Assembly: GCA_958295525.1 (NCBI GenBank)
Contig: OY282355.1
Span: 1,487,504-1,551,503, forward strand
Length of the DNA stretch: 64,000 nucleotides
DNA from: an uncultured Dehalococcoidia bacterium
GTDB taxonomy: Bacteria; Chloroflexota; Dehalococcoidia; Lucifugimonadales; Australimonadaceae
Reading direction: 5' to 3'
The stretch's first letter is position 1. Each line of letters starts with the position of its first letter. Both the position numbers and the translations under genes were made by a program. The notes under the pieces are model-generated. The model was given only the letters and a program-made list of their open reading frames with translations. It did not search any database and was not told the DNA's origin. Shown piece by piece: positions 1-64,000 of the stretch.

Positions 1-126
1 CGCGCGGCGCGTCCGCCAATGAGGCCCCGAATTCGCTTCCTGCCGTCCCCCGCCGCGCCCCGCTTCCCAAAGGTTGCGCCGTTGGGCGTATAATCGCCTA
101 ACTAAACCGCGAGGTCGAGGCAGCCG

Positions 127-507
127 ATGTCCGTTCCCGAAGACCGCCGCTACTCCAAAGAGCACGAGTGGGCGCTCGCCGAGCCCGACGGCCTCATCCT
201 CGTCGGCATAACCGACGTCGCCCAGCACGAGTTGGGCGACGTCGTCTACGTCGAACTTCCCGCCATCGGCGAGCGCGTCGCTCAGCACGCCAAGATGGGC
301 GAGATCGAGTCCGTCAAGGCCGTCTCCGAACTCTTCTCTCCCCTCTCCGGCGAGGTGGCCGACGTGAACGCCGATCTGAAGGACAACCCGGAACTCGTCA
401 ATGAGAGCCCTTACGAGAACGGCTGGATCATCCGCGTCAAGCCCGACGACGTTTCCGAACTCGGCGCGCTCTTGGACGCGCCCGCCTACGCCGCTCTCAC
501 GGAATAG
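127..507 (+). CDS. gcvH: glycine cleavage system protein H
   Basis: 126-aa ORF of typical GcvH length. Lipoyl-lysine region GEIESVKAVSELFSPLSGEV. A TATAAT box at 89-94 lies upstream. Directly followed by gcvPA/gcvPB. Confidence 0.93.
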   Translation: MSVPEDRRYSKEHEWALAEPDGLILVGITDVAQHELGDVVYVELPAIGERVAQHAKMGEIESVKAVSELFSPLSGEVADVNADLKDNPELVNESPYENGWIIRVKPDDVSELGALLDAPAYAALTE

Positions 508-515
508 CCCTACCT

Positions 516-1841
516 ATGTCCGGCGCTCCCTTCACCTCGCCCTTCATTCCCAACACCGGCGACGACCGCGCCGCGATGCTCGCCGCCGTAGGCGCGGCTT
601 CCGTCGAGGATCTCTTCGCGGACATCCCTGAGGCGTTCCGCCATCCCGGGCTTGGCCTGCCGGCGCCGACGCCGGAGATGGGTCTCCGCGCCGAGATGGA
701 GGCGCTGGCGCAGCGCAACTTTCACGCGGGCGAGCATCCGATATTCCTCGGCGCGGGGGTCTACCGCCATTTCTGCCCCGCCGTCGTCGCCCCGCTCGTC
801 ACGCGCGGCGAGTTCCTGACGTCCTACACGCCCTATCAGCCGGAGGTTTCGCAGGGGACGCTGCAAGGGACGTTCGAATTCCAGACGCTGACGGCGCAAC
901 TCTTCGGAATGGAGGTCTCCAACGCCGGAATGTACGACGGCGCGACGAGTTTGGCGGAGGCCGTGCTGATGGCGTGCCGCGTCACGAAGCGCGCCCGAGC
1001 CGCCGTGCTCGACACCGTCAACCCCAACTACCTCGCCGTGATCCGCGCCTACGCCCAGCCCCACGGAATCGAGGTCTACGAAACCGATCCGGCGGCGCCT
1101 CAACTTCTCCCTGAGACGGCGTGCCTCGTCTCGCAGTACCCCAACTTTTTCGGCTGCTTCGAGGATTCGCAAGCGTTCGCCGACCTCGCGCACGAGCAGG
1201 GCGCGCTTTGCGTTATGTCGTGCGACCCGACGGCGCTCGCGCTGTTCCGTCCCCCGGGCGACTTCGGCGCGGACATCGCCACGGGCGAGGGGCAGGCGCT
1301 TGGCGTCCCTCCCAGTTTCGGCGGGCCTTACGTCGGCATTTTCACTTGCCGACAGGAGCACGTCCGCCAACTCCCGGGGCGCATCGCCGGACGAACCGTC
1401 GACGCGGAGGGGCGCGTCGGCTACGTGCTCACGCTCCAGCCCCGGGAGCAGCACATCCGGCGGGAGCGCGCCACCTCCAACATCTGCACGAGCACGGCGC
1501 TCGTCGCGCTCTGGGCCGCCGTCTACCTCGCGTTGATGGGCAAGCATGGCCTGCGCCGCGTCGCCGAACTTTGCTGGCAGAAGTCCCATTACGCCGCGTC
1601 CCGCATCGCCGATTTGCCCGGCTACTCGCTCCCGCTGACCGGAACGTTCTTTCAGGAGTTCGTCGTCTCCTGCCCTGCGCCGCCGTCCGAGATCGGCGCC
1701 GCGCTGGAGCGAGCCGGCATCATCGGCGGTCTGGACGTGAGCGACCGTTTCCCCAACGGAATGCTGCTCTGCGTGACCGAAACCAACACGCGCGCCGAGA
1801 TAGACCGTCTCGTGGACGCGCTCGCGGAGGCCGCCCGATGA
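516..1841 (+). CDS. gcvPA: glycine dehydrogenase (aminomethyl-transferring) subunit 1
   Basis: 441-aa ORF. N-terminus FIPNTGDDRAAMLAAVGAASVEDLFADIPE is typical of GcvPA. Its stop overlaps the gcvPB start (ATGA at 1838-1841). Confidence 0.93.
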   Translation: MSGAPFTSPFIPNTGDDRAAMLAAVGAASVEDLFADIPEAFRHPGLGLPAPTPEMGLRAEMEALAQRNFHAGEHPIFLGAGVYRHFCPAVVAPLVTRGEFLTSYTPYQPEVSQGTLQGTFEFQTLTAQLFGMEVSNAGMYDGATSLAEAVLMACRVTKRARAAVLDTVNPNYLAVIRAYAQPHGIEVYETDPAAPQLLPETACLVSQYPNFFGCFEDSQAFADLAHEQGALCVMSCDPTALALFRPPGDFGADIATGEGQALGVPPSFGGPYVGIFTCRQEHVRQLPGRIAGRTVDAEGRVGYVLTLQPREQHIRRERATSNICTSTALVALWAAVYLALMGKHGLRRVAELCWQKSHYAASRIADLPGYSLPLTGTFFQEFVVSCPAPPSEIGAALERAGIIGGLDVSDRFPNGMLLCVTETNTRAEIDRLVDALAEAAR

Positions 1842-3319
1842 CGCCGGACGGCGCGCCTCCCCTGCGCGAGGCGGCCCATAACCGCCGCCGGCTGCTGATG
1901 GAGCGCAGCCGCCCCGGGCGCGAGGGCGTAACGCTTCCCGCGTCCGACGCGCCGCCGCAGCCGATGCCCGACGCCGCCATGCTGCGGGACGGCTTGGAAC
2001 TGCCGGAGGTCACCGAGGGCGAGGTCGTCCGCTACTTCACGCATCTCAGTCAGTTGAACTTCTCCGTGGACACGAACTTCTATCCGCTCGGCAGTTGCAC
2101 GATGAAGTACAACCCGAAGGTGAACGAGGCCGTCGCCGCCCTTCCGGGCTTCGCGCTCGCGCACCCCGCCCAGCCGGAGCGGCAGGTTCAGGGCGCGCTG
2201 GAGGCGCTGTTCCGGCTCCAAACCTTCCTGCAGGAAGTGAGCGGCTTGCCAGCCGTGAGCCTCGCTCCGCTCGCGGGGGCGCAAGGAGAACTCGCCGGGG
2301 TTCTCACGCTCCGGGCCGCGCTCGAAGCCCGGGGGGAAGGCCGGCGCCGCAAGATGCTCATCCCCGACACCGCGCACGGCACGAATCCCGCGTCGGCGGC
2401 GATGGCGGGCTTTCAGGTCGTTCACGTCCCGTCCGACTCCGGCGGCGACATAGACCTCGGGGCCGTGCGCGCCGAGGCGGACGGCGACATCGCGGGCGTG
2501 ATGTTCACGCAGCCCACGACGCTCGGCCTCTTCGACCGCAACGCTCTCGAAATGTGCCGCGTCGTCCATGAGGCGGGCGGGCTGGTCTACGCGGACGGCG
2601 CGAATATGAACGCCCTGCTCGGGCGCGCCAAACTCGGACAGATGGGCTTCGACGTCGTCCATATGAACTTGCACAAGACGTTCAGCACGCCCCACGGCGG
2701 AGGCGGCCCCGGCGCGGGTCCGATCTGCGTGAGCGCCGAACTCGCTCCCTTCCTGCCCGGACCCGTCGCCGTTCGTCGGGACGACGGCTCCTACGGCAGC
2801 GAGACGCCGGCGCGGAGCATCGGGCGCGTCGGCGGCGCGCAAGGCAACTTCGGCGTGCTCATCCGCGCCCTCTCCTACATAACGCTCTTGGGCGCGGACG
2901 GCATGCTGGACGTCAGCGGCAACGCCGTTCTCAACGCGAACTACCTTCTCGCCAAACTCCGCCCGCTCTACGATCTGCCTTTCGACCGTCCGGTGATGCA
3001 CGAGGTCGTCTTCTCCGCCCGCAAGCGGCCTGGGGCGACTGCGCTGGACGTCTCCAAACGCTTGCTCGACCACGGCTTCCATGCCCCCACGATGTACTTT
3101 CCGCTCGTCGTCCCCGAGGCGCTGATGATCGAGCCCACCGAAACGGAGTCGAAAGAGACGCTCGACGCTTTCGTGGAAGCGCTCCATCGCATAGACGCGG
3201 AGGCGGCGGCGGACGAATCGTTCCTGCATGGGGCGCCCTATGACGCGCCCGTCTCACGCCTCGACGAGGCGCGCGCGGCGCGCCGCCCCGAACTGCGCTG
3301 GCGCGAGCCTGAGGCGTAG
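1838..3319 (+). CDS. gcvPB: glycine dehydrogenase (aminomethyl-transferring) subunit 2
   Basis: In-frame ATG at 1838 inside the 1121..3319 ORF. Conserved motifs FYPLGSCTMKYNPK and NLHKTFSTPHGGGGPG (PLP-lysine region). The upstream 239 codons are Arg/Pro-rich out-of-frame overlap with gcvPA. Confidence 0.93.
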   Translation: MTPDGAPPLREAAHNRRRLLMERSRPGREGVTLPASDAPPQPMPDAAMLRDGLELPEVTEGEVVRYFTHLSQLNFSVDTNFYPLGSCTMKYNPKVNEAVAALPGFALAHPAQPERQVQGALEALFRLQTFLQEVSGLPAVSLAPLAGAQGELAGVLTLRAALEARGEGRRRKMLIPDTAHGTNPASAAMAGFQVVHVPSDSGGDIDLGAVRAEADGDIAGVMFTQPTTLGLFDRNALEMCRVVHEAGGLVYADGANMNALLGRAKLGQMGFDVVHMNLHKTFSTPHGGGGPGAGPICVSAELAPFLPGPVAVRRDDGSYGSETPARSIGRVGGAQGNFGVLIRALSYITLLGADGMLDVSGNAVLNANYLLAKLRPLYDLPFDRPVMHEVVFSARKRPGATALDVSKRLLDHGFHAPTMYFPLVVPEALMIEPTETESKETLDAFVEALHRIDAEAAADESFLHGAPYDAPVSRLDEARAARRPELRWREPEA

Positions 3320-3327
3320 GGGATGGG

Positions 3328-3395
3328 ATCGGCGCGCAACGCGCCTTCTGGATTCCCGCCTTCGCGGGAGCGGTGGGCAAGGGGATTCCCGCCTG
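3328..3395. repeat. small cluster of palindromic intergenic repeats (GGCGCGCAACGCGCC hairpin plus two ATTCCCGCC cores)
   Basis: TTCCCGCCTTCGCGGGA at about 3353-3369 and GGATTCCCGCC at 3383-3393. Same family as the large arrays elsewhere in the window. Confidence 0.7.
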
Positions 3396-3559
3396 ATTAC
3401 ACCCCCTCTTGTTTGCGCGAAATCCGTCTTACCCTTCAACAACGAGCGAGAGCGATATGAGGAAAGCAAACGCTGTTGAGCGTTGCGCTGATTGACGATA
3501 ACGCCCGGCGAGTGGTAGCGTCTCCCCTCGGTTTGACAGCATTGAACAGGGAGAGTCTG

Positions 3560-5089
3560 ATGAACCATCGCATAGTGCGGAACATGTCGCTCGCGCTGCT
3601 TGCAGCGCTGCTGGGTCTGCTGGCGGCTGCGTGCAGCGGCGCGGACGGCGCTCGCGGCCCCGCAGGCCCGCAAGGCTCCGCAGGCCCCGTCGGACCGGCC
3701 GGCTCGCAAGGCCCGGCAGGCCCTGTCGGCGCCGCAGGCGAGCGCGGCCCGCAAGGCCCCGTTGGCGCCACGGGCGAGCGCGGCCCGCAAGGCCCCGCAG
3801 GCGCAGGCGGCGAAACGGGCGCGTCGGGACTCCCCGGAACGCCGGGATCCCCCGGACAAGACGGCGGCGCGCGAGCGGTTATGCTCACGCAAAACACGTT
3901 TATGGCCAACCGCCCCGTGACTTCCACCGCGGCCTTCACCGGCTTCGGGGCAGGCGAGGAGATCGGCGTGGCGCTCATATCCGAAGATGGAACGCGACTC
4001 GACCTCGGCTCCGTAACCGCCAACGGCGGCGGCATAGCCTCTCTCGACGTCAGCCTCGACAGGCTCGACGCGGGCGTGTACGCCGTCGCCGGAGGCCCGG
4101 CCGCCGCCGCGCTCGTGATCAACCCCGCCCCTCTTCCACCTGCAAACCCCGCCTCCTGCGACGGCGTCTCGCAGCCGCTCACGTTCGGCTTCTACGCCTT
4201 CTTCAAACCGATGAGTTACAGCGCCAACGAGGAAGACCTCGACTCGCCGGGCTTCCGTGAACACCGCGGCTACGAGGCCGACCTCGTGAGCGCGCTGGCG
4301 GCGATGAACGGCGCGAGGCTCTCCTTCGAGCGCTCCCCCATCGCCGAGTGGGACGGCATCTGGCTGCGCTCCGACGGAGAATTCGACGTCGTGGGCGGCG
4401 GCATCACGATCCTGGCGTCCCGCACGCGCGACGCATCCGGCGCCGTCAAAGTCGCCTTCACCAACGGACACGTCGCCTTCCGCCAGTCGCTCCTCACGCG
4501 GATGGACGACGCGGCCCGCTGGCCGACCCACGCCGACCTCTCGAGCAGCGTTCGCGTCGGCGCGCTCGCCGGCACCACGGGCGAAGCCCGCCTGCTGCAG
4601 TTGACCGGCCTCGCCGACGGCGCGGGGACGCTGGCCGCCGGAACCCGCGTCGCCACGCCCTCAGGCGAAGTCGTCGCCGACGGGACTTCGGCCTACGCGA
4701 TCACTGCGGCCTCGGCGTCGCCCGCGCTAGAGGGCAGAACCGCCCTCACGCCGCCGGACGACGGCAAACCCCAAGTGATTTACCTCGGCGACGAACTGGG
4801 AGAAAACGAACTGCTGGACGCGCTCCGCAACGGCGAGATAGACGCCATCGCGCGCGGCGAGATCGGCAACCAGGACGCGGCGCAGGCGTCCAATCGCGAG
4901 TTCGCGGTGACCGCCCTCGACCCGGCCTCCGAATACGGCGGCTTCACGGTCGCGGCCTCGAGGACGGGCTTGCTCGCCTGCCTGAACGACGCCCTCGACT
5001 GGCTGACCGACAACCGGAGCATCGGCTACGCTGAGTGGCTCGCCAACCCCAATGTCTTTATGGAGCGCGCCCGCCGGTGGGGAAGGTAG
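3560..5089 (+). CDS. lipoprotein with collagen-like G-X-Y tract and a C-terminal region resembling a family-3 solute-binding domain
   Basis: ATG at 3560 preceded by GGGAGAG. Signal/lipobox [10 protein letters not shown]. 24 uninterrupted G-X-Y triplets (about 3647-3862). The C-terminal half ([11 protein letters not shown]...[11 protein letters not shown]...[10 protein letters not shown]) resembles periplasmic amino-acid-binding proteins; this domain call is by eye only. Confidence 0.6.
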
Positions 5090-5183
5090 GATTCACAGAG
5101 GACGGCTCTAGGTCGGAGTGAAGAGGTCAAGCGAGGCGCAGTCTCCCTCCTCTTCCTCCGATGCCCTGCGCCGCCGCCGTTTT

Positions 5184-5212
5184 TTGACAGGGGCGGGGCG
5201 GGGAGGTATACT
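5184..5212 (+). promoter_or_regulatory. sigma70-like promoter upstream of rpmH (TTGACA-17 nt-TATACT)
   Basis: TTGACA at 5184-5189, a 17-nt spacer, TATACT at 5207-5212, about 45 nt upstream of the rpmH GTG. An imperfect hairpin lies in the leader. Confidence 0.5.
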
Positions 5213-5256
5213 TTGCGCTTGGGCTTTTCGCCCGAAGCGGGAGGGGTCGCGCAGTC

Positions 5257-5394
5257 GTGCCCAAGCGTACTTGGCAACCGAAGAAGCGCCGCCGTCAGCG
5301 GCGGCACGGGTTCATGGCGCGTATGCATACGCCGGGGGGGCGGCGCGTGCTGAGCGCGCGGCGGCTCAAAGGCCGCCGCCGCCTTGCGGCCTAG
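5257..5394 (+). CDS. rpmH: 50S ribosomal protein L34
   Basis: Not in the ORF track (45 aa, GTG start). Translation (V/M)[44 protein letters not shown] is a textbook L34. GGGAGGGG lies upstream. Followed by rnpA. Confidence 0.9.
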
Positions 5395-5430
5395 GGCGCA
5401 GGGGCTTGGCTTTGCGGGATTCGCCGCTCT

Positions 5431-5844
5431 ATGACCGGGCAAGCGACCGGACGGACGGGGCAAGGGCTCGGCCGCGAACGGAGGCTCCGCCGCCGGAAGG
5501 ACTTCGAGGCGCTGCGCGAGCGCGCCGACTCGCGGGCGCATCCGCTGCTGGTGATGCGGACCCGGGCCAACGCGCTTCCGCATTCGCGCTTCGGGTTCAT
5601 CGTGAGCAAGCGGGTCTCCCCGCTCGCCGTAACGCGGAACAAGGTGCGCCGGCGGCTGAAGGAAGCCGTCCGCGCCGTCGCGTTTCAGAAGGGATTGGAC
5701 GTGCTCGTCATCGCGCGCAAGGACTCGCCGAACGTCTCCTACGACGCGCTGCGGAGCACCGTGGCGTCGCTGGCGCGGAGGCTGCGCGCGCTGGACGGGC
5801 AGGAGCGTCCGCCGGAAGCGGAGGCAGGGGGCGGTGATGCGTAA
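5431..5844 (+). CDS. rnpA: ribonuclease P protein component
   Basis: 137-aa basic protein with [26 protein letters not shown] (RNR motif region), in the canonical position after rpmH. Confidence 0.88.
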
Positions 5845-6103
5845 AGCCGCATTGGGGCTGATCACGCTCTATCAGCGGGCGCTCTCCCCCTACTGGCCGG
5901 CGTCGTGCCGCTACACGCCCACGTGCTCCCATTACGCGCGGGAAGCGGTGAGCGCGCACGGAACGGCGCGGGGCGGATGGCTCGCGGCGAAGCGGCTCGT
6001 CCGCTGCGGGCCCTGGGGAGGCTCCGGCTACGACCCCGTTCCGCTCGCGCCCTCGGGCGAGCCTTCCATAGAGCAAGAGAACGCCGGAGCAGGCTTGGCG
6101 TAA
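5834..6103 (+). CDS. yidD: membrane protein insertion efficiency factor YidD
   Basis: [31 protein letters not shown]...[14 protein letters not shown] matches the YidD signature. Overlaps the rnpA end by 11 nt. Confidence 0.9.
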
Positions 6104-6168
6104 GGCCGCCGCTCCGATTTGGCCGAGACGGACTTGCGGCGCGCCGCGCCGGATGCTCCGCAGTAAGG

Positions 6169-7353
6169 ATGCAGAGGTTGAACCGAACTGGCCCTGACGC
6201 CAGCCGGACGGGGCGCGCTCCCGCGCTCGCGGCGCTGGCGCTCGTCATCGCCGCCGCGCTGCTGGCCGGATGCACGCAGAGCAGAAACGCCGCCACGCAG
6301 AGTTGGTCGGGCGTCGCCGTCGCGGGAGAGTCCGTCTTCGTCGGCAACCGCGAGGGGCGCCTCGTCCAACTCTCGGTGGACGGCGGCGTGACGCAACTCG
6401 CCCCGTATCAGGCGCCGCAGCCAAGCCAGGAGCAAGGCTTCCCCGCAATCTACGGCTCGCCCGTGGTGAGCGGCGGGCGCATCTTCGCGGGCACCTACAA
6501 CGGCATCGTCTTCTCGCTCGACGCGGAGAGCCTGGGCGACGCGCGAACCTTCGAGATAGACGGCAACGACTTGGCGAAAGGCATCGCCGGAAGCGTCGCG
6601 GCGGAAGGCGGAGCCATCGCGGTCGCGGCGGCGGAAGACGCGGGCGAGGGCAGGCTCTACGTCCTCGAGGCGGCGAGCCTCGCCGAACGCTGCCGCTACC
6701 CCGCGCGCAACGAGCGCCCCACGGGCCAACTCTGGACGACGCCGGTCATCCGCGAGGGAATCGCCTACTTCGGCGACCTCAGCCACCAACTGCACGCCGT
6801 TTCGCTCTCGAACTGCCGCCCCGTATGGGACGCGCCCGCGAAGTTGGGCGGCGCAATCGTCGCGCCCCCGGTCATCGTCGGCAGGCGGCTTTATATGGGG
6901 GCGTTCGACCGCGAGTTCTACGCGGTGGACGCCGCGACGGGGGCGTCCGAGCGGCTCTTCGAGGCGGGAGGCTGGTTCTGGGGCGCCGCCGCGACGGACG
7001 GCGCGAGGCTGTACGTCCCGAATATGGACGGCAACATCTACGCCTACGACGTCTCCGCAGGGCGCGTCGTTTGGACGTATCCGGGCGGCGAGGAGCGGAA
7101 CGAGCCCGTGCTCGCCGCCCCTGCGGTCGTCGGCGACAGCCTCGTCTACGCCTCGGACTCCGGCGTGCTGTCGGTCTTGGACGCGCGTTCGGGCAATCGC
7201 CTTTGGGACAGGCGCGTGCGGAACGAAGTCCGCGCTCCCCTCACGACGGACGGCTCGCTCGTCTTCCTGCACTCCCTCGACGAGACGATTTCGGCCATCG
7301 ATCTGGACACGAAGCAACTCGTCTGGGAACGCAGCCTGGACGACGTACGGTAG
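6169..7353 (+). CDS. PQQ-like beta-propeller repeat lipoprotein (BamB-like fold)
   Basis: ATG at 6169 with lipobox ALLAGC-T. Repeated ...G.LYA.D..TG...W blades (for example HAVSLSNCRPVWD, FYAVDAATGASERLF, IYAYDVSAGRVVWTY, LSVLDARSGNRLWD). Confidence 0.7.
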   Translation: MQRLNRTGPDASRTGRAPALAALALVIAAALLAGCTQSRNAATQSWSGVAVAGESVFVGNREGRLVQLSVDGGVTQLAPYQAPQPSQEQGFPAIYGSPVVSGGRIFAGTYNGIVFSLDAESLGDARTFEIDGNDLAKGIAGSVAAEGGAIAVAAAEDAGEGRLYVLEAASLAERCRYPARNERPTGQLWTTPVIREGIAYFGDLSHQLHAVSLSNCRPVWDAPAKLGGAIVAPPVIVGRRLYMGAFDREFYAVDAATGASERLFEAGGWFWGAAATDGARLYVPNMDGNIYAYDVSAGRVVWTYPGGEERNEPVLAAPAVVGDSLVYASDSGVLSVLDARSGNRLWDRRVRNEVRAPLTTDGSLVFLHSLDETISAIDLDTKQLVWERSLDDVR

Positions 7354-7371
7354 AAGAGGGGCGGAGCGTCA

Positions 7372-8307
7372 ATGGAATTCCTGTCGCTGCTCTGGAATGA
7401 GGTCATCACCAAGCCGATGACGAACAGCCTGCTCGTGCTGTACGTCGCGCTGGGCGCCAACCTCGGCTTCGCCATCATCGCGTTCACCGTCATCGTGCGC
7501 GGCCTCACCTACCCGCTCGTCGTGCGCCAGTTGCGCCAGACGCGCAAACTGCAGGGGCTTCAGCCGCGCATCAAAGACATCAACGAGAAGCACAAGAACA
7601 ACCCGCAGTTGCGCGGCCAAGAGGTGATGAAACTCTACAAGGAGATGGGCGTGAATCCGGTGGGCTGCCTCGGCCCGCTCGTCATTCAGATGCCTATCTT
7701 CATCGGCCTCTTCTGGGCGATCAACGGCGTGCTGCCTTTCACGCCGGAGAATCTCGCCGGCCTATCGGGCAGGCTCTACAGTTGGTTGCCCTTCCTCGAC
7801 AGCGTCGTGCCCGTCGACCGCGCCTTCCTCGGTATGGACCTCGCGCTGGAGCCGATGCGCGCGGGCAGCATCCTCGGCTACATCCTCGTCGCCCTCTCCG
7901 GCCTCAGTATGTTCGTGCAGCAGAAGATGAGCCAAGTGGCCTCGGCGGATCCGCAACAGCAGAGCACTCAGCGGATGATGCTCTTTATGTTCCCCGTTAT
8001 GTTCGGAATGTTCAGCCTCTTCTTCCCGCTGGGGCTCGTCGTCTACTGGGTGGCGTCCACCCTCATCGGCATCGTGATGCAGTATTTCGTCACCGGATGG
8101 GGAGGCCTGTTCCCCCAGCGAGAGGAAGCGAAGAGCGCGGCCGCGCCGAGACTCGGCCCCACGCTCAGCGCCGCCCCGTCCGGCAAGGAGGAGAGCGATG
8201 GAAGAGGAGAGCCTCGTCCGGTCAGCGAAGACGGTGGAGGAGGCGATCGAACTCGCAACCCTGGAACTCGGCGTCGGCCGCGACGAAATCGAAATCGACG
8301 TCGTTAG
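7372..8307 (+). CDS. yidC: membrane protein insertase YidC (short, monoderm type) with highly basic C-terminal tail
   Basis: GFAIIAFTVIVRGLTYPL..Q......LQPRIKDINEKHKNNPQ....E.MKLYKEMGVNPVGCLGPLVIQMPIFIGLF is the YidC/Oxa1 core. The tail ends ...GTRRRPRRNRNRRR. Confidence 0.85.
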   Translation: MEFLSLLWNEVITKPMTNSLLVLYVALGANLGFAIIAFTVIVRGLTYPLVVRQLRQTRKLQGLQPRIKDINEKHKNNPQLRGQEVMKLYKEMGVNPVGCLGPLVIQMPIFIGLFWAINGVLPFTPENLAGLSGRLYSWLPFLDSVVPVDRAFLGMDLALEPMRAGSILGYILVALSGLSMFVQQKMSQVASADPQQQSTQRMMLFMFPVMFGMFSLFFPLGLVVYWVASTLIGIVMQYFVTGWGGLFPQREEAKSAAAPRLGPTLSAAPSGKEESDGRGEPRPVSEDGGGGDRTRNPGTRRRPRRNRNRRR

Positions 8308-8884
8308 CCCCGGCCGCGCCGGCATCCTGGGCATCGGCGCCGAAGACGCGAAAGTCCGCGTCCGGCGGATCTCCGGCGGCGCCGCAGCCGCTACCGCCAT
8401 GAGCATCGTCGAGCGGTTCCTCGACTGGCTCAACGTGGACGCCGACCCGACCATCCGAAGCGCCGGCGGCGAGGATCCGGACGACTTGCCCGTCATCGAC
8501 ATTCACGGCGAGGACGCGGGGCTGCTGATCGGCCACCGCGGGGAGACGCTCCGCGCCCTCCAGTTCCTCGTCAACATCTCGCTCGGCAGAGGCGAGGGGC
8601 AGACGACCCGCGTCGCGCTGGACGTGGAAGGCTACCGCGAGCGGCGCGCGCGCCAGCTCAGCGCTCTCGCCAACCGCGCGGCGCAGCGCGTCGTCTCCGG
8701 CGGCGGCGCAATCGCGCTCGACCCGATGTCCCCCGCCGACCGCCGCGTGATTCACGCCGCGCTCGCCGACTACGACGGCGTCGAGACGCAGAGCGAGGGG
8801 GAGGGCGCCGGTCGGCGCGTCGTCGTCAGCGCGACCGGGGCCGCGCGGGAGTCGCGCAGAGGGCGCGGCCGCCGCCGCGCCTAG
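8198..8884 (+). CDS. jag: Jag/KhpB RNA-binding protein (Jag_N, KH, R3H domains)
   Basis: N-terminus SAKTVEEAIELATLELGVGRDEIEIDVV (Jag_N), KH-like GHRGETLRALQFLVN, R3H-like PMSPADRRVIHAALADYDGVETQSEGEG. AAGGAGGAG lies upstream of the ATG. Confidence 0.85.
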   Translation: MEEESLVRSAKTVEEAIELATLELGVGRDEIEIDVVSPGRAGILGIGAEDAKVRVRRISGGAAAATAMSIVERFLDWLNVDADPTIRSAGGEDPDDLPVIDIHGEDAGLLIGHRGETLRALQFLVNISLGRGEGQTTRVALDVEGYRERRARQLSALANRAAQRVVSGGGAIALDPMSPADRRVIHAALADYDGVETQSEGEGAGRRVVVSATGAARESRRGRGRRRA

Positions 8885-8891
8885 CCCGCCG

Positions 8892-9722
8892 ATGGCGCGC
8901 GCCGCCCCGCGCCTCGCCGACCGGCGCAGGCTGCTGCTCACGCTGGGCGCCCCCTACGCGCTTCTGCTGCTCGCGTCCCTCGTCGAATGGCCGTGGCGCG
9001 CGCTTGGCGCGCCGGGCGTCGTCGTCGCGCTCACCCCGCCGAGTTTCATTCTCCTCGCCTTCTCCGTCGGCGCCTCCACCTACGCCCTCCGCCGGAAACT
9101 GCCCCTCTCGATGATCACGTGGCTTCCCGCCGGGCAAGGAGCCATCGTGTTGCTCGCCACAGGTTTTTTCGCGGGCGGCGCGCAAGACCAACTTACCGGC
9201 CTCGCGTTTATCATCGCCTACGGCTTCATCTTTCTCATCGTTCTCGCCGTCGCCACCGCGATAGCGTCCAACGGCGCGCCTGTCGCCGTCGCGTTCGTCG
9301 CCTTCTTCGCGCTCACGCAGGCCGCGCGCTTCCCCGTCTTCGGCGCGGACGGCGAGGCGACGGTTCCCTACGCGGGGCTGCTCACGCTCGCCGCTTTCCT
9401 CCGGGCCGGCGTCGAGTTGGCCGTCCTCGCATGGCTCGCCCGCCGTCTCGTCGAGGCCGCGGACTCCTCCGCGATGCCCACCGCGCTCTGGATCGTCGCG
9501 CTCACGCTCGGGCACGGCGCGCTCGCCGGATGGGAAGACCCGGCGCTCCGCGGCGCGCTGACCTTAGGGGAATACGTCGAGCAGATCACTCGCTGGCTGA
9601 TGCTCGCGTGCATCCAACTGGGAATGGCCGCCGTGCTCATTCGCTTCCGGCGGGCGCAATTCCGCGATCAGGAAGCGCAGCCGCGGACTGCGGAGCCGGA
9701 GCGTTCGGAGCCTCCCGCGTAG
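8892..9722 (+). CDS. polytopic membrane protein, function unknown
   Basis: 276-aa ORF with about 7 hydrophobic spans. No recognisable motif. Confidence 0.5.
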   Translation: MARAAPRLADRRRLLLTLGAPYALLLLASLVEWPWRALGAPGVVVALTPPSFILLAFSVGASTYALRRKLPLSMITWLPAGQGAIVLLATGFFAGGAQDQLTGLAFIIAYGFIFLIVLAVATAIASNGAPVAVAFVAFFALTQAARFPVFGADGEATVPYAGLLTLAAFLRAGVELAVLAWLARRLVEAADSSAMPTALWIVALTLGHGALAGWEDPALRGALTLGEYVEQITRWLMLACIQLGMAAVLIRFRRAQFRDQEAQPRTAEPERSEPPA

Positions 9723-9741
9723 AACGCAGCGCTAAGGGCCC

Positions 9742-10638
9742 CTACTCCGCCTTTGCGATGATCAGTTCCCCGAACGCGGCGATCTGCTCTATGATGATGT
9801 CGTTTTGGAACTGCACGTGGAACGTGTCCACGCCCGCCTCGCGGTAGCGCGCCACGATCTCCAGCGCCTGCTCCGCCGTGCCCATCACGCCGCCCGGGTT
9901 GCCGAACGTCGTCGCCAATTTCGCCGCCGGGTCCTCGTCTCCGACGTAGGCGTTGCAATTGACGACGCGCCGGAGCGCCGCGGGGTCGCGTCCGGCGGCC
10001 TCCGCCGCATCCTCGACCGCCGCCGCTTGCGCGCCGTAGGCGTCCAAGTCGGACGGCCATCCGCCGTTGCGAATCCAGCCGTCGGCGACCTGCCCCGTCA
10101 GCCGCAGCATGCGCGGCTGCGCCGCCCCGATGAAGATCGGAATCGTCCCGCCGACCGGCTTCGGCTTCACGGCGGCGTCCCGAACGCCGTAGCGCTTGCC
10201 CTCGTAGGTGAACCGCTCGTTCGCCCACGTGCCGCGCAGGATTTCGACGGCGTCCCGCAAGCCGTCCACGCGCTCGCCGGCGGAGCCGAACGCAACGCCG
10301 TAGGAAGAGAAGTGCTCCTCTTGCCCGCCCGCGCCCAGCGTGAGGATGAGCCGTCCGCCTCCCGTCATCGCGTCGAGCGCCGTCGCCATTTTGGAGAGCA
10401 GCGCGGGATTGCGGAACGGAACGTTGAGCGTCGAGTGCGTCACGCGAATGCGGCTCGTTTGCACGGCGACGGCGGTGGCGAGCGTCCAGCCCTCCAGATT
10501 CTCCTCCGGCGGCCTGTCGCTGAACGCAATCGTCGCGAACCCCGCAGCCTCGGCGGCCTGCGCGACCTCCACGATGCGGTCGTAGGGAAGACCTCGCGGG
10601 TTGAGCCCGAACCTAACGCCGTTGCCGCTGCGCCCCAT
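9742..10638 (-). CDS. LLM-class (luciferase-like) F420-dependent oxidoreductase
   Basis: Start chosen at the ATG at 10638, preceded by AGGAGGAG. FGLNPRGLPYDRIVEVAQAAEAAGFATIAFSDRP...LGAGGQEEHFSSYGV is typical of the LLM family. Confidence 0.72.
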   Translation of the reverse strand: MGRSGNGVRFGLNPRGLPYDRIVEVAQAAEAAGFATIAFSDRPPEENLEGWTLATAVAVQTSRIRVTHSTLNVPFRNPALLSKMATALDAMTGGGRLILTLGAGGQEEHFSSYGVAFGSAGERVDGLRDAVEILRGTWANERFTYEGKRYGVRDAAVKPKPVGGTIPIFIGAAQPRMLRLTGQVADGWIRNGGWPSDLDAYGAQAAAVEDAAEAAGRDPAALRRVVNCNAYVGDEDPAAKLATTFGNPGGVMGTAEQALEIVARYREAGVDTFHVQFQNDIIIEQIAAFGELIIAKAE

Positions 10639-10841
10639 TGCTCCTCCTTGCGCGGCGCGTCCGCCGCTCCGTGAGGATACATCAGCGGAGCGGCGGCGCA
10701 AGTTCGGAAGGGGCGGCGCGGCGCTCCTATGCGGCAGGCGGGGACTTCCGCCGCCGCGCCCCGGTCGCGCGCTTGACTATCGCGGGCGACAGGCGCACAC
10801 TCGCAGCATACAGGTCGCCGCGCGCGACGGAGGTGCAGGAC

Positions 10842-11456
10842 ATGGTCACTGCGACAAGGACCCGAACGGCCCTCGACCGGTTCGTGGAGAAGGCACGGGA
10901 GTTGTTCGCCCAAGAGGACGACCTCGACCGGCGGTGGGAGGCGCTCGCGCCGGCCCTGGCCGAACTGCTCGCCGACCCCTCCGTGGTGGAGGCGTCGCAG
11001 TCGTGGCCGGACTGCGTGCCCGCCGACGGGCGGGCGGAGAACCTCCTCTTCTACGAGGACCCGGACTACGGCTTCGCCGTGAACGGGCTGACGAAGGGGC
11101 AGGCGCGGCAGGGCGTCCGCTCGCGCATCCACGACCACGCGCATATCTACACGCTCTACGGCGTGCTGGACGGCCGCGAGCGCATCGAGCGCTACGACCG
11201 GCTGGACGACCGCTCCCGCCCGGACTACGCGGAGATCAGCCTGGCGTCCGACAAATTGGTCGGCCCCGGCGAGATCGACCTCGTGAAGCCCTACGAAATC
11301 CACACGGAGAACACGGTGGGCGAGCGGACGGTGGCCGTGATCATCCGCAGCGAGAAGTCGGGCGGCTTCAACCAGGGGCGCTACAACCCGGAGACGAACG
11401 AGTACTGGGAGAGCCTCGGCCCGCGCCAGACCCCGGTCTCGATGTTCGGCGAGTAG
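10842..11456 (+). CDS. cupin-fold protein, cysteine dioxygenase type I-like
   Basis: ATG at 10842 after GGAGGTG. A His-rich cupin motif SRIHDHAHIYTLYGVLDGRERIERY. The family call is tentative. Confidence 0.5.
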   Translation: MVTATRTRTALDRFVEKARELFAQEDDLDRRWEALAPALAELLADPSVVEASQSWPDCVPADGRAENLLFYEDPDYGFAVNGLTKGQARQGVRSRIHDHAHIYTLYGVLDGRERIERYDRLDDRSRPDYAEISLASDKLVGPGEIDLVKPYEIHTENTVGERTVAVIIRSEKSGGFNQGRYNPETNEYWESLGPRQTPVSMFGE

Positions 11457-11583
11457 CGGCGAGCGAGCCTCGTTGGACAGGGGGCTGCTCGGCGGCCCCC
11501 TATCTGTTCCGCGTCCGGGCCGTTCCGATAAGAGGCTAGGAGAACGGCAATGACCGCGCCGTCGTTCGTGAGGAGCGCGCCGC

Positions 11584-13848
11584 CTAAGCGTCCTGCTGTT
11601 CCCGCAGCGCCCGCCAGACGCGCTCCGGCGTGAGCGGCAGCGACGAGACGCGCGCGCCGGTCGCGTCGAAGACGGCGTTGGCGACCGCCGGAGCGACGCA
11701 GACGATGCCGCCTTCCCCCACTCCTTTCGCGCCGTACGGCCCGGGGCCGTTGCCGGTTTCCAGCAGCACGGTCTCGAACTCGCCGGGCAGGTCGGTGAAG
11801 AGAGGAACGCGGTAGTCCACGAGGTTCGGGTTCAGCAATTGGCCGTCCTCGTAGAGCATCTCCTCGAGCAGCGTGTGGCCGATAGCCTGCATCGCGGCGC
11901 CCTCGTCCTGCCCTTCCACCTGTTTCGGGTTGATCGCTTTGCCGGGGTCGGAGACCGAGTAGTAGCGGAGCAAGCGAACCTCGCCGGTCGCCGTGTCCAC
12001 CTCGACCTCCGCCGCGCCGATGCTGACCTCCCAGAAGACGGGATCCTGGCGCAGTTTGCCGCTGGGGTGTTTCGGCGTGACGTAGCCCCGCCCGATGAGT
12101 TCGCCGCCGGAGCCGCCGAACATTTCGCGGACGAGCGCGGAGAACGCGACCGTCTCGCCCTTGAACGACGCCTGGCCGTCCTCCGCATCGATCTCGTCGG
12201 GAAACGCCTCGAAATGCTCGGCGGCGAGGCGCAGCAGTTGCTCGCGGATATCCGCCCCCGCGCCCTGAACGGCGAGCCCCATCAACGTCGTGGAGCGCGA
12301 CGATCCGGTCGAGCGGTCCCACGGCACGGCGGCGGTGTCGGACGCGACGACGCGGACTTTCTCGTAAGGAATTCGCATCTCCTCGGCGGCGATCTGAGCC
12401 ATTGCGGAGCGCGAACCCTGCCCCATCTCCGCGCTGCCGATGAAAACAGTCGCGCTGCCGTCGGCGTGCAAGCGGGCGAGCGAGGTGGACGTCGGGCTCG
12501 CGCCGGAGTTGGTGACGGCGCACGCAAAGCCGACGCCGCGCTTCACGCCGCCGTCCGCGGGGCCGGACGTCCGCTCCGACGCCGCGCGTTCACGCGATGC
12601 CTCCCAGCCGAAAGCGTCCGCCACGCTGCGGAGCGCGGCTTCCAAGTCGCCTTCGATGGGGCGCTTGCCCCGCCGAACCTCCTCGCCTTGCGGCACGAGG
12701 TTCTTGACGCGGAACTCGAACGGGTCGAGGCCGAGCGCGTGGGCGATGACGTCCATCTGCGACTCGCACGCCCAAACCGCCTGCGGCCCGCCGATGGAGC
12801 GGTAGGAGCCCGCAGGCGTGGAGTTCGTGAAGAGGCCGTAGGACTTCACCCGAACGTGGGGAATCGCGTAGGGGCCGGGCATCCGGTCGGCTAGGCGCTC
12901 GGTCACGCGAACGCCGTTGTCGGTGTAGCCGCCCGTGTCAACGTAGCCGACGCAGTCGCGCGCGATGATCGTCCCGTCGTTCATCACGCCGGTGCGGATG
13001 GTCGCTTTGGCGGCGTGGCGGCGCACCGTCCGCATCGCCTCCTCGACGCTCAGCGCGAGGCGCGCCGGCCTGCCCGCCTCGCGGCTCAACGCCGCAACGA
13101 GCGGCTCTATCTTCGTGTACGACTTGCTGCCGTAGCCTCCGCCGACGAACGGAACGACGACTTGCACCTGATCGAGTTGCAAGCGGAACAGGCGCGCGAT
13201 TTCCGCCTGCACGAGGAACGGATGCTGCGCCGACGTCCAGAGGCGGATGCGGCCCGGCTCGTAACTTGCGATGCAAACGTGCGGCTCCATCGCGTAGTGG
13301 TACACCATCGGAAACGTGAACGTGTCCTCGAACACGCGGTCGCAGTTGCGGAAGGCGGCGTCGACGTCGCCCCACTCGTAGCCGTATTCGTGGCAGAGGT
13401 TGGACTCGTGAACGGGCTCGCCCCGCCAATCCAACGCGGCGTCTATGCCGGAGACGACGGGCAACTCCTCGTACTCGACCTCGACGAGTTCGGCGGCGGC
13501 TTCGGCGGTCGCCAAATCAACGGCGGCGACGGCGGCGACGGGCTCGCCCTGAAAGCGAACCTTGTCCATCGCCACGACGGGCCTGTCCTTTTTGTCGGAG
13601 CCGTAGCGCGTCTCCATATTGACGAGTTCGTCGGCGGTGAGGACGGCGTAGACGCCCGGCATAGCGCGCGCCCGAGCCGCGTCCACCCGGACGATGCGGG
13701 CGTGCGGAAGCGGGCTGGGCACGAGTTTGGCGAACGCCATGCCGGGGACGCTCATATCGCCGGTGAACTGAGCGCGCCCGGAGAGTTTGTCGTCGGCGTC
13801 CACGCGGCGGACGGCCTTGCCCACGGTTCGGAATTCGCGCTCCGTCAT
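11584..13848 (-). CDS. xanthine dehydrogenase family molybdopterin-binding large subunit
   Basis: Start MTEREFRTVGKAVRRVDADDKLSGRAQFTGDM at 13848 (ATGA overlap with the upstream gene). Conserved GGGYGSK, RSIGGPQ and PGPYGAKGVGEGG motifs. Confidence 0.88.
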   Translation of the reverse strand: MTEREFRTVGKAVRRVDADDKLSGRAQFTGDMSVPGMAFAKLVPSPLPHARIVRVDAARARAMPGVYAVLTADELVNMETRYGSDKKDRPVVAMDKVRFQGEPVAAVAAVDLATAEAAAELVEVEYEELPVVSGIDAALDWRGEPVHESNLCHEYGYEWGDVDAAFRNCDRVFEDTFTFPMVYHYAMEPHVCIASYEPGRIRLWTSAQHPFLVQAEIARLFRLQLDQVQVVVPFVGGGYGSKSYTKIEPLVAALSREAGRPARLALSVEEAMRTVRRHAAKATIRTGVMNDGTIIARDCVGYVDTGGYTDNGVRVTERLADRMPGPYAIPHVRVKSYGLFTNSTPAGSYRSIGGPQAVWACESQMDVIAHALGLDPFEFRVKNLVPQGEEVRRGKRPIEGDLEAALRSVADAFGWEASRERAASERTSGPADGGVKRGVGFACAVTNSGASPTSTSLARLHADGSATVFIGSAEMGQGSRSAMAQIAAEEMRIPYEKVRVVASDTAAVPWDRSTGSSRSTTLMGLAVQGAGADIREQLLRLAAEHFEAFPDEIDAEDGQASFKGETVAFSALVREMFGGSGGELIGRGYVTPKHPSGKLRQDPVFWEVSIGAAEVEVDTATGEVRLLRYYSVSDPGKAINPKQVEGQDEGAAMQAIGHTLLEEMLYEDGQLLNPNLVDYRVPLFTDLPGEFETVLLETGNGPGPYGAKGVGEGGIVCVAPAVANAVFDATGARVSSLPLTPERVWRALREQQDA

Positions 13849-14327
13849 CGCATCGCCTCCGCCGCTTCTTCCACGGCCTCCACGATCTTCTTGTAGCCGG
13901 TGCAGCGGCAGACGTTCCCGCTCAGCGCGTCCTTGATCGTCTCCTCCGACGGCGCGGGGTCGGCGTCGAGCAGCGCTTTCGCGGCGAGCAGCATCCCCGG
14001 CGTGCAGAACCCGCACTGGAACGCCGCGTTGTTCACGAACGCCTCCGTGAGCGGAGCCGACCGCTCGTCCGCCGCAAGCCCCTCAACGGTGAGCACGGCC
14101 TTCCCCCGCGCCTCGAACGCCGGAAGCGTGCAGGAACTCACCGGCTGGCCGTCCAGCAGCACGGCGCAGGCGCCGCACACTTGCGCATCGCAGGAGCGCT
14201 TCGTTCCGGTCAAGCCGAACTCGCCGCGCAGCAGGTCTATGAGCGGCATGCGCGGCGCGACGGCGGCCTCCGCCTCCGCTCCGTTCAGCGTGAACCGCAC
14301 CGGAATCTCCGTCATCCCGTCAGGCAT
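13845..14327 (-). CDS. (2Fe-2S)-binding small subunit of molybdenum hydroxylase
   Basis: CDAQVCGACAV...C and QCGFCTPGM...CRCTGY cysteine motifs. The start is at 14327 or 14315. Confidence 0.88.
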   Translation of the reverse strand: MPDGMTEIPVRFTLNGAEAEAAVAPRMPLIDLLRGEFGLTGTKRSCDAQVCGACAVLLDGQPVSSCTLPAFEARGKAVLTVEGLAADERSAPLTEAFVNNAAFQCGFCTPGMLLAAKALLDADPAPSEETIKDALSGNVCRCTGYKKIVEAVEEAAEAMR

Positions 14328-15201
14328 CGCCGCCGCTCCCGTTCCGCCCCAGCGCGCGCAGAAGCGTCCGCTCCAAAAACACGCGCGCCAGATGCGCTTT
14401 GTAGTCCGCCTCGCCGTGCAGATCGGCGACCGCGTCCGCGTCCTCGGCGGCGAGACGGCAAGCCTCCCGGAGCGCCGGAGCGTCTGCGGCGAGCCCGTCC
14501 ACGCGCTCGCCGCGCAGAACGTCCTCCGAGCGCGGAAGGCGGCGCGCCACCGGCGAGACGCAGCCAATGGCGATCCTGACGTCCGCGACGCGCCCGTCCT
14601 CGACGGCGACCGCCGCCGCAACGCCGAGCGTCGGGCGGTGATGCCGCCCGAACTTGGAGTACGCGCCGCTCATTCCGGCGGGGAACGGCGGAACGCGGAC
14701 AGCGGTGACCATTTCGTCGGGCGCCAGCGAAGTCTCGTAGGAGTTCGTCTGCAACTCGCCCACCGGAATGCGGCGCGAGGCGGACGGCCCCTGCGCGTCC
14801 AACTCCGCCTCGTAAATCAGCAGAAGAGTCGCAGGATCGGAGTGCGGCTCCGCGAAGCAGAGGTTGCCCGCAAGCGTGCCGACGTTCCGCACCCGCGCGT
14901 TCGCCACGCTATGCTCAACCTCGGCGAGCAGCGGCAAGCGCTCGCGTGCGAGCGCATCGCGCTCGACTGCGCTGTGCGTCGCGCTTGCGCCGATGACGAC
15001 GCCCCTGTCGTCCGCGGCGACGGCGTCCAGCCCCGCGATGCTCTTCACGTTGATCAGCGCGTCGTAGGCGAGCAGCCCCGACTTCATCGCGAGCAGCAGT
15101 TCGGTGCCGCCCGCGTACAGCGCCGCCGCTCCGCTCTCCTGAGCGAGCAGCATGGCGGCCTCCCGCGGCGTGGACGGCTCATGCAAGCGAAAAGGCTTCA
15201 T
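14320..15201 (-). CDS. FAD-binding medium subunit of molybdenum hydroxylase (CoxM-like)
   Basis: MKPFRLHEPSTPREAAMLL....AALYAGGTELLLAMK is typical of FAD_binding_5. It is the first gene of the three-gene operon. Confidence 0.85.
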   Translation of the reverse strand: MKPFRLHEPSTPREAAMLLAQESGAAALYAGGTELLLAMKSGLLAYDALINVKSIAGLDAVAADDRGVVIGASATHSAVERDALARERLPLLAEVEHSVANARVRNVGTLAGNLCFAEPHSDPATLLLIYEAELDAQGPSASRRIPVGELQTNSYETSLAPDEMVTAVRVPPFPAGMSGAYSKFGRHHRPTLGVAAAVAVEDGRVADVRIAIGCVSPVARRLPRSEDVLRGERVDGLAADAPALREACRLAAEDADAVADLHGEADYKAHLARVFLERTLLRALGRNGSGGDA

Positions 15202-15249
15202 CGCGCAGGGATGCTACCTTGCTCAGCGAGCGAGGGCAAGCCACACCGC

Positions 15250-15440
15250 CACGTCATTCCCGCGTAGGCGGGAATCCAGAGGCGCGCCCCCGGACGCTGC
15301 GCGCAGCGCATCGTCTCCAAGTCCCCTCACGCGCCACGTCATTCCCGCGCAGGCGGGAACCTACTGGAAGCGCCCCACGCGCATGCGGCTCCCCGCCGGG
15401 GCGCGACGGGGGCGAGATTCCCGCCTACGCGGGCAGGGCG
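15250..15440. repeat. cluster of REP/BIME-like palindromic repeats in a divergent intergenic region
   Basis: Three cores (CGTCATTCCCGCGTAGGCGGGAATCC, CGTCATTCCCGCGCAGGCGGGAACC, and inverted GAGATTCCCGCCTACGCGGGCAGG), plus a GGACGCTGCGCGCAGCGCATCGTCTCC hairpin module. Confidence 0.8.
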
Positions 15441-15469
15441 GGGAACCGCTGTCTGCTAGCATTCGCGCT

Positions 15470-17233
15470 ATGAGCCCGGACGTCATTACGCAAGAGGTGA
15501 TCCGCGCGCGGGTGGACGGGATTATGCGAGAGATGCAAGCCGCCGTGATGCGGACAGGCTTCTCGACCATCATCCGCGAATCCCACGACTTCTCCGCCGG
15601 GATCACCGACCGCGACGGAAACACCGTCGGGCAGCATTCCGCCCTGCTCCAGCATCGCGGCGCGTACCCCGATTGCATCGCAGGCGTCCTCCGCCATTAC
15701 CCGCTCGACGAGATGGAGGACGGCGACTGCTTCCTCGTCTCCGACCCCTACTCGTCCGGCTGCCCGCACCCGAACGATATGGCCGTCGTGACCCCCGTCG
15801 TCTCCGAGGGCGAGATCATCGCGTTCTGCTCTTCGATGGGGCACAAGAGCGACATCGGCGGGCAGTCGCCGGGCAGCCGCAACGCCATCGCCCGCGACGT
15901 TTTCGGGGAAGGGTTGAACATTCCGCCCGTCCGCTTTCACGCGCGCCACGAGCCCGTCAAAGAGGTCGTCCAACTCCTCACGGCCAACAGCCGCGCGCCG
16001 GAACTCGTCATCGGCGACTTGAACGCGCAGGCCGGGGCGATGCACGCCATAGGAGCGCGCCGCCTCAAGGAACTGGCCGCGCAGTTCGGCGCGGGAACCG
16101 TGACCGCCGCGTTCGACGACGTCGCCCGCCGCACCGAAGCGCGCGTCCGCACCGCCATCCGCGAGTGGCCCGACGGCGCGGCGGAGGCCGAAGGCTTCGT
16201 GGACGACATCGTCGACAAAACGCAGGCCGTCCGCATCCATGTCCGCGTCGAGAAGGCAGGCGATGCGCTGACCGCCGACTTCTCCGGCTCCGACGATCAG
16301 AGCCCCGGCCCCATCAACGTCCGCCCGCCCTTCATCTACGGCATGGCGCACTTCGCCCTCATCGCAATGATCGACCCGAATCTGCCCGGCAACGCGGGGC
16401 TCGCCCGCTGCGTCGAGTTCCGGTTCCGCCCGGGCAGCGTCGTCAACCCGACCTACCCCGCCCCCACCGGCTTCTACTCGATGACGATTCCGGTTGTCGA
16501 GGACGTTCTCTTCGAGGCGATGAGCAAAGTGGCCGGTCGCCCGCTGGTCGCGCACAACGCGCCGCCGAATCTCGTCGTCATCGGCGGCGCCGCGGGCTCG
16601 GGCAAGCGTTACGTTCAGTACGAACTGCTGCGCTCCGGCAACGGCGCCTACGACGGCGGGGACGGCTGGACGGGAACGGCGCACTCCGCGAGCGGCGGCT
16701 CCAAATTCACGAGCGTCGAGATCATCGAGAGCGAGTTCGACGCGGAGGTCGAGCGGTTCGAGATCATTCCCGACTCCGGCGGCGCGGGGAAGCACCGGGG
16801 CGGCGCCGGTCTGCGGCGCGTCTACCGCGTGCATACCGAGAGCAGATTCGCGGGAGGCAATCCGCGCAACCTCCGCCCGCCCCACGGCCTCGCGGGAGGC
16901 GGAGACGGCGCGCCCGGCGGCGTGACGATAATCCATCCGCCCGCCGACGAACCCCGCGGCGCCGGCATTCCGTCAATCAGCGCCGCCTCATCCGGCGCTC
17001 CGGCGGGGACGAACGCCGAAACGCACGTCGGCCTCGTCTCCAACGTTCCGCTGCCCGCGGGGTGCGTTCTCGAGGCGCGCACGAGCGGGGCGGGAGGCGT
17101 CGGCGACCCAAAGGAGCGCTACCGCGCCAAAGTGGTCCGCGACCTCCGCAACGGCCTCATCACGGAGCGCGCTGCCGTCGAGGTGTACGGGCTCGACGCG
17201 CAGTCCGCCGCCGAGGCGCGAAGCATCCAGTAG
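15470..17233 (+). CDS. hydantoinase B/oxoprolinase family protein
   Basis: Start MSPDVITQEVIRARVDGIMREMQAAVMRTGFSTIIRESHDFSAGITDRDGN matches the HyuB N-terminus. No HyuA-like partner is adjacent. Confidence 0.85.
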   Translation: MSPDVITQEVIRARVDGIMREMQAAVMRTGFSTIIRESHDFSAGITDRDGNTVGQHSALLQHRGAYPDCIAGVLRHYPLDEMEDGDCFLVSDPYSSGCPHPNDMAVVTPVVSEGEIIAFCSSMGHKSDIGGQSPGSRNAIARDVFGEGLNIPPVRFHARHEPVKEVVQLLTANSRAPELVIGDLNAQAGAMHAIGARRLKELAAQFGAGTVTAAFDDVARRTEARVRTAIREWPDGAAEAEGFVDDIVDKTQAVRIHVRVEKAGDALTADFSGSDDQSPGPINVRPPFIYGMAHFALIAMIDPNLPGNAGLARCVEFRFRPGSVVNPTYPAPTGFYSMTIPVVEDVLFEAMSKVAGRPLVAHNAPPNLVVIGGAAGSGKRYVQYELLRSGNGAYDGGDGWTGTAHSASGGSKFTSVEIIESEFDAEVERFEIIPDSGGAGKHRGGAGLRRVYRVHTESRFAGGNPRNLRPPHGLAGGGDGAPGGVTIIHPPADEPRGAGIPSISAASSGAPAGTNAETHVGLVSNVPLPAGCVLEARTSGAGGVGDPKERYRAKVVRDLRNGLITERAAVEVYGLDAQSAAEARSIQ

Positions 17234-17296
17234 ATTCCCGCCTACGCGGGAATGACGGGGCAAGGGGGCGAGGTTCCCGCCTACGCGGGAATGACG
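17233..17296. repeat. two tandem palindromic repeat units
   Basis: GATTCCCGCCTACGCGGGAATGACGG and GGTTCCCGCCTACGCGGGAATGACGG, separated by 14 nt. Confidence 0.8.
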
Positions 17297-17361
17297 GCAA
17301 GCCCGGCGCGCCGCCCCTGAGCGTATACTCTCCGCGCAAGATGCCCGCAGGAGGCCGCGCG

Positions 17362-18432
17362 ATGCCCGTCGTTGACGCCGATACGCACGTGGACGAGAAC
17401 GAAGAGACATGGGCGTTCCTTCTGCCGGAGCACGAGCGCTTCCGCCCGCTCACCATATCGCCGCCCGACGGCTGGGTGGACCCGGCGCTGGCGCCGAAAG
17501 GCTACAACCGCTTCTGGAGCATTGACGGCGCGCTCCGCATCCGCCGCAACCGCGACGACGTCCGCACCGGCACGACGGTCGAGACGCGCGAACTGACGGA
17601 CGTGCCCGCCCGCCTCCGCGATATGGACCGGCTGGGCGTGGACGCGCAGGTGATGTACCCCACGCTCTTCCTGACCGCCGTCACCGCGAAGCCCGACGTC
17701 GAGTACGCGCTCGTCCGCTCCTACAACCGCTGGCTCGGCGCGAAGTCGGAGGAGAGCGGCGGACGCCTCCGCTGGGCCGCCGTTCCGCCCATCCTGAGTA
17801 TGGAGAAGGCCGCCGAGGAGTTGGAGTGGGCGCGGGCGCACGGGGCGTGCGGCGTGTTCAAGCGCGGCGTCGAGGCGGGCGGCAGGTCGGCGAGCGATCC
17901 GTACTTCTTCCCGCTCTACGAGGCCGCCCAGCGGTTGGATATGCCCATCTGCATCCATATCGCGGCGGGCGACCCTGCGGTCACCGACACGCTCTCGTCG
18001 CACCTCACGATGTACAACTTCAGCCTCTCGCCCATTGACGCCTTCATCTCAATGGTTACGGCGGGCCTGCCCGCCAAGTTCCCAAGCCTGCGGGTGGGCT
18101 TCATCGAAACGATGTCGTCTTGGGTTCCCTACGCGATGGCGGAACTGCAGGCGCGGCATGAGCGCTCCGGCTGGATGGGCGCGTTCGAGTTGGGGCAAGA
18201 CCTCATCCGGCAAGGGCGTTTCTACATCGCCTGCCAGACGCACGAAGACCTCCCCTATGTTCTGAAGACGACGGGCGAGGACAACCTCATCCTCGGGACG
18301 GACTACACGCACGCCGACCACTCCGCTGAGATCGAGGCGCACGCCATCCTGCGCCGCCGCGAGGATCTGCCCCCGCAAGCGGCGGAGAAGATCGTCCGCG
18401 ACAACCCTTCGCGGTTCTACGCGCTCGATTAG
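17362..18432 (+). CDS. amidohydrolase family protein (Amidohydro_2/ACMSD-like)
   Basis: ATG at 17362 after AGGAGG. MPVVDADTHVDE metal-binding start. ...LILGTDYTHADH near the C-terminus. Confidence 0.8.
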   Translation: MPVVDADTHVDENEETWAFLLPEHERFRPLTISPPDGWVDPALAPKGYNRFWSIDGALRIRRNRDDVRTGTTVETRELTDVPARLRDMDRLGVDAQVMYPTLFLTAVTAKPDVEYALVRSYNRWLGAKSEESGGRLRWAAVPPILSMEKAAEELEWARAHGACGVFKRGVEAGGRSASDPYFFPLYEAAQRLDMPICIHIAAGDPAVTDTLSSHLTMYNFSLSPIDAFISMVTAGLPAKFPSLRVGFIETMSSWVPYAMAELQARHERSGWMGAFELGQDLIRQGRFYIACQTHEDLPYVLKTTGEDNLILGTDYTHADHSAEIEAHAILRRREDLPPQAAEKIVRDNPSRFYALD

Positions 18433-19130
18433 GGCGCGTGGCGGCGCGGTAGCCGCCTGCGCGGGGCGCTTCCAGTAGTTCCCGCTTTCGCGGGAATGAC
18501 GTGGCGGTGTGGAGTGACTTGGAGACGGGGCGCTGCGGCGCCCGTCCGGGGGCGAGGTTCCCGCATGCAAGTGGGGGCGCTCCGAGTAGGTTCCTGCTTT
18601 CGCGGGAATGACGGCAAAGGAGGGGCGGGTAATTTGGAGACGGGGCGCGTTGCGCCCGTTCGGCGGCGAGGTTCCCGCCTACGCGGGAATGACGTGGCCA
18701 ACAGGTTCCCCGCGTGCGCGTGAGGACGCTCCCAGTAGGTTCCCGCCTACGCGGGAATAACGTGGCGCGTGGGGTGGTTGGAGACGATGCGTTGCGCGCA
18801 TCGTCCGGCGCTTGCGCGCCGACTGGATTCCCGCCTGCGCGGGAACCTACTGGGGCAGGGGGCGCTGCGCTGCGCGCCGCGTCTGGGGCGAGGTTCCCGC
18901 CTACGCGGGAATGACGGGGCAAGGGGGCGAGGTTCCCGCCTACGCGGGAATGACGGGGCCAGTAGGGGCGGGGATGGCGATGCGCTGCGCGCCCCGTCAA
19001 GGAGTGAGGATTCGCGGCGGCGCGGGAATGACGGAGATGAGGGCGCTTGCGCGCCGACTGGATTCCCGCCTACGCGGGAACGACGATTGCAAGAGGGCGG
19101 GGATTCCCGCCTGCGCAGGGATGACGAGCC
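18433..19130. repeat. largest array of mosaic palindromic repeats (about 12 cores in about 700 bp)
   Basis: Cores (G/A)(G/A)TTCCCGC-N4-GCGGGAA(T/C)GACG with loops CTAC, CTGC or TTTC. They are interleaved with GGAGACG(A/G)(G/T)GCG...CGTCC hairpins and GGCGCTTGCGCGCCGACTG modules. Confidence 0.85.
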
Positions 19131-19211
19131 CGATGGGGCGCCTGCCGCCCCGTTTATGCGGCCCGCCTGCGCCCGTTCACGGAACGCGGGGACGATGCGG
19201 GGCGCCCGCGC

Positions 19212-19240
19212 TTGCCGAGCGGCGGGCGGAGCGCTACTAT
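19212..19240 (+). promoter_or_regulatory. sigma70-like promoter upstream of etfB (TTGCCG-17 nt-TACTAT)
   Basis: TTGCCG at 19212-19217 and TACTAT at 19235-19240. The leader contains a direct repeat, GCTCAATTCCC...TGCCG twice (about 19254-19292). Confidence 0.4.
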
Positions 19241-19329
19241 GCTTGTTGCGCTCTTGCTCAATTCCCATTCCCTGCCGCTCAATTCCCTGCCGCAAGCCGC
19301 CCGCGAACGGGCGCGAGGTTATCGCGTAG

Positions 19330-20124
19330 ATGCCCCTTCACATCGTCGTTACGGCCAAGCAGACGCTCGACCCGGAGACGCCGCTCTCGGCCTTCCAAAT
19401 CGTGGACAACGCCGTCTCGACCGTCGGCAATATGCCGCCGGTGATCAACGGCTACGACGAGCAGGCCGTCGAGGCCGCGCTCCGCATCAAGGAGGCGAGC
19501 GGCGGCGAGGCGCGAGTCACCGTGCTCTCGTGCGGCACGGACTTCGCGCTGGACGTGATCAAGAAGCCGCTGGCGATGGGCGCGGACGAACTCGTGCTCC
19601 TGCAGGACGCGGCGTTCGACAACGCGATAGACCCCACGCTGACGGTCGCGGCGCTCGCCGCCGCCATCCGCAAACTGGGGAGCGTTGACCTCGTGATCTC
19701 CGGCAGGCAGGCGAGCGACTGGGACAACGCGCAGGTTCCGCTCGGCGTGGCCGAGGCGCTCGGCTGGCCGGTCGCCACGATTGGGCGGAAGGTGGAGATT
19801 CTCGACGGGTCGGTGCGCGTGGAGCGCGTTTTGCCGGACGGCCACGAGGTGGTCGAGGCGCCGCTTCCCGCCGTCGTCACCGTGTCGAACGAACTGGGGC
19901 AGGCGCGCTACCCGAATATGCGCGGCATTATGGCCGCCCGCCGCGTGCAGCCCACCGTGTGGAGCGCGGCCGACCTCGGCGTAGAGGCGGGGCGTCCCGC
20001 GTTCGAACTCCTCTCGCTCGCCAAGCCCGAGCGGGCCGCGCGGACGGAGATGATCGAGGGGGATTCGGAGGAAGAGGCGGGGCGCAAACTCGCGCTGCGC
20101 CTCAGAGAGGAGCGGATTCTCTGA
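19330..20124 (+). CDS. etfB: electron transfer flavoprotein subunit beta
   Basis: 264 aa. IVVTAKQTLDPE...NGYDEQAVEAALRIKE...VLSCG...GADELVLL is typical of EtfB. Confidence 0.9.
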   Translation: MPLHIVVTAKQTLDPETPLSAFQIVDNAVSTVGNMPPVINGYDEQAVEAALRIKEASGGEARVTVLSCGTDFALDVIKKPLAMGADELVLLQDAAFDNAIDPTLTVAALAAAIRKLGSVDLVISGRQASDWDNAQVPLGVAEALGWPVATIGRKVEILDGSVRVERVLPDGHEVVEAPLPAVVTVSNELGQARYPNMRGIMAARRVQPTVWSAADLGVEAGRPAFELLSLAKPERAARTEMIEGDSEEEAGRKLALRLREERIL

Positions 20125-21080
20125 TGGCGGACGCGCTGATCATCGGAGAGGCGGCGGGCGGAGCGCCCGCGTCGGCGGCGCTGGAGTGCATCGCGGCGGC
20201 GCGCTCGCTCGGCGTCGAGCGCGTGCATGCGCTGCTGACGGGCCCGGCGGCGGCAGCAGCAGCCCCGGGAGCCATCGCCGGGGGCGCGGACGCGGTCTAT
20301 ACGGCGGCGGACGCGGAGGAACTCGACGCTCAATTGGACGCGGCGCAGGCGGCGGCGGCGCAATCTGGCGCGCGCTACGTGCTCGGCGCGAAAACGCTCG
20401 CGGGGCGCGACGTGATGCCCCGGCTGGCGTTCCGGCTCGGGACGGCGCTCGCATCCGACTGCTCCTCCGTCGCGCTGGACGGCGAGGGGCGGCTCATTGC
20501 GACACGCCCCGTCTACGGCGGCGCCGCGGAGGCGGCGGTCGCCTGCCTGGGCGACCCGGCGGTCGCGTCGCTGCGCCCCAAGAGCGTTGACCCGCTGCCG
20601 CCGGACGCCTCGCGTTCGGGCGAGACGACGCCTCTGGCGTTCGAGGCGAACGTCCGGACGCGGACGCTGGAGCGCGTCGAGGAAGCCGGCGAGGGAGTCC
20701 GCATGGAGAACGCGCGGGTCGTCGTGTCGGGCGGGCGCGGGCTGGGCGGGCCGGAGCCGTTCGAGAACGAACTGCGGGAATTGGCGGATATGCTGGGCGG
20801 CGCGGTGGGCGCGTCGCGGGCGGCGTGCGACGCCGGGTGGGTTCCGGCGGGCTATCAGGTCGGCCTCACGGGCAAGACGGTGACGCCCGACCTCTACGTC
20901 GCGGTGGGCATATCGGGCGCGAGCCAGCATATGGCGGGGTGCGGGAACGCGAAGACGCTCGTGGCGATCAACAAAGACGCGGGGGCCAACATCTTCAAGG
21001 AGGCGCGGTTCGGCGTCGCCGGAGACTGGCGGAAGGTTCTGCCCGCGTTCATTGAGCAGTTGCACGAACTGATGGGGTAA
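20124..21080 (+). CDS. etfA: electron transfer flavoprotein subunit alpha
   Basis: ATG at 20124 overlaps the etfB TGA (TGATG). C-terminal FAD-binding motif GASRAACDAGWVPAGYQVGLTGKTVTPDLYVAVGISGASQHMAG. Confidence 0.9.
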   Translation: MADALIIGEAAGGAPASAALECIAAARSLGVERVHALLTGPAAAAAAPGAIAGGADAVYTAADAEELDAQLDAAQAAAAQSGARYVLGAKTLAGRDVMPRLAFRLGTALASDCSSVALDGEGRLIATRPVYGGAAEAAVACLGDPAVASLRPKSVDPLPPDASRSGETTPLAFEANVRTRTLERVEEAGEGVRMENARVVVSGGRGLGGPEPFENELRELADMLGGAVGASRAACDAGWVPAGYQVGLTGKTVTPDLYVAVGISGASQHMAGCGNAKTLVAINKDAGANIFKEARFGVAGDWRKVLPAFIEQLHELMG

Positions 21081-21141
21081 GATAGAAGGAGCGCGGGCTT
21101 ATATGGCGCGCGCCCTCCAAATGGCGAGCGGAGGCAGCGAA

Positions 21142-21588
21142 ATGGCGGACTACGACTACGACCGCGAAATGGCGGAGGCGATAGAGCACGCCGAGACGGC
21201 GGAGGTGGTCTGCGTCATTCTCCCGCAGATCAACCAGTGCCTCGTCTACGACGGGCGGAGCGCGGCGAACGACCCGCCCCGTATCTCCGTTTCGCCTCCG
21301 CTGGGGTCGGGCGAGCGCAGGCTGCGCCACGTGAACCGCGCGCGCCCGAATATGCCCAACGCCCGCGAACTCGCCGTGCTGCCTTGGGTCAACTCCATCC
21401 GCAGTTTCGAGGAGTCCGGGGTCTGGGAGATGCTGCGGGGGCGTATGCGCGCCTCCGGTTTCAAGGGGACGGAAGCGCAGTGCGGCGAGGCGATGGACGA
21501 GATGCGGCAGTGGGAGCGGCGCTCCAACGTGGCGATGATTCGCGGGCAGGGCCCCTACCACACTCTCTGGTCGCGCAACGGCTCCTAG
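21142..21588 (+). CDS. hypothetical protein
   Basis: ORF directly after etfA. The ATG at 21142 is preceded by GGAGG with 6-nt spacing. No recognisable domain. Confidence 0.35.
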   Translation: MADYDYDREMAEAIEHAETAEVVCVILPQINQCLVYDGRSAANDPPRISVSPPLGSGERRLRHVNRARPNMPNARELAVLPWVNSIRSFEESGVWEMLRGRMRASGFKGTEAQCGEAMDEMRQWERRSNVAMIRGQGPYHTLWSRNGS

Positions 21589-21654
21589 CCGGGGCGCCGG
21601 CCCGCGAATGCGGGATTTCCGCCCGCGCGCGGGCGTGAATGTGAGCGCGCCGAG

Positions 21655-21663
21655 TGGTACAAT
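21655..21663 (+). promoter_or_regulatory. extended -10 element TGgTACAAT
   Basis: TG at 21655-21656 and TACAAT at 21658-21663, about 117 nt upstream of the 21781 ORF. Confidence 0.35.
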
Positions 21664-21780
21664 GCCATTGCTCGAGGAGGCCGCTGCCGACGGTCCTAAC
21701 CGCGTGGACGGGAACCGAGCAAGCGCCGAAGCGCCTCTCTAGCGAGGCCGCCGCAAGGTCTCCTCATACAGGACACGGCT

Positions 21781-22221
21781 ATGGTGATTTCCGAAACGCC
21801 CATTGAGAGCCACGCGGTTCACCGCGACCGCTTGCTAGACCACGCGCGGCGAATGCTCCGCGACGGCGACAGGCTGCAGGCGTCCGAGAAGATCTGGGGC
21901 GCGGCGTCGCACGGACTGAAAGTCGTGGCGGACAGCCGCGACTGGCCGTACACCTTGCACGCGGACGGCAGAGTCATCGCCGCGCATCTGGGCAAATTGA
22001 CGAACAACAGGAACATTCCCCTGCTGTTCAGCCACATGGAGGGGCTGCACCGGAACTTCTACTCGGACTCGTTCTCGCTGCAAGAGATCGAAGATCGTTT
22101 GCCGTATGCCGACGAGTTCCTGCGGCTCATCGAAGCCGCCGACCTCGGCGTCGCGCCGGACGCGCCGTCGCCGGACGACCCTCAGTACCTCCGCCGCCAC
22201 CCGCGGCGAACGCAAGACTAA
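21781..22221 (+). CDS. PaREP1-like (HEPN-superfamily) protein
   Basis: ASEKIWGAASHGLKVVADSRDW....H......HLGKL.......LFSHMEGLHRNFYSDSF matches, from memory, the PaREP1 pattern (AsEKaWgAa..AvKa.a.....H........A..LH.NFYe). Confidence 0.5.
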   Translation: MVISETPIESHAVHRDRLLDHARRMLRDGDRLQASEKIWGAASHGLKVVADSRDWPYTLHADGRVIAAHLGKLTNNRNIPLLFSHMEGLHRNFYSDSFSLQEIEDRLPYADEFLRLIEAADLGVAPDAPSPDDPQYLRRHPRRTQD

Positions 22222-22304
22222 ACAAACCAACATCCGCGCGCGGCGGCGCGCTCAGGCTAGGCAATCTCACGACGCGGCGGGGCGGACCCGCCGAGGCAGG
22301 CAAA

Positions 22305-22559
22305 ATGGCGTATCAGGTCTACTTCGCAAACCTCTCCGAGGAGAACAAAGCCCTCTCGCTCGCGCTCCTCCGGCTCAAAGAGGAGGCGGGCGGCATCGAG
22401 CCCGACGAGGCGAAACTCCTCGAAGAGTTGCGCGGCTCCCCCACTCCCTGGCCGCAGGCGCCCGACGAGCCTGCGCCCCGCCACTACGGGCGCAACAACC
22501 GCAACCGCAGCCCTCGCCGCGGCCCCCAAAACGGCCGCGCGCACCGGATGGACGTGTAG
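22305..22559 (+). CDS. small hypothetical protein
   Basis: 84-aa ORF with a helical-looking N-terminal half and a basic tail. Competes with an antisense ORF. Weak call. Confidence 0.3.
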   Translation: MAYQVYFANLSEENKALSLALLRLKEEAGGIEPDEAKLLEELRGSPTPWPQAPDEPAPRHYGRNNRNRSPRRGPQNGRAHRMDV

Positions 22560-22854
22560 GAAGTCGCGGCGGCGGCGGCGCTTCCGCCAACTTCAGGCGC
22601 TCGTCCGCGTTCATCTTCACCAGTTCCGGAACGCCTGCGGCGATGACCTGCGGGCGCGCTCCGCCCTTCCGTCGTAGTTCCATCGGCAGGTCGCCGCCGG
22701 ATGATAAGGCGCGCTTACGCGCAGGCGAATCCGCTTCCTCGCGCTTAGGCGGACGCCTAAACTTTGGACGGAAACGCCAATTGCCTGCCGGATTAGGCCC
22801 GCAAGGCGCCCGTTGCGCGCCGCGTGAGGCGTCCGGCCTCGGAGGGCGCGCCTT

Positions 22855-23157
22855 ATGAAGATCACGCAAATCGCCGATTACAGCCTGCCCGCGCAAGGGG
22901 GGCTTCCGCCAACGCAGAATATGGTGTACGAGGAACTGATGCGCCGGCCCGACGAGGTGTTCGAGTATCAGGGCGAGGAACTCATCCGCACGTTCCCCCG
23001 AATGAAGCGCTCCGCGCTCAACTGGTCGCTATGGCTGCTCGCCAAGACGGGGCATATCGGCAAGTTGCGCGTGCGCGTGGACGGGCGGCTCACGACGGTC
23101 TACGGCGCCCACGAGGCGATTCTCGCCCTCAAGGAGCGCGTGGGGCTCGACAACTAG
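22855..23157 (+). CDS. small hypothetical protein, possibly winged-helix
   Basis: 100-aa ORF. ...SALNWSLWLLAKTGHIGKLRVRVDGRLTTVYG resembles a recognition helix plus wing. Shares a CTAG stop overlap with the convergent DUF971 gene. Confidence 0.4.
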   Translation: MKITQIADYSLPAQGGLPPTQNMVYEELMRRPDEVFEYQGEELIRTFPRMKRSALNWSLWLLAKTGHIGKLRVRVDGRLTTVYGAHEAILALKERVGLDN

Positions 23158-23462
23158 CCCGCGCCGCCGCCGAGTTCGCGCAGCAGTTTGTAGGGATAGA
23201 TTCCCGTCTCGTGAAGGTCGCTGAAGAGCAGGCCGACGGCGTAGCGCCCCATCTCGAGGCAATCCTCCACCGTGACGTCCGACGGAACGTCTTCCACGCC
23301 GACGCGCCGCGCGCGGGTCATCTCGTCCACGCACTGAGCGCAGCCGCAATGCCCCCGCAGGTAGCGGTGCGGCAGCAGCGACTCGACGCCGTCTTTCCAG
23401 ACGATATGCAATCCGTCCGGCGTGATGTCCAGCGATTGGGGTTCGTACTGATCTTCCGCCAT
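23154..23462 (-). CDS. DUF971 domain protein (gamma-butyrobetaine hydroxylase-like N-terminal domain)
   Basis: LHIVWKDGVESLLPHRYLRGHCGCAQC........VEDCLEMGRYAVGLLFSDLHETGIYPYKLLREL matches the DUF971 pattern. Start taken at MAEDQ (23462). Confidence 0.75.
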   Translation of the reverse strand: MAEDQYEPQSLDITPDGLHIVWKDGVESLLPHRYLRGHCGCAQCVDEMTRARRVGVEDVPSDVTVEDCLEMGRYAVGLLFSDLHETGIYPYKLLRELGGGAG

Positions 23463-23569
23463 TCCGGTTCTCTCACGATGACCGTATTTTACCATGTTGC
23501 AGCAGCGAGAATTTCCCGCCCGCGCCGCAGCGCCGCAATCCCTTCCCTACAGGTGGTAGCCTTGCGCTG

Positions 23570-24670
23570 ATGACCGACGCCCCGCTCATTCCAACCGTCC
23601 TACACGCGGAACACGTTGCGCTCGGCGCGCGCATCGTTCCGTTCGCGGGCTACACGATGCCCGTGCAGTACGCGGGAACGCTCGCCGAGGCGCGGGCCGT
23701 GCGCTCCGCCGCGGGCGTGTTCGACGTTTCGCATATGGGGCGGCTCTTCGTCGAGGGGCCGGACGCGCGCGCGCTCTTGGATTGGGTTCACACGGCCGGC
23801 GCCGCGGAGACGACGCCCTTTGGCCGCGCGCGCTACGGCCTTATCTGCAACGAGGCCGGGGGCATTATTGACGACGCGATCGTCTACCGGCTCGGCGAGG
23901 AGCGTTTTATGCTCGTCGCCAACGCCGCGAACGCCGCCCGCGTATGCGCGTGGGTGGAGTGTTGGCGCGCCGGCCGATTCCCCAACGCCGCGCTCACCGA
24001 CCGTTCGGCCGGCATTGCGATGATCGCTCTGCAGGGGCCGGACGCGATCCGCATCGCCGGGGAGGCCGCCAGATTCGACCCGGCCGCCACTCGCCCGTTC
24101 AACGTCGCGGAGGCGCATTTTATGGACGCGCCGACGCTGATCGCCCGCACCGGCTACACGGGCGAGGACGGCGTGGAACTGATGCCGCCGTCGGAACAAG
24201 CGCCGGCGCTTTGGCGCGCGCTTCTCGCGGCGGGGGCGGCGCCTTGCGGGCTCGGCGCGCGCGACACGCTGCGGCTGGAGGCGGGGCTGCTTCTCCACGG
24301 CGCGGATATGGACGAGACCGTCAATCCCATCGAGGCCGGACTGCAGCGGTTCGTCCGCCTCGACCGGGATTTCTGCGGGGCGGACGCCTTGCGACCCGCC
24401 GTCGAGCGCGGGGTCGAGCGAACGCTGACGGGCTTTCTCGCGGCGGAGCGCGGCCCGGCGCCGCGGGCGCATTACGCCATCCTCAGCGGCGGCGAGCGGG
24501 TCGGCGAGGTTACGAGCGGCGGCTACTCGCCGTCTCTCAACGCGAACATCGGGCTGGGCTACGTTCCCACGCCCCTCGCCGAGCCGGGCACGCCCCTGAC
24601 GGTGGACGTCCGAGGGCGGGAGATTTCGGTCGAGACGACGGCGCTTCCTTTTTACGTTAGGGGGAAGTAA
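23570..24670 (+). CDS. gcvT: glycine cleavage system aminomethyltransferase T
   Basis: TVLHAEHVALGARIVPFAGYTMPVQYAGTLAEARAVRSAAGVFDVSHMGR is the GcvT N-terminal signature. 366 aa. Confidence 0.92.
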   Translation: MTDAPLIPTVLHAEHVALGARIVPFAGYTMPVQYAGTLAEARAVRSAAGVFDVSHMGRLFVEGPDARALLDWVHTAGAAETTPFGRARYGLICNEAGGIIDDAIVYRLGEERFMLVANAANAARVCAWVECWRAGRFPNAALTDRSAGIAMIALQGPDAIRIAGEAARFDPAATRPFNVAEAHFMDAPTLIARTGYTGEDGVELMPPSEQAPALWRALLAAGAAPCGLGARDTLRLEAGLLLHGADMDETVNPIEAGLQRFVRLDRDFCGADALRPAVERGVERTLTGFLAAERGPAPRAHYAILSGGERVGEVTSGGYSPSLNANIGLGYVPTPLAEPGTPLTVDVRGREISVETTALPFYVRGK

Positions 24671-24694
24671 GCCGCATGCACACGGGCCAAACGC

Positions 24695-26761
24695 CTAGCG
24701 GATGACGCGGTTGCGGTTGGAGACGTAGTCGGAGACGACGTAGGAGCCGAGGCTGTGGGGGCTTGCGACGAAGGCCCGCCCTTTGTTGATCTTGGTCATC
24801 AGTTGCACGAAGCGCAGCAGCGTCGGGTTCTGATCGAGCATAAAGGTGTTGATCGTGATGTTGTCGCGCGTGCAGCGCATCACCTCGCGCATCGTCGCCT
24901 CCAAGAGTCCCCCCTCCCGCCGCCCGCGCCGCCCGTAGCCCCCGGAGCGCGAGCCGTCGGCCCAGTTGTAGGTGGTCGGCTCGCCGTCCGTGATGAGGAT
25001 GATCTGCTTGTTCGTTCCGCCCTGCCTGCCCAGGATGCGGCGGGATTGCCGGAGCGCCTCCTCGAAGTTCGTGCCCCCGCCGAACTCGACCCAGTAGGTG
25101 TCGAGCAGCATATTGGACTGCAGCGGCAGCACGAAGTAGGAGAACGCGACGACCGAGACCTGGTCTTTGGGGAACTTGGAGCGGATCAGCGTGTCGAGCG
25201 CGAGGCCGACGCGCTGGCCGGCCTGAAACGCGCCGTCCCAGAACATCGAGTACGACATATCTATGGCGATGACGGTGGAGGCGCGCGTCTGGGCGATGGT
25301 CCGGTCTATCTCGAAGTCGTCCGGCCTGATGCGGACGGGCGTCCCTTGCCCCTCGCGCATCACGGCGTTGCTCACGGTGCGGAGCGTGTTGAGGTGGAGC
25401 GGGTCGCCGAACTCCCAGCGTTTCGTCTCGTCCGTGATCTCGACGCCTATGCCGCTCTTGTCGCGGTTGTGGTCGCCGATGCCGCTGCCGCGTATGCGGT
25501 TGAAAATGTCCGTGAGGGCTTTGTCGCCGATCTTCCGCATCGCCTGCGGCGTCAGTTCCCAGCCGTGCCCGCCCTTGCGAATGAGGCCGGCGTCCTCGAG
25601 TTCCTTCGTGAGGCGCTGGAGTTCCTGCGCGTAGCGGCGCGCCTCGTCGCCAAGCGCGTCGCCAAGCGCGTCGGCGTCTATCTGCGTCGCGTCGTTGGAG
25701 CGGATGGCGCGGCGCACCTGGCCCTCCAACTCCTCCATATCGTTCAACTCGCCCATCAGCCGCAGCGCTTCCTGCAGCGTCACCGGCTCGTCGCCGAACA
25801 TTCGGAAGTCATTGTCGGGGAAAGCGCTGGGATTCAGACGCTCCAGATTCACGCCTAACTCGAACATATCCCACGCGAGGCGGTTGTCCTGCATCAGGCC
25901 GTCCATCATCTCTTCCAACTGACGGCGCATCTCCGGAGTCATCGAGTTCATCAGCGACTGCATCTGCGCCATCTGGCGGGACATATAGTCCATCAGTTGG
26001 TCGAACGTCTCGATGCCCGGCGGAAACATAGCCCCCCACTTGGCCATAAAGGGAGCGATGTCAGGGTCTTCCCCTTGCAGTTTGCGCTTCACGAGTTCGT
26101 TGAGGTCGCGCACCATCTCGGCGATCTGGGAGAGGTCGGCCTGCGTCAGATTCTGCAGGCTTTCCTGCATGCCTTGGAAGTACTGCTGCAGCAGTTGCCC
26201 CTGCAGTTCCTTCATCAGCGCGTCGAAATCCTCCCGCGCTCCGCCGTCCATAAAGTCGTAGTCGCGCAACTGCTTGATGCGGCCTCCCGCGCCCGGGGGC
26301 AGCGCGTCGAGTTGCTCGAGGCGGCGGTTCGCCATCCGGCGCAGCATATCCGCGAGGTCGTCCGGGGGCGCCTCGCCGCCCGCCGACTGCGGAGCGCCGC
26401 CGCCTTGCGGCGCGTCAGGGTCGCCGGCGGGCGGGTCGACGCTGCGGAGGCGCTCCGCGATCCCGTCGCGCTCTTTGCCGACGATCTCGTCGAGCCGCTC
26501 CTGAATGCCGTCGAACATCGAGGAGAGGTTGTAGCGGTCGAGGTTGCGCTCGCGCGCCTCGCGCAGGCGTTCGAGGAGTTCCTGCAGCCCCGCCCCGCGC
26601 TGGCCTTCGCCGCGCATCCCGTGGCGCATCATCCGGTTGAGCGCGCCGCGCAAGTCGTCGCCCTGCAGGATCTGCTCGGAGAGGCGGTCGAACAGATCGT
26701 CGGCGGAGGGGAGCGCGACGTCCTGCGACCCGTCCCATTGGGAGTAGCGGTAGATGGCCAT
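24695..26761 (-). CDS. VWA domain-containing protein (COG4867-like)
   Basis: 688 aa. N-terminus MAIYRYSQWDGSQD..., a long helical acidic middle, and a C-terminal VWA/MIDAS region (VIAIDMSYSM...GGTN...ILITDGEPT). No MoxR-type ATPase is adjacent. Confidence 0.8.
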   Translation of the reverse strand: MAIYRYSQWDGSQDVALPSADDLFDRLSEQILQGDDLRGALNRMMRHGMRGEGQRGAGLQELLERLREARERNLDRYNLSSMFDGIQERLDEIVGKERDGIAERLRSVDPPAGDPDAPQGGGAPQSAGGEAPPDDLADMLRRMANRRLEQLDALPPGAGGRIKQLRDYDFMDGGAREDFDALMKELQGQLLQQYFQGMQESLQNLTQADLSQIAEMVRDLNELVKRKLQGEDPDIAPFMAKWGAMFPPGIETFDQLMDYMSRQMAQMQSLMNSMTPEMRRQLEEMMDGLMQDNRLAWDMFELGVNLERLNPSAFPDNDFRMFGDEPVTLQEALRLMGELNDMEELEGQVRRAIRSNDATQIDADALGDALGDEARRYAQELQRLTKELEDAGLIRKGGHGWELTPQAMRKIGDKALTDIFNRIRGSGIGDHNRDKSGIGVEITDETKRWEFGDPLHLNTLRTVSNAVMREGQGTPVRIRPDDFEIDRTIAQTRASTVIAIDMSYSMFWDGAFQAGQRVGLALDTLIRSKFPKDQVSVVAFSYFVLPLQSNMLLDTYWVEFGGGTNFEEALRQSRRILGRQGGTNKQIILITDGEPTTYNWADGSRSGGYGRRGRREGGLLEATMREVMRCTRDNITINTFMLDQNPTLLRFVQLMTKINKGRAFVASPHSLGSYVVSDYVSNRNRVIR

Positions 26762-26829
26762 AGCGGGAGTGTAGGCGCGCCCAGGCCTGCGGTCAACTTT
26801 GCGCTACAAGAGGAACGAGCGCTGGGTCT

Positions 26830-26875
26830 GGGATGGGTTCCCGCCTGCGCGGGCAAGAGGGAGGTTATGCAAGGT
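26830..26875. repeat. single palindromic core with a TTATGCAAGG extension
   Basis: GGTTCCCGCCTGCGCGGGCAAGAGGGAGGTTATGCAAGG. A near-identical composite is found at 55716-55762. Confidence 0.6.
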
Positions 26876-26878
26876 TTG

Positions 26879-27787
26879 TCACAGGCTCGCCGCGTAGAGT
26901 CCGGCGGCTAGCGACAGCCCCGTCCACCCGTGGAGTTTGGCGGTTCGGACGAGCAGACGGTTCATCGCGGCGCGGTCACCGGCGGCGAAGAGCGCCCGCG
27001 ACGCGCCAACCGCCCAGGGCGCGGGGGCGAGCGCGAGCAGCGCCCACGCGCTCAGCGCGCCGAACGCGACCGCCCCCGCGACGCTGACGTAGGCCGCCGC
27101 CAGCATCCCCGCGTACAGCCAACGCGACGCCCGAACGCCCACCGCCGACGCGATGCTGCGCTTCCCCGCATCCCGATCCTCTTCTATGTCGCGCAGATTA
27201 TTGACGTGTAAAATCGCAGTGACGACGAAGGCCACGGGCAGCGCGGCGTAGAACGGCGCGGCGGCGAGCGTCTCGCGCTGCACGTAGTACGACGCCGCCA
27301 CCATCAGCAAACCCATAAACACGAACACGACCGGCTCGCCGAGCCCGAGCGTCCCCAGCGGCTTCGGCCCCCCCGCGTAGAAATACGCCGCCGCGACGCT
27401 CGCCAGCCCCGCCGCGAGGATCGGCCAGCCCGTCTGCGCGACGATGATCAGCCCCGCGGCGACGCCGTAGCCAAACGCGACCGCCATCCCCACGGCGACC
27501 GCGCGCTCCGAGAGCAGTCCGCGCTGAATGACTTTGTGGGGCGCGAGGAACTTGCCCGCGCCCCCGCCCTTCCGGTGGTCGGCGTACTCGTCGGTGAGAT
27601 TCGTTCCGATCTGAATGGCGACGGAGCCGGTGAGCGCCAGCGCGAACAGCAGCCAGTCGAGCGGGCCGTCTCCCGCCGCCAGCGCCGTCCCCACCAGCAC
27701 GGGCGCAACCGCCGCCGACAGCGAGAACGGGCGCGCCGCCCAAAACCAAGAAACGACGGGGTTTTGCGTTGCGGGGAGCGTGGTCAT
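26879..27787 (-). CDS. menA: 1,4-dihydroxy-2-naphthoate polyprenyltransferase (UbiA family)
   Basis: WFWAARPFSLSAAVAPVLVGTALA...GTNLTDEYADHRKG and a polytopic 302-aa profile are typical of MenA. Confidence 0.8.
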   Translation of the reverse strand: MTTLPATQNPVVSWFWAARPFSLSAAVAPVLVGTALAAGDGPLDWLLFALALTGSVAIQIGTNLTDEYADHRKGGGAGKFLAPHKVIQRGLLSERAVAVGMAVAFGYGVAAGLIIVAQTGWPILAAGLASVAAAYFYAGGPKPLGTLGLGEPVVFVFMGLLMVAASYYVQRETLAAAPFYAALPVAFVVTAILHVNNLRDIEEDRDAGKRSIASAVGVRASRWLYAGMLAAAYVSVAGAVAFGALSAWALLALAPAPWAVGASRALFAAGDRAAMNRLLVRTAKLHGWTGLSLAAGLYAASL

Positions 27788-27803
27788 AGGCGAAATCGGC
27801 CAA

Positions 27804-28469
27804 TCAAGTCAGAGGCTCGAATTCTTCGCAGAACCACGCCGCTTCGTTGCTGGGTATGGCAACGCTCGTAAGCGATAACGCTACTGCTATGCCCCGGACC
27901 ACCTTCCTATCAGAGACGAGACGGGCAGGAACCCACGCCGTGTAACTTTCCAGATGGTCGGCCTCGGAGACCTCGGAGTGGACAGTTATTTTGCCGATCG
28001 GCTCTTGCCACCTCTCGCCGAGCAACGCCCAGGTCATATCGGTGTCCGGCAAGCCGAATGCTTTTAGCGGGTCGGCTTCGCTGGCGATTTCCCTGAGCGC
28101 GCCGATCACTTGCTTGCCGCCGGAGGCAGGGGCTTCGACTCTTTGGATCGGGTTGCGCTGTTCCTTGCGCGCCCGCCGACGGCCTTTCTCAACGATGGCG
28201 GGCTCGACGGCGAAATCCACGGCTGGCCGAATGAAGGTGACCTTGTTCTTCCACGCGACGCTTATGCTTCCGTTGGCCAGCGTGGTCTTGGGGAGGTTTT
28301 TCGCCCACTTGGCGGCGTCGCAATCGTGGACTGGCCACGGGGGGCCTAACTCGTCAAACAAAACGAGTGAACCGCAGTTGCACCGGAGGAGGAAGATGTC
28401 CGATTGGCATTCCCTACACTTGGTGGGAAACGTAATGGTCTGACACCACTCGCCGTGGGTGGGAATCAT
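27804..28469 (-). CDS. hypothetical protein with N-terminal Cys-rich zinc-ribbon-like motif
   Basis: 221 aa. CQ...C-x2-C...C-x-C...H-x-C within the first 50 residues. The rest is unrecognised. Visibly lower GC than the flanking genes. Confidence 0.5.
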   Translation of the reverse strand: MIPTHGEWCQTITFPTKCRECQSDIFLLRCNCGSLVLFDELGPPWPVHDCDAAKWAKNLPKTTLANGSISVAWKNKVTFIRPAVDFAVEPAIVEKGRRRARKEQRNPIQRVEAPASGGKQVIGALREIASEADPLKAFGLPDTDMTWALLGERWQEPIGKITVHSEVSEADHLESYTAWVPARLVSDRKVVRGIAVALSLTSVAIPSNEAAWFCEEFEPLT

Positions 28470-28478
28470 AGCGTCCCC

Positions 28479-29216
28479 TCATGCCGCCCGCGCCCGGATG
28501 CGCGACGCCACGTCCATCCCCAATGAGACGCGCTCCCCCGCGCAGGTAACGTCCACCACGCGCCGATAGTCGGCGACCTCCTCGACCCGGATGCGCTCGC
28601 CGGGCAGCATCTTGCTATTCACCAGATAGGAGAGCAGAGGGAATTCCTCGTCGGGTATGCGCGTAATGCGGTACACGCTTCCTTCCTGCGCCTCGCTCAG
28701 CCGGATCGTGCCCGGGTCGGCCGTCCGCAGTTCCTTGTCGGTCGACTTGTAGATGGGGCGTCCGTAGGGGCAAGCGTCGGGGTAGCCCAGTTTCTCCTCG
28801 ATCCGGCCAAGCAGAGCGGGCGAGATGCCGTGCTCCAGGCTGTGCGCCTCCGACTCCGCGAGTTCCAGCGGCACCCCCAACACGTCCACCAGCAGCCGCT
28901 CGGAGAGCCGGTGACGCCGCGCCACGTCGCGCGCCCGCGCCTCGCCCACCGGCGTCAGGTCTATCCGCTTCTCCTTCGTGACCTGCAGCAGCCCCTCTTT
29001 CGCCATCCGCTGCACCATGCCGGAGACGGACGCCAGCGTCGTGCCGATTTCCTCCCCCTCGGGAATCCGGCGCAGATACGAGGCGAGTTCGCTCATATGC
29101 GGCCTCAGGCCGTCCTCCCGCAGAATGGCGAGCGAGAGCAAGTAGTTCTCCGCCGTATGCGAGATGCGCTGCGATCCGACCGGGCGGTTGCGCGTTCGCG
29201 TCGTCATACCCCGCAT
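28479..29216 (-). CDS. DtxR/MntR-family metal-dependent transcriptional regulator with C-terminal FeoA-like domain
   Basis: SHTAENYLLSLAILRE...MSELASYL...SVSGMVQRMAKEGLL...RHRLSERLLVDVLG....ESEAHSLEHGISP. Start at 29216 or 29207. Confidence 0.85.
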   Translation of the reverse strand: MRGMTTRTRNRPVGSQRISHTAENYLLSLAILREDGLRPHMSELASYLRRIPEGEEIGTTLASVSGMVQRMAKEGLLQVTKEKRIDLTPVGEARARDVARRHRLSERLLVDVLGVPLELAESEAHSLEHGISPALLGRIEEKLGYPDACPYGRPIYKSTDKELRTADPGTIRLSEAQEGSVYRITRIPDEEFPLLSYLVNSKMLPGERIRVEEVADYRRVVDVTCAGERVSLGMDVASRIRARAA

Positions 29217-29318
29217 TATAGCGCGCCTGCCCGCCGACGCGGACGGACGGCGCGCGGCGGCCGGAATCAACGCCACCGGCGGGCGACGAGCGCACAGGCC
29301 GCAGACGCGGCGGCAGCG

Positions 29319-29564
29319 CTACAACTGCTCGAGCGCGGCGTCCACCACCGCCAGCGGGATTCCCTGGTAGTCGCTGAGTTCCCGCCGAAAGTCGGCTTCG
29401 GGGATGCCGCCTTGTCCGCCTTGGGGAAAGGAAAGCGTCACGAGAACCTCGTACCCGCTCAGGTCATACCGATAGGTTACGGCTTGGCCCTGCTCCAGGT
29501 GAACGGAGTACCCCATCTCCTTCATGACGAAGTCGGCGGCGGCTCGGCTGATGAACTCAGGCAT
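29319..29564 (-). CDS. small HicA-like (YcfA fold) protein lacking the usual GSH histidine
   Basis: 81 aa. The layout helix-(GY.V....)-strands-(IPEADFRRELSDYQGI) parallels HicA toxins. Assignment by eye only. Confidence 0.35.
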   Translation of the reverse strand: MPEFISRAAADFVMKEMGYSVHLEQGQAVTYRYDLSGYEVLVTLSFPQGGQGGIPEADFRRELSDYQGIPLAVVDAALEQL

Positions 29565-29572
29565 GTCGGAGC

Positions 29573-29866
29573 CTACGCAGGGACGAGGGCTTCCTGCTGG
29601 ATGCTGATACGGCGCGGCGGAAGGCGCCCCTCGCCGGGAGAGACGATGCGGTAGCCGACGCCCCGCCGGTCGAAGTAGTCGGTCATCTCCTCCCGCGATG
29701 CGAAACTGCTCGCGAGCAAGCGCATGGCCTCGTCCGCCCGAGGGCGTAACCCCTCGAACGTGTCCGCGTACACAAACGTGCCCATCTGCTCGATCATCCC
29801 CGCCCAGTACGTCCCGCGGTCGTAGGCGGTCACATCCATGGAGAAAGAGATTCCTGCGCCGTTCAT
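29573..29866 (-). CDS. HicB-like N-terminal-domain protein (putative antitoxin)
   Basis: ATG at 29866 preceded by AGGAGGAG. ISFSMDVTAYDRGTYWAGMIEQMGTFVYADTFEGLRPRADEAMRLL resembles the HicB fold pattern. The upstream 35 codons of the track ORF are translated tandem repeats. Confidence 0.4.
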   Translation of the reverse strand: MNGAGISFSMDVTAYDRGTYWAGMIEQMGTFVYADTFEGLRPRADEAMRLLASSFASREEMTDYFDRRGVGYRIVSPGEGRLPPRRISIQQEALVPA

Positions 29867-29929
29867 GCTGACTCCTCCTAACCCCGTCGCCGTGCGCTGG
29901 CTTGGGGCTCCAGCACAGCCTAGGAGCGA

Positions 29930-29992
29930 CATAATCTTAACAGAAAGCAACATAATCCTAACAGAAAGCAATATAATCCTAACAGAAACCTA
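29930..29992. repeat. three tandem 21-bp AT-rich direct repeats (CATAATC(T/C)TAACAGAAAGCAA)
   Basis: Units at 29930-29950, 29951-29971 and 29972-29992 (the last is degenerate at its 3' end), followed by TTGTCAAG-AC-TTGTCAAG (29998-30015). Lies between divergent genes. Confidence 0.85.
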
Positions 29993-30069
29993 ACATATTG
30001 TCAAGACTTGTCAAGGAGGGGCCGGGCGCGGCAGCCTCCCTTGCCTGCCGGAGGGCGCAGCGAACGGGA

Positions 30070-31083
30070 ATGGTCGACTTTCGCGTGATGAACCGCATAG
30101 CGCTGGACGAGCCCCGCGTCGTCTCCGAGCCGCCGCGACGGCAGCCGGGGCAGTGGGACGCCGGAGCGCGGGACGCCTTCCTCGCCTCGCTGCGAAGCAA
30201 CGGGCGTTACAAGTACAGCCGCTACAACGGCCTCCCCTTGCGCTACGCCGGAGGCAAGAGCCTCGCCGTCGGACACGTCGTCGAGAACCTCCCACGACGC
30301 ATCTCGAGGGTCGTCTCGCCGTTCATCGGCGGGGGCTCGGTCGAAATCGCCTGCGCTAGGGAACTGGGCGTTCCCGTGCAGGGCTACGACGTCTTCGACA
30401 TCCTCGCGAACTACTGGGAAGTCCAATTGCGCGATCCCAAGCGCCTCGCCGAGCGCATCAGGCAGTGGGAGCCGACGCAGCAGCGCTACCGGCAGGTGAA
30501 GCAGCGCCTCAAGGAGCACTGGACGCGGACTCGCCCTATCGCGGACGCGCTCGAACTGGCCGCGCACTACTGGTTCAACCACAACCTCTCCTACGGGCCG
30601 GGGTTCCTCGGCTGGATGTCCAATATCTACGAGGACGAAGTCCGCTACGAGCGGCTCGTCGCCAAAGTGGAGCGCTTCTCTTGCCCGACGCTCTCCGTGA
30701 CGCGCGGAAGTTTCGAGGAGACGATCCCCGCTCACTCCAACGATTTCCTCTACTGCGACCCGCCCTACTACCTCAACGGCGACAGCAAAATGTTCCGGGG
30801 CATCTACCCGCAGCGCAACTTCCCCGTCCATCACGCGAACTTTCCTCACGACCGCCTCCGCGACCTGCTGCGCCTGCACAGGGGAGGCTTCGTCCTCTCC
30901 TACAACGACTGCGAAACGATCCGTGAGTGGTACGCCGACTGCAAGATCATCGAGGTCGCATGGCAGTACACGCTTGGGCAAGGCGAGACGCGCATCGGCA
31001 AGAACCGCATCGAGAACGGAACGAACAACCACGTCAAAGCGTCGCACGAACTCCTCATCGTGAAAGAGGCTTGCAATGGCTAG
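30070..31083 (+). CDS. Dam-family (D12 class) N6-adenine DNA methyltransferase
   Basis: LRYAGGKSLAVGHVVENLP....VVSPFIGGGSVEI (AdoMet motif) and FLYCDPPYY (catalytic DPPY). Start at ATG 30070 or 30088. Confidence 0.85.
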   Translation: MVDFRVMNRIALDEPRVVSEPPRRQPGQWDAGARDAFLASLRSNGRYKYSRYNGLPLRYAGGKSLAVGHVVENLPRRISRVVSPFIGGGSVEIACARELGVPVQGYDVFDILANYWEVQLRDPKRLAERIRQWEPTQQRYRQVKQRLKEHWTRTRPIADALELAAHYWFNHNLSYGPGFLGWMSNIYEDEVRYERLVAKVERFSCPTLSVTRGSFEETIPAHSNDFLYCDPPYYLNGDSKMFRGIYPQRNFPVHHANFPHDRLRDLLRLHRGGFVLSYNDCETIREWYADCKIIEVAWQYTLGQGETRIGKNRIENGTNNHVKASHELLIVKEACNG

Positions 31084-31861
31084 GCGGCGCGCAATGACGA
31101 CCGAGCATGCCAGCGAAGTGAAACGCGCGGGACATTGGAACGAGGACGATTTCGCAGCCTTGATCGGCGGGCAGGTCAATCGCGGCTCGCACACCGACAA
31201 GAAGGACGTGATTGACCAGCAGGATCGCTCGCACTCCGTGAAGGCCGGAACCTGGTGGCAGGTATTCCTCTACGGCAGGGAGCGGTTGCGGACGAACACC
31301 ATCTTTCAGGGACTTGGGCAGGTGGCGAACATTATGATCGCCTGCCTTGACGCCTACCCGCCCACCTATGCCGACTACTTGCGAGACAAGCCTGCGGCCA
31401 AGCGGCGGCTCCAGCCGGAAATGCGGAATCTGCTCGCCGAACTCCGAAAGCCGGTCATCTTCCGCGCGTTCCTCGACAAAGCGTTGTTCGACGGCGGCAA
31501 CGCGGAGTACCTCACGGTGTTCCCCGGCCCCGCCGCTGCCCCCGCGCACCAGAAAGTGTTCCACGTGTTCCACAAAGCCGACGTGGTGCAGACGCTCACC
31601 AACGCTGTGACGCTGCGGAACTCAAAAGCGCGCAAGGCGAGCGAAACGGACGATCAGAAAGTGACTTTCTGGTCCAGCCTGCAAGGGAAAACTATCGGCG
31701 AGATAGAAGACCGGCACGACGGCCCAGTCCACTACAAGGAGATGAAATTCAGGCTCAACGCGAAGGGCGTCTTCGAAATTCTGACGAATCAGATAGCGGG
31801 CAAGAGCCAGCCCCGCCCGCGAGTCTTCGCCTACGGGCGCGCCGCGCGACTCTTCAAGTAG
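31076..31861 (+). CDS. putative Type II restriction endonuclease partner of the Dam-like methyltransferase
   Basis: 261-aa ORF overlapping the methyltransferase stop by 8 nt. Possible PD-(D/E)xK-like segment DKKDVIDQQDRSHSVKAG. No family recognised; the function is inferred from context. Confidence 0.45.
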   Translation: MARRRAMTTEHASEVKRAGHWNEDDFAALIGGQVNRGSHTDKKDVIDQQDRSHSVKAGTWWQVFLYGRERLRTNTIFQGLGQVANIMIACLDAYPPTYADYLRDKPAAKRRLQPEMRNLLAELRKPVIFRAFLDKALFDGGNAEYLTVFPGPAAAPAHQKVFHVFHKADVVQTLTNAVTLRNSKARKASETDDQKVTFWSSLQGKTIGEIEDRHDGPVHYKEMKFRLNAKGVFEILTNQIAGKSQPRPRVFAYGRAARLFK

Positions 31862-31901
31862 CACCGCTTCCGCGGCAAGCGGTCGGCGGCCCCCCTCCCT
31901 C

Positions 31902-31926
31902 CGTCATTCCCGCGCAGGCGGGAATC
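31902..31926. repeat. single palindromic repeat core
   Basis: CGTCATTCCCGCGCAGGCGGGAATC, followed by a C-rich run. Confidence 0.75.
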
Positions 31927-32001
31927 TGCTGCAATCGTCAACCCCCTCCCCCCCCCTTTGCGGTATGCTAAGCCGCGCCCTTTGGATCAGGAGGAACCGA
32001 A

Positions 32002-32646
32002 TTGCCCACCCTCGCAGGCCCGTTCCGAGAACCGCTCGCCGGCGGAGCGCCCAACGCGCTCGTGACGCTGCTGCACGGCATCGGCGCGAACGGCGAAGAC
32101 CTCATCGGCCTCGCCGACGCGCTCGCGCCCCGGTTCCCGCATGCCGCCTTCCACGCGCCCGACGCTCCGCATCCCTACGCCGAGGCGGGCTTCGGCTATC
32201 AGTGGTTCCCCCGCGAGCCGGAGCCGGCGAGGCGCGAAGGCGTCCGCGCGGCGTCGGGCGCCGTCAACGCCCACATCGCCGGCTTGCTGGCCGAGCACGC
32301 GTTGGACTCGCGGCGCTGCGTCCTCGTCGGCTTCTCGCAAGGCTGTATGACCGCGCTCCACGCCGCGCCGAGGATGGAGCCCCAACTCGCGGGCGTCGTC
32401 GGCTTCAGCGGCGCGCTGCTCGACGCCGAAACGCTGCCGGACGAGACGCGCAGCAAGCCGCCGTTCCTGCTCGCGCACGGCGGCGCGGACACGGTCGTCC
32501 CCCCAACCGCCACTGCCGAGGCCGCCCAAACGCTCGCCGGACTCGGCTTCGAGGTCGAGGCGCATATCATTCCCGGGCTTGGCCACGGCATAGACCAGCG
32601 CGGGCTGGAGTTGGCGACGCAGTTTATGGAGCGCGTTCTGGGGTAG
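32002..32646 (+). CDS. alpha/beta hydrolase, phospholipase/carboxylesterase family
   Basis: TTG start. LLHGIGANGEDL, nucleophile elbow GFSQGC, LAHGGADTVVP and GLGHGI (Ser-Asp-His triad pattern). Confidence 0.8.
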   Translation: MPTLAGPFREPLAGGAPNALVTLLHGIGANGEDLIGLADALAPRFPHAAFHAPDAPHPYAEAGFGYQWFPREPEPARREGVRAASGAVNAHIAGLLAEHALDSRRCVLVGFSQGCMTALHAAPRMEPQLAGVVGFSGALLDAETLPDETRSKPPFLLAHGGADTVVPPTATAEAAQTLAGLGFEVEAHIIPGLGHGIDQRGLELATQFMERVLG

Positions 32647-32660
32647 GCGGCGCGTCTTGC

Positions 32661-33401
32661 CTACGGAGCGCGGCTGTCCGCTTGCCCCTCCTGCAGAAGC
32701 GACGTAATGCGTCGGTCTATCCGCTGGCGTTCGAGGATGGCGTTGCACATTTGGCGCGCCATTTCGATCCGGTCTTCCGAAAGGTTGCGGTCGAGAACGG
32801 CCTCGTCAATGACCGTTCCCTTCAGATACTTAGCGTTAAGCGTAGGGTAAGTTTTGCCCCACCGCGACAGCGACGAGAGAAATGCGCGGAAGTCCCCGCG
32901 CAGCATCAGAAACAGCGCCGAAGTCGCTATTCCGTCGTCATCGCCGCAGGCTGAAAGCAGCCTTTCGCCTGGGCGAAATGGGTGCAATTTCGTCGTGAAA
33001 TAGCAATCCTCTTCCCCTGTGACGATCGTGAATTTCCCGAGGTAAACGCGCGTAGTTGGGACGAGGACGTGCCAGTCGTCAAGCGACATGATGTCCCCTT
33101 TCCGAGTTTTGCTTCGGACTCGGCCGGTCTGCTTGCCGTCTCCGGCGTCATCGCCCGACTCTTGCTGGCTGGGGTCTATGAACCGCGGGGAAATGCGCCC
33201 CATCCGATCTATGTCGCCAATCTCGCAGTAGCGGTACGCCGTGTCCGGCTCGGCCGGCTCGTGGTCTACGTCCGCAATGAAAAACGCCTCCGACGCGGGG
33301 ATAGGAGAGGCTATCCTCGACTGCGCGAGCGCGTAGTCGACGTCCAGCCGCAAGCCCGGCCCCCGCAGGAGGTCTGCCGGAGCTATAGCGCGGACTTCCA
33401 T
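32661..33401 (-). CDS. restriction-modification specificity (S)-like protein with a single target-recognition domain
   Basis: 246 aa. YCEIGDID..GRI......RKGDIM......LGKFTIV.......TTKLHPFRP and a helical C-terminal tail resemble a HsdS half-subunit. Overlaps the upstream methyltransferase gene by 19 nt. Confidence 0.5.
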   Translation of the reverse strand: MEVRAIAPADLLRGPGLRLDVDYALAQSRIASPIPASEAFFIADVDHEPAEPDTAYRYCEIGDIDRMGRISPRFIDPSQQESGDDAGDGKQTGRVRSKTRKGDIMSLDDWHVLVPTTRVYLGKFTIVTGEEDCYFTTKLHPFRPGERLLSACGDDDGIATSALFLMLRGDFRAFLSSLSRWGKTYPTLNAKYLKGTVIDEAVLDRNLSEDRIEMARQMCNAILERQRIDRRITSLLQEGQADSRAP

Positions 33402-35461
33402 AACCGCTCCCTCCGAAAGTAATCTAAGATGCCCGCGAGGTCGTTCCGGTCGTCCGGTCGCTCGTTCTTCGCGGTGCGCTGATACCCTAAGTAATTCGCC
33501 CGCGCGAACAAGATATGCTTGTGAGACTGAAGATGCTCGCTTGCCGTCTCGTTGTAATGGTCGGCCAATTCGCTCGGCGCCTTCTTCTGCGCGAAAACTA
33601 AAGAGGTTTTCGTGGAAGTGTAAGGATAGAAAGCGTCAGCGGGGAGAGACACCACCGCTTTGATCCAAAAATGCCGCAGAAGGTGGTCGCGGGCCGCGCT
33701 CTTCACCCCATCGAGCAAACTATTCGGAACGACGACACCCAATCTCCCGCCCGGCTTGAGCAGTTGGAACCAGCGGTCGAGGAACAACGCTTCGCTCGCT
33801 TTCGTTTGCGCGACTATAGCCAAAGATTTCGCGTATCTGGCAAGTTCGTCGTCGGTGTATTTGACTGAAAAAGGAGGATTGGAGATAACTGCGTCAAAAT
33901 GTTCGGAAACATCCCTGGGGTAGATTCCATGCGGAGCGGAGCCGGACAGTTCAGGGCAAGCGGAAGAGTACTGGGAAAACGCCGCCAAACCGTCGCCTTG
34001 CTGCGGCCCCGAAAAGATGCAGGACGATCCATCCGCATGCAACAGCATGTTGATCTGGGCGGCCAAACCAAGGTCTGAGTTGATTTCCAATCCATAGCAA
34101 TGGTCGCCTGCCCAGGCGTGACGACGCTCCTGATTGAGGGTTTTGTTGATTATTTCCCTGGCGCCGCTGTTCAACTTGTCCCATTCCGTGTCGCGCAGCG
34201 TTTGCACCGCCGCGAAAATGCGCTCCATCGCCTTGACTAGGAATGTGCCTGACCCCGCGGACGGGTCAATGACCACCGGAGGAGCCTCTCCTTTCCTGAC
34301 GCGCTCAGTTGTCCAGTTTTCTATGTCCAACGCTTGCACGACGAAGTCGGCGATGTTGGCGTGCGTGAAGAATTGACCTTTGTTTTGCTTGAATCCTTGC
34401 CGCATAATGCGCTCGAAGAAATCCCCCAGCATATCCGCGCCGCTTTCGGAATTCGCAAGCGAAAACAGGTCGTACCGCTCGAGTCGCTCTACTGCGTAAC
34501 GAATCTGCGCGTCCGTCCCCTTGCCTGCGTCGCGGACATTTTTCTCATCCGCCTGCTCTCTCGAGAAATTCAGCCTAGTCGTCAAACCGTCGCGGTAGAG
34601 ACCGTTAATCCGCTTCAACGAAGCGTCCAAAGACTCGCCTTCCAGCGTCTGGAATCCGTATTTTTCACCCGGCGTCGCGGTGCGTTCGTCGGTGATCTTC
34701 GCCAAGATAAGCCTCGTCAGAAGATTGAACACGTCCGTGTCCGTCGAACCGCCGCCTCCCCAGAGAACGTCGTGCAGCGTCATCCGGAGGCTGTCTAACT
34801 CGCCAACAGTGACTTCCCGCCGCAGGTCTTTTTTCCCGCCCTTAACGTAAGGCTCTTTGCTCGGTTTGCCGTAGTTGGGGCTAATGGCGTCGGCTGCGAT
34901 AATTTGCCCGTTGTCTTTCCAATCACGGTAGTCACGGCGCTGAGACGCATCCACAACCTGCGCTTCCAAACTAACGGTCCCGAATTCGGCATGCGCCGTT
35001 CCATAGACGAGAACGTCAGGTCTGGGCGTTTCGAACTGCGCCAGCCCGAACAGTTGCGACTCCCACGCCTCGTTCCGCTCCGCCCCGTAGCGGTCCTCGG
35101 TCTTGAGTTCCACCAGCGCATACGCCGACTCCGTTCTGTTCTCTTTGCGCGCGATGGCGATGTCCGCGTATTTGTCTCCCGCTCCCCGTCCCGCGCGGGC
35201 GCGGACCGGGTACTCGATCCACACCAACTCAGGCGCGTATTTCAAGTCGTGAACAATATGGATGACGAACAACGCCCGGACCGCTTCCTCCGGATCCGTC
35301 ACGCTCGTGAGCCTTCCCCTGCGAATCGCGTTGTCGTAGGCGGGGTATCCGCCGACGAGCGACACCACGCATTCGGGCACGCTCTCTATTCTGCGCCGCA
35401 ACGCTTCGCGGAGGCCGGATATGCCTCCGAGTTCCGGCGTATTCCCGTCTGATGAAACCAT
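33383..35461 (-). CDS. fused N6-adenine DNA methyltransferase with N-terminal PD-(D/E)xK (HSDR_N-like) domain; Type IIG/IIB-like RM protein
   Basis: Gamma-class motifs QFFTHANIADFVV, VIDPSAGSGTFLV and ISNPPFSV. The N-terminal GDKYADIAIARK....AYALVELK fits a D...E-x-K nuclease core. Confidence 0.72.
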   Translation of the reverse strand: MVSSDGNTPELGGISGLREALRRRIESVPECVVSLVGGYPAYDNAIRRGRLTSVTDPEEAVRALFVIHIVHDLKYAPELVWIEYPVRARAGRGAGDKYADIAIARKENRTESAYALVELKTEDRYGAERNEAWESQLFGLAQFETPRPDVLVYGTAHAEFGTVSLEAQVVDASQRRDYRDWKDNGQIIAADAISPNYGKPSKEPYVKGGKKDLRREVTVGELDSLRMTLHDVLWGGGGSTDTDVFNLLTRLILAKITDERTATPGEKYGFQTLEGESLDASLKRINGLYRDGLTTRLNFSREQADEKNVRDAGKGTDAQIRYAVERLERYDLFSLANSESGADMLGDFFERIMRQGFKQNKGQFFTHANIADFVVQALDIENWTTERVRKGEAPPVVIDPSAGSGTFLVKAMERIFAAVQTLRDTEWDKLNSGAREIINKTLNQERRHAWAGDHCYGLEINSDLGLAAQINMLLHADGSSCIFSGPQQGDGLAAFSQYSSACPELSGSAPHGIYPRDVSEHFDAVISNPPFSVKYTDDELARYAKSLAIVAQTKASEALFLDRWFQLLKPGGRLGVVVPNSLLDGVKSAARDHLLRHFWIKAVVSLPADAFYPYTSTKTSLVFAQKKAPSELADHYNETASEHLQSHKHILFARANYLGYQRTAKNERPDDRNDLAGILDYFRRERLWKSAL

Positions 35462-35559
35462 CGCCTGCGCTGCCCCCCTCGTTGCCGGCAGGAAGCCGTC
35501 CTGCCCGCAGGTTGCCGCATCCCGGATGCGTTGTCAACCGGCGGGCGTCTTGCCCGCCA

Positions 35560-36234
35560 TCAGCCTGCTCTCCTGAACTCCCGCAGCGAGGGCGAGACGA
35601 CCAGCCGCGCGTCCGTCGCCGCCTGCACGTCGCTGGGGGCGTAGCCCGGCGCGATCTCCTCCAGGACGAACCCCTCCGGCGCGACGCGGAAGAGGCCAAG
35701 ATTCGTGACGACGAGCGTTACGACGCCGCGCGCCGTCACCGGCAGCGCGCAGCGCTCGACGAGCCGCGGCTTGCCCTCTTTCGTCGTGTGCTCCATCAGC
35801 AGAAAAACGTTCTTCGCGCCGACGGCCAAGTCCATTGCGCCGCCGATGCCCCCTCCCCGCGCTCCCGCCACCTTCCAATTGGCGAAATCGCCGTTCGCCG
35901 CCGCCTCGTAGGCGCCCAGCGCGGTCACGTCCACGTACCCGCCCCGTATCAGCGCGAACGAGTCCGCGTGATCCTGCACGGCCATCCCCGCCATCTCCAC
36001 CACGTACTGCCCGCCCGCGTTCACCAGATTCGGGTCTTCCTCGCCCTCGGCCGCCAGCGGGCCGTAATTCACCAGCCCGTTCTCCGACTGATAGATAACC
36101 CGCCGGTCGGGGTGGACGAAATTCGAACAGAGCGTCGGAATCCCGATGCCGAGGTTGACCACCCAGCCGTCCTGAAACTCCATAGCGGCGCGGTTGGCCA
36201 TCGTCTGCCTGTCGAGCGGGCGCTGCTCCGTCAT
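35560..36234 (-). CDS. 3-oxoacid CoA-transferase subunit B
   Basis: RAAMEFQDGWVVNLGIGIPTL....SENGL...GGAMDL is typical of the B subunit. ATGA overlap with subunit A. Confidence 0.9.
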   Translation of the reverse strand: MTEQRPLDRQTMANRAAMEFQDGWVVNLGIGIPTLCSNFVHPDRRVIYQSENGLVNYGPLAAEGEEDPNLVNAGGQYVVEMAGMAVQDHADSFALIRGGYVDVTALGAYEAAANGDFANWKVAGARGGGIGGAMDLAVGAKNVFLLMEHTTKEGKPRLVERCALPVTARGVVTLVVTNLGLFRVAPEGFVLEEIAPGYAPSDVQAATDARLVVSPSLREFRRAG

Positions 36235-36947
36235 CGGTTGGGCGGCTCCTCGCGTATCCCGTCCGGCGGAACGACGACAATGCGGTCGACGAACAGCCCG
36301 GGCGTATGCACGTGATCCGGGTCTATCGCCCCCTCCTCGACGACGGGCTCGTCCACCTCGACGATGGTGACGGTCGCGGCGCGGGCCATCACGGGGCCGA
36401 AGTTGCGCTGCGAGCGGTGGTACTGCAGATTGCCGAAGCGGTCGGCGCGGCGGGCGCGGATGAGGGCGTAGTCGGCGGGAAGGGCGGTCTCCATTACGTG
36501 CTCCCTGCCCCCGAAGACCCGCGTCTCCTTGCCTAGCGCCGTTTCCGTTCCTGCGCCAGCCGGGGTGTAGAAGGCGGGAATGCCTGCTCCGGCGGCGCGG
36601 ATGCGCTCCGCCAGCGTCCCTTGCGGCATCAGTTCCGCCTCAATTTCGCCCGCCTCGTAGAGTTCCGTGAACGGAGACGCCGCCGACGGATGCGGCGACG
36701 CCGTGAACGCCGCGCGCACCATCGCCACGCGCCCTTGCTCGATCAGCGCCCCGCCGTCTATGCGCCCGTCTCCCCATCGCCCCGGCGTATTGGCGATGAG
36801 CGTGAGGCGCGACGCGCCCTGCCGGAGGAGCGCCGCGATCAGATTCCGCGCCGTGCCGGGCCCCGCGAAGCCTGAGAGCATCACCGACGCTCCGTCCGGC
36901 ACGTCGGCCACCGCGTCGTCGAACGTGGGATAGACCTTGTTCCGCAT
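36231..36947 (-). CDS. 3-oxoacid CoA-transferase subunit A
   Basis: Start MRNKVYPTFDDAVADVPDGASVMLSGFAGPGTARNLIAALLRQGASRLTLIANTPG at 36947. The track ORF's N-terminal extension runs into the repeat array. Confidence 0.9.
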   Translation of the reverse strand: MRNKVYPTFDDAVADVPDGASVMLSGFAGPGTARNLIAALLRQGASRLTLIANTPGRWGDGRIDGGALIEQGRVAMVRAAFTASPHPSAASPFTELYEAGEIEAELMPQGTLAERIRAAGAGIPAFYTPAGAGTETALGKETRVFGGREHVMETALPADYALIRARRADRFGNLQYHRSQRNFGPVMARAATVTIVEVDEPVVEEGAIDPDHVHTPGLFVDRIVVVPPDGIREEPPNR

Positions 36948-37019
36948 AGCGGGAACATTATCCGAAAGCCCGCGTCTCCGCCACCACGCCGACGCTTGCG
37001 TAGCCCTGCAGATCTCCGC

Positions 37020-37585
37020 CGCCCTTCCCTCGCCCCCTGCCCCGTCATTCCCGCGTAGGCGGGAATCTCGCCCCCTGGCGGGAGCGCATCGCATCGCCCT
37101 TCCCGCCCCTTGCCGTCATTCCCGCGTAGGCGGGAATCCAGTCGGCGCGCAGCGCCCCCCTGCCCCGTCATTCCCGCGTAGGCGGGAACCTCGTCCCCTG
37201 ACGTGGCGCGTAGCGCAATCGCCCTGCCCGCCCACCTCATCGTCATTCCCGCGTAGGCGGGAATCTCGCTCCCCTGATGGGAGCGCATCGCATCGCCCTT
37301 CCCGCGCCCCCACCTTGTCGTCATTCCCGCGTAGGCGGGAATCCAGTCGGCGCGCAAGCGCCGGACGGGGCCGCAACGCGCCCCGTCTCCAAAGCGCCCC
37401 ACCCGCCACGTCATTCCTGCGAAAGCAGGAACCTACTGGTGCAATCGTCATTCCCGCGTAGGCGGGAACCTCGCCCCTGGCGGGAGCGCGTCGCATCGCC
37501 CTTCCCGCGTCCCCCTTGCCGTCATTCCCGCCCACCTCATCGCCCTGCCCGCCTACGCGGGAACCCAGGCGGCGCGCCGCCCCGA
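37020..37585. repeat. array of about 9 palindromic repeat cores, opposite orientation to the 18.4-19.1 kb array
   Basis: CGTCATTCCCGCGTAGGCGGGAA(T/C)C units at about 40-80 bp spacing, with GGACGGGGCCGCAACGCGCCCCGTCTCC and CAGTCGGCGCGCA(A)GCGCC modules. Lies between divergent genes. Confidence 0.85.
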
Positions 37586-37684
37586 TTCGCCCCAATGCGA
37601 CACTTGCCCCTTCCGCAATAAACGCCTCGTTCCCTAACCTCGCCTGCGACCTGGCGGAACAGCCGAAAACGAAGGAGGCGAACA

Positions 37685-39208
37685 ATGCTGACGAAAGTGA
37701 AGACGTGCGCGCTGACCGGACTGGACGGACAGATCATCGAAGTGGAGGTGGACGTCGCGCCCGGACTCCCACACTTCGTAGTCGTGGGCTTGCCCGACGC
37801 GGCGGTGCAAGAGTCGCGGGAGCGCGTGCGCGCGGCGGTGCGGAACTCCGGCTTCGAATTCCCAATGCGCCGCATCACCGTCAGCCTCGCTCCGGCGGAC
37901 TTGCGAAAGGAAGGGCCCTCCTACGACCTTCCCATCGCCGTGGGCATCCTGGCCAGCAGCGGGCAGGTCGACATTATGCTCGGCGAGACCGTGCTCATCG
38001 GCGAACTCTCCCTCGAAGGCCACTTGCGCCACACCGACGGCATCCTCCCGATGATCGGCCTCGCCCGCGACAGAGGCATGCGGACGGCCGTCGTCCCCTC
38101 GACGAACGCCGACGAAGCCGCGCTCGTGGAAGGCGTCGACGTGCTCGGCGCGCGCACCCTGCGGGAACTCGTGGAGCACATCCGCGGCGACGCCCCCATC
38201 CTCACCCACTCCCCCATCGTCGAATTGCAATCCATCGCCCCGGAGGAGCACACGGTGGATATGGCCGACATCCGCGGGCAAGACCAAGCGAAGCGCGCGA
38301 TCGAGATCGCCGCCGCCGGAGGCCACAACATCCTGATGACCGGACCGCCCGGCAGCGGCAAGACGCTCCTCGCCCGCGCGATGGCGTCCATTCTCCCGCC
38401 GCTCACCTCCGTCGAGGCGCTGGAGACGACGAAAGTCTACAGCGTCGCCGGAATGCTCCACGCCAACGCCCCGCTCGTCTCCACGCGCCCCTTCCGCTCG
38501 CCTCATCACACCATCTCGCACGCCGGACTCGTGGGCGGCGGCAGGATTCCCAAGCCCGGCGAGGTCTCCCTCAGCCACCGCGGCGTCCTCTTCCTCGACG
38601 AACTGCCCGAATTCGGCCACAGCGTCCTCGAGGTGCTGCGCCAGCCCATAGAGGACAAAATGGTGACCATCAGCCGCGCCAACGGATCCGTCACCTACCC
38701 CGCCAACTTTATGCTCGTCGGCGCGATGAACCCCTGCTTCTGCGGCAACCTCGGCGACCCCAAGAAGCCGTGCTCCTGCTCGCAGCAACTCCTAAGCCGC
38801 TACCAAAAGCGCATATCCGGCCCCCTCCTCGACCGGATGGACATCTTCATAGACGTGCCGCGCGTCGAATACGAGAAACTCACCGGCGACGCCACCGGCG
38901 AGCCCTCCGTCAGCATCCGCGAGCGCGTCTGCCTCGCCCGGCAGGCGCAGCAAGCCCGGTTCCGCGGTTCCTGCGCCCAAGCGAACACCGATATGGGGCC
39001 GTCCGACGTCTGGACGCACTGCCGCCTCGACAACGCGGCGGAGGAGTTCGCCCGCGCCGTGATGGAGCGGCTCCACTTCTCCGCTCGCGCCTTCCACCGC
39101 ACCCTCAAACTCGCCCGCACCATCGCCGACCTCGCGGGCGCCGACGTCATCGGAATGCCCCACCTCGCGGAGGCAGTCCAATACCGGCAGCGCGGCTCCC
39201 AGGAATAG
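37685..39208 (+). CDS. comM: YifB/ComM family Mg-chelatase-like ATPase
   Basis: 507 aa. GLDGQIIEVEVDV..GLP.F.VVGLPDAAV.ESRERVRAA, Walker A GPPGSGKT, LFLDELPEF. Confidence 0.9.
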   Translation: MLTKVKTCALTGLDGQIIEVEVDVAPGLPHFVVVGLPDAAVQESRERVRAAVRNSGFEFPMRRITVSLAPADLRKEGPSYDLPIAVGILASSGQVDIMLGETVLIGELSLEGHLRHTDGILPMIGLARDRGMRTAVVPSTNADEAALVEGVDVLGARTLRELVEHIRGDAPILTHSPIVELQSIAPEEHTVDMADIRGQDQAKRAIEIAAAGGHNILMTGPPGSGKTLLARAMASILPPLTSVEALETTKVYSVAGMLHANAPLVSTRPFRSPHHTISHAGLVGGGRIPKPGEVSLSHRGVLFLDELPEFGHSVLEVLRQPIEDKMVTISRANGSVTYPANFMLVGAMNPCFCGNLGDPKKPCSCSQQLLSRYQKRISGPLLDRMDIFIDVPRVEYEKLTGDATGEPSVSIRERVCLARQAQQARFRGSCAQANTDMGPSDVWTHCRLDNAAEEFARAVMERLHFSARAFHRTLKLARTIADLAGADVIGMPHLAEAVQYRQRGSQE

Positions 39209-39411
39209 CCGAATAACCGCCATCGCCTGCCCGCGGGATTCCGGCAGGCGCTTAGAGCTGAAGGCAGCCCCCTTTCCCTTGTATGGGAACGTCAGGAATG
39301 GGCGGCGGGCGATGGCGGAGCGTCAGCGTGCGGTCCATGCGAGGTCTATCGCATAGGCGGTGGCTGCTTGCCTACGCGGGATTGACGGCGAGGCGCGCGC
39401 GTGGCGTTCCG

Positions 39412-40014
39412 CTAGTGGGCGCCCCAGACGTCCCAGTGGGTGACCTCGGATGCGGGGCGGCGGGTGGTCGGGCCATAGCCGTGCCCCTCTTGCGGCCAGC
39501 CAAGAGGAATCATGGCGGCTGTAGCCCAGTCGTCCGGCAGCCCAATCGCCTCGCGGATCTGCGGCTCGAAGCCCCGCCGGACACGCGTCGTGAGGACGCT
39601 GCCGAGTCCCAGCGCGCGGGCGGCGAGCAACATATTCTGCACGGCGGGGTAGATGGACGCGCCGTGGTGGATGTCCGTGCCCGGGTGCCGCGTCACCGCG
39701 AGAATCCACACCGGAACGTCCATCGCGCGCTGAGCGAGGTGGTCCGCGGACTCCGCAGCGCGGCGTTCGGATGGGGTCGCGGGCTCTCCGTGGCTGGGGC
39801 GCGCCGTCGCGGGGTAATGCTCCGCGATGATCCGCTTCGTCGCCTCGTCTTTGATGACGACGAAGCCCCACTGCTGGGAGTTCCCTCCGTTCGGGGCGCG
39901 CACCCCGGCCTCAACGACCTTCCGAATCAAGTCGTCCGGCACCGGGTCGGGCTTCAGGTAACGCAGCGCCCGCTGAGAGTAGATCGCCTCGAACAGCCCA
40001 ATCTCTTCGCTCAT
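39412..40014 (-). CDS. nitroreductase family protein
   Basis: LFEAIYSQRALRYLKPDPVPDDLIRKVVEAGVRAPNGGNSQQWGFVVI is a typical nitroreductase N-terminus. Confidence 0.85.
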   Translation of the reverse strand: MSEEIGLFEAIYSQRALRYLKPDPVPDDLIRKVVEAGVRAPNGGNSQQWGFVVIKDEATKRIIAEHYPATARPSHGEPATPSERRAAESADHLAQRAMDVPVWILAVTRHPGTDIHHGASIYPAVQNMLLAARALGLGSVLTTRVRRGFEPQIREAIGLPDDWATAAMIPLGWPQEGHGYGPTTRRPASEVTHWDVWGAH

Positions 40015-40193
40015 CGCTCCTCCTTACGCAGCATTAGGAACGCAGCCGTTTGCGTGGAATCCGGCGCCGCGAGCGGCCAGTCCGCCTCTAATCGCTGCCC
40101 TGCCTGCCTTAGTCACGCAGCTGCGGTAGTTTTACGCAAGGTCTCCTTGGGGAATTATGGCCAGCAGGGATGCTCAGCCTGGTCTTAAGAGGC

Positions 40194-40220
40194 GAAGAGC
40201 CCGGACGCGCCGGGCTCTTC
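40194..40220 (-). terminator. GC-rich hairpin immediately 3' of the 5S rRNA gene
   Basis: GAAGAGCCCGG-ACGCG-CCGGGCTCTTC (11-bp stem), 2 nt beyond the 5S 3' end. No clear U-tract, so terminator function is uncertain. Confidence 0.4.
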
Positions 40221-40222
40221 GT

Positions 40223-40343
40223 ATGCCTGGCAGTGACCTATTTTCCCAGCAAGTCGCCCTGCCAGTATCGTCGGCGCTGGAACGTTTCACTTCCGTGTTC
40301 GGGATGGGAACGGGTGGGGCCGCTCCGCTCCAACCACCAGGCA
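40223..40343 (-). rRNA. rrf: 5S ribosomal RNA
   Basis: The minus-strand sequence TGCCTGGTGG...CCCACCCGTTCCCATCCCGAACACGGAAGTGAAACG...GCGCCGACGATACTGGCAGGG...CACTGCCAGGCAT aligns along its length with the E. coli 5S pattern (CCGAAC..GAAGTGAAAC, terminal helix TGCCTGG/CCAGGCA). About 121 nt. Confidence 0.88.
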
Positions 40344-40348
40344 GGTTG

Positions 40349-40377
40349 ATCATAGCGCCGCGCCGCCCGCGCGTCAA
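40349..40377 (-). promoter_or_regulatory. sigma70-like promoter for the 5S rRNA gene (TTGACG-17 nt-TATGAT)
   Basis: On the minus strand, TTGACG (40377-40372), a 17-nt spacer and TATGAT (40354-40349). The -10 box ends 5 nt before the first 5S nucleotide. Confidence 0.55.
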
Positions 40378-40425
40378 TACCTGCGCTCGTTCAATGCATA
40401 CCTGCCGCCGCGCGGAAACGGCGGG

Positions 40426-41781
40426 CTAACGCTCTAGCGGCGGAACGCGCCGCAGTCTCAGCAACGCCCGCCTGCCGCAGTTGAGGAACGGGTAGGCGAG
40501 CCATGCGGCGCTGGGCGAACTGAAGAGGAGCCGGTTCGCCGCGCCGAAGACGCCGCGCCGCGATGAGAGGAGCGCCAGCGTGTTGAGCGCGTCGCTCCCG
40601 AAGCGCCAGCGTCCGCCTATTTTCAGCGCCATGCCGTCGTCGAGGTCGTAGTGGAGCGCGCGAACCTCCTCGACGAGCGGGCCGCCGCCGCGCGCATTGA
40701 CGAGGGTCAGTTCGCCGACGGACTCGCGCAGATTGAGGAGCCGGGCGTAGTTGCGGCAAAAGTAGCACTCGCCGTCGTAGACGAGCCACGCCTTGCCGTC
40801 GCCGCGCTTCGAGCGTTTGTAGGCTCCGGCGATTCGGAAGGGGACGCCGAAGACGGGCAGCGACTTGATTAGCCCCGTCAGTGAGAATCTGCCTTGCGCG
40901 AACGGCGAGAACACGAGGAATATCCCCAGGTAGACAAGGTTGTGAAAGAAGACGTTGAGCAGGTAGTCGGTTCCGAAGTGGAAGGCGATCAGCGCGGCGC
41001 CGAGCGGACGGTGCAGATGCGGCCTGAAAAGCGCGAGGAGCGCGAACACCTGCGCGTAGACTGCGCCGAGGAAGAGAAACTGCGCCAAGAGCGGCTGCGA
41101 CGCGAAAAACGGCAGCAGCCACGGTATCTCGTTAGTCTCTTCGAGCGCGCGCGCCACCATAATCCGAACGAATCCGTCGGGAGCGAGCAATTCGAAACGG
41201 CTGCCGTAGATTTTATACAAGCCCGACAGCGTGTAAGGGAGGAGAACGAGGCTCTGAGCGAACCAGAAGACCATTATGGCCGCCATCGCGTCCTTGCGTC
41301 TCATCCGCTCATGGGAAGCGATCGCGGAGGGCAGGAACAGCAGCGCGAAACTAACGTAGAGCGCGACGTGGCCGTGGTGGTTGATCGAGCCGTAAGAGTT
41401 CGCCAGCGCCACCGCGAACAGCAGATACAAGAACACGCCCAGACGGAAGACAAACTTGCCCGGGAAGAGAACCGCCAGTAAACCGGCCGCCGCCCCAACG
41501 ACCGCCAGCGGCATTTCGTAGGCGAGCCGCTCCGCTCCCGTCGCGCTGACGACGAGGCTGACAGGCCAGAGCGCATCGGTGGGCGGCCCGTCGTAGGCGT
41601 ACTCGTAACTGAGGCGCGTCGCCATCCAGTACGCCGTGAACAGGTAGAAGAATCGGACGAGCCAGGAGACGCCAACCGCCGCCCGCGAAAAGTCGGCGGG
41701 CGTCCGCATCGTCCCGTAGTCCGCTTGCAGGAAGAGCCGGCGGATATGTCGCGCGGCGGATAAGACGCGCCGCGTCCTCAT
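40426..41781 (-). CDS. membrane protein fusing an HTTM-like polytopic domain to a C-terminal DCC1-like (DUF393) thiol-disulfide oxidoreductase domain
   Basis: C-terminal WLVYDGECYFCRNYARLLNLR...LTLVNA matches the DCC/DUF393 CxxC motif. The N-terminal 300 aa have about 8 TM spans with an HTTM-like look (tentative). Confidence 0.6.
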   Translation of the reverse strand: MRTRRVLSAARHIRRLFLQADYGTMRTPADFSRAAVGVSWLVRFFYLFTAYWMATRLSYEYAYDGPPTDALWPVSLVVSATGAERLAYEMPLAVVGAAAGLLAVLFPGKFVFRLGVFLYLLFAVALANSYGSINHHGHVALYVSFALLFLPSAIASHERMRRKDAMAAIMVFWFAQSLVLLPYTLSGLYKIYGSRFELLAPDGFVRIMVARALEETNEIPWLLPFFASQPLLAQFLFLGAVYAQVFALLALFRPHLHRPLGAALIAFHFGTDYLLNVFFHNLVYLGIFLVFSPFAQGRFSLTGLIKSLPVFGVPFRIAGAYKRSKRGDGKAWLVYDGECYFCRNYARLLNLRESVGELTLVNARGGGPLVEEVRALHYDLDDGMALKIGGRWRFGSDALNTLALLSSRRGVFGAANRLLFSSPSAAWLAYPFLNCGRRALLRLRRVPPLER

Positions 41782-42404
41782 TCGCTCATCGTCCAGCGGC
41801 CTATCTCGGCCTCGGGCCGGAAGAAGTCGGTTTCGTGGGCTTCGCCGTCGGCGAGCCGCTGCATCTCGCGCTGCGCCGCCCGCAAGTCAACGCGCGTCCT
41901 GACGATGCTGAACTCGGCGTTGCCTCCGCCGGCGAGACGTCTTACAACTGGAAAGAGCAACCGCTCCGCCGCCGCGTCGCAACCGGGCGGGCTCCCGCAA
42001 GCGTCGACCGTCAGTTCGAGAACCTTGCGGTCTCTAATGGAGTCGTTCGGAATCAGGAAGCGGACGCCGCTCACCGGCTCGCCGTCCAGCGTATGCAGGA
42101 TGACGGCGTGATCGGTCCGCTCCCACCCGGGCGTCGTTGAGAAGAGCGACCACTTGGAGAACGGGTATATCTCAGTCTGGCGGAAGTCCACCGCCCAGTG
42201 CAGCAGAATCATCAGCAGGTAGAACGCCAGGAAGAGGGGAATCAGGGCTTTCACGAACCGGTAGCGGCTGATGGAAACGCGCACTGCTGCCTCCCGGACG
42301 ACAAGGCGGAGCGCAATCTCCCCCCGCCTCCGCATCATAGCAGAGAAGGACGCGGCGCCGCCCAGTAGGGGCGGGGTTGCCCTCCCTGCGTCCTCATCAG
42401 ACAT
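41778..42404 (-). CDS. hypothetical membrane-anchored protein
   Basis: 208-aa ORF with one TM span (ALIPLFLAFYLLMILL). ATGA overlap with the downstream HTTM/DCC gene suggests an operon. Confidence 0.45.
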   Translation of the reverse strand: MSDEDAGRATPPLLGGAASFSAMMRRRGEIALRLVVREAAVRVSISRYRFVKALIPLFLAFYLLMILLHWAVDFRQTEIYPFSKWSLFSTTPGWERTDHAVILHTLDGEPVSGVRFLIPNDSIRDRKVLELTVDACGSPPGCDAAAERLLFPVVRRLAGGGNAEFSIVRTRVDLRAAQREMQRLADGEAHETDFFRPEAEIGRWTMSE

Positions 42405-42557
42405 CGCTAGCGCTCCGTTGACTCGGGGCGCGACGCGACGCCGCTACGGGCGGGTAGGAGAAGCATACCGTCAGGCGCGGGCGAATCGCGCCCCGGAATC
42501 GAGGCGCAACGCCGGGGGCTATACTAGGCGAATCCGACGGTTCCCGCTTGGGGAGGC

Positions 42558-42977
42558 ATGCGACTCAACACGGACTACCTCAACCGCAGTGTCCGAGCGT
42601 TGGAAAGCGCGTTCGCTCTGCTTCAGGAGCAAGAGACTGGGAGCGTCGCGTCCGACGTCTATCGGGCCGCGTGCGTCAAAGAGTTCGAGATCGTCGAGGA
42701 ACTGTGCGGCAGCCTTCTCAAGAAGCGGCTCGCGCCGTTTTTGGGGAGCAACCGCGAGGCCGACCGGCTCTCGTTCAAAGACGTTTTCCGGCACGCGGCC
42801 AAACACGTTCTGATCACGGCGGACGAGGCCGAGCGATGGATACGCTATCGTGACGCGCGGAACGACGCGGCGCACCGCTGCGGAGCGCGCTACGCGGACG
42901 ACGCCCTCGCCGTGATTCCTTCGTTCATAGGAGACGCCAAGTCGGTCGCGCGGGTCGCGGGCGAGGAGTTCGAGTGA
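42558..42977 (+). CDS. HEPN-domain nucleotidyltransferase substrate-binding protein (HI0074 family), putative toxin
   Basis: 139 aa. CVKEFEIVEELCGSLLKKRL and the R-x4-H motif RDARNDAAH are typical of the NTase_sub_bind/HEPN family. Confidence 0.8.
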   Translation: MRLNTDYLNRSVRALESAFALLQEQETGSVASDVYRAACVKEFEIVEELCGSLLKKRLAPFLGSNREADRLSFKDVFRHAAKHVLITADEAERWIRYRDARNDAAHRCGARYADDALAVIPSFIGDAKSVARVAGEEFE

Positions 42978-43324
42978 ATCTCCGGCTCGACGTCCAGCCC
43001 CGGCATCTGGAGCAACTGGAGCGGCTGCTGCGCGAGCGCCTGCCGGGGGTGGAGGCGTGGGCCTACGGCAGCCGCGTCAACGGCAAGGGGCATGAGGGGA
43101 GCGACCTCGACCTCGCGCTGCGCGGGCCCGGCCTGCGCCCGATTCCGTTCGATGCCCTCAGCGGCCTGCGGGAGGCGCTGAGCGATTCGACGATTCCGTT
43201 TCTCGTGGAGGCGCGGGATTGGGCGCGGATGCCGGAGCATTTCCACGACGAGATCGAGCGCAGCCACGTTGTCGTCGCGGCGGGCGGGGGCGCGCCCCCT
43301 TCAGGCGAGGGCGGGCGCGGTTAG
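42974..43324 (+). CDS. minimal nucleotidyltransferase (MNT), putative antitoxin
   Basis: AYGSRVNGKGHEGSDLDLAL is the G-S-x(n)-D-x-D polymerase-beta NTase motif. GTGA overlap with the HEPN gene. Confidence 0.8.
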   Translation: MNLRLDVQPRHLEQLERLLRERLPGVEAWAYGSRVNGKGHEGSDLDLALRGPGLRPIPFDALSGLREALSDSTIPFLVEARDWARMPEHFHDEIERSHVVVAAGGGAPPSGEGGRG

Positions 43325-43333
43325 GAGCGAGCG

Positions 43334-44650
43334 TTGGCGGAGCAACGAGCGTTGGCGGAGCAAAAGGGAACCGCGGAGAGCGGGCGCGGCGTCTTCTACG
43401 GCTGGTACGTCGTGGGCGCGGCGTTCTTTATGGTGTTCGTCTCCGCCGGATTCCGGCAGGGCTACGGCCTGTTCGTGCCCGCTTGGGGAGACCATTTCGG
43501 GGCGTCCGTCGCGGTTTTCTCGTTCATCGCCTCGGCGGGGTGGGTGGTGAACGGCGTCGCGCAGCCTGTGGTCGGCATGCTCGCCGACACGCACGGCGCG
43601 AAGAGGGTGACGGCGTGGAGTTTGGCCGTTCTCGGCGCGAGCGTGGCGGGGATGGCGGTCGCGCCGAACGTTTGGACGCTGGCGTTCTTCTACATAACGT
43701 TCGCCTCGTTCGCCATCGCGGGGGCGCAGTTCACGCCGGTGACGCCGCTCATTGCGCGGTGGTTCGTTCGGAAGCGCGGCGCCGCCCTCAGCGTTCTGAC
43801 CGCCGGAGGGTCGGCGGGGGCGATGCTGCTCATTCCTCTGGCCGCGAATATCGAAGCGTTGTGGAACTGGCGCGCGGCCATCGGCGCCATCGCGGGGATG
43901 ACGCTTCTGCTCGCGCTGCCCCTCGTGCTCATCGTGCTCCGCGACAGCCCTTCCGAGATGGGGCTGGCGCCCGACGGCGACGCCGCGGACGCCGTGAGCG
44001 CGGCGCGGCGCGGGCCGATTCCCGAGGGCCCGCTGACCGTCGACCGCTGGCGCAACGCCTACCGCTCCGCTCCGATGTGGCAACTGACGCTCACCTACGT
44101 TGTCTGCGGGGTGACCACCGCCATCATCTCCGTTCATTTCGTGACGTTCGCCAAGACTGAGGGCGTGCCGGAGACGACGGCCGCCTACGCCTTCGGGCTG
44201 CTGAGTTTTATGAATATGACGTGCGTGCTGGCGTTGGGCGTCGTCTCCGACCGCTTTCTGCGGAAGAACGCCCTTGCGGTCATCTACGCCGCGCGGGGCG
44301 TCGGCTTCCTCGCGCTGCTCGTGCTGCCGGTGTCGAGCGGGTTGTGGGCGTTCGCGGTCATCGCGGGGAGTTCATGGCTGGCGACGGTGCCGCAGACGAG
44401 CGCGCTGGCGGCGGAGATTTACGGCATCCGCAACGCGGGGGCGATCACGGGAATGCTGACGATGGTGCATATGCTCGCGGGGGCGGTCGCGGTGCTCGCG
44501 GCGGGGCTCGCCTACTCCCTCCTCGGCTCCTACGACGTTGTTTGGCTCGCGTCGGCGGCGATGCTGGCGGCGGCGGCGTTCCTCTCCTGGCTTCTGCGGG
44601 AGCGCGAACTATCGGCGCGCTTCAGTCCGGTCCGCCCGGCGGAGGCGTGA
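43334..44650 (+). CDS. MFS transporter
   Basis: 438 aa, about 12 TM spans. GMLADTHGAKRV-type loop 2-3 motif. TTG start within an 18-nt tandem duplication. Confidence 0.85.
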   Translation: MAEQRALAEQKGTAESGRGVFYGWYVVGAAFFMVFVSAGFRQGYGLFVPAWGDHFGASVAVFSFIASAGWVVNGVAQPVVGMLADTHGAKRVTAWSLAVLGASVAGMAVAPNVWTLAFFYITFASFAIAGAQFTPVTPLIARWFVRKRGAALSVLTAGGSAGAMLLIPLAANIEALWNWRAAIGAIAGMTLLLALPLVLIVLRDSPSEMGLAPDGDAADAVSAARRGPIPEGPLTVDRWRNAYRSAPMWQLTLTYVVCGVTTAIISVHFVTFAKTEGVPETTAAYAFGLLSFMNMTCVLALGVVSDRFLRKNALAVIYAARGVGFLALLVLPVSSGLWAFAVIAGSSWLATVPQTSALAAEIYGIRNAGAITGMLTMVHMLAGAVAVLAAGLAYSLLGSYDVVWLASAAMLAAAAFLSWLLRERELSARFSPVRPAEA

Positions 44651-44700
44651 TGAGCGTCCGCCGCGGCTGCGTCCGCTTGGGCGATGTGTAGGAATCGGCG

Positions 44701-44883
44701 ATGGGCATTCGCGCGCACCACTCCGAACCCACCGACCCGGAACTGCTGACGTGGCTCGTCCACGCGCTGGACGGCGTTATCGGGCAGGGGCCGGTCGTGA
44801 TGGTCGCCGTCATTGGATTCGTGGCCATCGTCATTCCGCTCGCGCTGGCCGTCCTCGCGCTCAGGCGCCTGCGTCGGCGGTAG
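44701..44883 (+). CDS. possible small membrane protein
   Basis: 60-aa ORF with one clear TM span (VVMVAVIGFVAIVIPLALAVLAL) and a basic end. No other support. Confidence 0.25.
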   Translation: MGIRAHHSEPTDPELLTWLVHALDGVIGQGPVVMVAVIGFVAIVIPLALAVLALRRLRRR

Positions 44884-44904
44884 GCGCAGCGCGCTCCGTC
44901 CAGA

Positions 44905-45206
44905 GGGCGGGGTTCCCGCTTTCGCGGGAATGACGTGGCGCGTGGGGTGGTTTGGAGACGAGGCGCGTTGCGCCTCGTCCGTGCGAGGGGCGAGATTCCC
45001 GCCTGCGCGGGAATGACGGGGCCAGTAGGTTCCTGCTTTCGCAGGAATGACGTGGCGTGTGGGGCGCTTTGGAGACGATGCGCTACGCGCCTCGTCCGGC
45101 GCTTGCGCGCCGACTGGATTCCCGCCTACGCGGGAATGACGGAATTGGGGGGCGGATCGCGCCTGCGCGGGAACGACGGGACAGGGGGCAGGGTTCCCGC
45201 CTACGC
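44905..45206. repeat. array of about 6-7 mosaic palindromic repeats between convergent genes
   Basis: GGTTCCCGCTTTCGCGGGAATGACG, GGAGACGAGGCGCGTTGCGCCTCGTCC, GATTCCCGCCTGCGCGGGAATGACG, GGTTCCTGCTTTCGCAGGAATGACG and others. The last, truncated copy overlaps the mgtE stop codon. Confidence 0.85.
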
Positions 45207-46610
45207 CAGCCGGTCTATCGCCAGCGTCGCAAGCCCCAGGAAGAGCAAGAAGCCCATCACGTCCGTCGCGGTCGTTACGACGACCGCCGAAGAGACCGCC
45301 GGATCTTGCCCCAGGCGGCGCAGCGCGAGCGGAACGCCCGCCCCGACGACGCCGGCCACGATCATATTGCCGAACATCGCCAGGCCGAGAATCAGCCCGA
45401 GCAGCGGGCTGCCCTGCCAGAGCGCCGCGCCCAGCGCCACGAGCGCGCCGAGGAACGCGCCGTTGAATACGCCCAACGCCGCCTCGCGGACGAGCAGCCG
45501 CCTCCCGCGCCGCGCGCCGATCTCTCCCAGCGCCATTCCCCGCACTGCGAGCGTCAGCGTTTGCGTGCCTCCGATGCCTCCCTGCCCCGCGACCACCGGA
45601 AGGAAAACCGCGAGCGCGGCCACGCGCGCGATGGTGGACTCGAACATGCTGATCACGCCCGCCGCCGCGAACGTCGTGAGGAGATTCAGCGCCAGCCACG
45701 GGGCGCGACTCCGCACCGACCGGCGAAACGAGGACAGCGGGCGCTCTTTGCCCATTCCCGCCATGCGGAACATATCTTCCGACGCTTCGGCTACTGCTAC
45801 GTCCCGCAGGTCCTCGGCGTCTATCACGCCCACGAGCGCGCCCGATGCGTTGGTGACCGCCAGTTCCGAGAGGTCGTACCGCTCGACGAGGCGGGCGCAC
45901 TCCTCCTGGTCCGCTCCTGTGTCCACCGACGCCTGCAGCGGGCGCATCAAGTCGGCGACGAGGGCGCGGGGCCGGGCGAGGGCGATCCGGCGGATGCTCA
46001 CGTAGCCGACCGGGCGGCCGTCGTCGTCCACCGCGAACACGACGTTCGTGGCGCCGCGCTCCTCCGAAGCCATGAGCCGCAGGAGGTCGAGCGCCATCTC
46101 CGCCGTCGCGTCCGCCCGCGCGCCGGACACGCGGGACATCAGCCCGCCCGCCGTCTCGTCCGGGTACTGCAGCAGCGGAATGACCTCTTCCGCCTCGCTC
46201 ATTCCGGCGAGCGCCGCCTCCGCTTGGTCGGAGGGAAGCGCGTGCAGAATATCCGCCGCCACGTCGGGCGCGAGTTCGTCGAGCGCGCTCGCCACGTCTT
46301 CCGGCGCGAGGAGCCGCGCGACTTCGGCGGCGTCCTCCGGCTCCAACTCCTCCAGCACCGGGGCGACGGCGGCGGCGTCCATCGCCTCCAAGAGCGCCCC
46401 GCGCTCCTCGCCCGTGGCGTCGAGCACGACGTCGGCTTGGTCGGCCGGGTGCAGCGTGAGCAAGGCGCGAACGGCCTCGCCGACGCGCTCCCCTTCCAGG
46501 AACCCGCGCACCGCCTCGGCGGTGTCCTCGACCATTTGGCCGGAGACGACCGCAGGCCCTGCCTCTTCTATTCGTTCGCGCTCGCTTTCGGGCGTCTCCG
46601 CCATCGTCAA
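45201..46610 (-). CDS. mgtE: magnesium transporter MgtE
   Basis: 469 aa. N-terminal acidic MgtE_N, CBS pair region, YPDETAGGLMS, and a C-terminal 5-TM MgtE domain. Confidence 0.9.
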   Translation of the reverse strand: MTMAETPESERERIEEAGPAVVSGQMVEDTAEAVRGFLEGERVGEAVRALLTLHPADQADVVLDATGEERGALLEAMDAAAVAPVLEELEPEDAAEVARLLAPEDVASALDELAPDVAADILHALPSDQAEAALAGMSEAEEVIPLLQYPDETAGGLMSRVSGARADATAEMALDLLRLMASEERGATNVVFAVDDDGRPVGYVSIRRIALARPRALVADLMRPLQASVDTGADQEECARLVERYDLSELAVTNASGALVGVIDAEDLRDVAVAEASEDMFRMAGMGKERPLSSFRRSVRSRAPWLALNLLTTFAAAGVISMFESTIARVAALAVFLPVVAGQGGIGGTQTLTLAVRGMALGEIGARRGRRLLVREAALGVFNGAFLGALVALGAALWQGSPLLGLILGLAMFGNMIVAGVVGAGVPLALRRLGQDPAVSSAVVVTTATDVMGFLLFLGLATLAIDRLA

Positions 46611-46660
46611 CCCTCCTTCAGGCGCTTACATCGTTGCGGACGGCGCCGCATCGCGGGCAA

Positions 46661-49600
46661 TTAGCGCCGCCCGCCGGAGCGCGACTCCGGATCAATCGAG
46701 CGACCAGACTTGCAGGTCGTAGCCCGTGCCGTAGCCGGGGACTTCGTTGCCTTCGTAGAAGCCCGTCCCCACCCAGACGCCGCCCCTCCGCTCAGGTCGA
46801 GCGCGTCGGCCTGCTCGCGGTTCACAGAAAGAACGCCCGCGCCGCCAACCGCCATCAGCCATAACGTGTTCTCGGCGTCCGCGCCCAGGTTCACCTGCGC
46901 CCGGCCATAGTCGCGGTAGACGGAGGAAATGCCGCCGCCGCGCCGGAAATGCTCCCACGAGCCGTCGCTGCCGACCGTGACGGCGTCGAAGGCGTTGCTT
47001 CTGTTCGGGTCGTCTCTGAACGCGATCCCGTAATCCCAACTCCCCACGCCGGAGGAGTAGGGATTGGTGAACGTGGCCACGACGATGAAATCGCCTACGC
47101 CGCCAGTCACCGAATGCGATTTGATGAGGCCGTCGTTCGTATGCGCAAGTTCGCCGGACGCCGTCTCCGCTAAGCGCGGCTCACGGACGGAGAATCCCCG
47201 GAATTGGGTTGTGCTCCCCGGGCTCTCCGCGCCCTGATGATAGCCGGTCATCACGGCGACGTCGCCCGTCGAGGCGCCGCCCTCCAAGTCCAACCCTGTT
47301 ACGAATTCCCCATTGACGAAGAGCCAGCCTATGGAGACGGCCGCGACGAGGCGCACTTCATTGGACGCGCCCGCCTGCGTTCGCAGCGCGCCTGTCCATC
47401 CCCTGTCCATGTCTCTCGATTCCGCGCTGCCGTCTCGTAAGTAATGGAACCATCGCCCGTCGTCGGTCAGCGCCACCACATGGAACCTGTTCTCGCCTGC
47501 GCTGCGAAACAGGAACCCATAGTCCCAACCGGCGGATGAGGGGTTGACGAATGTTGCGGCTGCGCTGAAGTCGGAGACGTGAACGTTCGCCTCGTATTCC
47601 TCTATGTAGCCGTCGTTGTCGTGCGGCATTGCGGCGTCCGCCGGGCCGAAACTGTTGCGCGCGCCGCGCCACGGGGTGGGCGTCGGTTGGACGCGAGGGG
47701 TTGGCGTGGGAGTCGCATTTCCTATCACGCGCCCCGCTTTCAGCACGGGCAGAAGGTCGATGACGGTTTCGGACGCGACGGCGAAGCCGTAGCCCTCGAT
47801 GTTCAGTCCGCCGGCCGTCTCTCGCTGGATAAAGGCGTTGACGCCGACCACCTCGCCGCTCAATGCGAAGAGCGGGCCGCCGCTGTTGCCGGGGTTGATC
47901 TCGGCGTTGGTTTGCACGAGCCAGCGCTTCCCTTCCGTGTCGAGGAACACGCGGGAGACGACGCCGTCCGTGAGCGAGGCGACCCCGGAATCGAATGCGT
48001 CCAGCGGGTAGCCCATTGCGAAAACGCTCGCGCCTTGCGGGGCGCGGGCGCCGCTGAGGCTCGCCGCCATGAAGTCTTGGGAGCAGCAAATGGAGAGGAC
48101 GGCCAGGTCTCGCGCGGCGTCGGAGCCGAGGACGGTCGCGTTATGCCACGATCTGTCCTCGACTTGCACGCGGACGCTGCGCGGGGACTCTTCGATGACG
48201 TGATGGTTCGTTACGACGATCGCCCTGCCTGACGAGTCCGCCTCGACGATGACGCCGGAGCCGGCGCTGCGCCCCGCCGTCACCTGGACGACGCTGGGCC
48301 GGACGCGGTCGGCGACCGCCTCGAGGCTTCCTTGCGCCGGCGCCGGACGCGGCGCAGGCGTCGCGGTTGGCGCAGGCGTGGGCGGCGGAGTAGGCGCGCT
48401 GACCGAAGTTGCGCCGTCCGGCGAAGCGGGCGTTGGCGTCCAAGTCGGGGCGGGCGTCCATGTTGGGTTGGGTGTCGGCGAAGGCGTTGGAGTCCAGGTT
48501 GGGGCGGGCGTCCAAGTGGGGTTCGGCGTCCAGGTGGGAGCGCCGTCGGGCATAGGCGCGCGGGTAGGGCGCGGCGTGGCCGTGGGGTTAGGCGCGGAGA
48601 CGAACTGATGCGTCGGGGTCGGAGCGGCGGCGGCGGGTATGGACGCTGTAGACGGCGTTTCCTGGTTCAAGTAGACCACCACGGCGACGATGGCGATGAC
48701 GGCGGCGAGCGCCCAGAACCATCCCCGTCCGCCTCCGCCCGAAGAGCCGCCGCCCGCTCCCGTTTGCCCCCCGGCGCCGGCGCCGCCGGCGCCGCTCGCG
48801 CCCCTGCCTGCAGGCTCGCGCTCCCGCTCCCCGTGTTGCGCTTGCCCTTGCCGCGGCTGCTCGGATGCGACCGCGCCCCGCCCATTGCAAAGGGAGCACT
48901 CCGCGCCTGCGCGAATGCTCTCGGACCCGACGACCAAGGCGCGCGCTTCGGACACTTCCTGCATTCGCAAGGTGGCGTCCGGAGCCTTGTTCCGGTCGGG
49001 GTGATATTGCATCGCCTTCCGGCGGAACGCCTGCGTTATCTCCTCAGAAGAAGCGCCTAACGGAATGTCCAACACCCGGTGATATTTTGTGGCGACTTTG
49101 CCTGATCCTCCGCACGACGGGCATTGCGCCGCCGCCGCTCGCCCCGCGTATCCGCTCCAGGGCGGGCTCGCCTCTTGGCGGCGGCGGCTCTCTTCCGCCT
49201 CCTTACGCGCTTTCTCCTCGCGGCGGCTCTGCTCGTCCGCCGCCCTGCGGGCTTCCTCTGAGCGGCGGCGGGCTTCCTCCGCGGCGCGGCGATTCTCCTC
49301 GCGGCGGCGCGTCTCTTTCTCTTCTTGGCGCGCCCGCTCGCGCCGCCGTTCGAAGACGTCCTCGTTTTCGTAGCCGGCGCCGGAGCACTGCGGGCAGCGC
49401 CCCCATTCGCCCGTATGCGAGGCGGTCTGTCCATGCCCGTCGCAGACGGAGCAGACGCCGCCGTCCACGAATCGGACGTCGTGCCCCTGTCGGCGGTGGC
49501 GCATCAGATGCTCGCCGCAGAGCGGGCCGAGCCCGGTGGCGAACGGCGCCTCCGAGCAGTAGCCGACGCCGCGCTCCTGGCATCCGGCCTCGCCGCAATG

Positions 49601-49738
49601 CGCTTGCTGCGGGTTGTGGACGTGCATCCGCCAGAGCGTCGTCGGGAAGGACCTGCCGCACCGGGGGCAGGTCCTGATAAAGCCGGCGCCGGACGCGCCG
49701 CCTCCGTCGCGGTGATAGTCGCGGTCATCGACGCCCAT
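46661..49738 (-). CDS. multidomain membrane protein: zinc ribbons, charged coiled coil, J domain, TM helix, Pro/Thr linker, trypsin-like (S1C) protease, two tandem lectin-like repeats
   Basis: J domain with YHPDRN. TM WFWALAAVIAIVAVVVYL. Linker PTWTPNPTWTPAPTWTP. Protease motifs VVTNHHVIE and GNSGGPLF. Two repeats of about 190 aa sharing F.NP....WDYG..FR. The true 3' end is probably 46692 after correcting a 1-nt indel (see findings). Confidence 0.7.
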   Translation of the reverse strand: MGVDDRDYHRDGGGASGAGFIRTCPRCGRSFPTTLWRMHVHNPQQAHCGEAGCQERGVGYCSEAPFATGLGPLCGEHLMRHRRQGHDVRFVDGGVCSVCDGHGQTASHTGEWGRCPQCSGAGYENEDVFERRRERARQEEKETRRREENRRAAEEARRRSEEARRAADEQSRREEKARKEAEESRRRQEASPPWSGYAGRAAAAQCPSCGGSGKVATKYHRVLDIPLGASSEEITQAFRRKAMQYHPDRNKAPDATLRMQEVSEARALVVGSESIRAGAECSLCNGRGAVASEQPRQGQAQHGEREREPAGRGASGAGGAGAGGQTGAGGGSSGGGGRGWFWALAAVIAIVAVVVYLNQETPSTASIPAAAAPTPTHQFVSAPNPTATPRPTRAPMPDGAPTWTPNPTWTPAPTWTPTPSPTPNPTWTPAPTWTPTPASPDGATSVSAPTPPPTPAPTATPAPRPAPAQGSLEAVADRVRPSVVQVTAGRSAGSGVIVEADSSGRAIVVTNHHVIEESPRSVRVQVEDRSWHNATVLGSDAARDLAVLSICCSQDFMAASLSGARAPQGASVFAMGYPLDAFDSGVASLTDGVVSRVFLDTEGKRWLVQTNAEINPGNSGGPLFALSGEVVGVNAFIQRETAGGLNIEGYGFAVASETVIDLLPVLKAGRVIGNATPTPTPRVQPTPTPWRGARNSFGPADAAMPHDNDGYIEEYEANVHVSDFSAAATFVNPSSAGWDYGFLFRSAGENRFHVVALTDDGRWFHYLRDGSAESRDMDRGWTGALRTQAGASNEVRLVAAVSIGWLFVNGEFVTGLDLEGGASTGDVAVMTGYHQGAESPGSTTQFRGFSVREPRLAETASGELAHTNDGLIKSHSVTGGVGDFIVVATFTNPYSSGVGSWDYGIAFRDDPNRSNAFDAVTVGSDGSWEHFRRGGGISSVYRDYGRAQVNLGADAENTLWLMAVGGAGVLSVNREQADALDLSGGAASGWGRASTKATKSPATARATTCKSGRSIDPESRSGGRR

Positions 49739-49779
49739 AGGCCGCTCAGTATAAGCGAGGCAGGGCGCTCACGGCGATG

Positions 49780-49975
49780 CGGGATGCGCTGCGCGCTGCG
49801 TGCGGGGGCGAGGTTCCCGCCTGCGCGTGAACGACGGAGATGGGGGGGGGGACGGCGGCGGCAGGGGCGAGATTCCCGCCTACGCGGGAATGACGGAGAT
49901 GGGGGGCGGGAACGGCACCGTCAGGGGGCGAGGTTCCCGCCTACGCGGGAATGACGATGGAGTGCGGGAACGACG
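49780..49975. repeat. cluster of three palindromic repeat cores
   Basis: GGTTCCCGCCTGCGCGTGAACGACGG, GATTCCCGCCTACGCGGGAATGACGG and GGTTCCCGCCTACGCGGGAATGACG at about 60-bp spacing. Confidence 0.8.
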
Positions 49976-49993
49976 GAAGGAAGGGGACGGGCG

Positions 49994-50821
49994 CTAGACC
50001 TCCAGCGGCGTGTCGTCGCGGTTCGCCCATTCGCCCATCGAGCCGTCGTACATCCGAACGGACGGATGGCCGATGAGCGTGAGCGCGAGCGTTGCGTGCG
50101 CCGCACGCACCCCGCCCTGTCAGTAGACGTGCACTTGCTTCTCCGGCGCGATGCCGAGCCCGCGCGCGATTTCCTCGATCTCCTCGCGCGGCTTGAACGT
50201 TCCGTCCTCGGCGACGAGCGCTGTCCACTCCAAGTGGCGCGCGCCCGGCACGCGGCCGACGCGGGCGTTGCCCCGCGAGTTCGCTCCCGTGTGCTCGTCG
50301 AGCGAGCGCACGTCCCAGATCACGGCGCCGGGGTCGCCAATCGCCGCCCGCAGCGACTCGACGTCGGACGCGATAGCGCGATTCGGAGGCTTCGGCGTGA
50401 AGGCCGCGCCCCCGCCGGAGACGGACGGCGGCCCAGCCGCGACCGGCCTGTCCTCGGCGGCCCACTTCCGCCATCCGCCGTTCAGCACGCGGACATCGGC
50501 GTGGCCGTAGTACGTCAGAACCCACCAGAGGCGCGCCGCGTCGCGGCTGTTGAAGCGGTCGTAGCCGACGACGAGCGCATCGTCGCCGATTCCGACGGAC
50601 TCGAACCACGCCTTCGCCTCGTCGGGCGGGGCGACGAGCCTGGGGTTGGCGGAGCCTTTGATCTGCCAGGTGGGGGAGAGCGCGGCGCCCGGGATATGGC
50701 CGGACTCGAAGGCGGCGCCGTCCTGCGCCATTTCGATCACGCGCAGGTTGGGGTCGCCCAAATGCTCCGCGAGCCAGTCCGTCTCGACGAGCAAGTCAGT
50801 TCGGGGGTAGCCGCTCATCAC
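49994..50821 (-). CDS. tandem-rhodanese sulfurtransferase with in-frame TGA at the catalytic cysteine position (candidate selenoprotein; alternatively a nonsense pseudogene)
   Basis: Track ORF 50120..50821 (rhodanese: WLAEHLGDPNLRVIE..., GHIPGA, LNGGWRKW) ends at TGA 50122-50120. The frame stays open for 41 more codons: QGGVRAAHATLALTLIGHPSVRMYDGSMGEWANRDDTPLEV-TAG (49996-49994). The total of 275 codons is typical for this family. Confidence 0.6.
50093..50109 (-). promoter_or_regulatory. 17-nt hairpin 10 nt downstream of the in-frame UGA (SECIS-like position)
   Basis: The mRNA reads UGA-CAGGGCGGGG-UGCGUGC-GGC-GCACGCA: a perfect 7-bp stem with a 3-nt G-containing loop. Confidence 0.35.
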
Positions 50822-50900
50822 GCGCCTCCTCTTCCTATGGAACGCCTCGCCGGAGGTTACAAGCCCTGCGGGGGCGGCGGCAACCTTTCACGCCCTCCGC

Positions 50901-51926
50901 CTACCGCCCGCGCCTCGGGGCGATGGGAAGCGTTCCGGCGCGGGCGACCATTTCGGTCAGCGCCAGTTCGTCGGACGAGCCGGACTTCAGCGCAAGGTCG
51001 GTCTGCAAGAGCAGGCGGTAGAGCGCCGCGACCGCCTCGCGGGAGAAGCGCCGCGCCTGCTCCGAGGCTTTCCCCACCGCGAAGTCGGACGCGGTGCCCA
51101 GCCGCGGGCCCCACTCCTCGCGAGGAGCGTTGCGCGCCGCCAGTTCCTGCGCGAGCGCGATTCGCCGCGCCTGCCCCGTGATCAGCGCGATGAGATTCAG
51201 CCCCGTTTTCCCCTCGTCCAGCAACTGCTGCATCGTGGAGAGCGCCGCGTCCGGCCTGCGCTCCATAATCGCGTCCACGAGATCGAAGACGTTGGCCTCT
51301 TTCGCGCTGCTCACGAGCGCGCGAACGTCGTCCTCGCCGATGGCTCGATCGCCGCAGTAGATGGCGAGTTTCTCCAACTCGGAGTCCATCGTCCAAAGGT
51401 TGCCGCCGACCTGCTCCGCCAGCAGCGCGACGGCGCGGCGGTCTATGGCCGCGCCCTTCTGATCGGCGCGCTCCGCTATCCACGCGGCGAGTTGCGGCCC
51501 GCGCAGCAGAGGAAACTCCCGCGTTCGCGTCTGCCCGCCTCCGCCGACCGCAGCGACCGCTTTCAAGAACGGGTTGGCGGTGGAGAGTTTGCCTTCGAAG
51601 AAGACGACGTCCGAGGTGGGGGGAAGTTCGCCGAGAAGCGCGGCGAGTTCCGGCGGAGGCTTCGCCTGCGGGTTGTCCTGCCCGCGCCTGCCGCGCCGCT
51701 GCCCCGCTTCCGCCATCCCCATCAGCCCGCGCACGACGACGACCCGCCGGTCGGCGAGAAAAGGAACCACCATCGCCGCCGCGCCGAGTTTCTCGACGGA
51801 GAACGCGCCCGCTTCCAGCGTGGACACGTTGGAGTCGCGGACGTCGGGTGGCCCGACGGCGTCGAGCAACTCGCGCAGCGCCTCCGTCGCCGAGAACGAA
51901 TCGTCGCCGTGCAGAACGTAGATCAC
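50901..51926 (-). CDS. holA: DNA polymerase III subunit delta
   Basis: GTG start at 51926 gives (M)IYVLHGDDSFSATEALRELL..., the usual HolA N-terminus. The 109 upstream codons of the track ORF look non-coding. Confidence 0.75.
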   Translation of the reverse strand: MIYVLHGDDSFSATEALRELLDAVGPPDVRDSNVSTLEAGAFSVEKLGAAAMVVPFLADRRVVVVRGLMGMAEAGQRRGRRGQDNPQAKPPPELAALLGELPPTSDVVFFEGKLSTANPFLKAVAAVGGGGQTRTREFPLLRGPQLAAWIAERADQKGAAIDRRAVALLAEQVGGNLWTMDSELEKLAIYCGDRAIGEDDVRALVSSAKEANVFDLVDAIMERRPDAALSTMQQLLDEGKTGLNLIALITGQARRIALAQELAARNAPREEWGPRLGTASDFAVGKASEQARRFSREAVAALYRLLLQTDLALKSGSSDELALTEMVARAGTLPIAPRRGR

Positions 51927-51983
51927 TGCGCGCCGCCGCGCCGCCGCAGGCGTATAATTGCAATTGCGTAGGGAGAGCAAGTC

Positions 51984-52361
51984 ATGGCGTTGCTGATGCT
52001 GCTGAGGCGGCTCCTCACCGTAGTCTACCTGATGACGCATCCGGCGGTTCCGCTCCGCCTGAAGGCGCTGCCCGTGCTCGCGCTGCTCTACGTGCTCTTC
52101 CCCCGCGACGCCGTGTTCGACTTCCGCCCGTTCGGATTCCTCGACGATTTCGTCGTCGCGGGCCTGCTGGTCGGCGTGTTCACCTCCAAAGGATGGGAGC
52201 GCGTGCTGAACGCCAAGAACAAGCGCGAGGACGTCATCCCCGCCGACTTCCACGTGCTCGACCCCGACGCCCCGCCGTCAGCCGACCCGCCCTCATCCGG
52301 GCCCGACGCCCCGCCCTCAGCCGCGCCTGACGCTCCTCCCTCAGCCGACCTGCGGGCATAG
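51984..52361 (+). CDS. DUF1232 (YkvA-like) membrane protein with Pro/Ala-rich tail
   Basis: ALLYVLFPRDAVFDFRPFGFLDDFVVAGLLV fits the DUF1232 pattern. TATAAT at 51953-51958 and GGGAGAG lie upstream. Confidence 0.5.
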   Translation: MALLMLLRRLLTVVYLMTHPAVPLRLKALPVLALLYVLFPRDAVFDFRPFGFLDDFVVAGLLVGVFTSKGWERVLNAKNKREDVIPADFHVLDPDAPPSADPPSSGPDAPPSAAPDAPPSADLRA

Positions 52362-52371
52362 GCAACCCCCA

Positions 52372-52557
52372 TCGTTCCCGCCCCCTGCCCCGTCATTCCC
52401 GCGTAGGCGGGAACCTCGCCCCCGCTCCGTCATTCCCGCGAAGCAGGAACCTATTGGCCCCGTCATTCCCGCGTAGGCGGGAATCTCGCCCCCTGCTCCG
52501 TCATTCCTGCGAAGCAGGAACCTCCCACCCCGTCATTCCCGCGCAGGCGGGAACCCG
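52372..52557. repeat. array of five palindromic repeat cores at about 35-bp spacing
   Basis: CGTCATTCCCGCGTAGGCGGGAACC, CGTCATTCCCGCGAAGCAGGAACC, CGTCATTCCCGCGTAGGCGGGAATC, CGTCATTCCTGCGAAGCAGGAACC, CGTCATTCCCGCGCAGGCGGGAACC. Confidence 0.85.
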
Positions 52558-52633
52558 CCGCAGGGCGCTATAATGGCCTCGCGCCTGTGGGCGGCGGGGC
52601 CCGCACGCGCGCTACGAGAATGCGCAACGCCTA

Positions 52634-54193
52634 ATGACCACGAATCTTCGCCTTCGCTCCCCAACGCGCGCTTGGCGGAGCATAGCCGCCGCAGCGCCGC
52701 TCGCGCTGCTCGCCGCGTGCTCCGGCGCCGACGAGCCGTCTGCCACGCCCGCCGAAACGCCCGCGTCCACGCCGACCCAGTCAGCGGTTGCGGCGCCCGC
52801 GCCCACGCCGACCCGGTCAGCGGTTGCGGCGCCCGCGCCGACCGCCGCCCCCCTAGAGCGGACGGTGGGGCTGCTGCTCAACGAGCCCGAATCGTTCGCA
52901 GGCTACACGCTCTTCTCCAAAGAGGACTCCGCGAGCGGCGCGAACGCTTATCTGATCGACCATCAGGGGCGGCTCGTCCATCGGTGGCCGCTGGGCGAAC
53001 GGTTGCGTCCGGTGAACTTGCTCCCCAACGGCAACTTGCTCGCGGGGCGCGACGGCGCAGCCGAAATCGCCCCGGACGGCAGCGTCGTTTGGGAGTACGC
53101 TGACGAGGAGCAACACCACGACCTGCTGAAGTTGCCGAACGGGAACGTCTTGCTGCTTACGCGGCGAACGTTGACGAAAGACGAGGCCGTCGCCGCCGGC
53201 GCGAATCCCGACCTCGTCGGCGAGCAAGGCTTGCCCGGCGCGCGCGTGATCGAAGTTCGGCCAACCGGAGCCGCCGGCGGCGAAATCGTCTGGGAGTGGT
53301 CGGTCTTCGATCATCTCATTCAGGATTTCGATTCGTCCAAGCCCAACTACGACGCCGTCGAAGAGCATCCCGAACTCGTCGACCTCAACTTTACGCTGGC
53401 CGAGAGCGCCGCCGTCGCGCGCGAAGCCGCCCGGGAAACGTGGACGCACGCCAATTCGCTGGACTACAACGCGGAACTCGATCAGATAATGATCTCCGTC
53501 CGCCACTTCAGCGAGGTTTGGATCATCGACCACAGCGCGAGCGCGGAGGAGTCCGCCGGGCATAGCGGAGGCAACGCCGGCAAAGGCGGCGACCTCCTCT
53601 ACCGCTGGGGCAACCCGCGCGCCCACCGCGCCGGAACGTTCGCCGATCAGCGGCTTTTCTGGCAACACGACGCGCACTGGATTCCCGACGGCCTGCCCGG
53701 AGCGGGCAATATGCTCGTGTTCAACAACGGAAACGAATTTCTGCGGGACAGCCGCCGGTTCTATTCGACGGTGGACGAGGTCGCTCTCCCGGGCGAGGGC
53801 GCCGCCTACCGGCTGGAGCCTGGCTCCGCCTACGGGCCTTCCGGCCCCGCGTGGACCTACGCAGCCGGCCCGCCCCGCAGTTTCTACTCGCCCAACTTCT
53901 CCGGCGCGCAGCGGCTTCCGAACGGCAATACGCTGATCGCCAACGGCAACTTCGGCGTCATCTTCGAGGTCACGCCGGACGGAAGGAAGGTATGGGAGTA
54001 CGTCAACCCCGTCGCCGACCACGGCCCATTGCGTCAGGGAGAGACCGCGCCAATCGTGCAAGTCCGTAGGAGAGGAGTCGAGCGGCCCAGCAATCAGATG
54101 TACCGGGCGTACCGCTACGCTCCCGACTACCCCGGCCTGCAGGGGTTGGACCTCGCCTCGGGCGGCCTGATCGAACTGCCCGCCGCGCCGTAA
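52634..54193 (+). CDS. arylsulfotransferase (ASST) family lipoprotein
   Basis: Lipobox LLAAC-S and a Pro/Thr/Ala linker with a 36-nt tandem duplication. ASST-like propeller motifs (HHDLLKLPNGNVLLL, WTHANSLDYN, LPNGNTLIANG). Confidence 0.72.
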   Translation: MTTNLRLRSPTRAWRSIAAAAPLALLAACSGADEPSATPAETPASTPTQSAVAAPAPTPTRSAVAAPAPTAAPLERTVGLLLNEPESFAGYTLFSKEDSASGANAYLIDHQGRLVHRWPLGERLRPVNLLPNGNLLAGRDGAAEIAPDGSVVWEYADEEQHHDLLKLPNGNVLLLTRRTLTKDEAVAAGANPDLVGEQGLPGARVIEVRPTGAAGGEIVWEWSVFDHLIQDFDSSKPNYDAVEEHPELVDLNFTLAESAAVAREAARETWTHANSLDYNAELDQIMISVRHFSEVWIIDHSASAEESAGHSGGNAGKGGDLLYRWGNPRAHRAGTFADQRLFWQHDAHWIPDGLPGAGNMLVFNNGNEFLRDSRRFYSTVDEVALPGEGAAYRLEPGSAYGPSGPAWTYAAGPPRSFYSPNFSGAQRLPNGNTLIANGNFGVIFEVTPDGRKVWEYVNPVADHGPLRQGETAPIVQVRRRGVERPSNQMYRAYRYAPDYPGLQGLDLASGGLIELPAAP

Positions 54194-54221
54194 CTCGCCC
54201 CGCCCGCAACGACGGCTCCCC

Positions 54222-54485
54222 CCTGTCCTGTCATTCCCGTAGGTGGGAATCTCGCCCCCTGTCCCGTCATTCCCGCGTAGGCGGGAATCCAGCGGCGCGC
54301 CAGCGCCGGACGAGGCGCGTAGCGCCTCGTCTCCAAATTCACCCCAGGCGCCACGTCATTCCCGCGAAAGCGGGAACCTACTGCCGCGCCCCTGCGAAAG
54401 CGGGATCCTACCGGATAACGCCATTCCTCCCATCGCCGTCCCCGCCCCCCATCGTCATTCCCGCGTAGGCGGGAATCTCGCCCCC
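54222..54485. repeat. array of about five palindromic repeat cores between convergent genes
   Basis: TGTCATTCCCGTAGGTGGGAATC, CGTCATTCCCGCGTAGGCGGGAATCC, GGACGAGGCGCGTAGCGCCTCGTCTCC, CGTCATTCCCGCGAAAGCGGGAACC, CGTCATTCCCGCGTAGGCGGGAATC. Confidence 0.85.
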
Positions 54486-54488
54486 GGA

Positions 54489-55613
54489 TCAGCCCGACCC
54501 GACGCCCTCGACGGCGAACCGCTCCTCCTCAGGAGGCGAGGCTTGCTCGCGCTCGTTCCATCCCCAGCAGGCGGCTGCTCCGTCGGCGCCGAGCGCGCAG
54601 GAGAAGGCTCCGCCGCTGCTGACGGCGGAGAAGTTCCGGCCTTGCGGAGGCGACGTCTGGCCATATGGGTCGTCTCCCCAGCAGACGGGCGAACCGTCGG
54701 GGCGGAGCGCGCAAGTGTGCGCCCCGCCTGCGCTGACGGACGCGAACCGCTCGCTCTCCGGCGGCGACGCCTGCCCCCATAAGTCCCGTCCCCAACACAC
54801 GGGCGCGCCGTCGGGACGGAGCGCGCACGTGTGCTCCCCGCCTGCGCTGACGGACGCGAACCGCTCGCCTTCCGGCGGCGACGCTTGGCCGGAGGTATCG
54901 TCTCCCCAGCAGACCGGCGAGCCGTCAGGGCGGAGCGCGCACGTATGCGAGTCGCCTGCGCTGATGGCCGCAAACTGCTCGCCCTTCGGCGGCGACGCTT
55001 GGCCGAATTGGTCGTCCCCCCAGCAAACGGGAACGCCGTTGAGCCGGATCGCGCAGGAGTGCCCCAAGCCGCCTCTGACGTCTGCGAACCGCTCGCCTTC
55101 CGGCGGCGACGCCTGGCCGGAGCCATCGTCTCCCCAGCAGACCGGCGAGCCGTCGGCAAGAAGCGCGCACGTGTGGAAACCGCCGACGCTGACGGACACG
55201 AACTTTTGCCCCTGCGGGGGCGCCGTTTGGCCGAATTCGCTGTCTCCCCAGCAGACGGGCGAGCCGTCGGGAAGGAGCGCGCAGGCGTGCAACCCGCCGG
55301 CGCCGATGGCCGAGCGCCTGAGCGGCGCGCGGTACGAAGAGGGCGTCGGCGTCGAGTCAGGCGCCGGACCCGGCGTGGAAGTCGGCGCGGAGGCGGAGGT
55401 TGGCGTCGGAGTCAACGCCTGCGTGGTTGCGGAGGTTGGCGTCGGAGTCAACGCCTGCGCGGTTGCAGAGGTTGGCGTCGGCGCGGTTGCGGAAGTCGGC
55501 GCGATGGTTGGCGTCGGAGTGGGCGTAGGTTCCGACCGGCAAGCGGCGAACGCCGACAGCGAAGCGGCAGCGAAAAGCAAGAAGGCGGCGAGGCCGAGCA
55601 TATTGCCTAGCAT
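54489..55613 (-). CDS. RCC1-like repeat lipoprotein
   Basis: Start MLGNMLG at 55613. Lipobox SAFAAC-R and a Pro/Thr linker. Seven to eight repeats of about 37 aa: F..VS.G..HTCALRPDGSPVCWGDD..GQASPP.GE. Confidence 0.75.
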   Translation of the reverse strand: MLGNMLGLAAFLLFAAASLSAFAACRSEPTPTPTPTIAPTSATAPTPTSATAQALTPTPTSATTQALTPTPTSASAPTSTPGPAPDSTPTPSSYRAPLRRSAIGAGGLHACALLPDGSPVCWGDSEFGQTAPPQGQKFVSVSVGGFHTCALLADGSPVCWGDDGSGQASPPEGERFADVRGGLGHSCAIRLNGVPVCWGDDQFGQASPPKGEQFAAISAGDSHTCALRPDGSPVCWGDDTSGQASPPEGERFASVSAGGEHTCALRPDGAPVCWGRDLWGQASPPESERFASVSAGGAHTCALRPDGSPVCWGDDPYGQTSPPQGRNFSAVSSGGAFSCALGADGAAACWGWNEREQASPPEEERFAVEGVGSG

Positions 55614-55843
55614 AGCCCAGCCGGGGGCGGCGCTGCGAGGCAATTCATCAGCGGCGAAGGAACGATTTGGAGCGCGGATTTCGCGGTGAGAAGATAGCCG
55701 CGCCGCGCTGGTGCGCCTCCGATTCCCGCCTACGCGGTCAAGGTGGAAATTATGCAAGGCTCCGCATGCGGAAAGGTTCTACATGCGGAAAATGCGACAC
55801 GCGCCCCTTGCGCGGTCGGCGCTCGCCCGGCGACGATAGGCGT

Positions 55844-57238
55844 ATGACGCGCAACACGCTCACGAAAACGACCTTTCTCTGCCGGGATTGCGGCCACTCC
55901 TCGCCGAAGTGGAACGGACGCTGCGCGGCCTGCGGCGCTTGGGGAACGCTCGCCGAATTCGCCGAGCCCAAAGCCCGCGCCGCCCGCCGCGCTCCCTCCT
56001 TCCGCGCCTGCGCCGACGCTGCCCCCGCTCCCGCTCCCCTCCTCGAGCAGCCCTCCTCCGACGGCGCGCGCATGAGTTCCGGCCTCGCCGAGACCGACCG
56101 GCTGCTCGGCGGCGGCTTCGTCGCGGGCTCCGCCGTTCTGCTCGCGGGCGACCCCGGCATCGGCAAGTCCACGATCCTTATGCAAGCGGCGGGCTTCATC
56201 GCGGAATCGGGGAACGACGTCCTCTACGTGTCGGGCGAGGAGTCCGGGGCGCAGGTGCGGCTCCGCGCCGAGCGGCTCGGCGTCCGCAGCCCCCGCGTGC
56301 TCTTCTCCGACGAAACCGACGCCCTGACGATAGCCGCGATGCTCGAGCGCGAACGCCCCGCGCTCCTCATCGTGGACTCCATCCAAACGCTCTCCTCGCC
56401 GGACGCTCAGTCGGCGGCGGGCAGCGTCGCCCAGACCCGCGAGTGCGCCCAAATCCTCATCGGCGCCGCCAAACGGACGAACGTTCCCCTCGTGATGACC
56501 GGCCACGTGACGAAAGACGGGAACATCGCAGGGCCGCGCGTGCTCGAGCATATGGTGGACGTCGTGCTGGCGATGGAGGGCGAGCCCGCAGGCGCGCTCC
56601 GCGTTCTGCGCTGCCCCAAGAACCGCTTCGGCGCGGCCAACGGCGTCGCCCTCTTCGAAATGCGGAACGACGGCCTCGCCGAAGTGCGCGACCCCTCCGC
56701 CCTCCTCGTCGCCGAGCGCGACCTTTCCGCCCCGGGCTCGGCGGTCGCCGTCACGATGCAAGGCAGCCGGCCCCTCCTCTGCGAAGTGCAGGCGCTGACG
56801 AATCCGTCCGCGTTCAGCCCGCCCCGACGCGCCGCCACCGGCGTCGACTTCAACCGGATGGCGATGCTGACCGCCGTCCTCTCGCGCCGAGCGAGAATCG
56901 CGGTGGGCAATCAAGACGTGCTCGTGAACGTCCCCAGCGGCCTCCACGCCGCCGAGCCCGCCCTCGACCTCGCCATAGCGGCCGCCATCGCCTCCAGTTA
57001 TATGGACGCGCCCATCCATCCGGCGACCGTCGTCATCGGCGAGGTCGGGCTGAACAGCGAAACCCGCAGCGTCTCCCATTTGGAGCGGCGGCTGGAGGAG
57101 GCGGCGCGGCACGGCTACGAGCGCGCCGTCGTTCCCGAGGCCGCGCTGCGCTCGCTCGCGCCTCAGCCCGGCGTCGAGGCCATAGGCGCCGCGAATGTCC
57201 GCGCAGCCCTCGCCGCCGCCATCCCCGCGTCCGGCTAG
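55844..57238 (+). CDS. radA: DNA repair protein RadA/Sms
   Basis: ATG at 55844. Zinc finger CRDCGHSSPKWNGRCAACGAW, Walker A GDPGIGKST, KNRFG motif, Lon-like C-terminus. Confidence 0.92.
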   Translation: MTRNTLTKTTFLCRDCGHSSPKWNGRCAACGAWGTLAEFAEPKARAARRAPSFRACADAAPAPAPLLEQPSSDGARMSSGLAETDRLLGGGFVAGSAVLLAGDPGIGKSTILMQAAGFIAESGNDVLYVSGEESGAQVRLRAERLGVRSPRVLFSDETDALTIAAMLERERPALLIVDSIQTLSSPDAQSAAGSVAQTRECAQILIGAAKRTNVPLVMTGHVTKDGNIAGPRVLEHMVDVVLAMEGEPAGALRVLRCPKNRFGAANGVALFEMRNDGLAEVRDPSALLVAERDLSAPGSAVAVTMQGSRPLLCEVQALTNPSAFSPPRRAATGVDFNRMAMLTAVLSRRARIAVGNQDVLVNVPSGLHAAEPALDLAIAAAIASSYMDAPIHPATVVIGEVGLNSETRSVSHLERRLEEAARHGYERAVVPEAALRSLAPQPGVEAIGAANVRAALAAAIPASG

Positions 57239-57315
57239 GCGCTGTTCGCGCAGGATGCGAGATCACAAGTAGGCGAGACAATCCTGCGAAAGGCGTCCGC
57301 CCGCCCGAAAGCCGG

Positions 57316-58242
57316 CTAGCGCCTCGCGGCGCCCGCCGATCCGCACACGAGCGTCACCCAATCGTCGTCCCGATGCTCCTCGATGATAGCGAGCCCCGCT
57401 GCGGCGAAAGCGTCCACGACCTGGCCGCGCCGCTCCTGCAAGACGCCGGAGGCGACGAGCCGCCCGCCGTCCGCCGCCGCGCGGCGCAACTCCGGCGCGA
57501 GGTTGGCGAGCGCGACGGAGTTGACGTTGGCGAGCGTGAGATTCGCCCAGCCGGGAGGCACGCGCTCGTTGGGGAGCGTCCCCGCGTAGAGGCGAACGGC
57601 CCCGGAGACGCCGTTGGCCCGAACGTTGGCGCGCCCCGCCTTGAGCGCCACGCGGTCGATCTCCACGCCAAGAACGCGCGACGCCCCCAACTTCGCCGCG
57701 CCGATGCTCAGCACGCCGGAGCCCGCGCCGACGTCCAGCACGGCGTCCCCGGGGCGCAGCAATTGCTCCATGCAGGCGAGCGTCCGGTTCGTCGTGGGGT
57801 GGTGGCCGGTGCCGAACGCGAGGCCGGGGTCTATCTCGATGACGACGTCGCCGGGCCCGGCCTCGTCGCGCAGCCAGGGCGGCTGCACCAGCAAACGCTC
57901 GCCGACGCGCAGCGGTGTGAAATGCGCCTTCCACGCCTCCTCCCACTCGCGCTCCTGAATCTCGCGCTCCTCCAGCGGCGGCAGGTCGGTGAGTTTGCCC
58001 ACGAGTTGTAGGCCGATGTGGACGAGTTCGCGGTTGCGCCGGTAGGCGGCGGTCTGCGGCATATAGGCGCGGATGATCGCGCTCTGACGCGGAGGCGGAG
58101 ACTCGCCCTCGTCCGGGTTCCACCCGCCCGCCTCCTCGATGGCGACGCCGCCCTTTCCGTAGCGACGGAAAAGTTCCGCGACCGGCTCCACGAACTCGAA
58201 AGGAACGCGGACTTTCAGTTCCAGCCAGGAGCGGGGGGTCAT
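57316..58242 (-). CDS. prmA: ribosomal protein L11 methyltransferase
   Basis: WLELKVRVPFEFVEPVAELF...GVAIEE and AdoMet motif VLDVGAGSGVLSIGAAKLGA..VLGVEID. Confidence 0.9.
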   Translation of the reverse strand: MTPRSWLELKVRVPFEFVEPVAELFRRYGKGGVAIEEAGGWNPDEGESPPPRQSAIIRAYMPQTAAYRRNRELVHIGLQLVGKLTDLPPLEEREIQEREWEEAWKAHFTPLRVGERLLVQPPWLRDEAGPGDVVIEIDPGLAFGTGHHPTTNRTLACMEQLLRPGDAVLDVGAGSGVLSIGAAKLGASRVLGVEIDRVALKAGRANVRANGVSGAVRLYAGTLPNERVPPGWANLTLANVNSVALANLAPELRRAAADGGRLVASGVLQERRGQVVDAFAAAGLAIIEEHRDDDWVTLVCGSAGAARR

Positions 58243-58874
58243 GGGACGGCCCTCGGCGTCACGATTGGCGCGCCGCCGTCTACCGCATCGAGCAATTCTA
58301 TCAGCGCATGCTCCATCCGGCGGAAGGAACGTGATCGGCGAGCAATCATTTCAAGGTCGACAACAGCCGCTAGAGCGGGTTGATCTGTGGGCTCGGTATA
58401 GGAACTGGAACGCTCCATATTCCTTTGCAGCCATCCCTTCGGGTTTCTTGTTGCGTCGGGGTCATCAGGGCCGCGAACACCAGAGGTCAACTGCAGTTTC
58501 ACGCGAACAGGGTTGTCAGGGCTCTCGTCCAACGCGGCGATGAACCAGGCTTCGAACTCGTAATGAGGAACCACAGTAGCGATGGGGACTTGCAAACCCA
58601 ACGCGGCTGCTCGAGCGGACAGACTCTTCGCCAAATCAACCGGGCAGTCGTGGTCGGCGTCAACGACCACCAGGATGGCGCAGCAGTCCTTGTCGAAGCG
58701 TGCGTACTGGACGAAGTCCTCGAATCGCTTCAGGAGAGTCGACTTCCCCCCTGTGTTCTGGATCCGGCCCATCCGCACATCCCAGCGCGTATGAGAATTC
58801 AACAGGCGATCCGCCAGTATGCGGACTGACGGCGCATCCCCTTGGCCTTCAACGATTGCGCTAATCTTCATCAT
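58239..58874 (-). CDS. DUF4276 family protein (Toprim-like E...DxD signature)
   Basis: 211 aa. N-terminal ISAIVEGQGD, then AILVVVDADHDC and YEFEAWFIA, the pattern I associate with DUF4276. ATGA overlap with the prmA start and 14-nt overlap with the upstream ATPase gene. Confidence 0.7.
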   Translation of the reverse strand: MMKISAIVEGQGDAPSVRILADRLLNSHTRWDVRMGRIQNTGGKSTLLKRFEDFVQYARFDKDCCAILVVVDADHDCPVDLAKSLSARAAALGLQVPIATVVPHYEFEAWFIAALDESPDNPVRVKLQLTSGVRGPDDPDATRNPKGWLQRNMERSSSYTEPTDQPALAAVVDLEMIARRSRSFRRMEHALIELLDAVDGGAPIVTPRAVP

Positions 58875-60039
58875 TTGTCAGCTCTGGCTCAAGCCCTTCC
58901 CTCTGGTGCAGTTCGCCAAGCGTGAAGAGTTCTTCCCGCATAGCCCTAAGTTGACGGTTAGACACAGTACCAACCTGAGTGGTTCCGTCCTCAAATTTGA
59001 CGGCGCGAATAGATTGGGGGGGCAACGGATCTATAAGGTCAGGGCTGTGCGTTGTGATCAGCACTTGCGTCTCCGGCGTTACTGACTGCAGATAATGCGC
59101 CAATTTGGAAGCGGCGCCCGGGTGCACGTTCAATTCCGGTTCCTCTAGCGCAACGAATCGGGGAGCAGGGCGCTGGTGGATTGCCAGCAGAATGCCGAGG
59201 AGGCGAAGCGTGCCATCCGACTCTTGGTCGCCACCTATCCATGAAGGGGTCTCGTGTCCACCGGCGTCACGACGCTGAATTCGAGTAACCAAATAGCCGG
59301 TTGAAAGCCGGACGTCAACGCCGACGACGCCGGGGACAAGCAATCCTAACGCTTCCACAACCTGATGGAATTGATCAGGCGAACCTTTCTTGAGTTGGTG
59401 CAGCAACGATGCCGAATTTTCACCATTCTCACTCAGCGGATAGGGCGTGACTTGCTTCTGAATCCCTCCAATGGCCGCAGGCGATATGCTGTAGAAGCGC
59501 AGATCTTGCATTCGCCGTAGGAACGATCTCACCGCCATGCCGCGCGGATCACGGATGGTCAACCGAGGAGGCAACGAACGCAAAACCAGTTCAGTCGGCT
59601 CGAATTCAACATCATCTCGTACAAGGTCTCTGGGGTGCGTCAACTTTCCGTTTTTGACCCGGTATTCAAAGGGGGCGCGCTCTCTGGGCAACTGGAATTT
59701 CCCGCACTCCTGGCTCACCGCATAGGTTCCGCCCGGCTTCGCGGCTAGGGTGAACCTGTACTCGACGTTGGCAGGGGTCTGCATTGTCAGCCCGACTTCA
59801 ATGTTGCGTGGGCGGCTAGGCGACCAACGGCGGATCGCTTCTATGCCCCCGCGGCTGGAGACTGCCCGGTCAAGATCTATCGTGAGCGCGTCGGATATGA
59901 ACCTGGGAATGTCCACCAAGTTGCTTTTGCCCGCCGCGTTGCGCCCCACAAGCGCTGTGATCGGGCCGAGTTCAAGGCGCGCTTCGCCGATGGAACGATA
60001 GTTCCTCGCGTGGACGGCGCTGATGAACGGATCTTGCAT
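58861..60039 (-). CDS. ABC/SMC-like AAA ATPase (AAA_15/AAA_21 type)
   Basis: Start MQDPFISAV at 60039. Walker A GRNAAGKSN, signature-like ESDGTLRLLG, Walker B RFVALEEPELNVHP, H-loop ITTHSPDL. The 231 upstream codons of the track ORF are Arg/Gly-rich antisense of dnaJ. Confidence 0.75.
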   Translation of the reverse strand: MQDPFISAVHARNYRSIGEARLELGPITALVGRNAAGKSNLVDIPRFISDALTIDLDRAVSSRGGIEAIRRWSPSRPRNIEVGLTMQTPANVEYRFTLAAKPGGTYAVSQECGKFQLPRERAPFEYRVKNGKLTHPRDLVRDDVEFEPTELVLRSLPPRLTIRDPRGMAVRSFLRRMQDLRFYSISPAAIGGIQKQVTPYPLSENGENSASLLHQLKKGSPDQFHQVVEALGLLVPGVVGVDVRLSTGYLVTRIQRRDAGGHETPSWIGGDQESDGTLRLLGILLAIHQRPAPRFVALEEPELNVHPGAASKLAHYLQSVTPETQVLITTHSPDLIDPLPPQSIRAVKFEDGTTQVGTVSNRQLRAMREELFTLGELHQREGLEPELTNDED

Positions 60040-60083
60040 GCTTATGGCCTCAGGCGGAAGTCTACCACAGGCTCGCCCGCGCC

Positions 60084-61160
60084 CTAGTTCTTCTCGAACG
60101 AGCGCTGCAACTCCTCGAGCAGACGCTTCTGATCTTTCGAGAGTTTCTCCGGCGTGCGGACGCGGACGGTGACGAGTTGGTCGCCGCGGCGACCGTCGCG
60201 CCCGAGGTGCGGAATGCCTTTGCCTTTCATACGGAAAACGCTCCCGGGCTGCGTTCCGGCGGGAACCTTCAATTTCGCGTCGCCGTCTAGCGTCGGAACC
60301 TCCGCCTCGATTCCCATCGCCGCCGCCGGAAACGTGACGTCTAGGTCGAAGAGCACGTCGGCGCTGTTCTCGCGCCGCCGGAACGCGGGGTGCTTCTGCA
60401 CGTTGACGGTCACCAGCAGGCTTCCCGGAGGGCCGCCGTCCGGTCCCGCGTCGCCCTGCCCGCGCAACTCCAGCGTGGCGCCGTCGTAGACGCCTGCGGG
60501 CACGGCGACCTGGATGCGGCGCTTCGATTCCTCGCGCCCCAGCCCCCGGCACTGCTTGCACGGATTGACGATGCGCTGGCCGCCGCCGCCGCAAACGTTG
60601 CAGTACGCCTCCGTCACGAACTGGCCGAACACCGAACGCTGCGAGCGGCGGACGCGCCCGCTGCCCCGGCAGTTTCCGCAAGTCTCCGGCTCCGTGCCGG
60701 GCTCCGACTTGGAGCCTTTGCACGCTCCGCACTGCTCGACGCGCCCCACCGACACCTCGCGGTTGGCTCCGAACGCCGCCTCCTCGAACGTGACGCTCAC
60801 CTCGACGTGGCGGTCGCTCCCCGCCCGCGTCCGCGAGCGCGCGCCGGCAGCGCCTCCGAAGAACGAGTCGAAAATCGTGCCGAATCCGCCGAACAGGTCG
60901 GAGCCGTCGAAGCCGCCGGGCCTCGGCCCTCCGCCGTTCCCCGCCGCGTGTCCGAAGCGGTCGTAGGCGTTCCGCCGCTCCGGATCGCTCAGCGTCTGAT
61001 ACGCCTCGTTGACTTCCTTGAAACGTTCGGACGCGTCGCTCGCCTTGTTGCGGTCGGGGTGATATTCCATCGCCTTCTTGCGGAAGGCTTTGCGAATTTC
61101 CTCCTCTGACGCTTGCCGGCTGACGCCGAGCGCCTCGTAGTAGTCGCGCTTGGTCGTCAC
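60084..61160 (-). CDS. dnaJ: molecular chaperone DnaJ
   Basis: GTG start at 61160 (GTGA overlap with the hrcA stop). [35 protein letters not shown], a G/F region and four CxxCxGxG zinc motifs. Confidence 0.92.
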
Positions 61161-62236
61161 AGCGGGGCCGCCTGCCCCGAAGCGGGCGCTTCCAACGCTT
61201 GCACGAACTCGCTCAGGAACGCCGCGAGATAGCGGACGCTGGACATCGCGCGGACGTAGTCCATTCGCGTCGGCCCCATCGCCCCGACGACCCCCGTCGC
61301 CCCGTCCGGCGCGCCGTAGGTGGCGTAGACCACGCTGTAGGGGCGCAGATGCTCGTCGCGGCTTTCCCGCCCGATGACGACGCGCACCTCGGCGGGCTCC
61401 GCCGACTCCGAGAAGAGGCGCGTGAGCGAATCGTCGTCCAGGAACTCGGCGGCGTCCTGCGCGCTCTTGCTCGACTGGAACTCCGGCTGATTCAGCATCA
61501 GGCTGAGCCCGTTCAAGTAACGCTCCTGCGTCTCGCTGCCCTCCTCGTCCAAGAGAATGCGGACCGTCTCCGCGAGCGCGGTGGCGACGACGAGCGGCAG
61601 CGGCCGGCCGGAGTCGGCGAGCGATTGCAGTTCGGCGGCGCTCTTGCCCGCGGCGATCCGGTTGAGGCGGACCGCCGCCTCCGTGAGCGCGTCTTGCGCC
61701 GCGTCCTCTTCCAAGTGAATGATGCGCTGCCGGAGCCTGGCCTCTTGCATCACGACGACCAGCAGCGCCTCGCGGTCGTGCAAGTGAACCAGTTGCGCTT
61801 GCTTGACGCGGGCGACGGCGGGCTTGACCGTCGTCGCGATAGCGAGGTTCCCCACTGCGCCGGCCAGCAAGCGGGCGGCGCTGCGCGCCCATCCGGCGGG
61901 GTCCGCCTCGTCGAAGTTGATCGCCCCGCGCACCTGCTCCTGAAAGCGGCGCGGGGGGCGCGCTCCCGCCGCGCGGTCCACGTAGAAGCGGTAGCCGGGG
62001 TCGGAGGGCGCCGCCCCGGCGGAGGAGTGCGGGCGCGAGATGTACCCCATCTCCTCCAATTCGGCCATATCGTTGCGGATCGTCGCCGGACTCAGACGCA
62101 GTTCGTAGCGGCGGGCGAGTTGCCGTGACGCGACGGGAACGGCGGTCTCGATGTAGTCGCTGACGATGATCTCCAGCAACGTCTGCCTGCGCGCGTTGAG
62201 CGCCGGCGCGGGATGAGTGGCGGTTGGCTTGTTCAA
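61157..62236 (-). CDS. hrcA: heat-inducible transcription repressor HrcA
   Basis: TTG start. [71 protein letters not shown]. Confidence 0.9.
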
Positions 62237-62306
62237 GCGCTCGCTCCTGTGTGCGGCGCATTATAGCGCAGCGCGCCCGCGTGGTCTGCCCTGCCCGCCG
62301 CCGGGC

Positions 62307-62315
62307 TGGTATAGT
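62307..62315 (+). promoter_or_regulatory. extended -10 element TGgTATAGT ending 6 nt before the ATG of the enoyl-CoA hydratase gene
   Basis: TG at 62307-62308, TATAGT at 62310-62315, ATG at 62322. No Shine-Dalgarno sequence fits between them. Confidence 0.45.
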
Positions 62316-62321
62316 GCGCGC

Positions 62322-63119
62322 ATGAACGACGAACGCGATGCGCTGTTGGTGGAGCGCGACGGGGCGGTCGCGACGCTGACGCTGAACCGCCCCGAGCGGC
62401 GCAACGCCATCTCCTACGCGATGTGGCTGCGCCTGCCGGAATTGCTGGCCCGCTTGGATGCGGACGACGCCGTTCGAGTCGTGATCGTAACCGGCGCGGG
62501 AGAGCAGGCGTTTTCCGCAGGAGCCGACATCAAGGATTTCGAGGAGACTCGGAGCGACCCGGCGCGCGCGCGGGAGTACCGGCGGGCGGTTCACGCGGCG
62601 TGCGACGCGCTGGCCGGCCTCTCGAAGCCGACGATCGCCGCGGCGCGAGGCCATTGCCTCGGCGGAGGCTTGGAACTCGCGCTCTGCGCCGACGTCCGAA
62701 TAGCGTCAATGGACGCCTCGTTCGGGCTGCCCGCCGCGAAGCGCGGAATCGTAATCTCGCATGCTCACGTCGACCGTCTGCTGCGGCTCGCGGGGCCGGG
62801 GGAAACGGCCTACCTGCTCCTGAGCGGGCGCGCGATTCCCGCCGTCCGGGCGGCGGCGACCGGCGTGATCAGCATGGCGGTGCAAAGCGAGAACTTAGCC
62901 GAGCGGGCCCGCGAACTGGCGGAGGAGATCGCGTCGCTCTCGCCCGTGTCGCACCGGATGCACAAGCGCGTCCTGCGCGACTTGCTGGAGTTCGGCGCGG
63001 CTGAGCAAGTCCCGCCCGAACGCCTCGCCGCGCCGGACGAAACGGAAGCGAGCGAGGATTTCCTCGAGGGGGTGCGGGCGTTCCGCGAGAAGCGCGCCCC
63101 GCAGTTTCCGGGGCGGTAA
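62322..63119 (+). CDS. enoyl-CoA hydratase/isomerase family protein
   Basis: [16 protein letters not shown]...[21 protein letters not shown]...[19 protein letters not shown] is the crotonase signature. Confidence 0.85.
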
Positions 63120-63301
63120 TTTCCGGTTGGGGTCGCCGACATTGCATCCGCCGGCGATGCGCGCGCGGAACGGGAAAGCCCGAACTCGCTCTGGGCCTAG
63201 CCCGCATTGCGCGTTTGACGCATGAATACGCCGCCGATGGGGGTAGCAAACCGCGCCGCGCTCCCGTACAATGCCACTGACTCGCATCCTTCGGAGTTAT
63301 C

Positions 63302-64000
63302 GTGACCGAGCAGACCGCCGCCGGCAGCCCCGGCGAACCCACAATGGCCGAACTTCTGCAGGAGGAGACCCTTCCCCAGGAACTGCGGCGCGGAGACATC
63401 GTTCAAGGCCAGGTGATGGGGGTGGACCAAGACGGCATCCTCGTCTCCGTCGGCTACAAATCGGAAGGGGTCGTTCCCGCCCGCGAGATGCGGACGCTGA
63501 CGCCCGACCCTGCGGCGCACTACAGCGTCGGCGACTCCATCCACGTCTACGTGATGGACTCTTCGGGAACGGAGGGGCAGGCGCGCCTCTCGGTTGACCG
63601 CGCCCGCGCCTACGGCGCATGGACGCAACTCGAGGAGGCCGAGCGGGGCGACGGATTCATCACGGGCAAGATCTCCGGGCACAACAAGGGCGGCGCGGTC
63701 GTTGACTTGGACGGCCTGCAAGGCTTCGTTCCGCTCTCGCAGGTGGTCATCTCCCCCGGAGGCGACCCCGCCGCCGAATTGACCGCCCGCGTCGGCGAGG
63801 AGGTGCGCCTCAAGATCGTCGAGGTCAACCGCAAGCGCAACCGCGTCGTCCTCTCGGAGCGCGGCGCGCTCAAAGAGCAGCGCGAGGGGCTGAAGGATCA
63901 GTTGCTGGACACGCTGCAGGAAGGCGACGTCCGGCACGGGCGCGTCTCCGGCATATCCAACTTCGGCGCATTCGTCGACATCGGCGGCGCGGACGGCCTC
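63302..64000 (+). CDS. rpsA: 30S ribosomal protein S1 (5' partial, runs off the window)
   Basis: Open frame from GTG 63302 (GGAG 7 nt upstream) or ATG 63344 to the window end. Repeated S1 domains (GDIVQGQVMGVDQDGILVSVGYKSEGVVP; GFITGKISGHNKGGAVVDLDGLQGFVP; GDVRHGRVSGISNFGAFVDIGGADGL). Absent from the ORF track because no stop codon is reached. Confidence 0.85.
   Translation, partial: MTEQTAAGSPGEPTMAELLQEETLPQELRRGDIVQGQVMGVDQDGILVSVGYKSEGVVPAREMRTLTPDPAAHYSVGDSIHVYVMDSSGTEGQARLSVDRARAYGAWTQLEEAERGDGFITGKISGHNKGGAVVDLDGLQGFVPLSQVVISPGGDPAAELTARVGEEVRLKIVEVNRKRNRVVLSERGALKEQREGLKDQLLDTLQEGDVRHGRVSGISNFGAFVDIGGADGL

Follow-up and report, generated by a model that had tools for sequence, protein, structure and literature searches.

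Apparent horizontal acquisition of a HEC-01-type ATPase/DUF4276 gene pair at the dnaJ-prmA junction of a narrow clade of uncultured SAR202 bacteria

Introduction

HEC-01 (Hma-embedded candidate 01) combines an ABC ATPase with a TOPRIM protein, shares the metal site of BpOLD, and occurs recurrently as a cassette embedded in Hma systems (Payne et al., bioRxiv 10.1101/2024.01.29.577857). A representative placed in E. coli did not protect against any of the BASEL or classic coliphages (bioRxiv 10.1101/2024.01.29.577857). In contrast, a 2026 study reported protection by a cold-seep representative against one or more of T4, T5, and T7 in a spot assay with IPTG over-expression, in which the fold-change for HEC-01 was not stated, and listed HEC-01 as one of the candidate types met most often in cold-seep genomes (PMC12881386). 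HEC-01 is a family that is abundant in environmental genomes, yet there are hardly any mechanistic data and the reports on its phenotype conflict. Its smaller component belongs to DUF4276, which has been formally made a member of the Toprim superfamily, with a link to Mad4 of MADS (PMC12065111), and which forms one partner class in the AAA15/21 tree of PARIS (PMC11464382). The assignment of the Toprim fold to DUF4276 was reported independently by Payne et al. (bioRxiv 10.1101/2024.01.29.577857) and in PMC12065111.

Here, we analysed 64,000 nucleotides of DNA (the window) from an uncultured SAR202 bacterium of the Dehalococcoidia, in which an ABC-type ATPase gene and a DUF4276 gene lie between dnaJ and prmA. 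An earlier note on this DNA had regarded the pairing as uncharacterised. This view did not hold, as the pair corresponds to HEC-01 of PADLOC, which has already been described and tested in the literature. Judged from its sequence, the dnaJ-prmA pair is thus an already named candidate anti-phage system and not a new one, and knowledge of the family is unchanged by this locus.

Results

All genes of the locus are encoded on the minus strand. The first gene of the operon, hrcA (61157–62236), has a TATAAT box about 30 nt upstream of its start and is followed by dnaJ (60084–61160; Pfam DnaJ, DnaJ_C, and DnaJ_CXXCXGXG), a spacer of 44 nt (60040–60083), the HEC-01A-type ABC ATPase gene (58861–60039, 392 aa), the HEC-01B-type DUF4276 gene (58239–58874, 211 aa), and prmA (57316–58242), which encodes the ribosomal protein L11 methyltransferase (Pfam PrmA 2.7e-66). 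The two genes of the pair, in the order A then B, overlap by 14 nt. At the right junction of the insertion, the ATG of prmA overlaps the TGA of the DUF4276 gene (ATGA, 58239–58242), and this translational coupling is kept in all six carriers of the pair across species-level divergence. The spacer, which is the left junction, contains a GAGG ribosome-binding site (60048–60051) and the motif GGTAGACT (60059–60066), which the junction comparison found kept in all six carriers and which is possibly a −10 element. A promoter in the spacer is putative, because a scan for sigma-70 consensus promoters and terminators over 57000–62700 found none between dnaJ, the pair, and prmA, the spacer included. 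The coordinates, motifs, overlaps, and spacer length given in the earlier note all proved correct on recheck. Since the CIRCE operator TTAGCACTC-N9-GAGTGCTAA was not found in the window with up to 3 mismatches, nor any CIRCE-like inverted repeat upstream of hrcA, control of the cassette by HrcA is unsupported.

PADLOC and Pfam searches and structure prediction had been suggested for both proteins. In PADLOC, the ATPase matched HEC-01A over its full length (PDLC04178, 8.1e-92, residues 3–389 on profile positions 6–386 of 399); nine of its ten best matches were HEC-01A models and the tenth is labelled HEC-01B. The Pfam families AAA_21 (1.1e-26) and AAA_15 (2.6e-16) were matched above their gathering scores. 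The protein carries a Walker A motif GRNAAGKSN (aa 32–40), a signature SDGTLRLLG (aa 274–282), a Walker B motif ALEEPE (aa 297–302), and an H-loop THSPD (aa 330–334). The Walker A residues G32, N34, G37, K38, and S39, the signature residues G276-T277-x-R279, and the residues E299-E300-P301-E302 together with T329, T330, H331, and S332 vary little or not at all across 52 homologues and the six local alleles. The AlphaFold2 model (pLDDT 93.9) matched the heads of PtuA, SMC, Rad50, and condensin in Foldseek (E 1e-14 to 1e-12, prob 1.00, TM 0.5–0.66), and PDB profile matches included OLD 6p74 (1.7e-20, the best), PtuA 8ee4 (3e-16), GajA, and AriA 8ux9 (7e-10). On the basis of this model, the ATPase is an ABC head of the SMC/Rad50/PtuA type.

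The DUF4276 protein likewise matched HEC-01B of PADLOC along its length (PDLC04196, 2.3e-44, residues 1–195 on profile positions 1–192 of 197) and Pfam DUF4276 above the gathering score (4.2e-12, 47.2 bits vs a cutoff of 30.2). In relatives, the start of the protein aligns with the second Met (58871). The motifs IVEGQGD (aa 7–13) and VVVDADHD (aa 69–76) had been read as the Glu and DxD of a Toprim nuclease, and this reading is supported by two kinds of evidence. Among 57 homologues, E9 and D74 are conserved in at least 90% and D72 is invariant, with E106, E108, W110, and K146 as further conserved columns. The AlphaFold2 model (pLDDT 96.4) has the element order β1-α-β2-α-β3-α-β4, which is the Toprim strand and helix order, and places E9 after β1 (strand 2–8) and D72-A-D74 after β3 (strand 64–70). 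The best whole-domain PDB match, and the only one with a TM above 0.5, was the Toprim region of BpOLD (6nk8_A; TM 0.52/0.55, prob 0.99, at a weak E of 1.8e-2). The best viral structural match was an RloB-like protein (prob 1.00, at a weak E of 1.2e-3), and a PDB sequence-profile search with the DUF4276 alignment gave zero matches at E up to 10. The protein is predicted to be a metal-dependent nuclease effector of the Toprim fold, with Glu9 and D72-x-D74 as its catalytic signature.

The earlier note had described the architecture as an ABC-type ATPase with a separate small Toprim-like partner, by analogy with OLD, Gabija, and PARIS. Both the architecture and the analogy are supported, the latter by the PADLOC, PDB-profile, and Foldseek matches. 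The pair agrees most closely with HEC-01, with which it shares the gene order, the overlapping ORFs, and the combination of an ABC ATPase with a DUF4276/TOPRIM protein bearing Glu and DxD, in addition to the end-to-end profile matches. It differs from HEC-01 in having no Hma, restriction-modification, or BREX host system around it and in lying inside an hrcA-dnaJ-prmA operon; embedding in Hma or another defence system is the criterion by which HEC-01 was discovered and not a requirement of the models. Moreover, the alleles of this clade share no more than about 43% identity with the next-nearest ATPase homologues. These nearest homologues outside the clade lie in unrelated genomic contexts, and in every context examined (Caldilineaceae, other metagenomic contigs, and a Streptomyces plasmid), the ATPase gene is directly upstream of the DUF4276 gene.

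PARIS also has two genes, the ABC ATPase AriA, whose AAA_15/AAA_21 group includes the present ATPase, and the separate Toprim effector AriB. However, the PARIS partner is a DUF4435 protein of about 300 aa, whereas the partner here is a DUF4276 protein of about 210 aa, and the ATPase here has 392 aa and other inserts compared with about 460 aa in PARIS. Membership in PARIS was rejected (AriB PDLC02983, E 0.024; Pfam DUF4435, E 0.078, 13.2 bits vs a cutoff of 27). OLD and GajA have the ABC ATPase motifs in common with the present protein, and the OLD ATPase was its best PDB sequence match, but in OLD and GajA the ATPase and Toprim parts are fused in one polypeptide of about 570–600 aa. Here they are two ORFs of 392 and 211 aa with no fusion, and membership in this group was rejected; there is also no GajB-like helicase as in Gabija. 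Among solved folds, that of PtuA, from the Septu and retron type I-A pair PtuA-PtuB, comes closest to the ATPase (Foldseek E ~1e-14), and PtuA-PtuB likewise joins an ATPase scaffold to a small separate nuclease. PtuB is an HNH nuclease and not a Toprim protein, and no reverse transcriptase or msDNA accompanies the pair here. Further likenesses are found in MADS, where Mad4 is a DUF4276 homologue (PMC12065111), and in RloA/RloB, where RloB represents a sister Toprim family with an AAA_21 ATPase partner (PMC12065111). Unlike in MADS, the pair has neither further mad genes nor genes of type I restriction-modification next to it, and MADS membership was rejected with the NCBIfam MAD3 equivalog NF047739 (106.7 bits vs a cutoff of 420). 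Menshen membership was rejected as well.

A comparison of the dnaJ-prmA junction across relatives, also suggested earlier, revealed a presence/absence polymorphism. In 52 related loci fetched, dnaJ directly precedes prmA without the pair, which confirms that the two genes are normally contiguous. The pair was confined to a narrow clade (PrmA at least 92% identical) and, in the loci fetched, always lay at the dnaJ-prmA site. The carriers comprise the window and L001–L004, L054, and L056, that is, five other distinct loci and one duplicate. When JGI metagenomes were scanned with PrmA, 21 loci were obtained, all with PrmA at or below 85% identity and none with the pair. L005 and L029, two loci that might have carried other cargo between dnaJ and prmA, were rejected for broken synteny, with unrelated genes upstream of prmA. 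The start of prmA reads ATG-ACC-CC... (MTP..W) in carriers and TTG-GCT-GAG-CAT-CCC (LAEHPW) at empty sites; given this difference, the insertion rebuilt approximately the first five codons of prmA.

The segment had been described as more AT-rich than its neighbours, and the dip is real: GC is 0.57–0.60 over about 58200–59999 and 0.69–0.73 on both sides. The same holds at third codon positions, where GC3 in the window is 0.63 and 0.66 for the pair vs 0.86–0.90 in hrcA, dnaJ, and prmA, and in the four carriers measured 0.63–0.73 for the pair vs 0.86–0.91 for the flanks. Together with the presence/absence pattern, this foreign composition supports the proposed horizontal acquisition. As far as these comparisons show, an ancestor of the narrow SAR202/Dehalococcoidia clade acquired the cassette horizontally, and the cassette was inserted exactly between dnaJ and prmA, replacing the first few prmA codons. 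As to scars of a mobile element, no tRNA genes were present in the window, the ORFs lying up to about 4 kb from the insert included no recognisable integrase or transposase, and the repeats around the insert were only short chance direct or inverted ones, with no target-site duplication or terminal inverted repeat. Phage and plasmid collections yielded one unannotated phage contig and three Streptomyces plasmids with distant DUF4276 homologues (25–33% identity), and no donor was identified in them. The cassette lies outside any defence island, the nearest restriction-modification-like module being about 23 kb away; a methyltransferase island is located at 32.7–35.5 kb of the window.

Within the clade, the cassette has a hypervariable core (58321–59606) that covers the 3′ two-thirds of the ATPase gene and most of the DUF4276 gene. 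Between the window and the near-identical strain L001, this core is 80.4% identical at the nucleotide level while the flanks are 98–100% identical; dS is 0.43 for the ATPase gene and 0.37 for the DUF4276 gene vs 0 to 0.067 for hrcA, dnaJ, and prmA. L004 and L054 have a common ATPase allele (dS 0.055), whereas their DUF4276 genes differ (dS 0.40). This mosaic indicates that homologous recombination has exchanged alleles, with the conserved ends of the cassette as anchors. In the ATPase, the comparison of local alleles placed the variable surface segments at aa 121–180 and 256–270. Between distinct alleles, ω is 0.13–0.36 for both genes, which by this measure are intact and under purifying selection. 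Positive selection was not detected, with pN/pS at or below 0.47 in every 30-codon window. From these values, the diversity of the cassette reflects old alleles and relaxed constraint, without detectable diversifying selection. The cassette has stayed at a single locus across several splits of speciation level (flank dS ~0.3–0.45), and turnover of defence genes is often faster than this.

Discussion

Taken as a whole, the locus is probably best explained as a self-contained, horizontally acquired two-gene cassette of the HEC-01 type, which undergoes allele exchange and is predicted to provide defence through a Toprim nuclease under the control of an ATPase. The cassette now belongs to the run of genes that leads from hrcA and dnaJ to prmA; reading frames overlap or are coupled, and a terminator was not detected. 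PARIS, Septu/retron PtuAB, and OLD/Gabija provide the analogies for a possible mechanism. The ATPase would assemble into dimers or oligomers in a nucleotide-dependent manner and keep its Toprim partner inactive, and its variable surface inserts (aa 121–180 and 256–270) might sense a trigger from a phage or mobile element. The trigger would release or activate the DUF4276 nuclease, in which Glu9 and Asp72/Asp74 would bind Mg2+ or Mn2+ for the cleavage of nucleic acid. PARIS would suggest tRNA as the substrate and OLD/Gabija would suggest DNA, and its cleavage would abort the infection. Against this explanation stand the failure of one HEC-01 representative to protect against coliphages (bioRxiv 10.1101/2024.01.29.577857), the over-expression conditions of the positive spot assay (PMC12881386), the weak Foldseek E-values of the Toprim match and the empty PDB profile search, the position away from any defence island, the long stay at a single locus, and the lack of a signal of positive selection.

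It is rather unlikely that the pair is instead a selfish cassette of the addiction or toxin-antitoxin kind, or a mobile-element remnant, that brings no anti-phage benefit and persists because its loss is harmful or because prmA translation now depends on it. Such an origin would fit the occurrence of the pair in most contexts as a standalone unit among metabolic genes, sometimes beside IS605/OrfB or DDE transposase genes, the GC of the cassette below its surroundings everywhere, and the lack of an anti-phage phenotype in one HEC-01 representative (bioRxiv 10.1101/2024.01.29.577857). It would also fit the embedding of the prmA start codon in the DUF4276 stop, because of which a clean deletion of the cassette is constrained. 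However, no integrase, transposase, tRNA, target-site duplication, or terminal inverted repeat marks the locus, the catalytic motifs are invariant with ω of 0.13–0.36 over long divergence, and HEC-01 is recurrently embedded in Hma (bioRxiv 10.1101/2024.01.29.577857) and was reported as positive in one phage assay (PMC12881386). We consider it very improbable that the pair is a fragment of a larger system (mad3/mad4 of MADS, an Hma-embedded system, Menshen, or PARIS) with other parts elsewhere. Weaker PADLOC matches to mad3 (3.9e-21), mad4 (5.4e-3), AriA, NsnB, and PDC-M07A and the methyltransferase island of the window speak for it, but the MAD3 equivalog score is below its cutoff and AriB and DUF4435 are sub-threshold (E 0.024–0.078). 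In addition, every carrier has dnaJ and prmA as immediate neighbours of the pair, about 23 kb separate it from the methyltransferase in the window, and the two genes stand alone in the unrelated contexts examined.

A further explanation, which we regard as quite unlikely, is that the cassette was domesticated for a housekeeping or stress role in the hrcA-dnaJ-prmA operon, for example in RNase M5- or RecF/RecR-like quality control of RNA, ribosomes, or DNA under heat stress. The locus is fixed, the coupling to prmA is kept in all six carriers across species-level divergence, the pair is under purifying selection, neither a terminator nor a sigma-70 consensus promoter of its own was detected, and Toprim domains serve in RNase M5 as well as in RecR. 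The former is cited as a Toprim example (PMC12065111). Against domestication, none of the other related loci fetched carries the pair although all have the same operon, its composition is still foreign, and its nearest homologues outside the clade (~43% identity) lie in unrelated contexts. Moreover, alleles were replaced between near-identical strains, a pattern typical of conflict genes rather than of housekeeping genes, and no CIRCE operator was found in the window. We also regard it as unlikely that the cassette is more than a passenger in the operon. If it were, its insertion with no terminator detected and its coupling to prmA might tie a Toprim-nuclease immune module to the proteotoxic-stress transcript, and defence would rise once a phage infection disturbs proteostasis; alternatively, the pair would be co-opted for stress-linked RNA or ribosome quality control. 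Its stay at this one site would then go together with the exchange of a sensor-like core between strains by recombination.

For the HEC-01-type defence cassette that we favour, the position itself is of interest. In these sponge-associated or marine SAR202 bacteria, a defence-type cassette lies inside a core operon for heat shock and ribosome modification and not in a defence island, and discovery methods based on islands would miss a cassette placed in a housekeeping operon. The locus also provides a natural allelic series: six carriers have an intact allele at the same orthologous site, the catalytic motifs do not vary among them, and in both proteins the variation is concentrated in particular segments. 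This series could guide the choice of representatives and chimeras for tests of trigger specificity.

Insertion of an ATPase–DUF4276 pair between dnaJ and prmA

All five genes of the locus lie on the minus strand, in the order hrcA (61157-62236), dnaJ (60084-61160; three DnaJ domains by Pfam), the ATPase gene (58861-60039, 392 aa; Pfam AAA_21, 1.1e-26, and AAA_15), the DUF4276 gene (58239-58874, 211 aa; Pfam DUF4276, 4.2e-12) and prmA (57316-58242; Pfam PrmA). A 44-nt spacer separates dnaJ from the ATPase gene, the two genes of the pair overlap by 14 nt, and the DUF4276 stop and the prmA ATG overlap in the sequence ATGA. The coordinates and features of the earlier note were exact, every motif it quoted was found in the window proteins, and the Pfam families it had named were matched. 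Its AT-rich segment is equally evident: GC drops from ~0.70 outside to 0.57-0.60 over the two genes, and GC3 is 0.63 and 0.66 in the pair versus 0.86-0.90 in hrcA, dnaJ and prmA.

Judged by its flanking genes, the locus comes from uncultured SAR202/Dehalococcoidia (Chloroflexota), and some related assemblies bear names suggestive of sponge-derived MAGs. Seventy PrmA-anchored loci, with PrmA 33-94% identical to that of the window, were fetched from species-representative genomes and JGI metagenomes. The contiguity of dnaJ and prmA described in the earlier note is indeed usual, dnaJ being directly 5' of prmA in 52/70 loci, often with a stop-start gap of only 2-13 nt; in L005, L029 and L021 the two genes do not adjoin. 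None of the 70 loci contains the pair (0/70). Among DUF4276 homologues, the eight closest share 64-77% identity with the window protein, and the contexts fetched for five of them all read hrcA-dnaJ-ATPase-DUF4276-prmA (L001, L002/L003, L004, L054 and L056). Among the loci fetched, only a narrow clade has the pair at this junction. Its absence from the 70 loci, together with its lower GC and GC3, shows that the pair was horizontally acquired, as had been suspected. Since the next ATPase homologues outside the carriers are only ~43% identical, no donor can be named.

The carriers have both junctions in common. On the left, the short spacer upstream of the ATPase gene contains a conserved GGTAGACT; on the right, the prmA 5' end is rebuilt, with ATG-ACC-CC... 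replacing TTG-GCT-GAG-CAT-CCC and overlapping the DUF4276 stop. These shared sequences argue that the pair was inserted once, in the common ancestor of the clade, whose PrmA is at least 92% identical. Among loci without the pair, spacers between dnaJ and prmA measure 2-13 nt in several species and 118-275 nt in others; the long ones are GC-rich (L006, L007, L014 and L016; ~5725-6000 in each locus), and three of them (L006, L007, L016) have GGGAATGA[CT]GG-type motifs. It seems that small insertions arise readily at this junction. In L029, among the closest GTDB relatives (PrmA 93%), where the adjacency is lost, TdeIII and EcoO109I-type restriction endonucleases and an N6_N4 methylase are encoded at 816-3225, 3-5 kb upstream of prmA.

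Neither a consensus sigma-70 promoter nor an intrinsic terminator was found between dnaJ, the pair and prmA. The reading frames overlap (ATPase/DUF4276 and DUF4276/prmA); co-transcription and translational coupling are likely. The GGTAGACT at 60059-60066, which precedes the ATPase start by 22-30 nt, is kept in 6/6 carriers (window, L001, L002, L004, L054, L056) and may be a cassette-borne -10 element; TAGGAT-type motifs also occur upstream of the ATPase in the distant homologues L057 and L059. No CIRCE operator was found in the window, and heat-shock-regulated defence by the pair is speculation.

The pair belongs to HEC-01

The best PADLOC-DB matches were both full-length, HEC-01A PDLC04178 for the ATPase (8.1e-92) and HEC-01B PDLC04196 for the DUF4276 protein (2.3e-44), and AriA, mad3/mad4, PDC-M07A, Old, NsnB and GajA matched far more weakly. 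The pair is therefore a HEC-01 member. A MAD3 identity was rejected (NCBIfam equivalog, 106.7 bits vs a cutoff of 420), and the DUF4276 protein had no NCBIfam match.

HEC-01 received its name from Payne et al., who described it as an ABC ATPase paired with a TOPRIM protein and noted that it shares the BpOLD metal-binding site; one representative, challenged in E. coli with BASEL and classic phages, gave no protection (bioRxiv 10.1101/2024.01.29.577857). A cold-seep survey reported that E. coli B carrying one HEC-01 cluster was protected from one or more of T4, T5 and T7, in a spot assay under IPTG induction for which no HEC-01 fold-change was given (PMC12881386). DUF4276 has been placed in the Toprim superfamily and tied to Mad4 of MADS (PMC12065111), and is among the annotation domains for the AAA15/21 ATPase tree of the PARIS paper (PMC11464382). 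Because of these papers, the pairing, which the earlier note took to be uncharacterised, is already known and named, and has been tested, though only lightly. The finding is real and its biological reading largely right, the pair being an instance of a candidate system already named and partly tested. What is new here is modest: the unusual insertion within a core operon, a carrier clade that keeps the pair at a single locus, and a clean recombinational allele series.

Structural features of the two proteins

The ATPase has the ABC fold and ABC motifs. A profile of 52 homologues matched the solved structures of OLD (6p74, 1.7e-20), PtuA (8ee4, 3e-16), GajA and AriA (7e-10), then SMC and Rad50 heads. 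The AlphaFold2 model (pLDDT 93.9; residues 131-170 forming the lowest-confidence internal stretch) matched PtuA, SMC, Rad50 and condensin heads with Foldseek E-values of 1e-14 to 1e-12. Throughout the family, the residues of Walker A, the signature, Walker B and the H-loop do not vary.

The DUF4276 model was very confident (pLDDT 96.4), with the element order β1(2-8), α, β2(33-40), α, β3(64-70), α, β4(98-101). Glu9 comes right after β1 and D72-A-D74 right after β3, which is the Toprim signature as given in PMC12065111, and among 57 homologues the Glu9 and D74 columns are nearly invariant and the D72 column is invariant. The earlier Glu/DxD reading therefore holds, with the catalytic triad at the correct structural positions. 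For the predicted fold, the element order and the sole PDB match with TM > 0.5 (6nk8_A, the Toprim-containing C-terminal region of B. pseudomallei OLD; TM 0.52/0.55, probability 0.99) agreed with a Toprim, but the E-value was weak (1.8e-2) and the PDB sequence-profile search gave no match, so that the model remains suggestive of this fold. In the viral library an RloB-like protein ranked top (probability 1.00, weak E 1.2e-3).

Allelic variation of the cassette

Compared with L001, essentially the same organism, the window is 100% identical in hrcA and the spacer, 98.1% in dnaJ, 97.8% in prmA and 94.7% in the first 433 nt of the ATPase gene (all nt identity), versus 80.4%, with indels, in the cassette core (59606-58321). 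Correspondingly, dS is 0.43 for the ATPase and 0.37 for DUF4276, and 0-0.067 for the flanks. L004 and L054 have an ATPase allele in common (dS 0.055) and different DUF4276 alleles (dS 0.40). Given this mismatch and the excess of cassette over flank dS, the alleles are older than the strains carrying them, and are reshuffled by recombination that uses the conserved cassette ends as anchors.

No positive selection was found in the pair (pN/pS at most 0.47 in every 30-codon window). ω was 0.13-0.36 for all pairs of distinct alleles and 0.06 for the near-identical L004/L054 ATPase; the pair is under purifying selection with allele exchange, and, read from ω, both genes are functional. Amino-acid variation is concentrated in ATPase residues 121-180 and 256-270 and DUF4276 residues 16-60 and 121-180, and all catalytic motifs are invariant across alleles. 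The L001 ATPase gene (6823-8001), missing from the called genes of the public contig, is intact (392 aa, 0 stops), so its absence reflects incomplete annotation rather than a pseudogene.

Possible mode of action

By analogy with PARIS, Septu/retron PtuAB and OLD/Gabija, an ATPase oligomer would restrain the small Toprim nuclease, and the variable ATPase inserts would sense a phage or mobile-element cue. Once released or activated, the nuclease would cleave tRNA or DNA through its Glu/DxD metal site and so abort infection.

Outside the carrier clade, in metagenomic contigs of other lineages and a Streptomyces plasmid, DUF4276 was always immediately 3' of an AAA_15/AAA_21 ATPase, and the gene pairing is conserved. 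There the pair is mostly alone among metabolic genes and sometimes near IS elements, with GC below its surroundings in every context examined. Three other readings of the pair are each unlikely: a selfish addiction-type cassette, domestication into a stress or ribosome role, and a piece of some larger system of the MADS, Hma or PARIS type.

Other elements

A highly divergent second ATPase and DUF4276-like pair is located in L054 (1-1128), just 5' of the gene that comes before hrcA. Over 78 aa it has ~24% identity with the window protein; its DxD position reads D-T-G, so it may be a catalytically altered subtype. A second low-GC island in the window (32661-35461, minus strand; GC 0.57-0.58 vs ~0.68-0.70), ~23 kb from the HEC-01 pair, encodes a 692-aa methyltransferase (33383-35461; HSDR_N_2, N6_Mtase and Eco57I-type) and an overlapping 246-aa ORF with no Pfam match (32661-33401), and probably represents a type IIG or restriction-modification-like module gained by horizontal transfer. 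A 422-aa protein with six RCC1_2 repeats is encoded at 54489-55757 (minus strand), where internal DNA repeats of ~75% identity give many off-diagonal BLAST matches.
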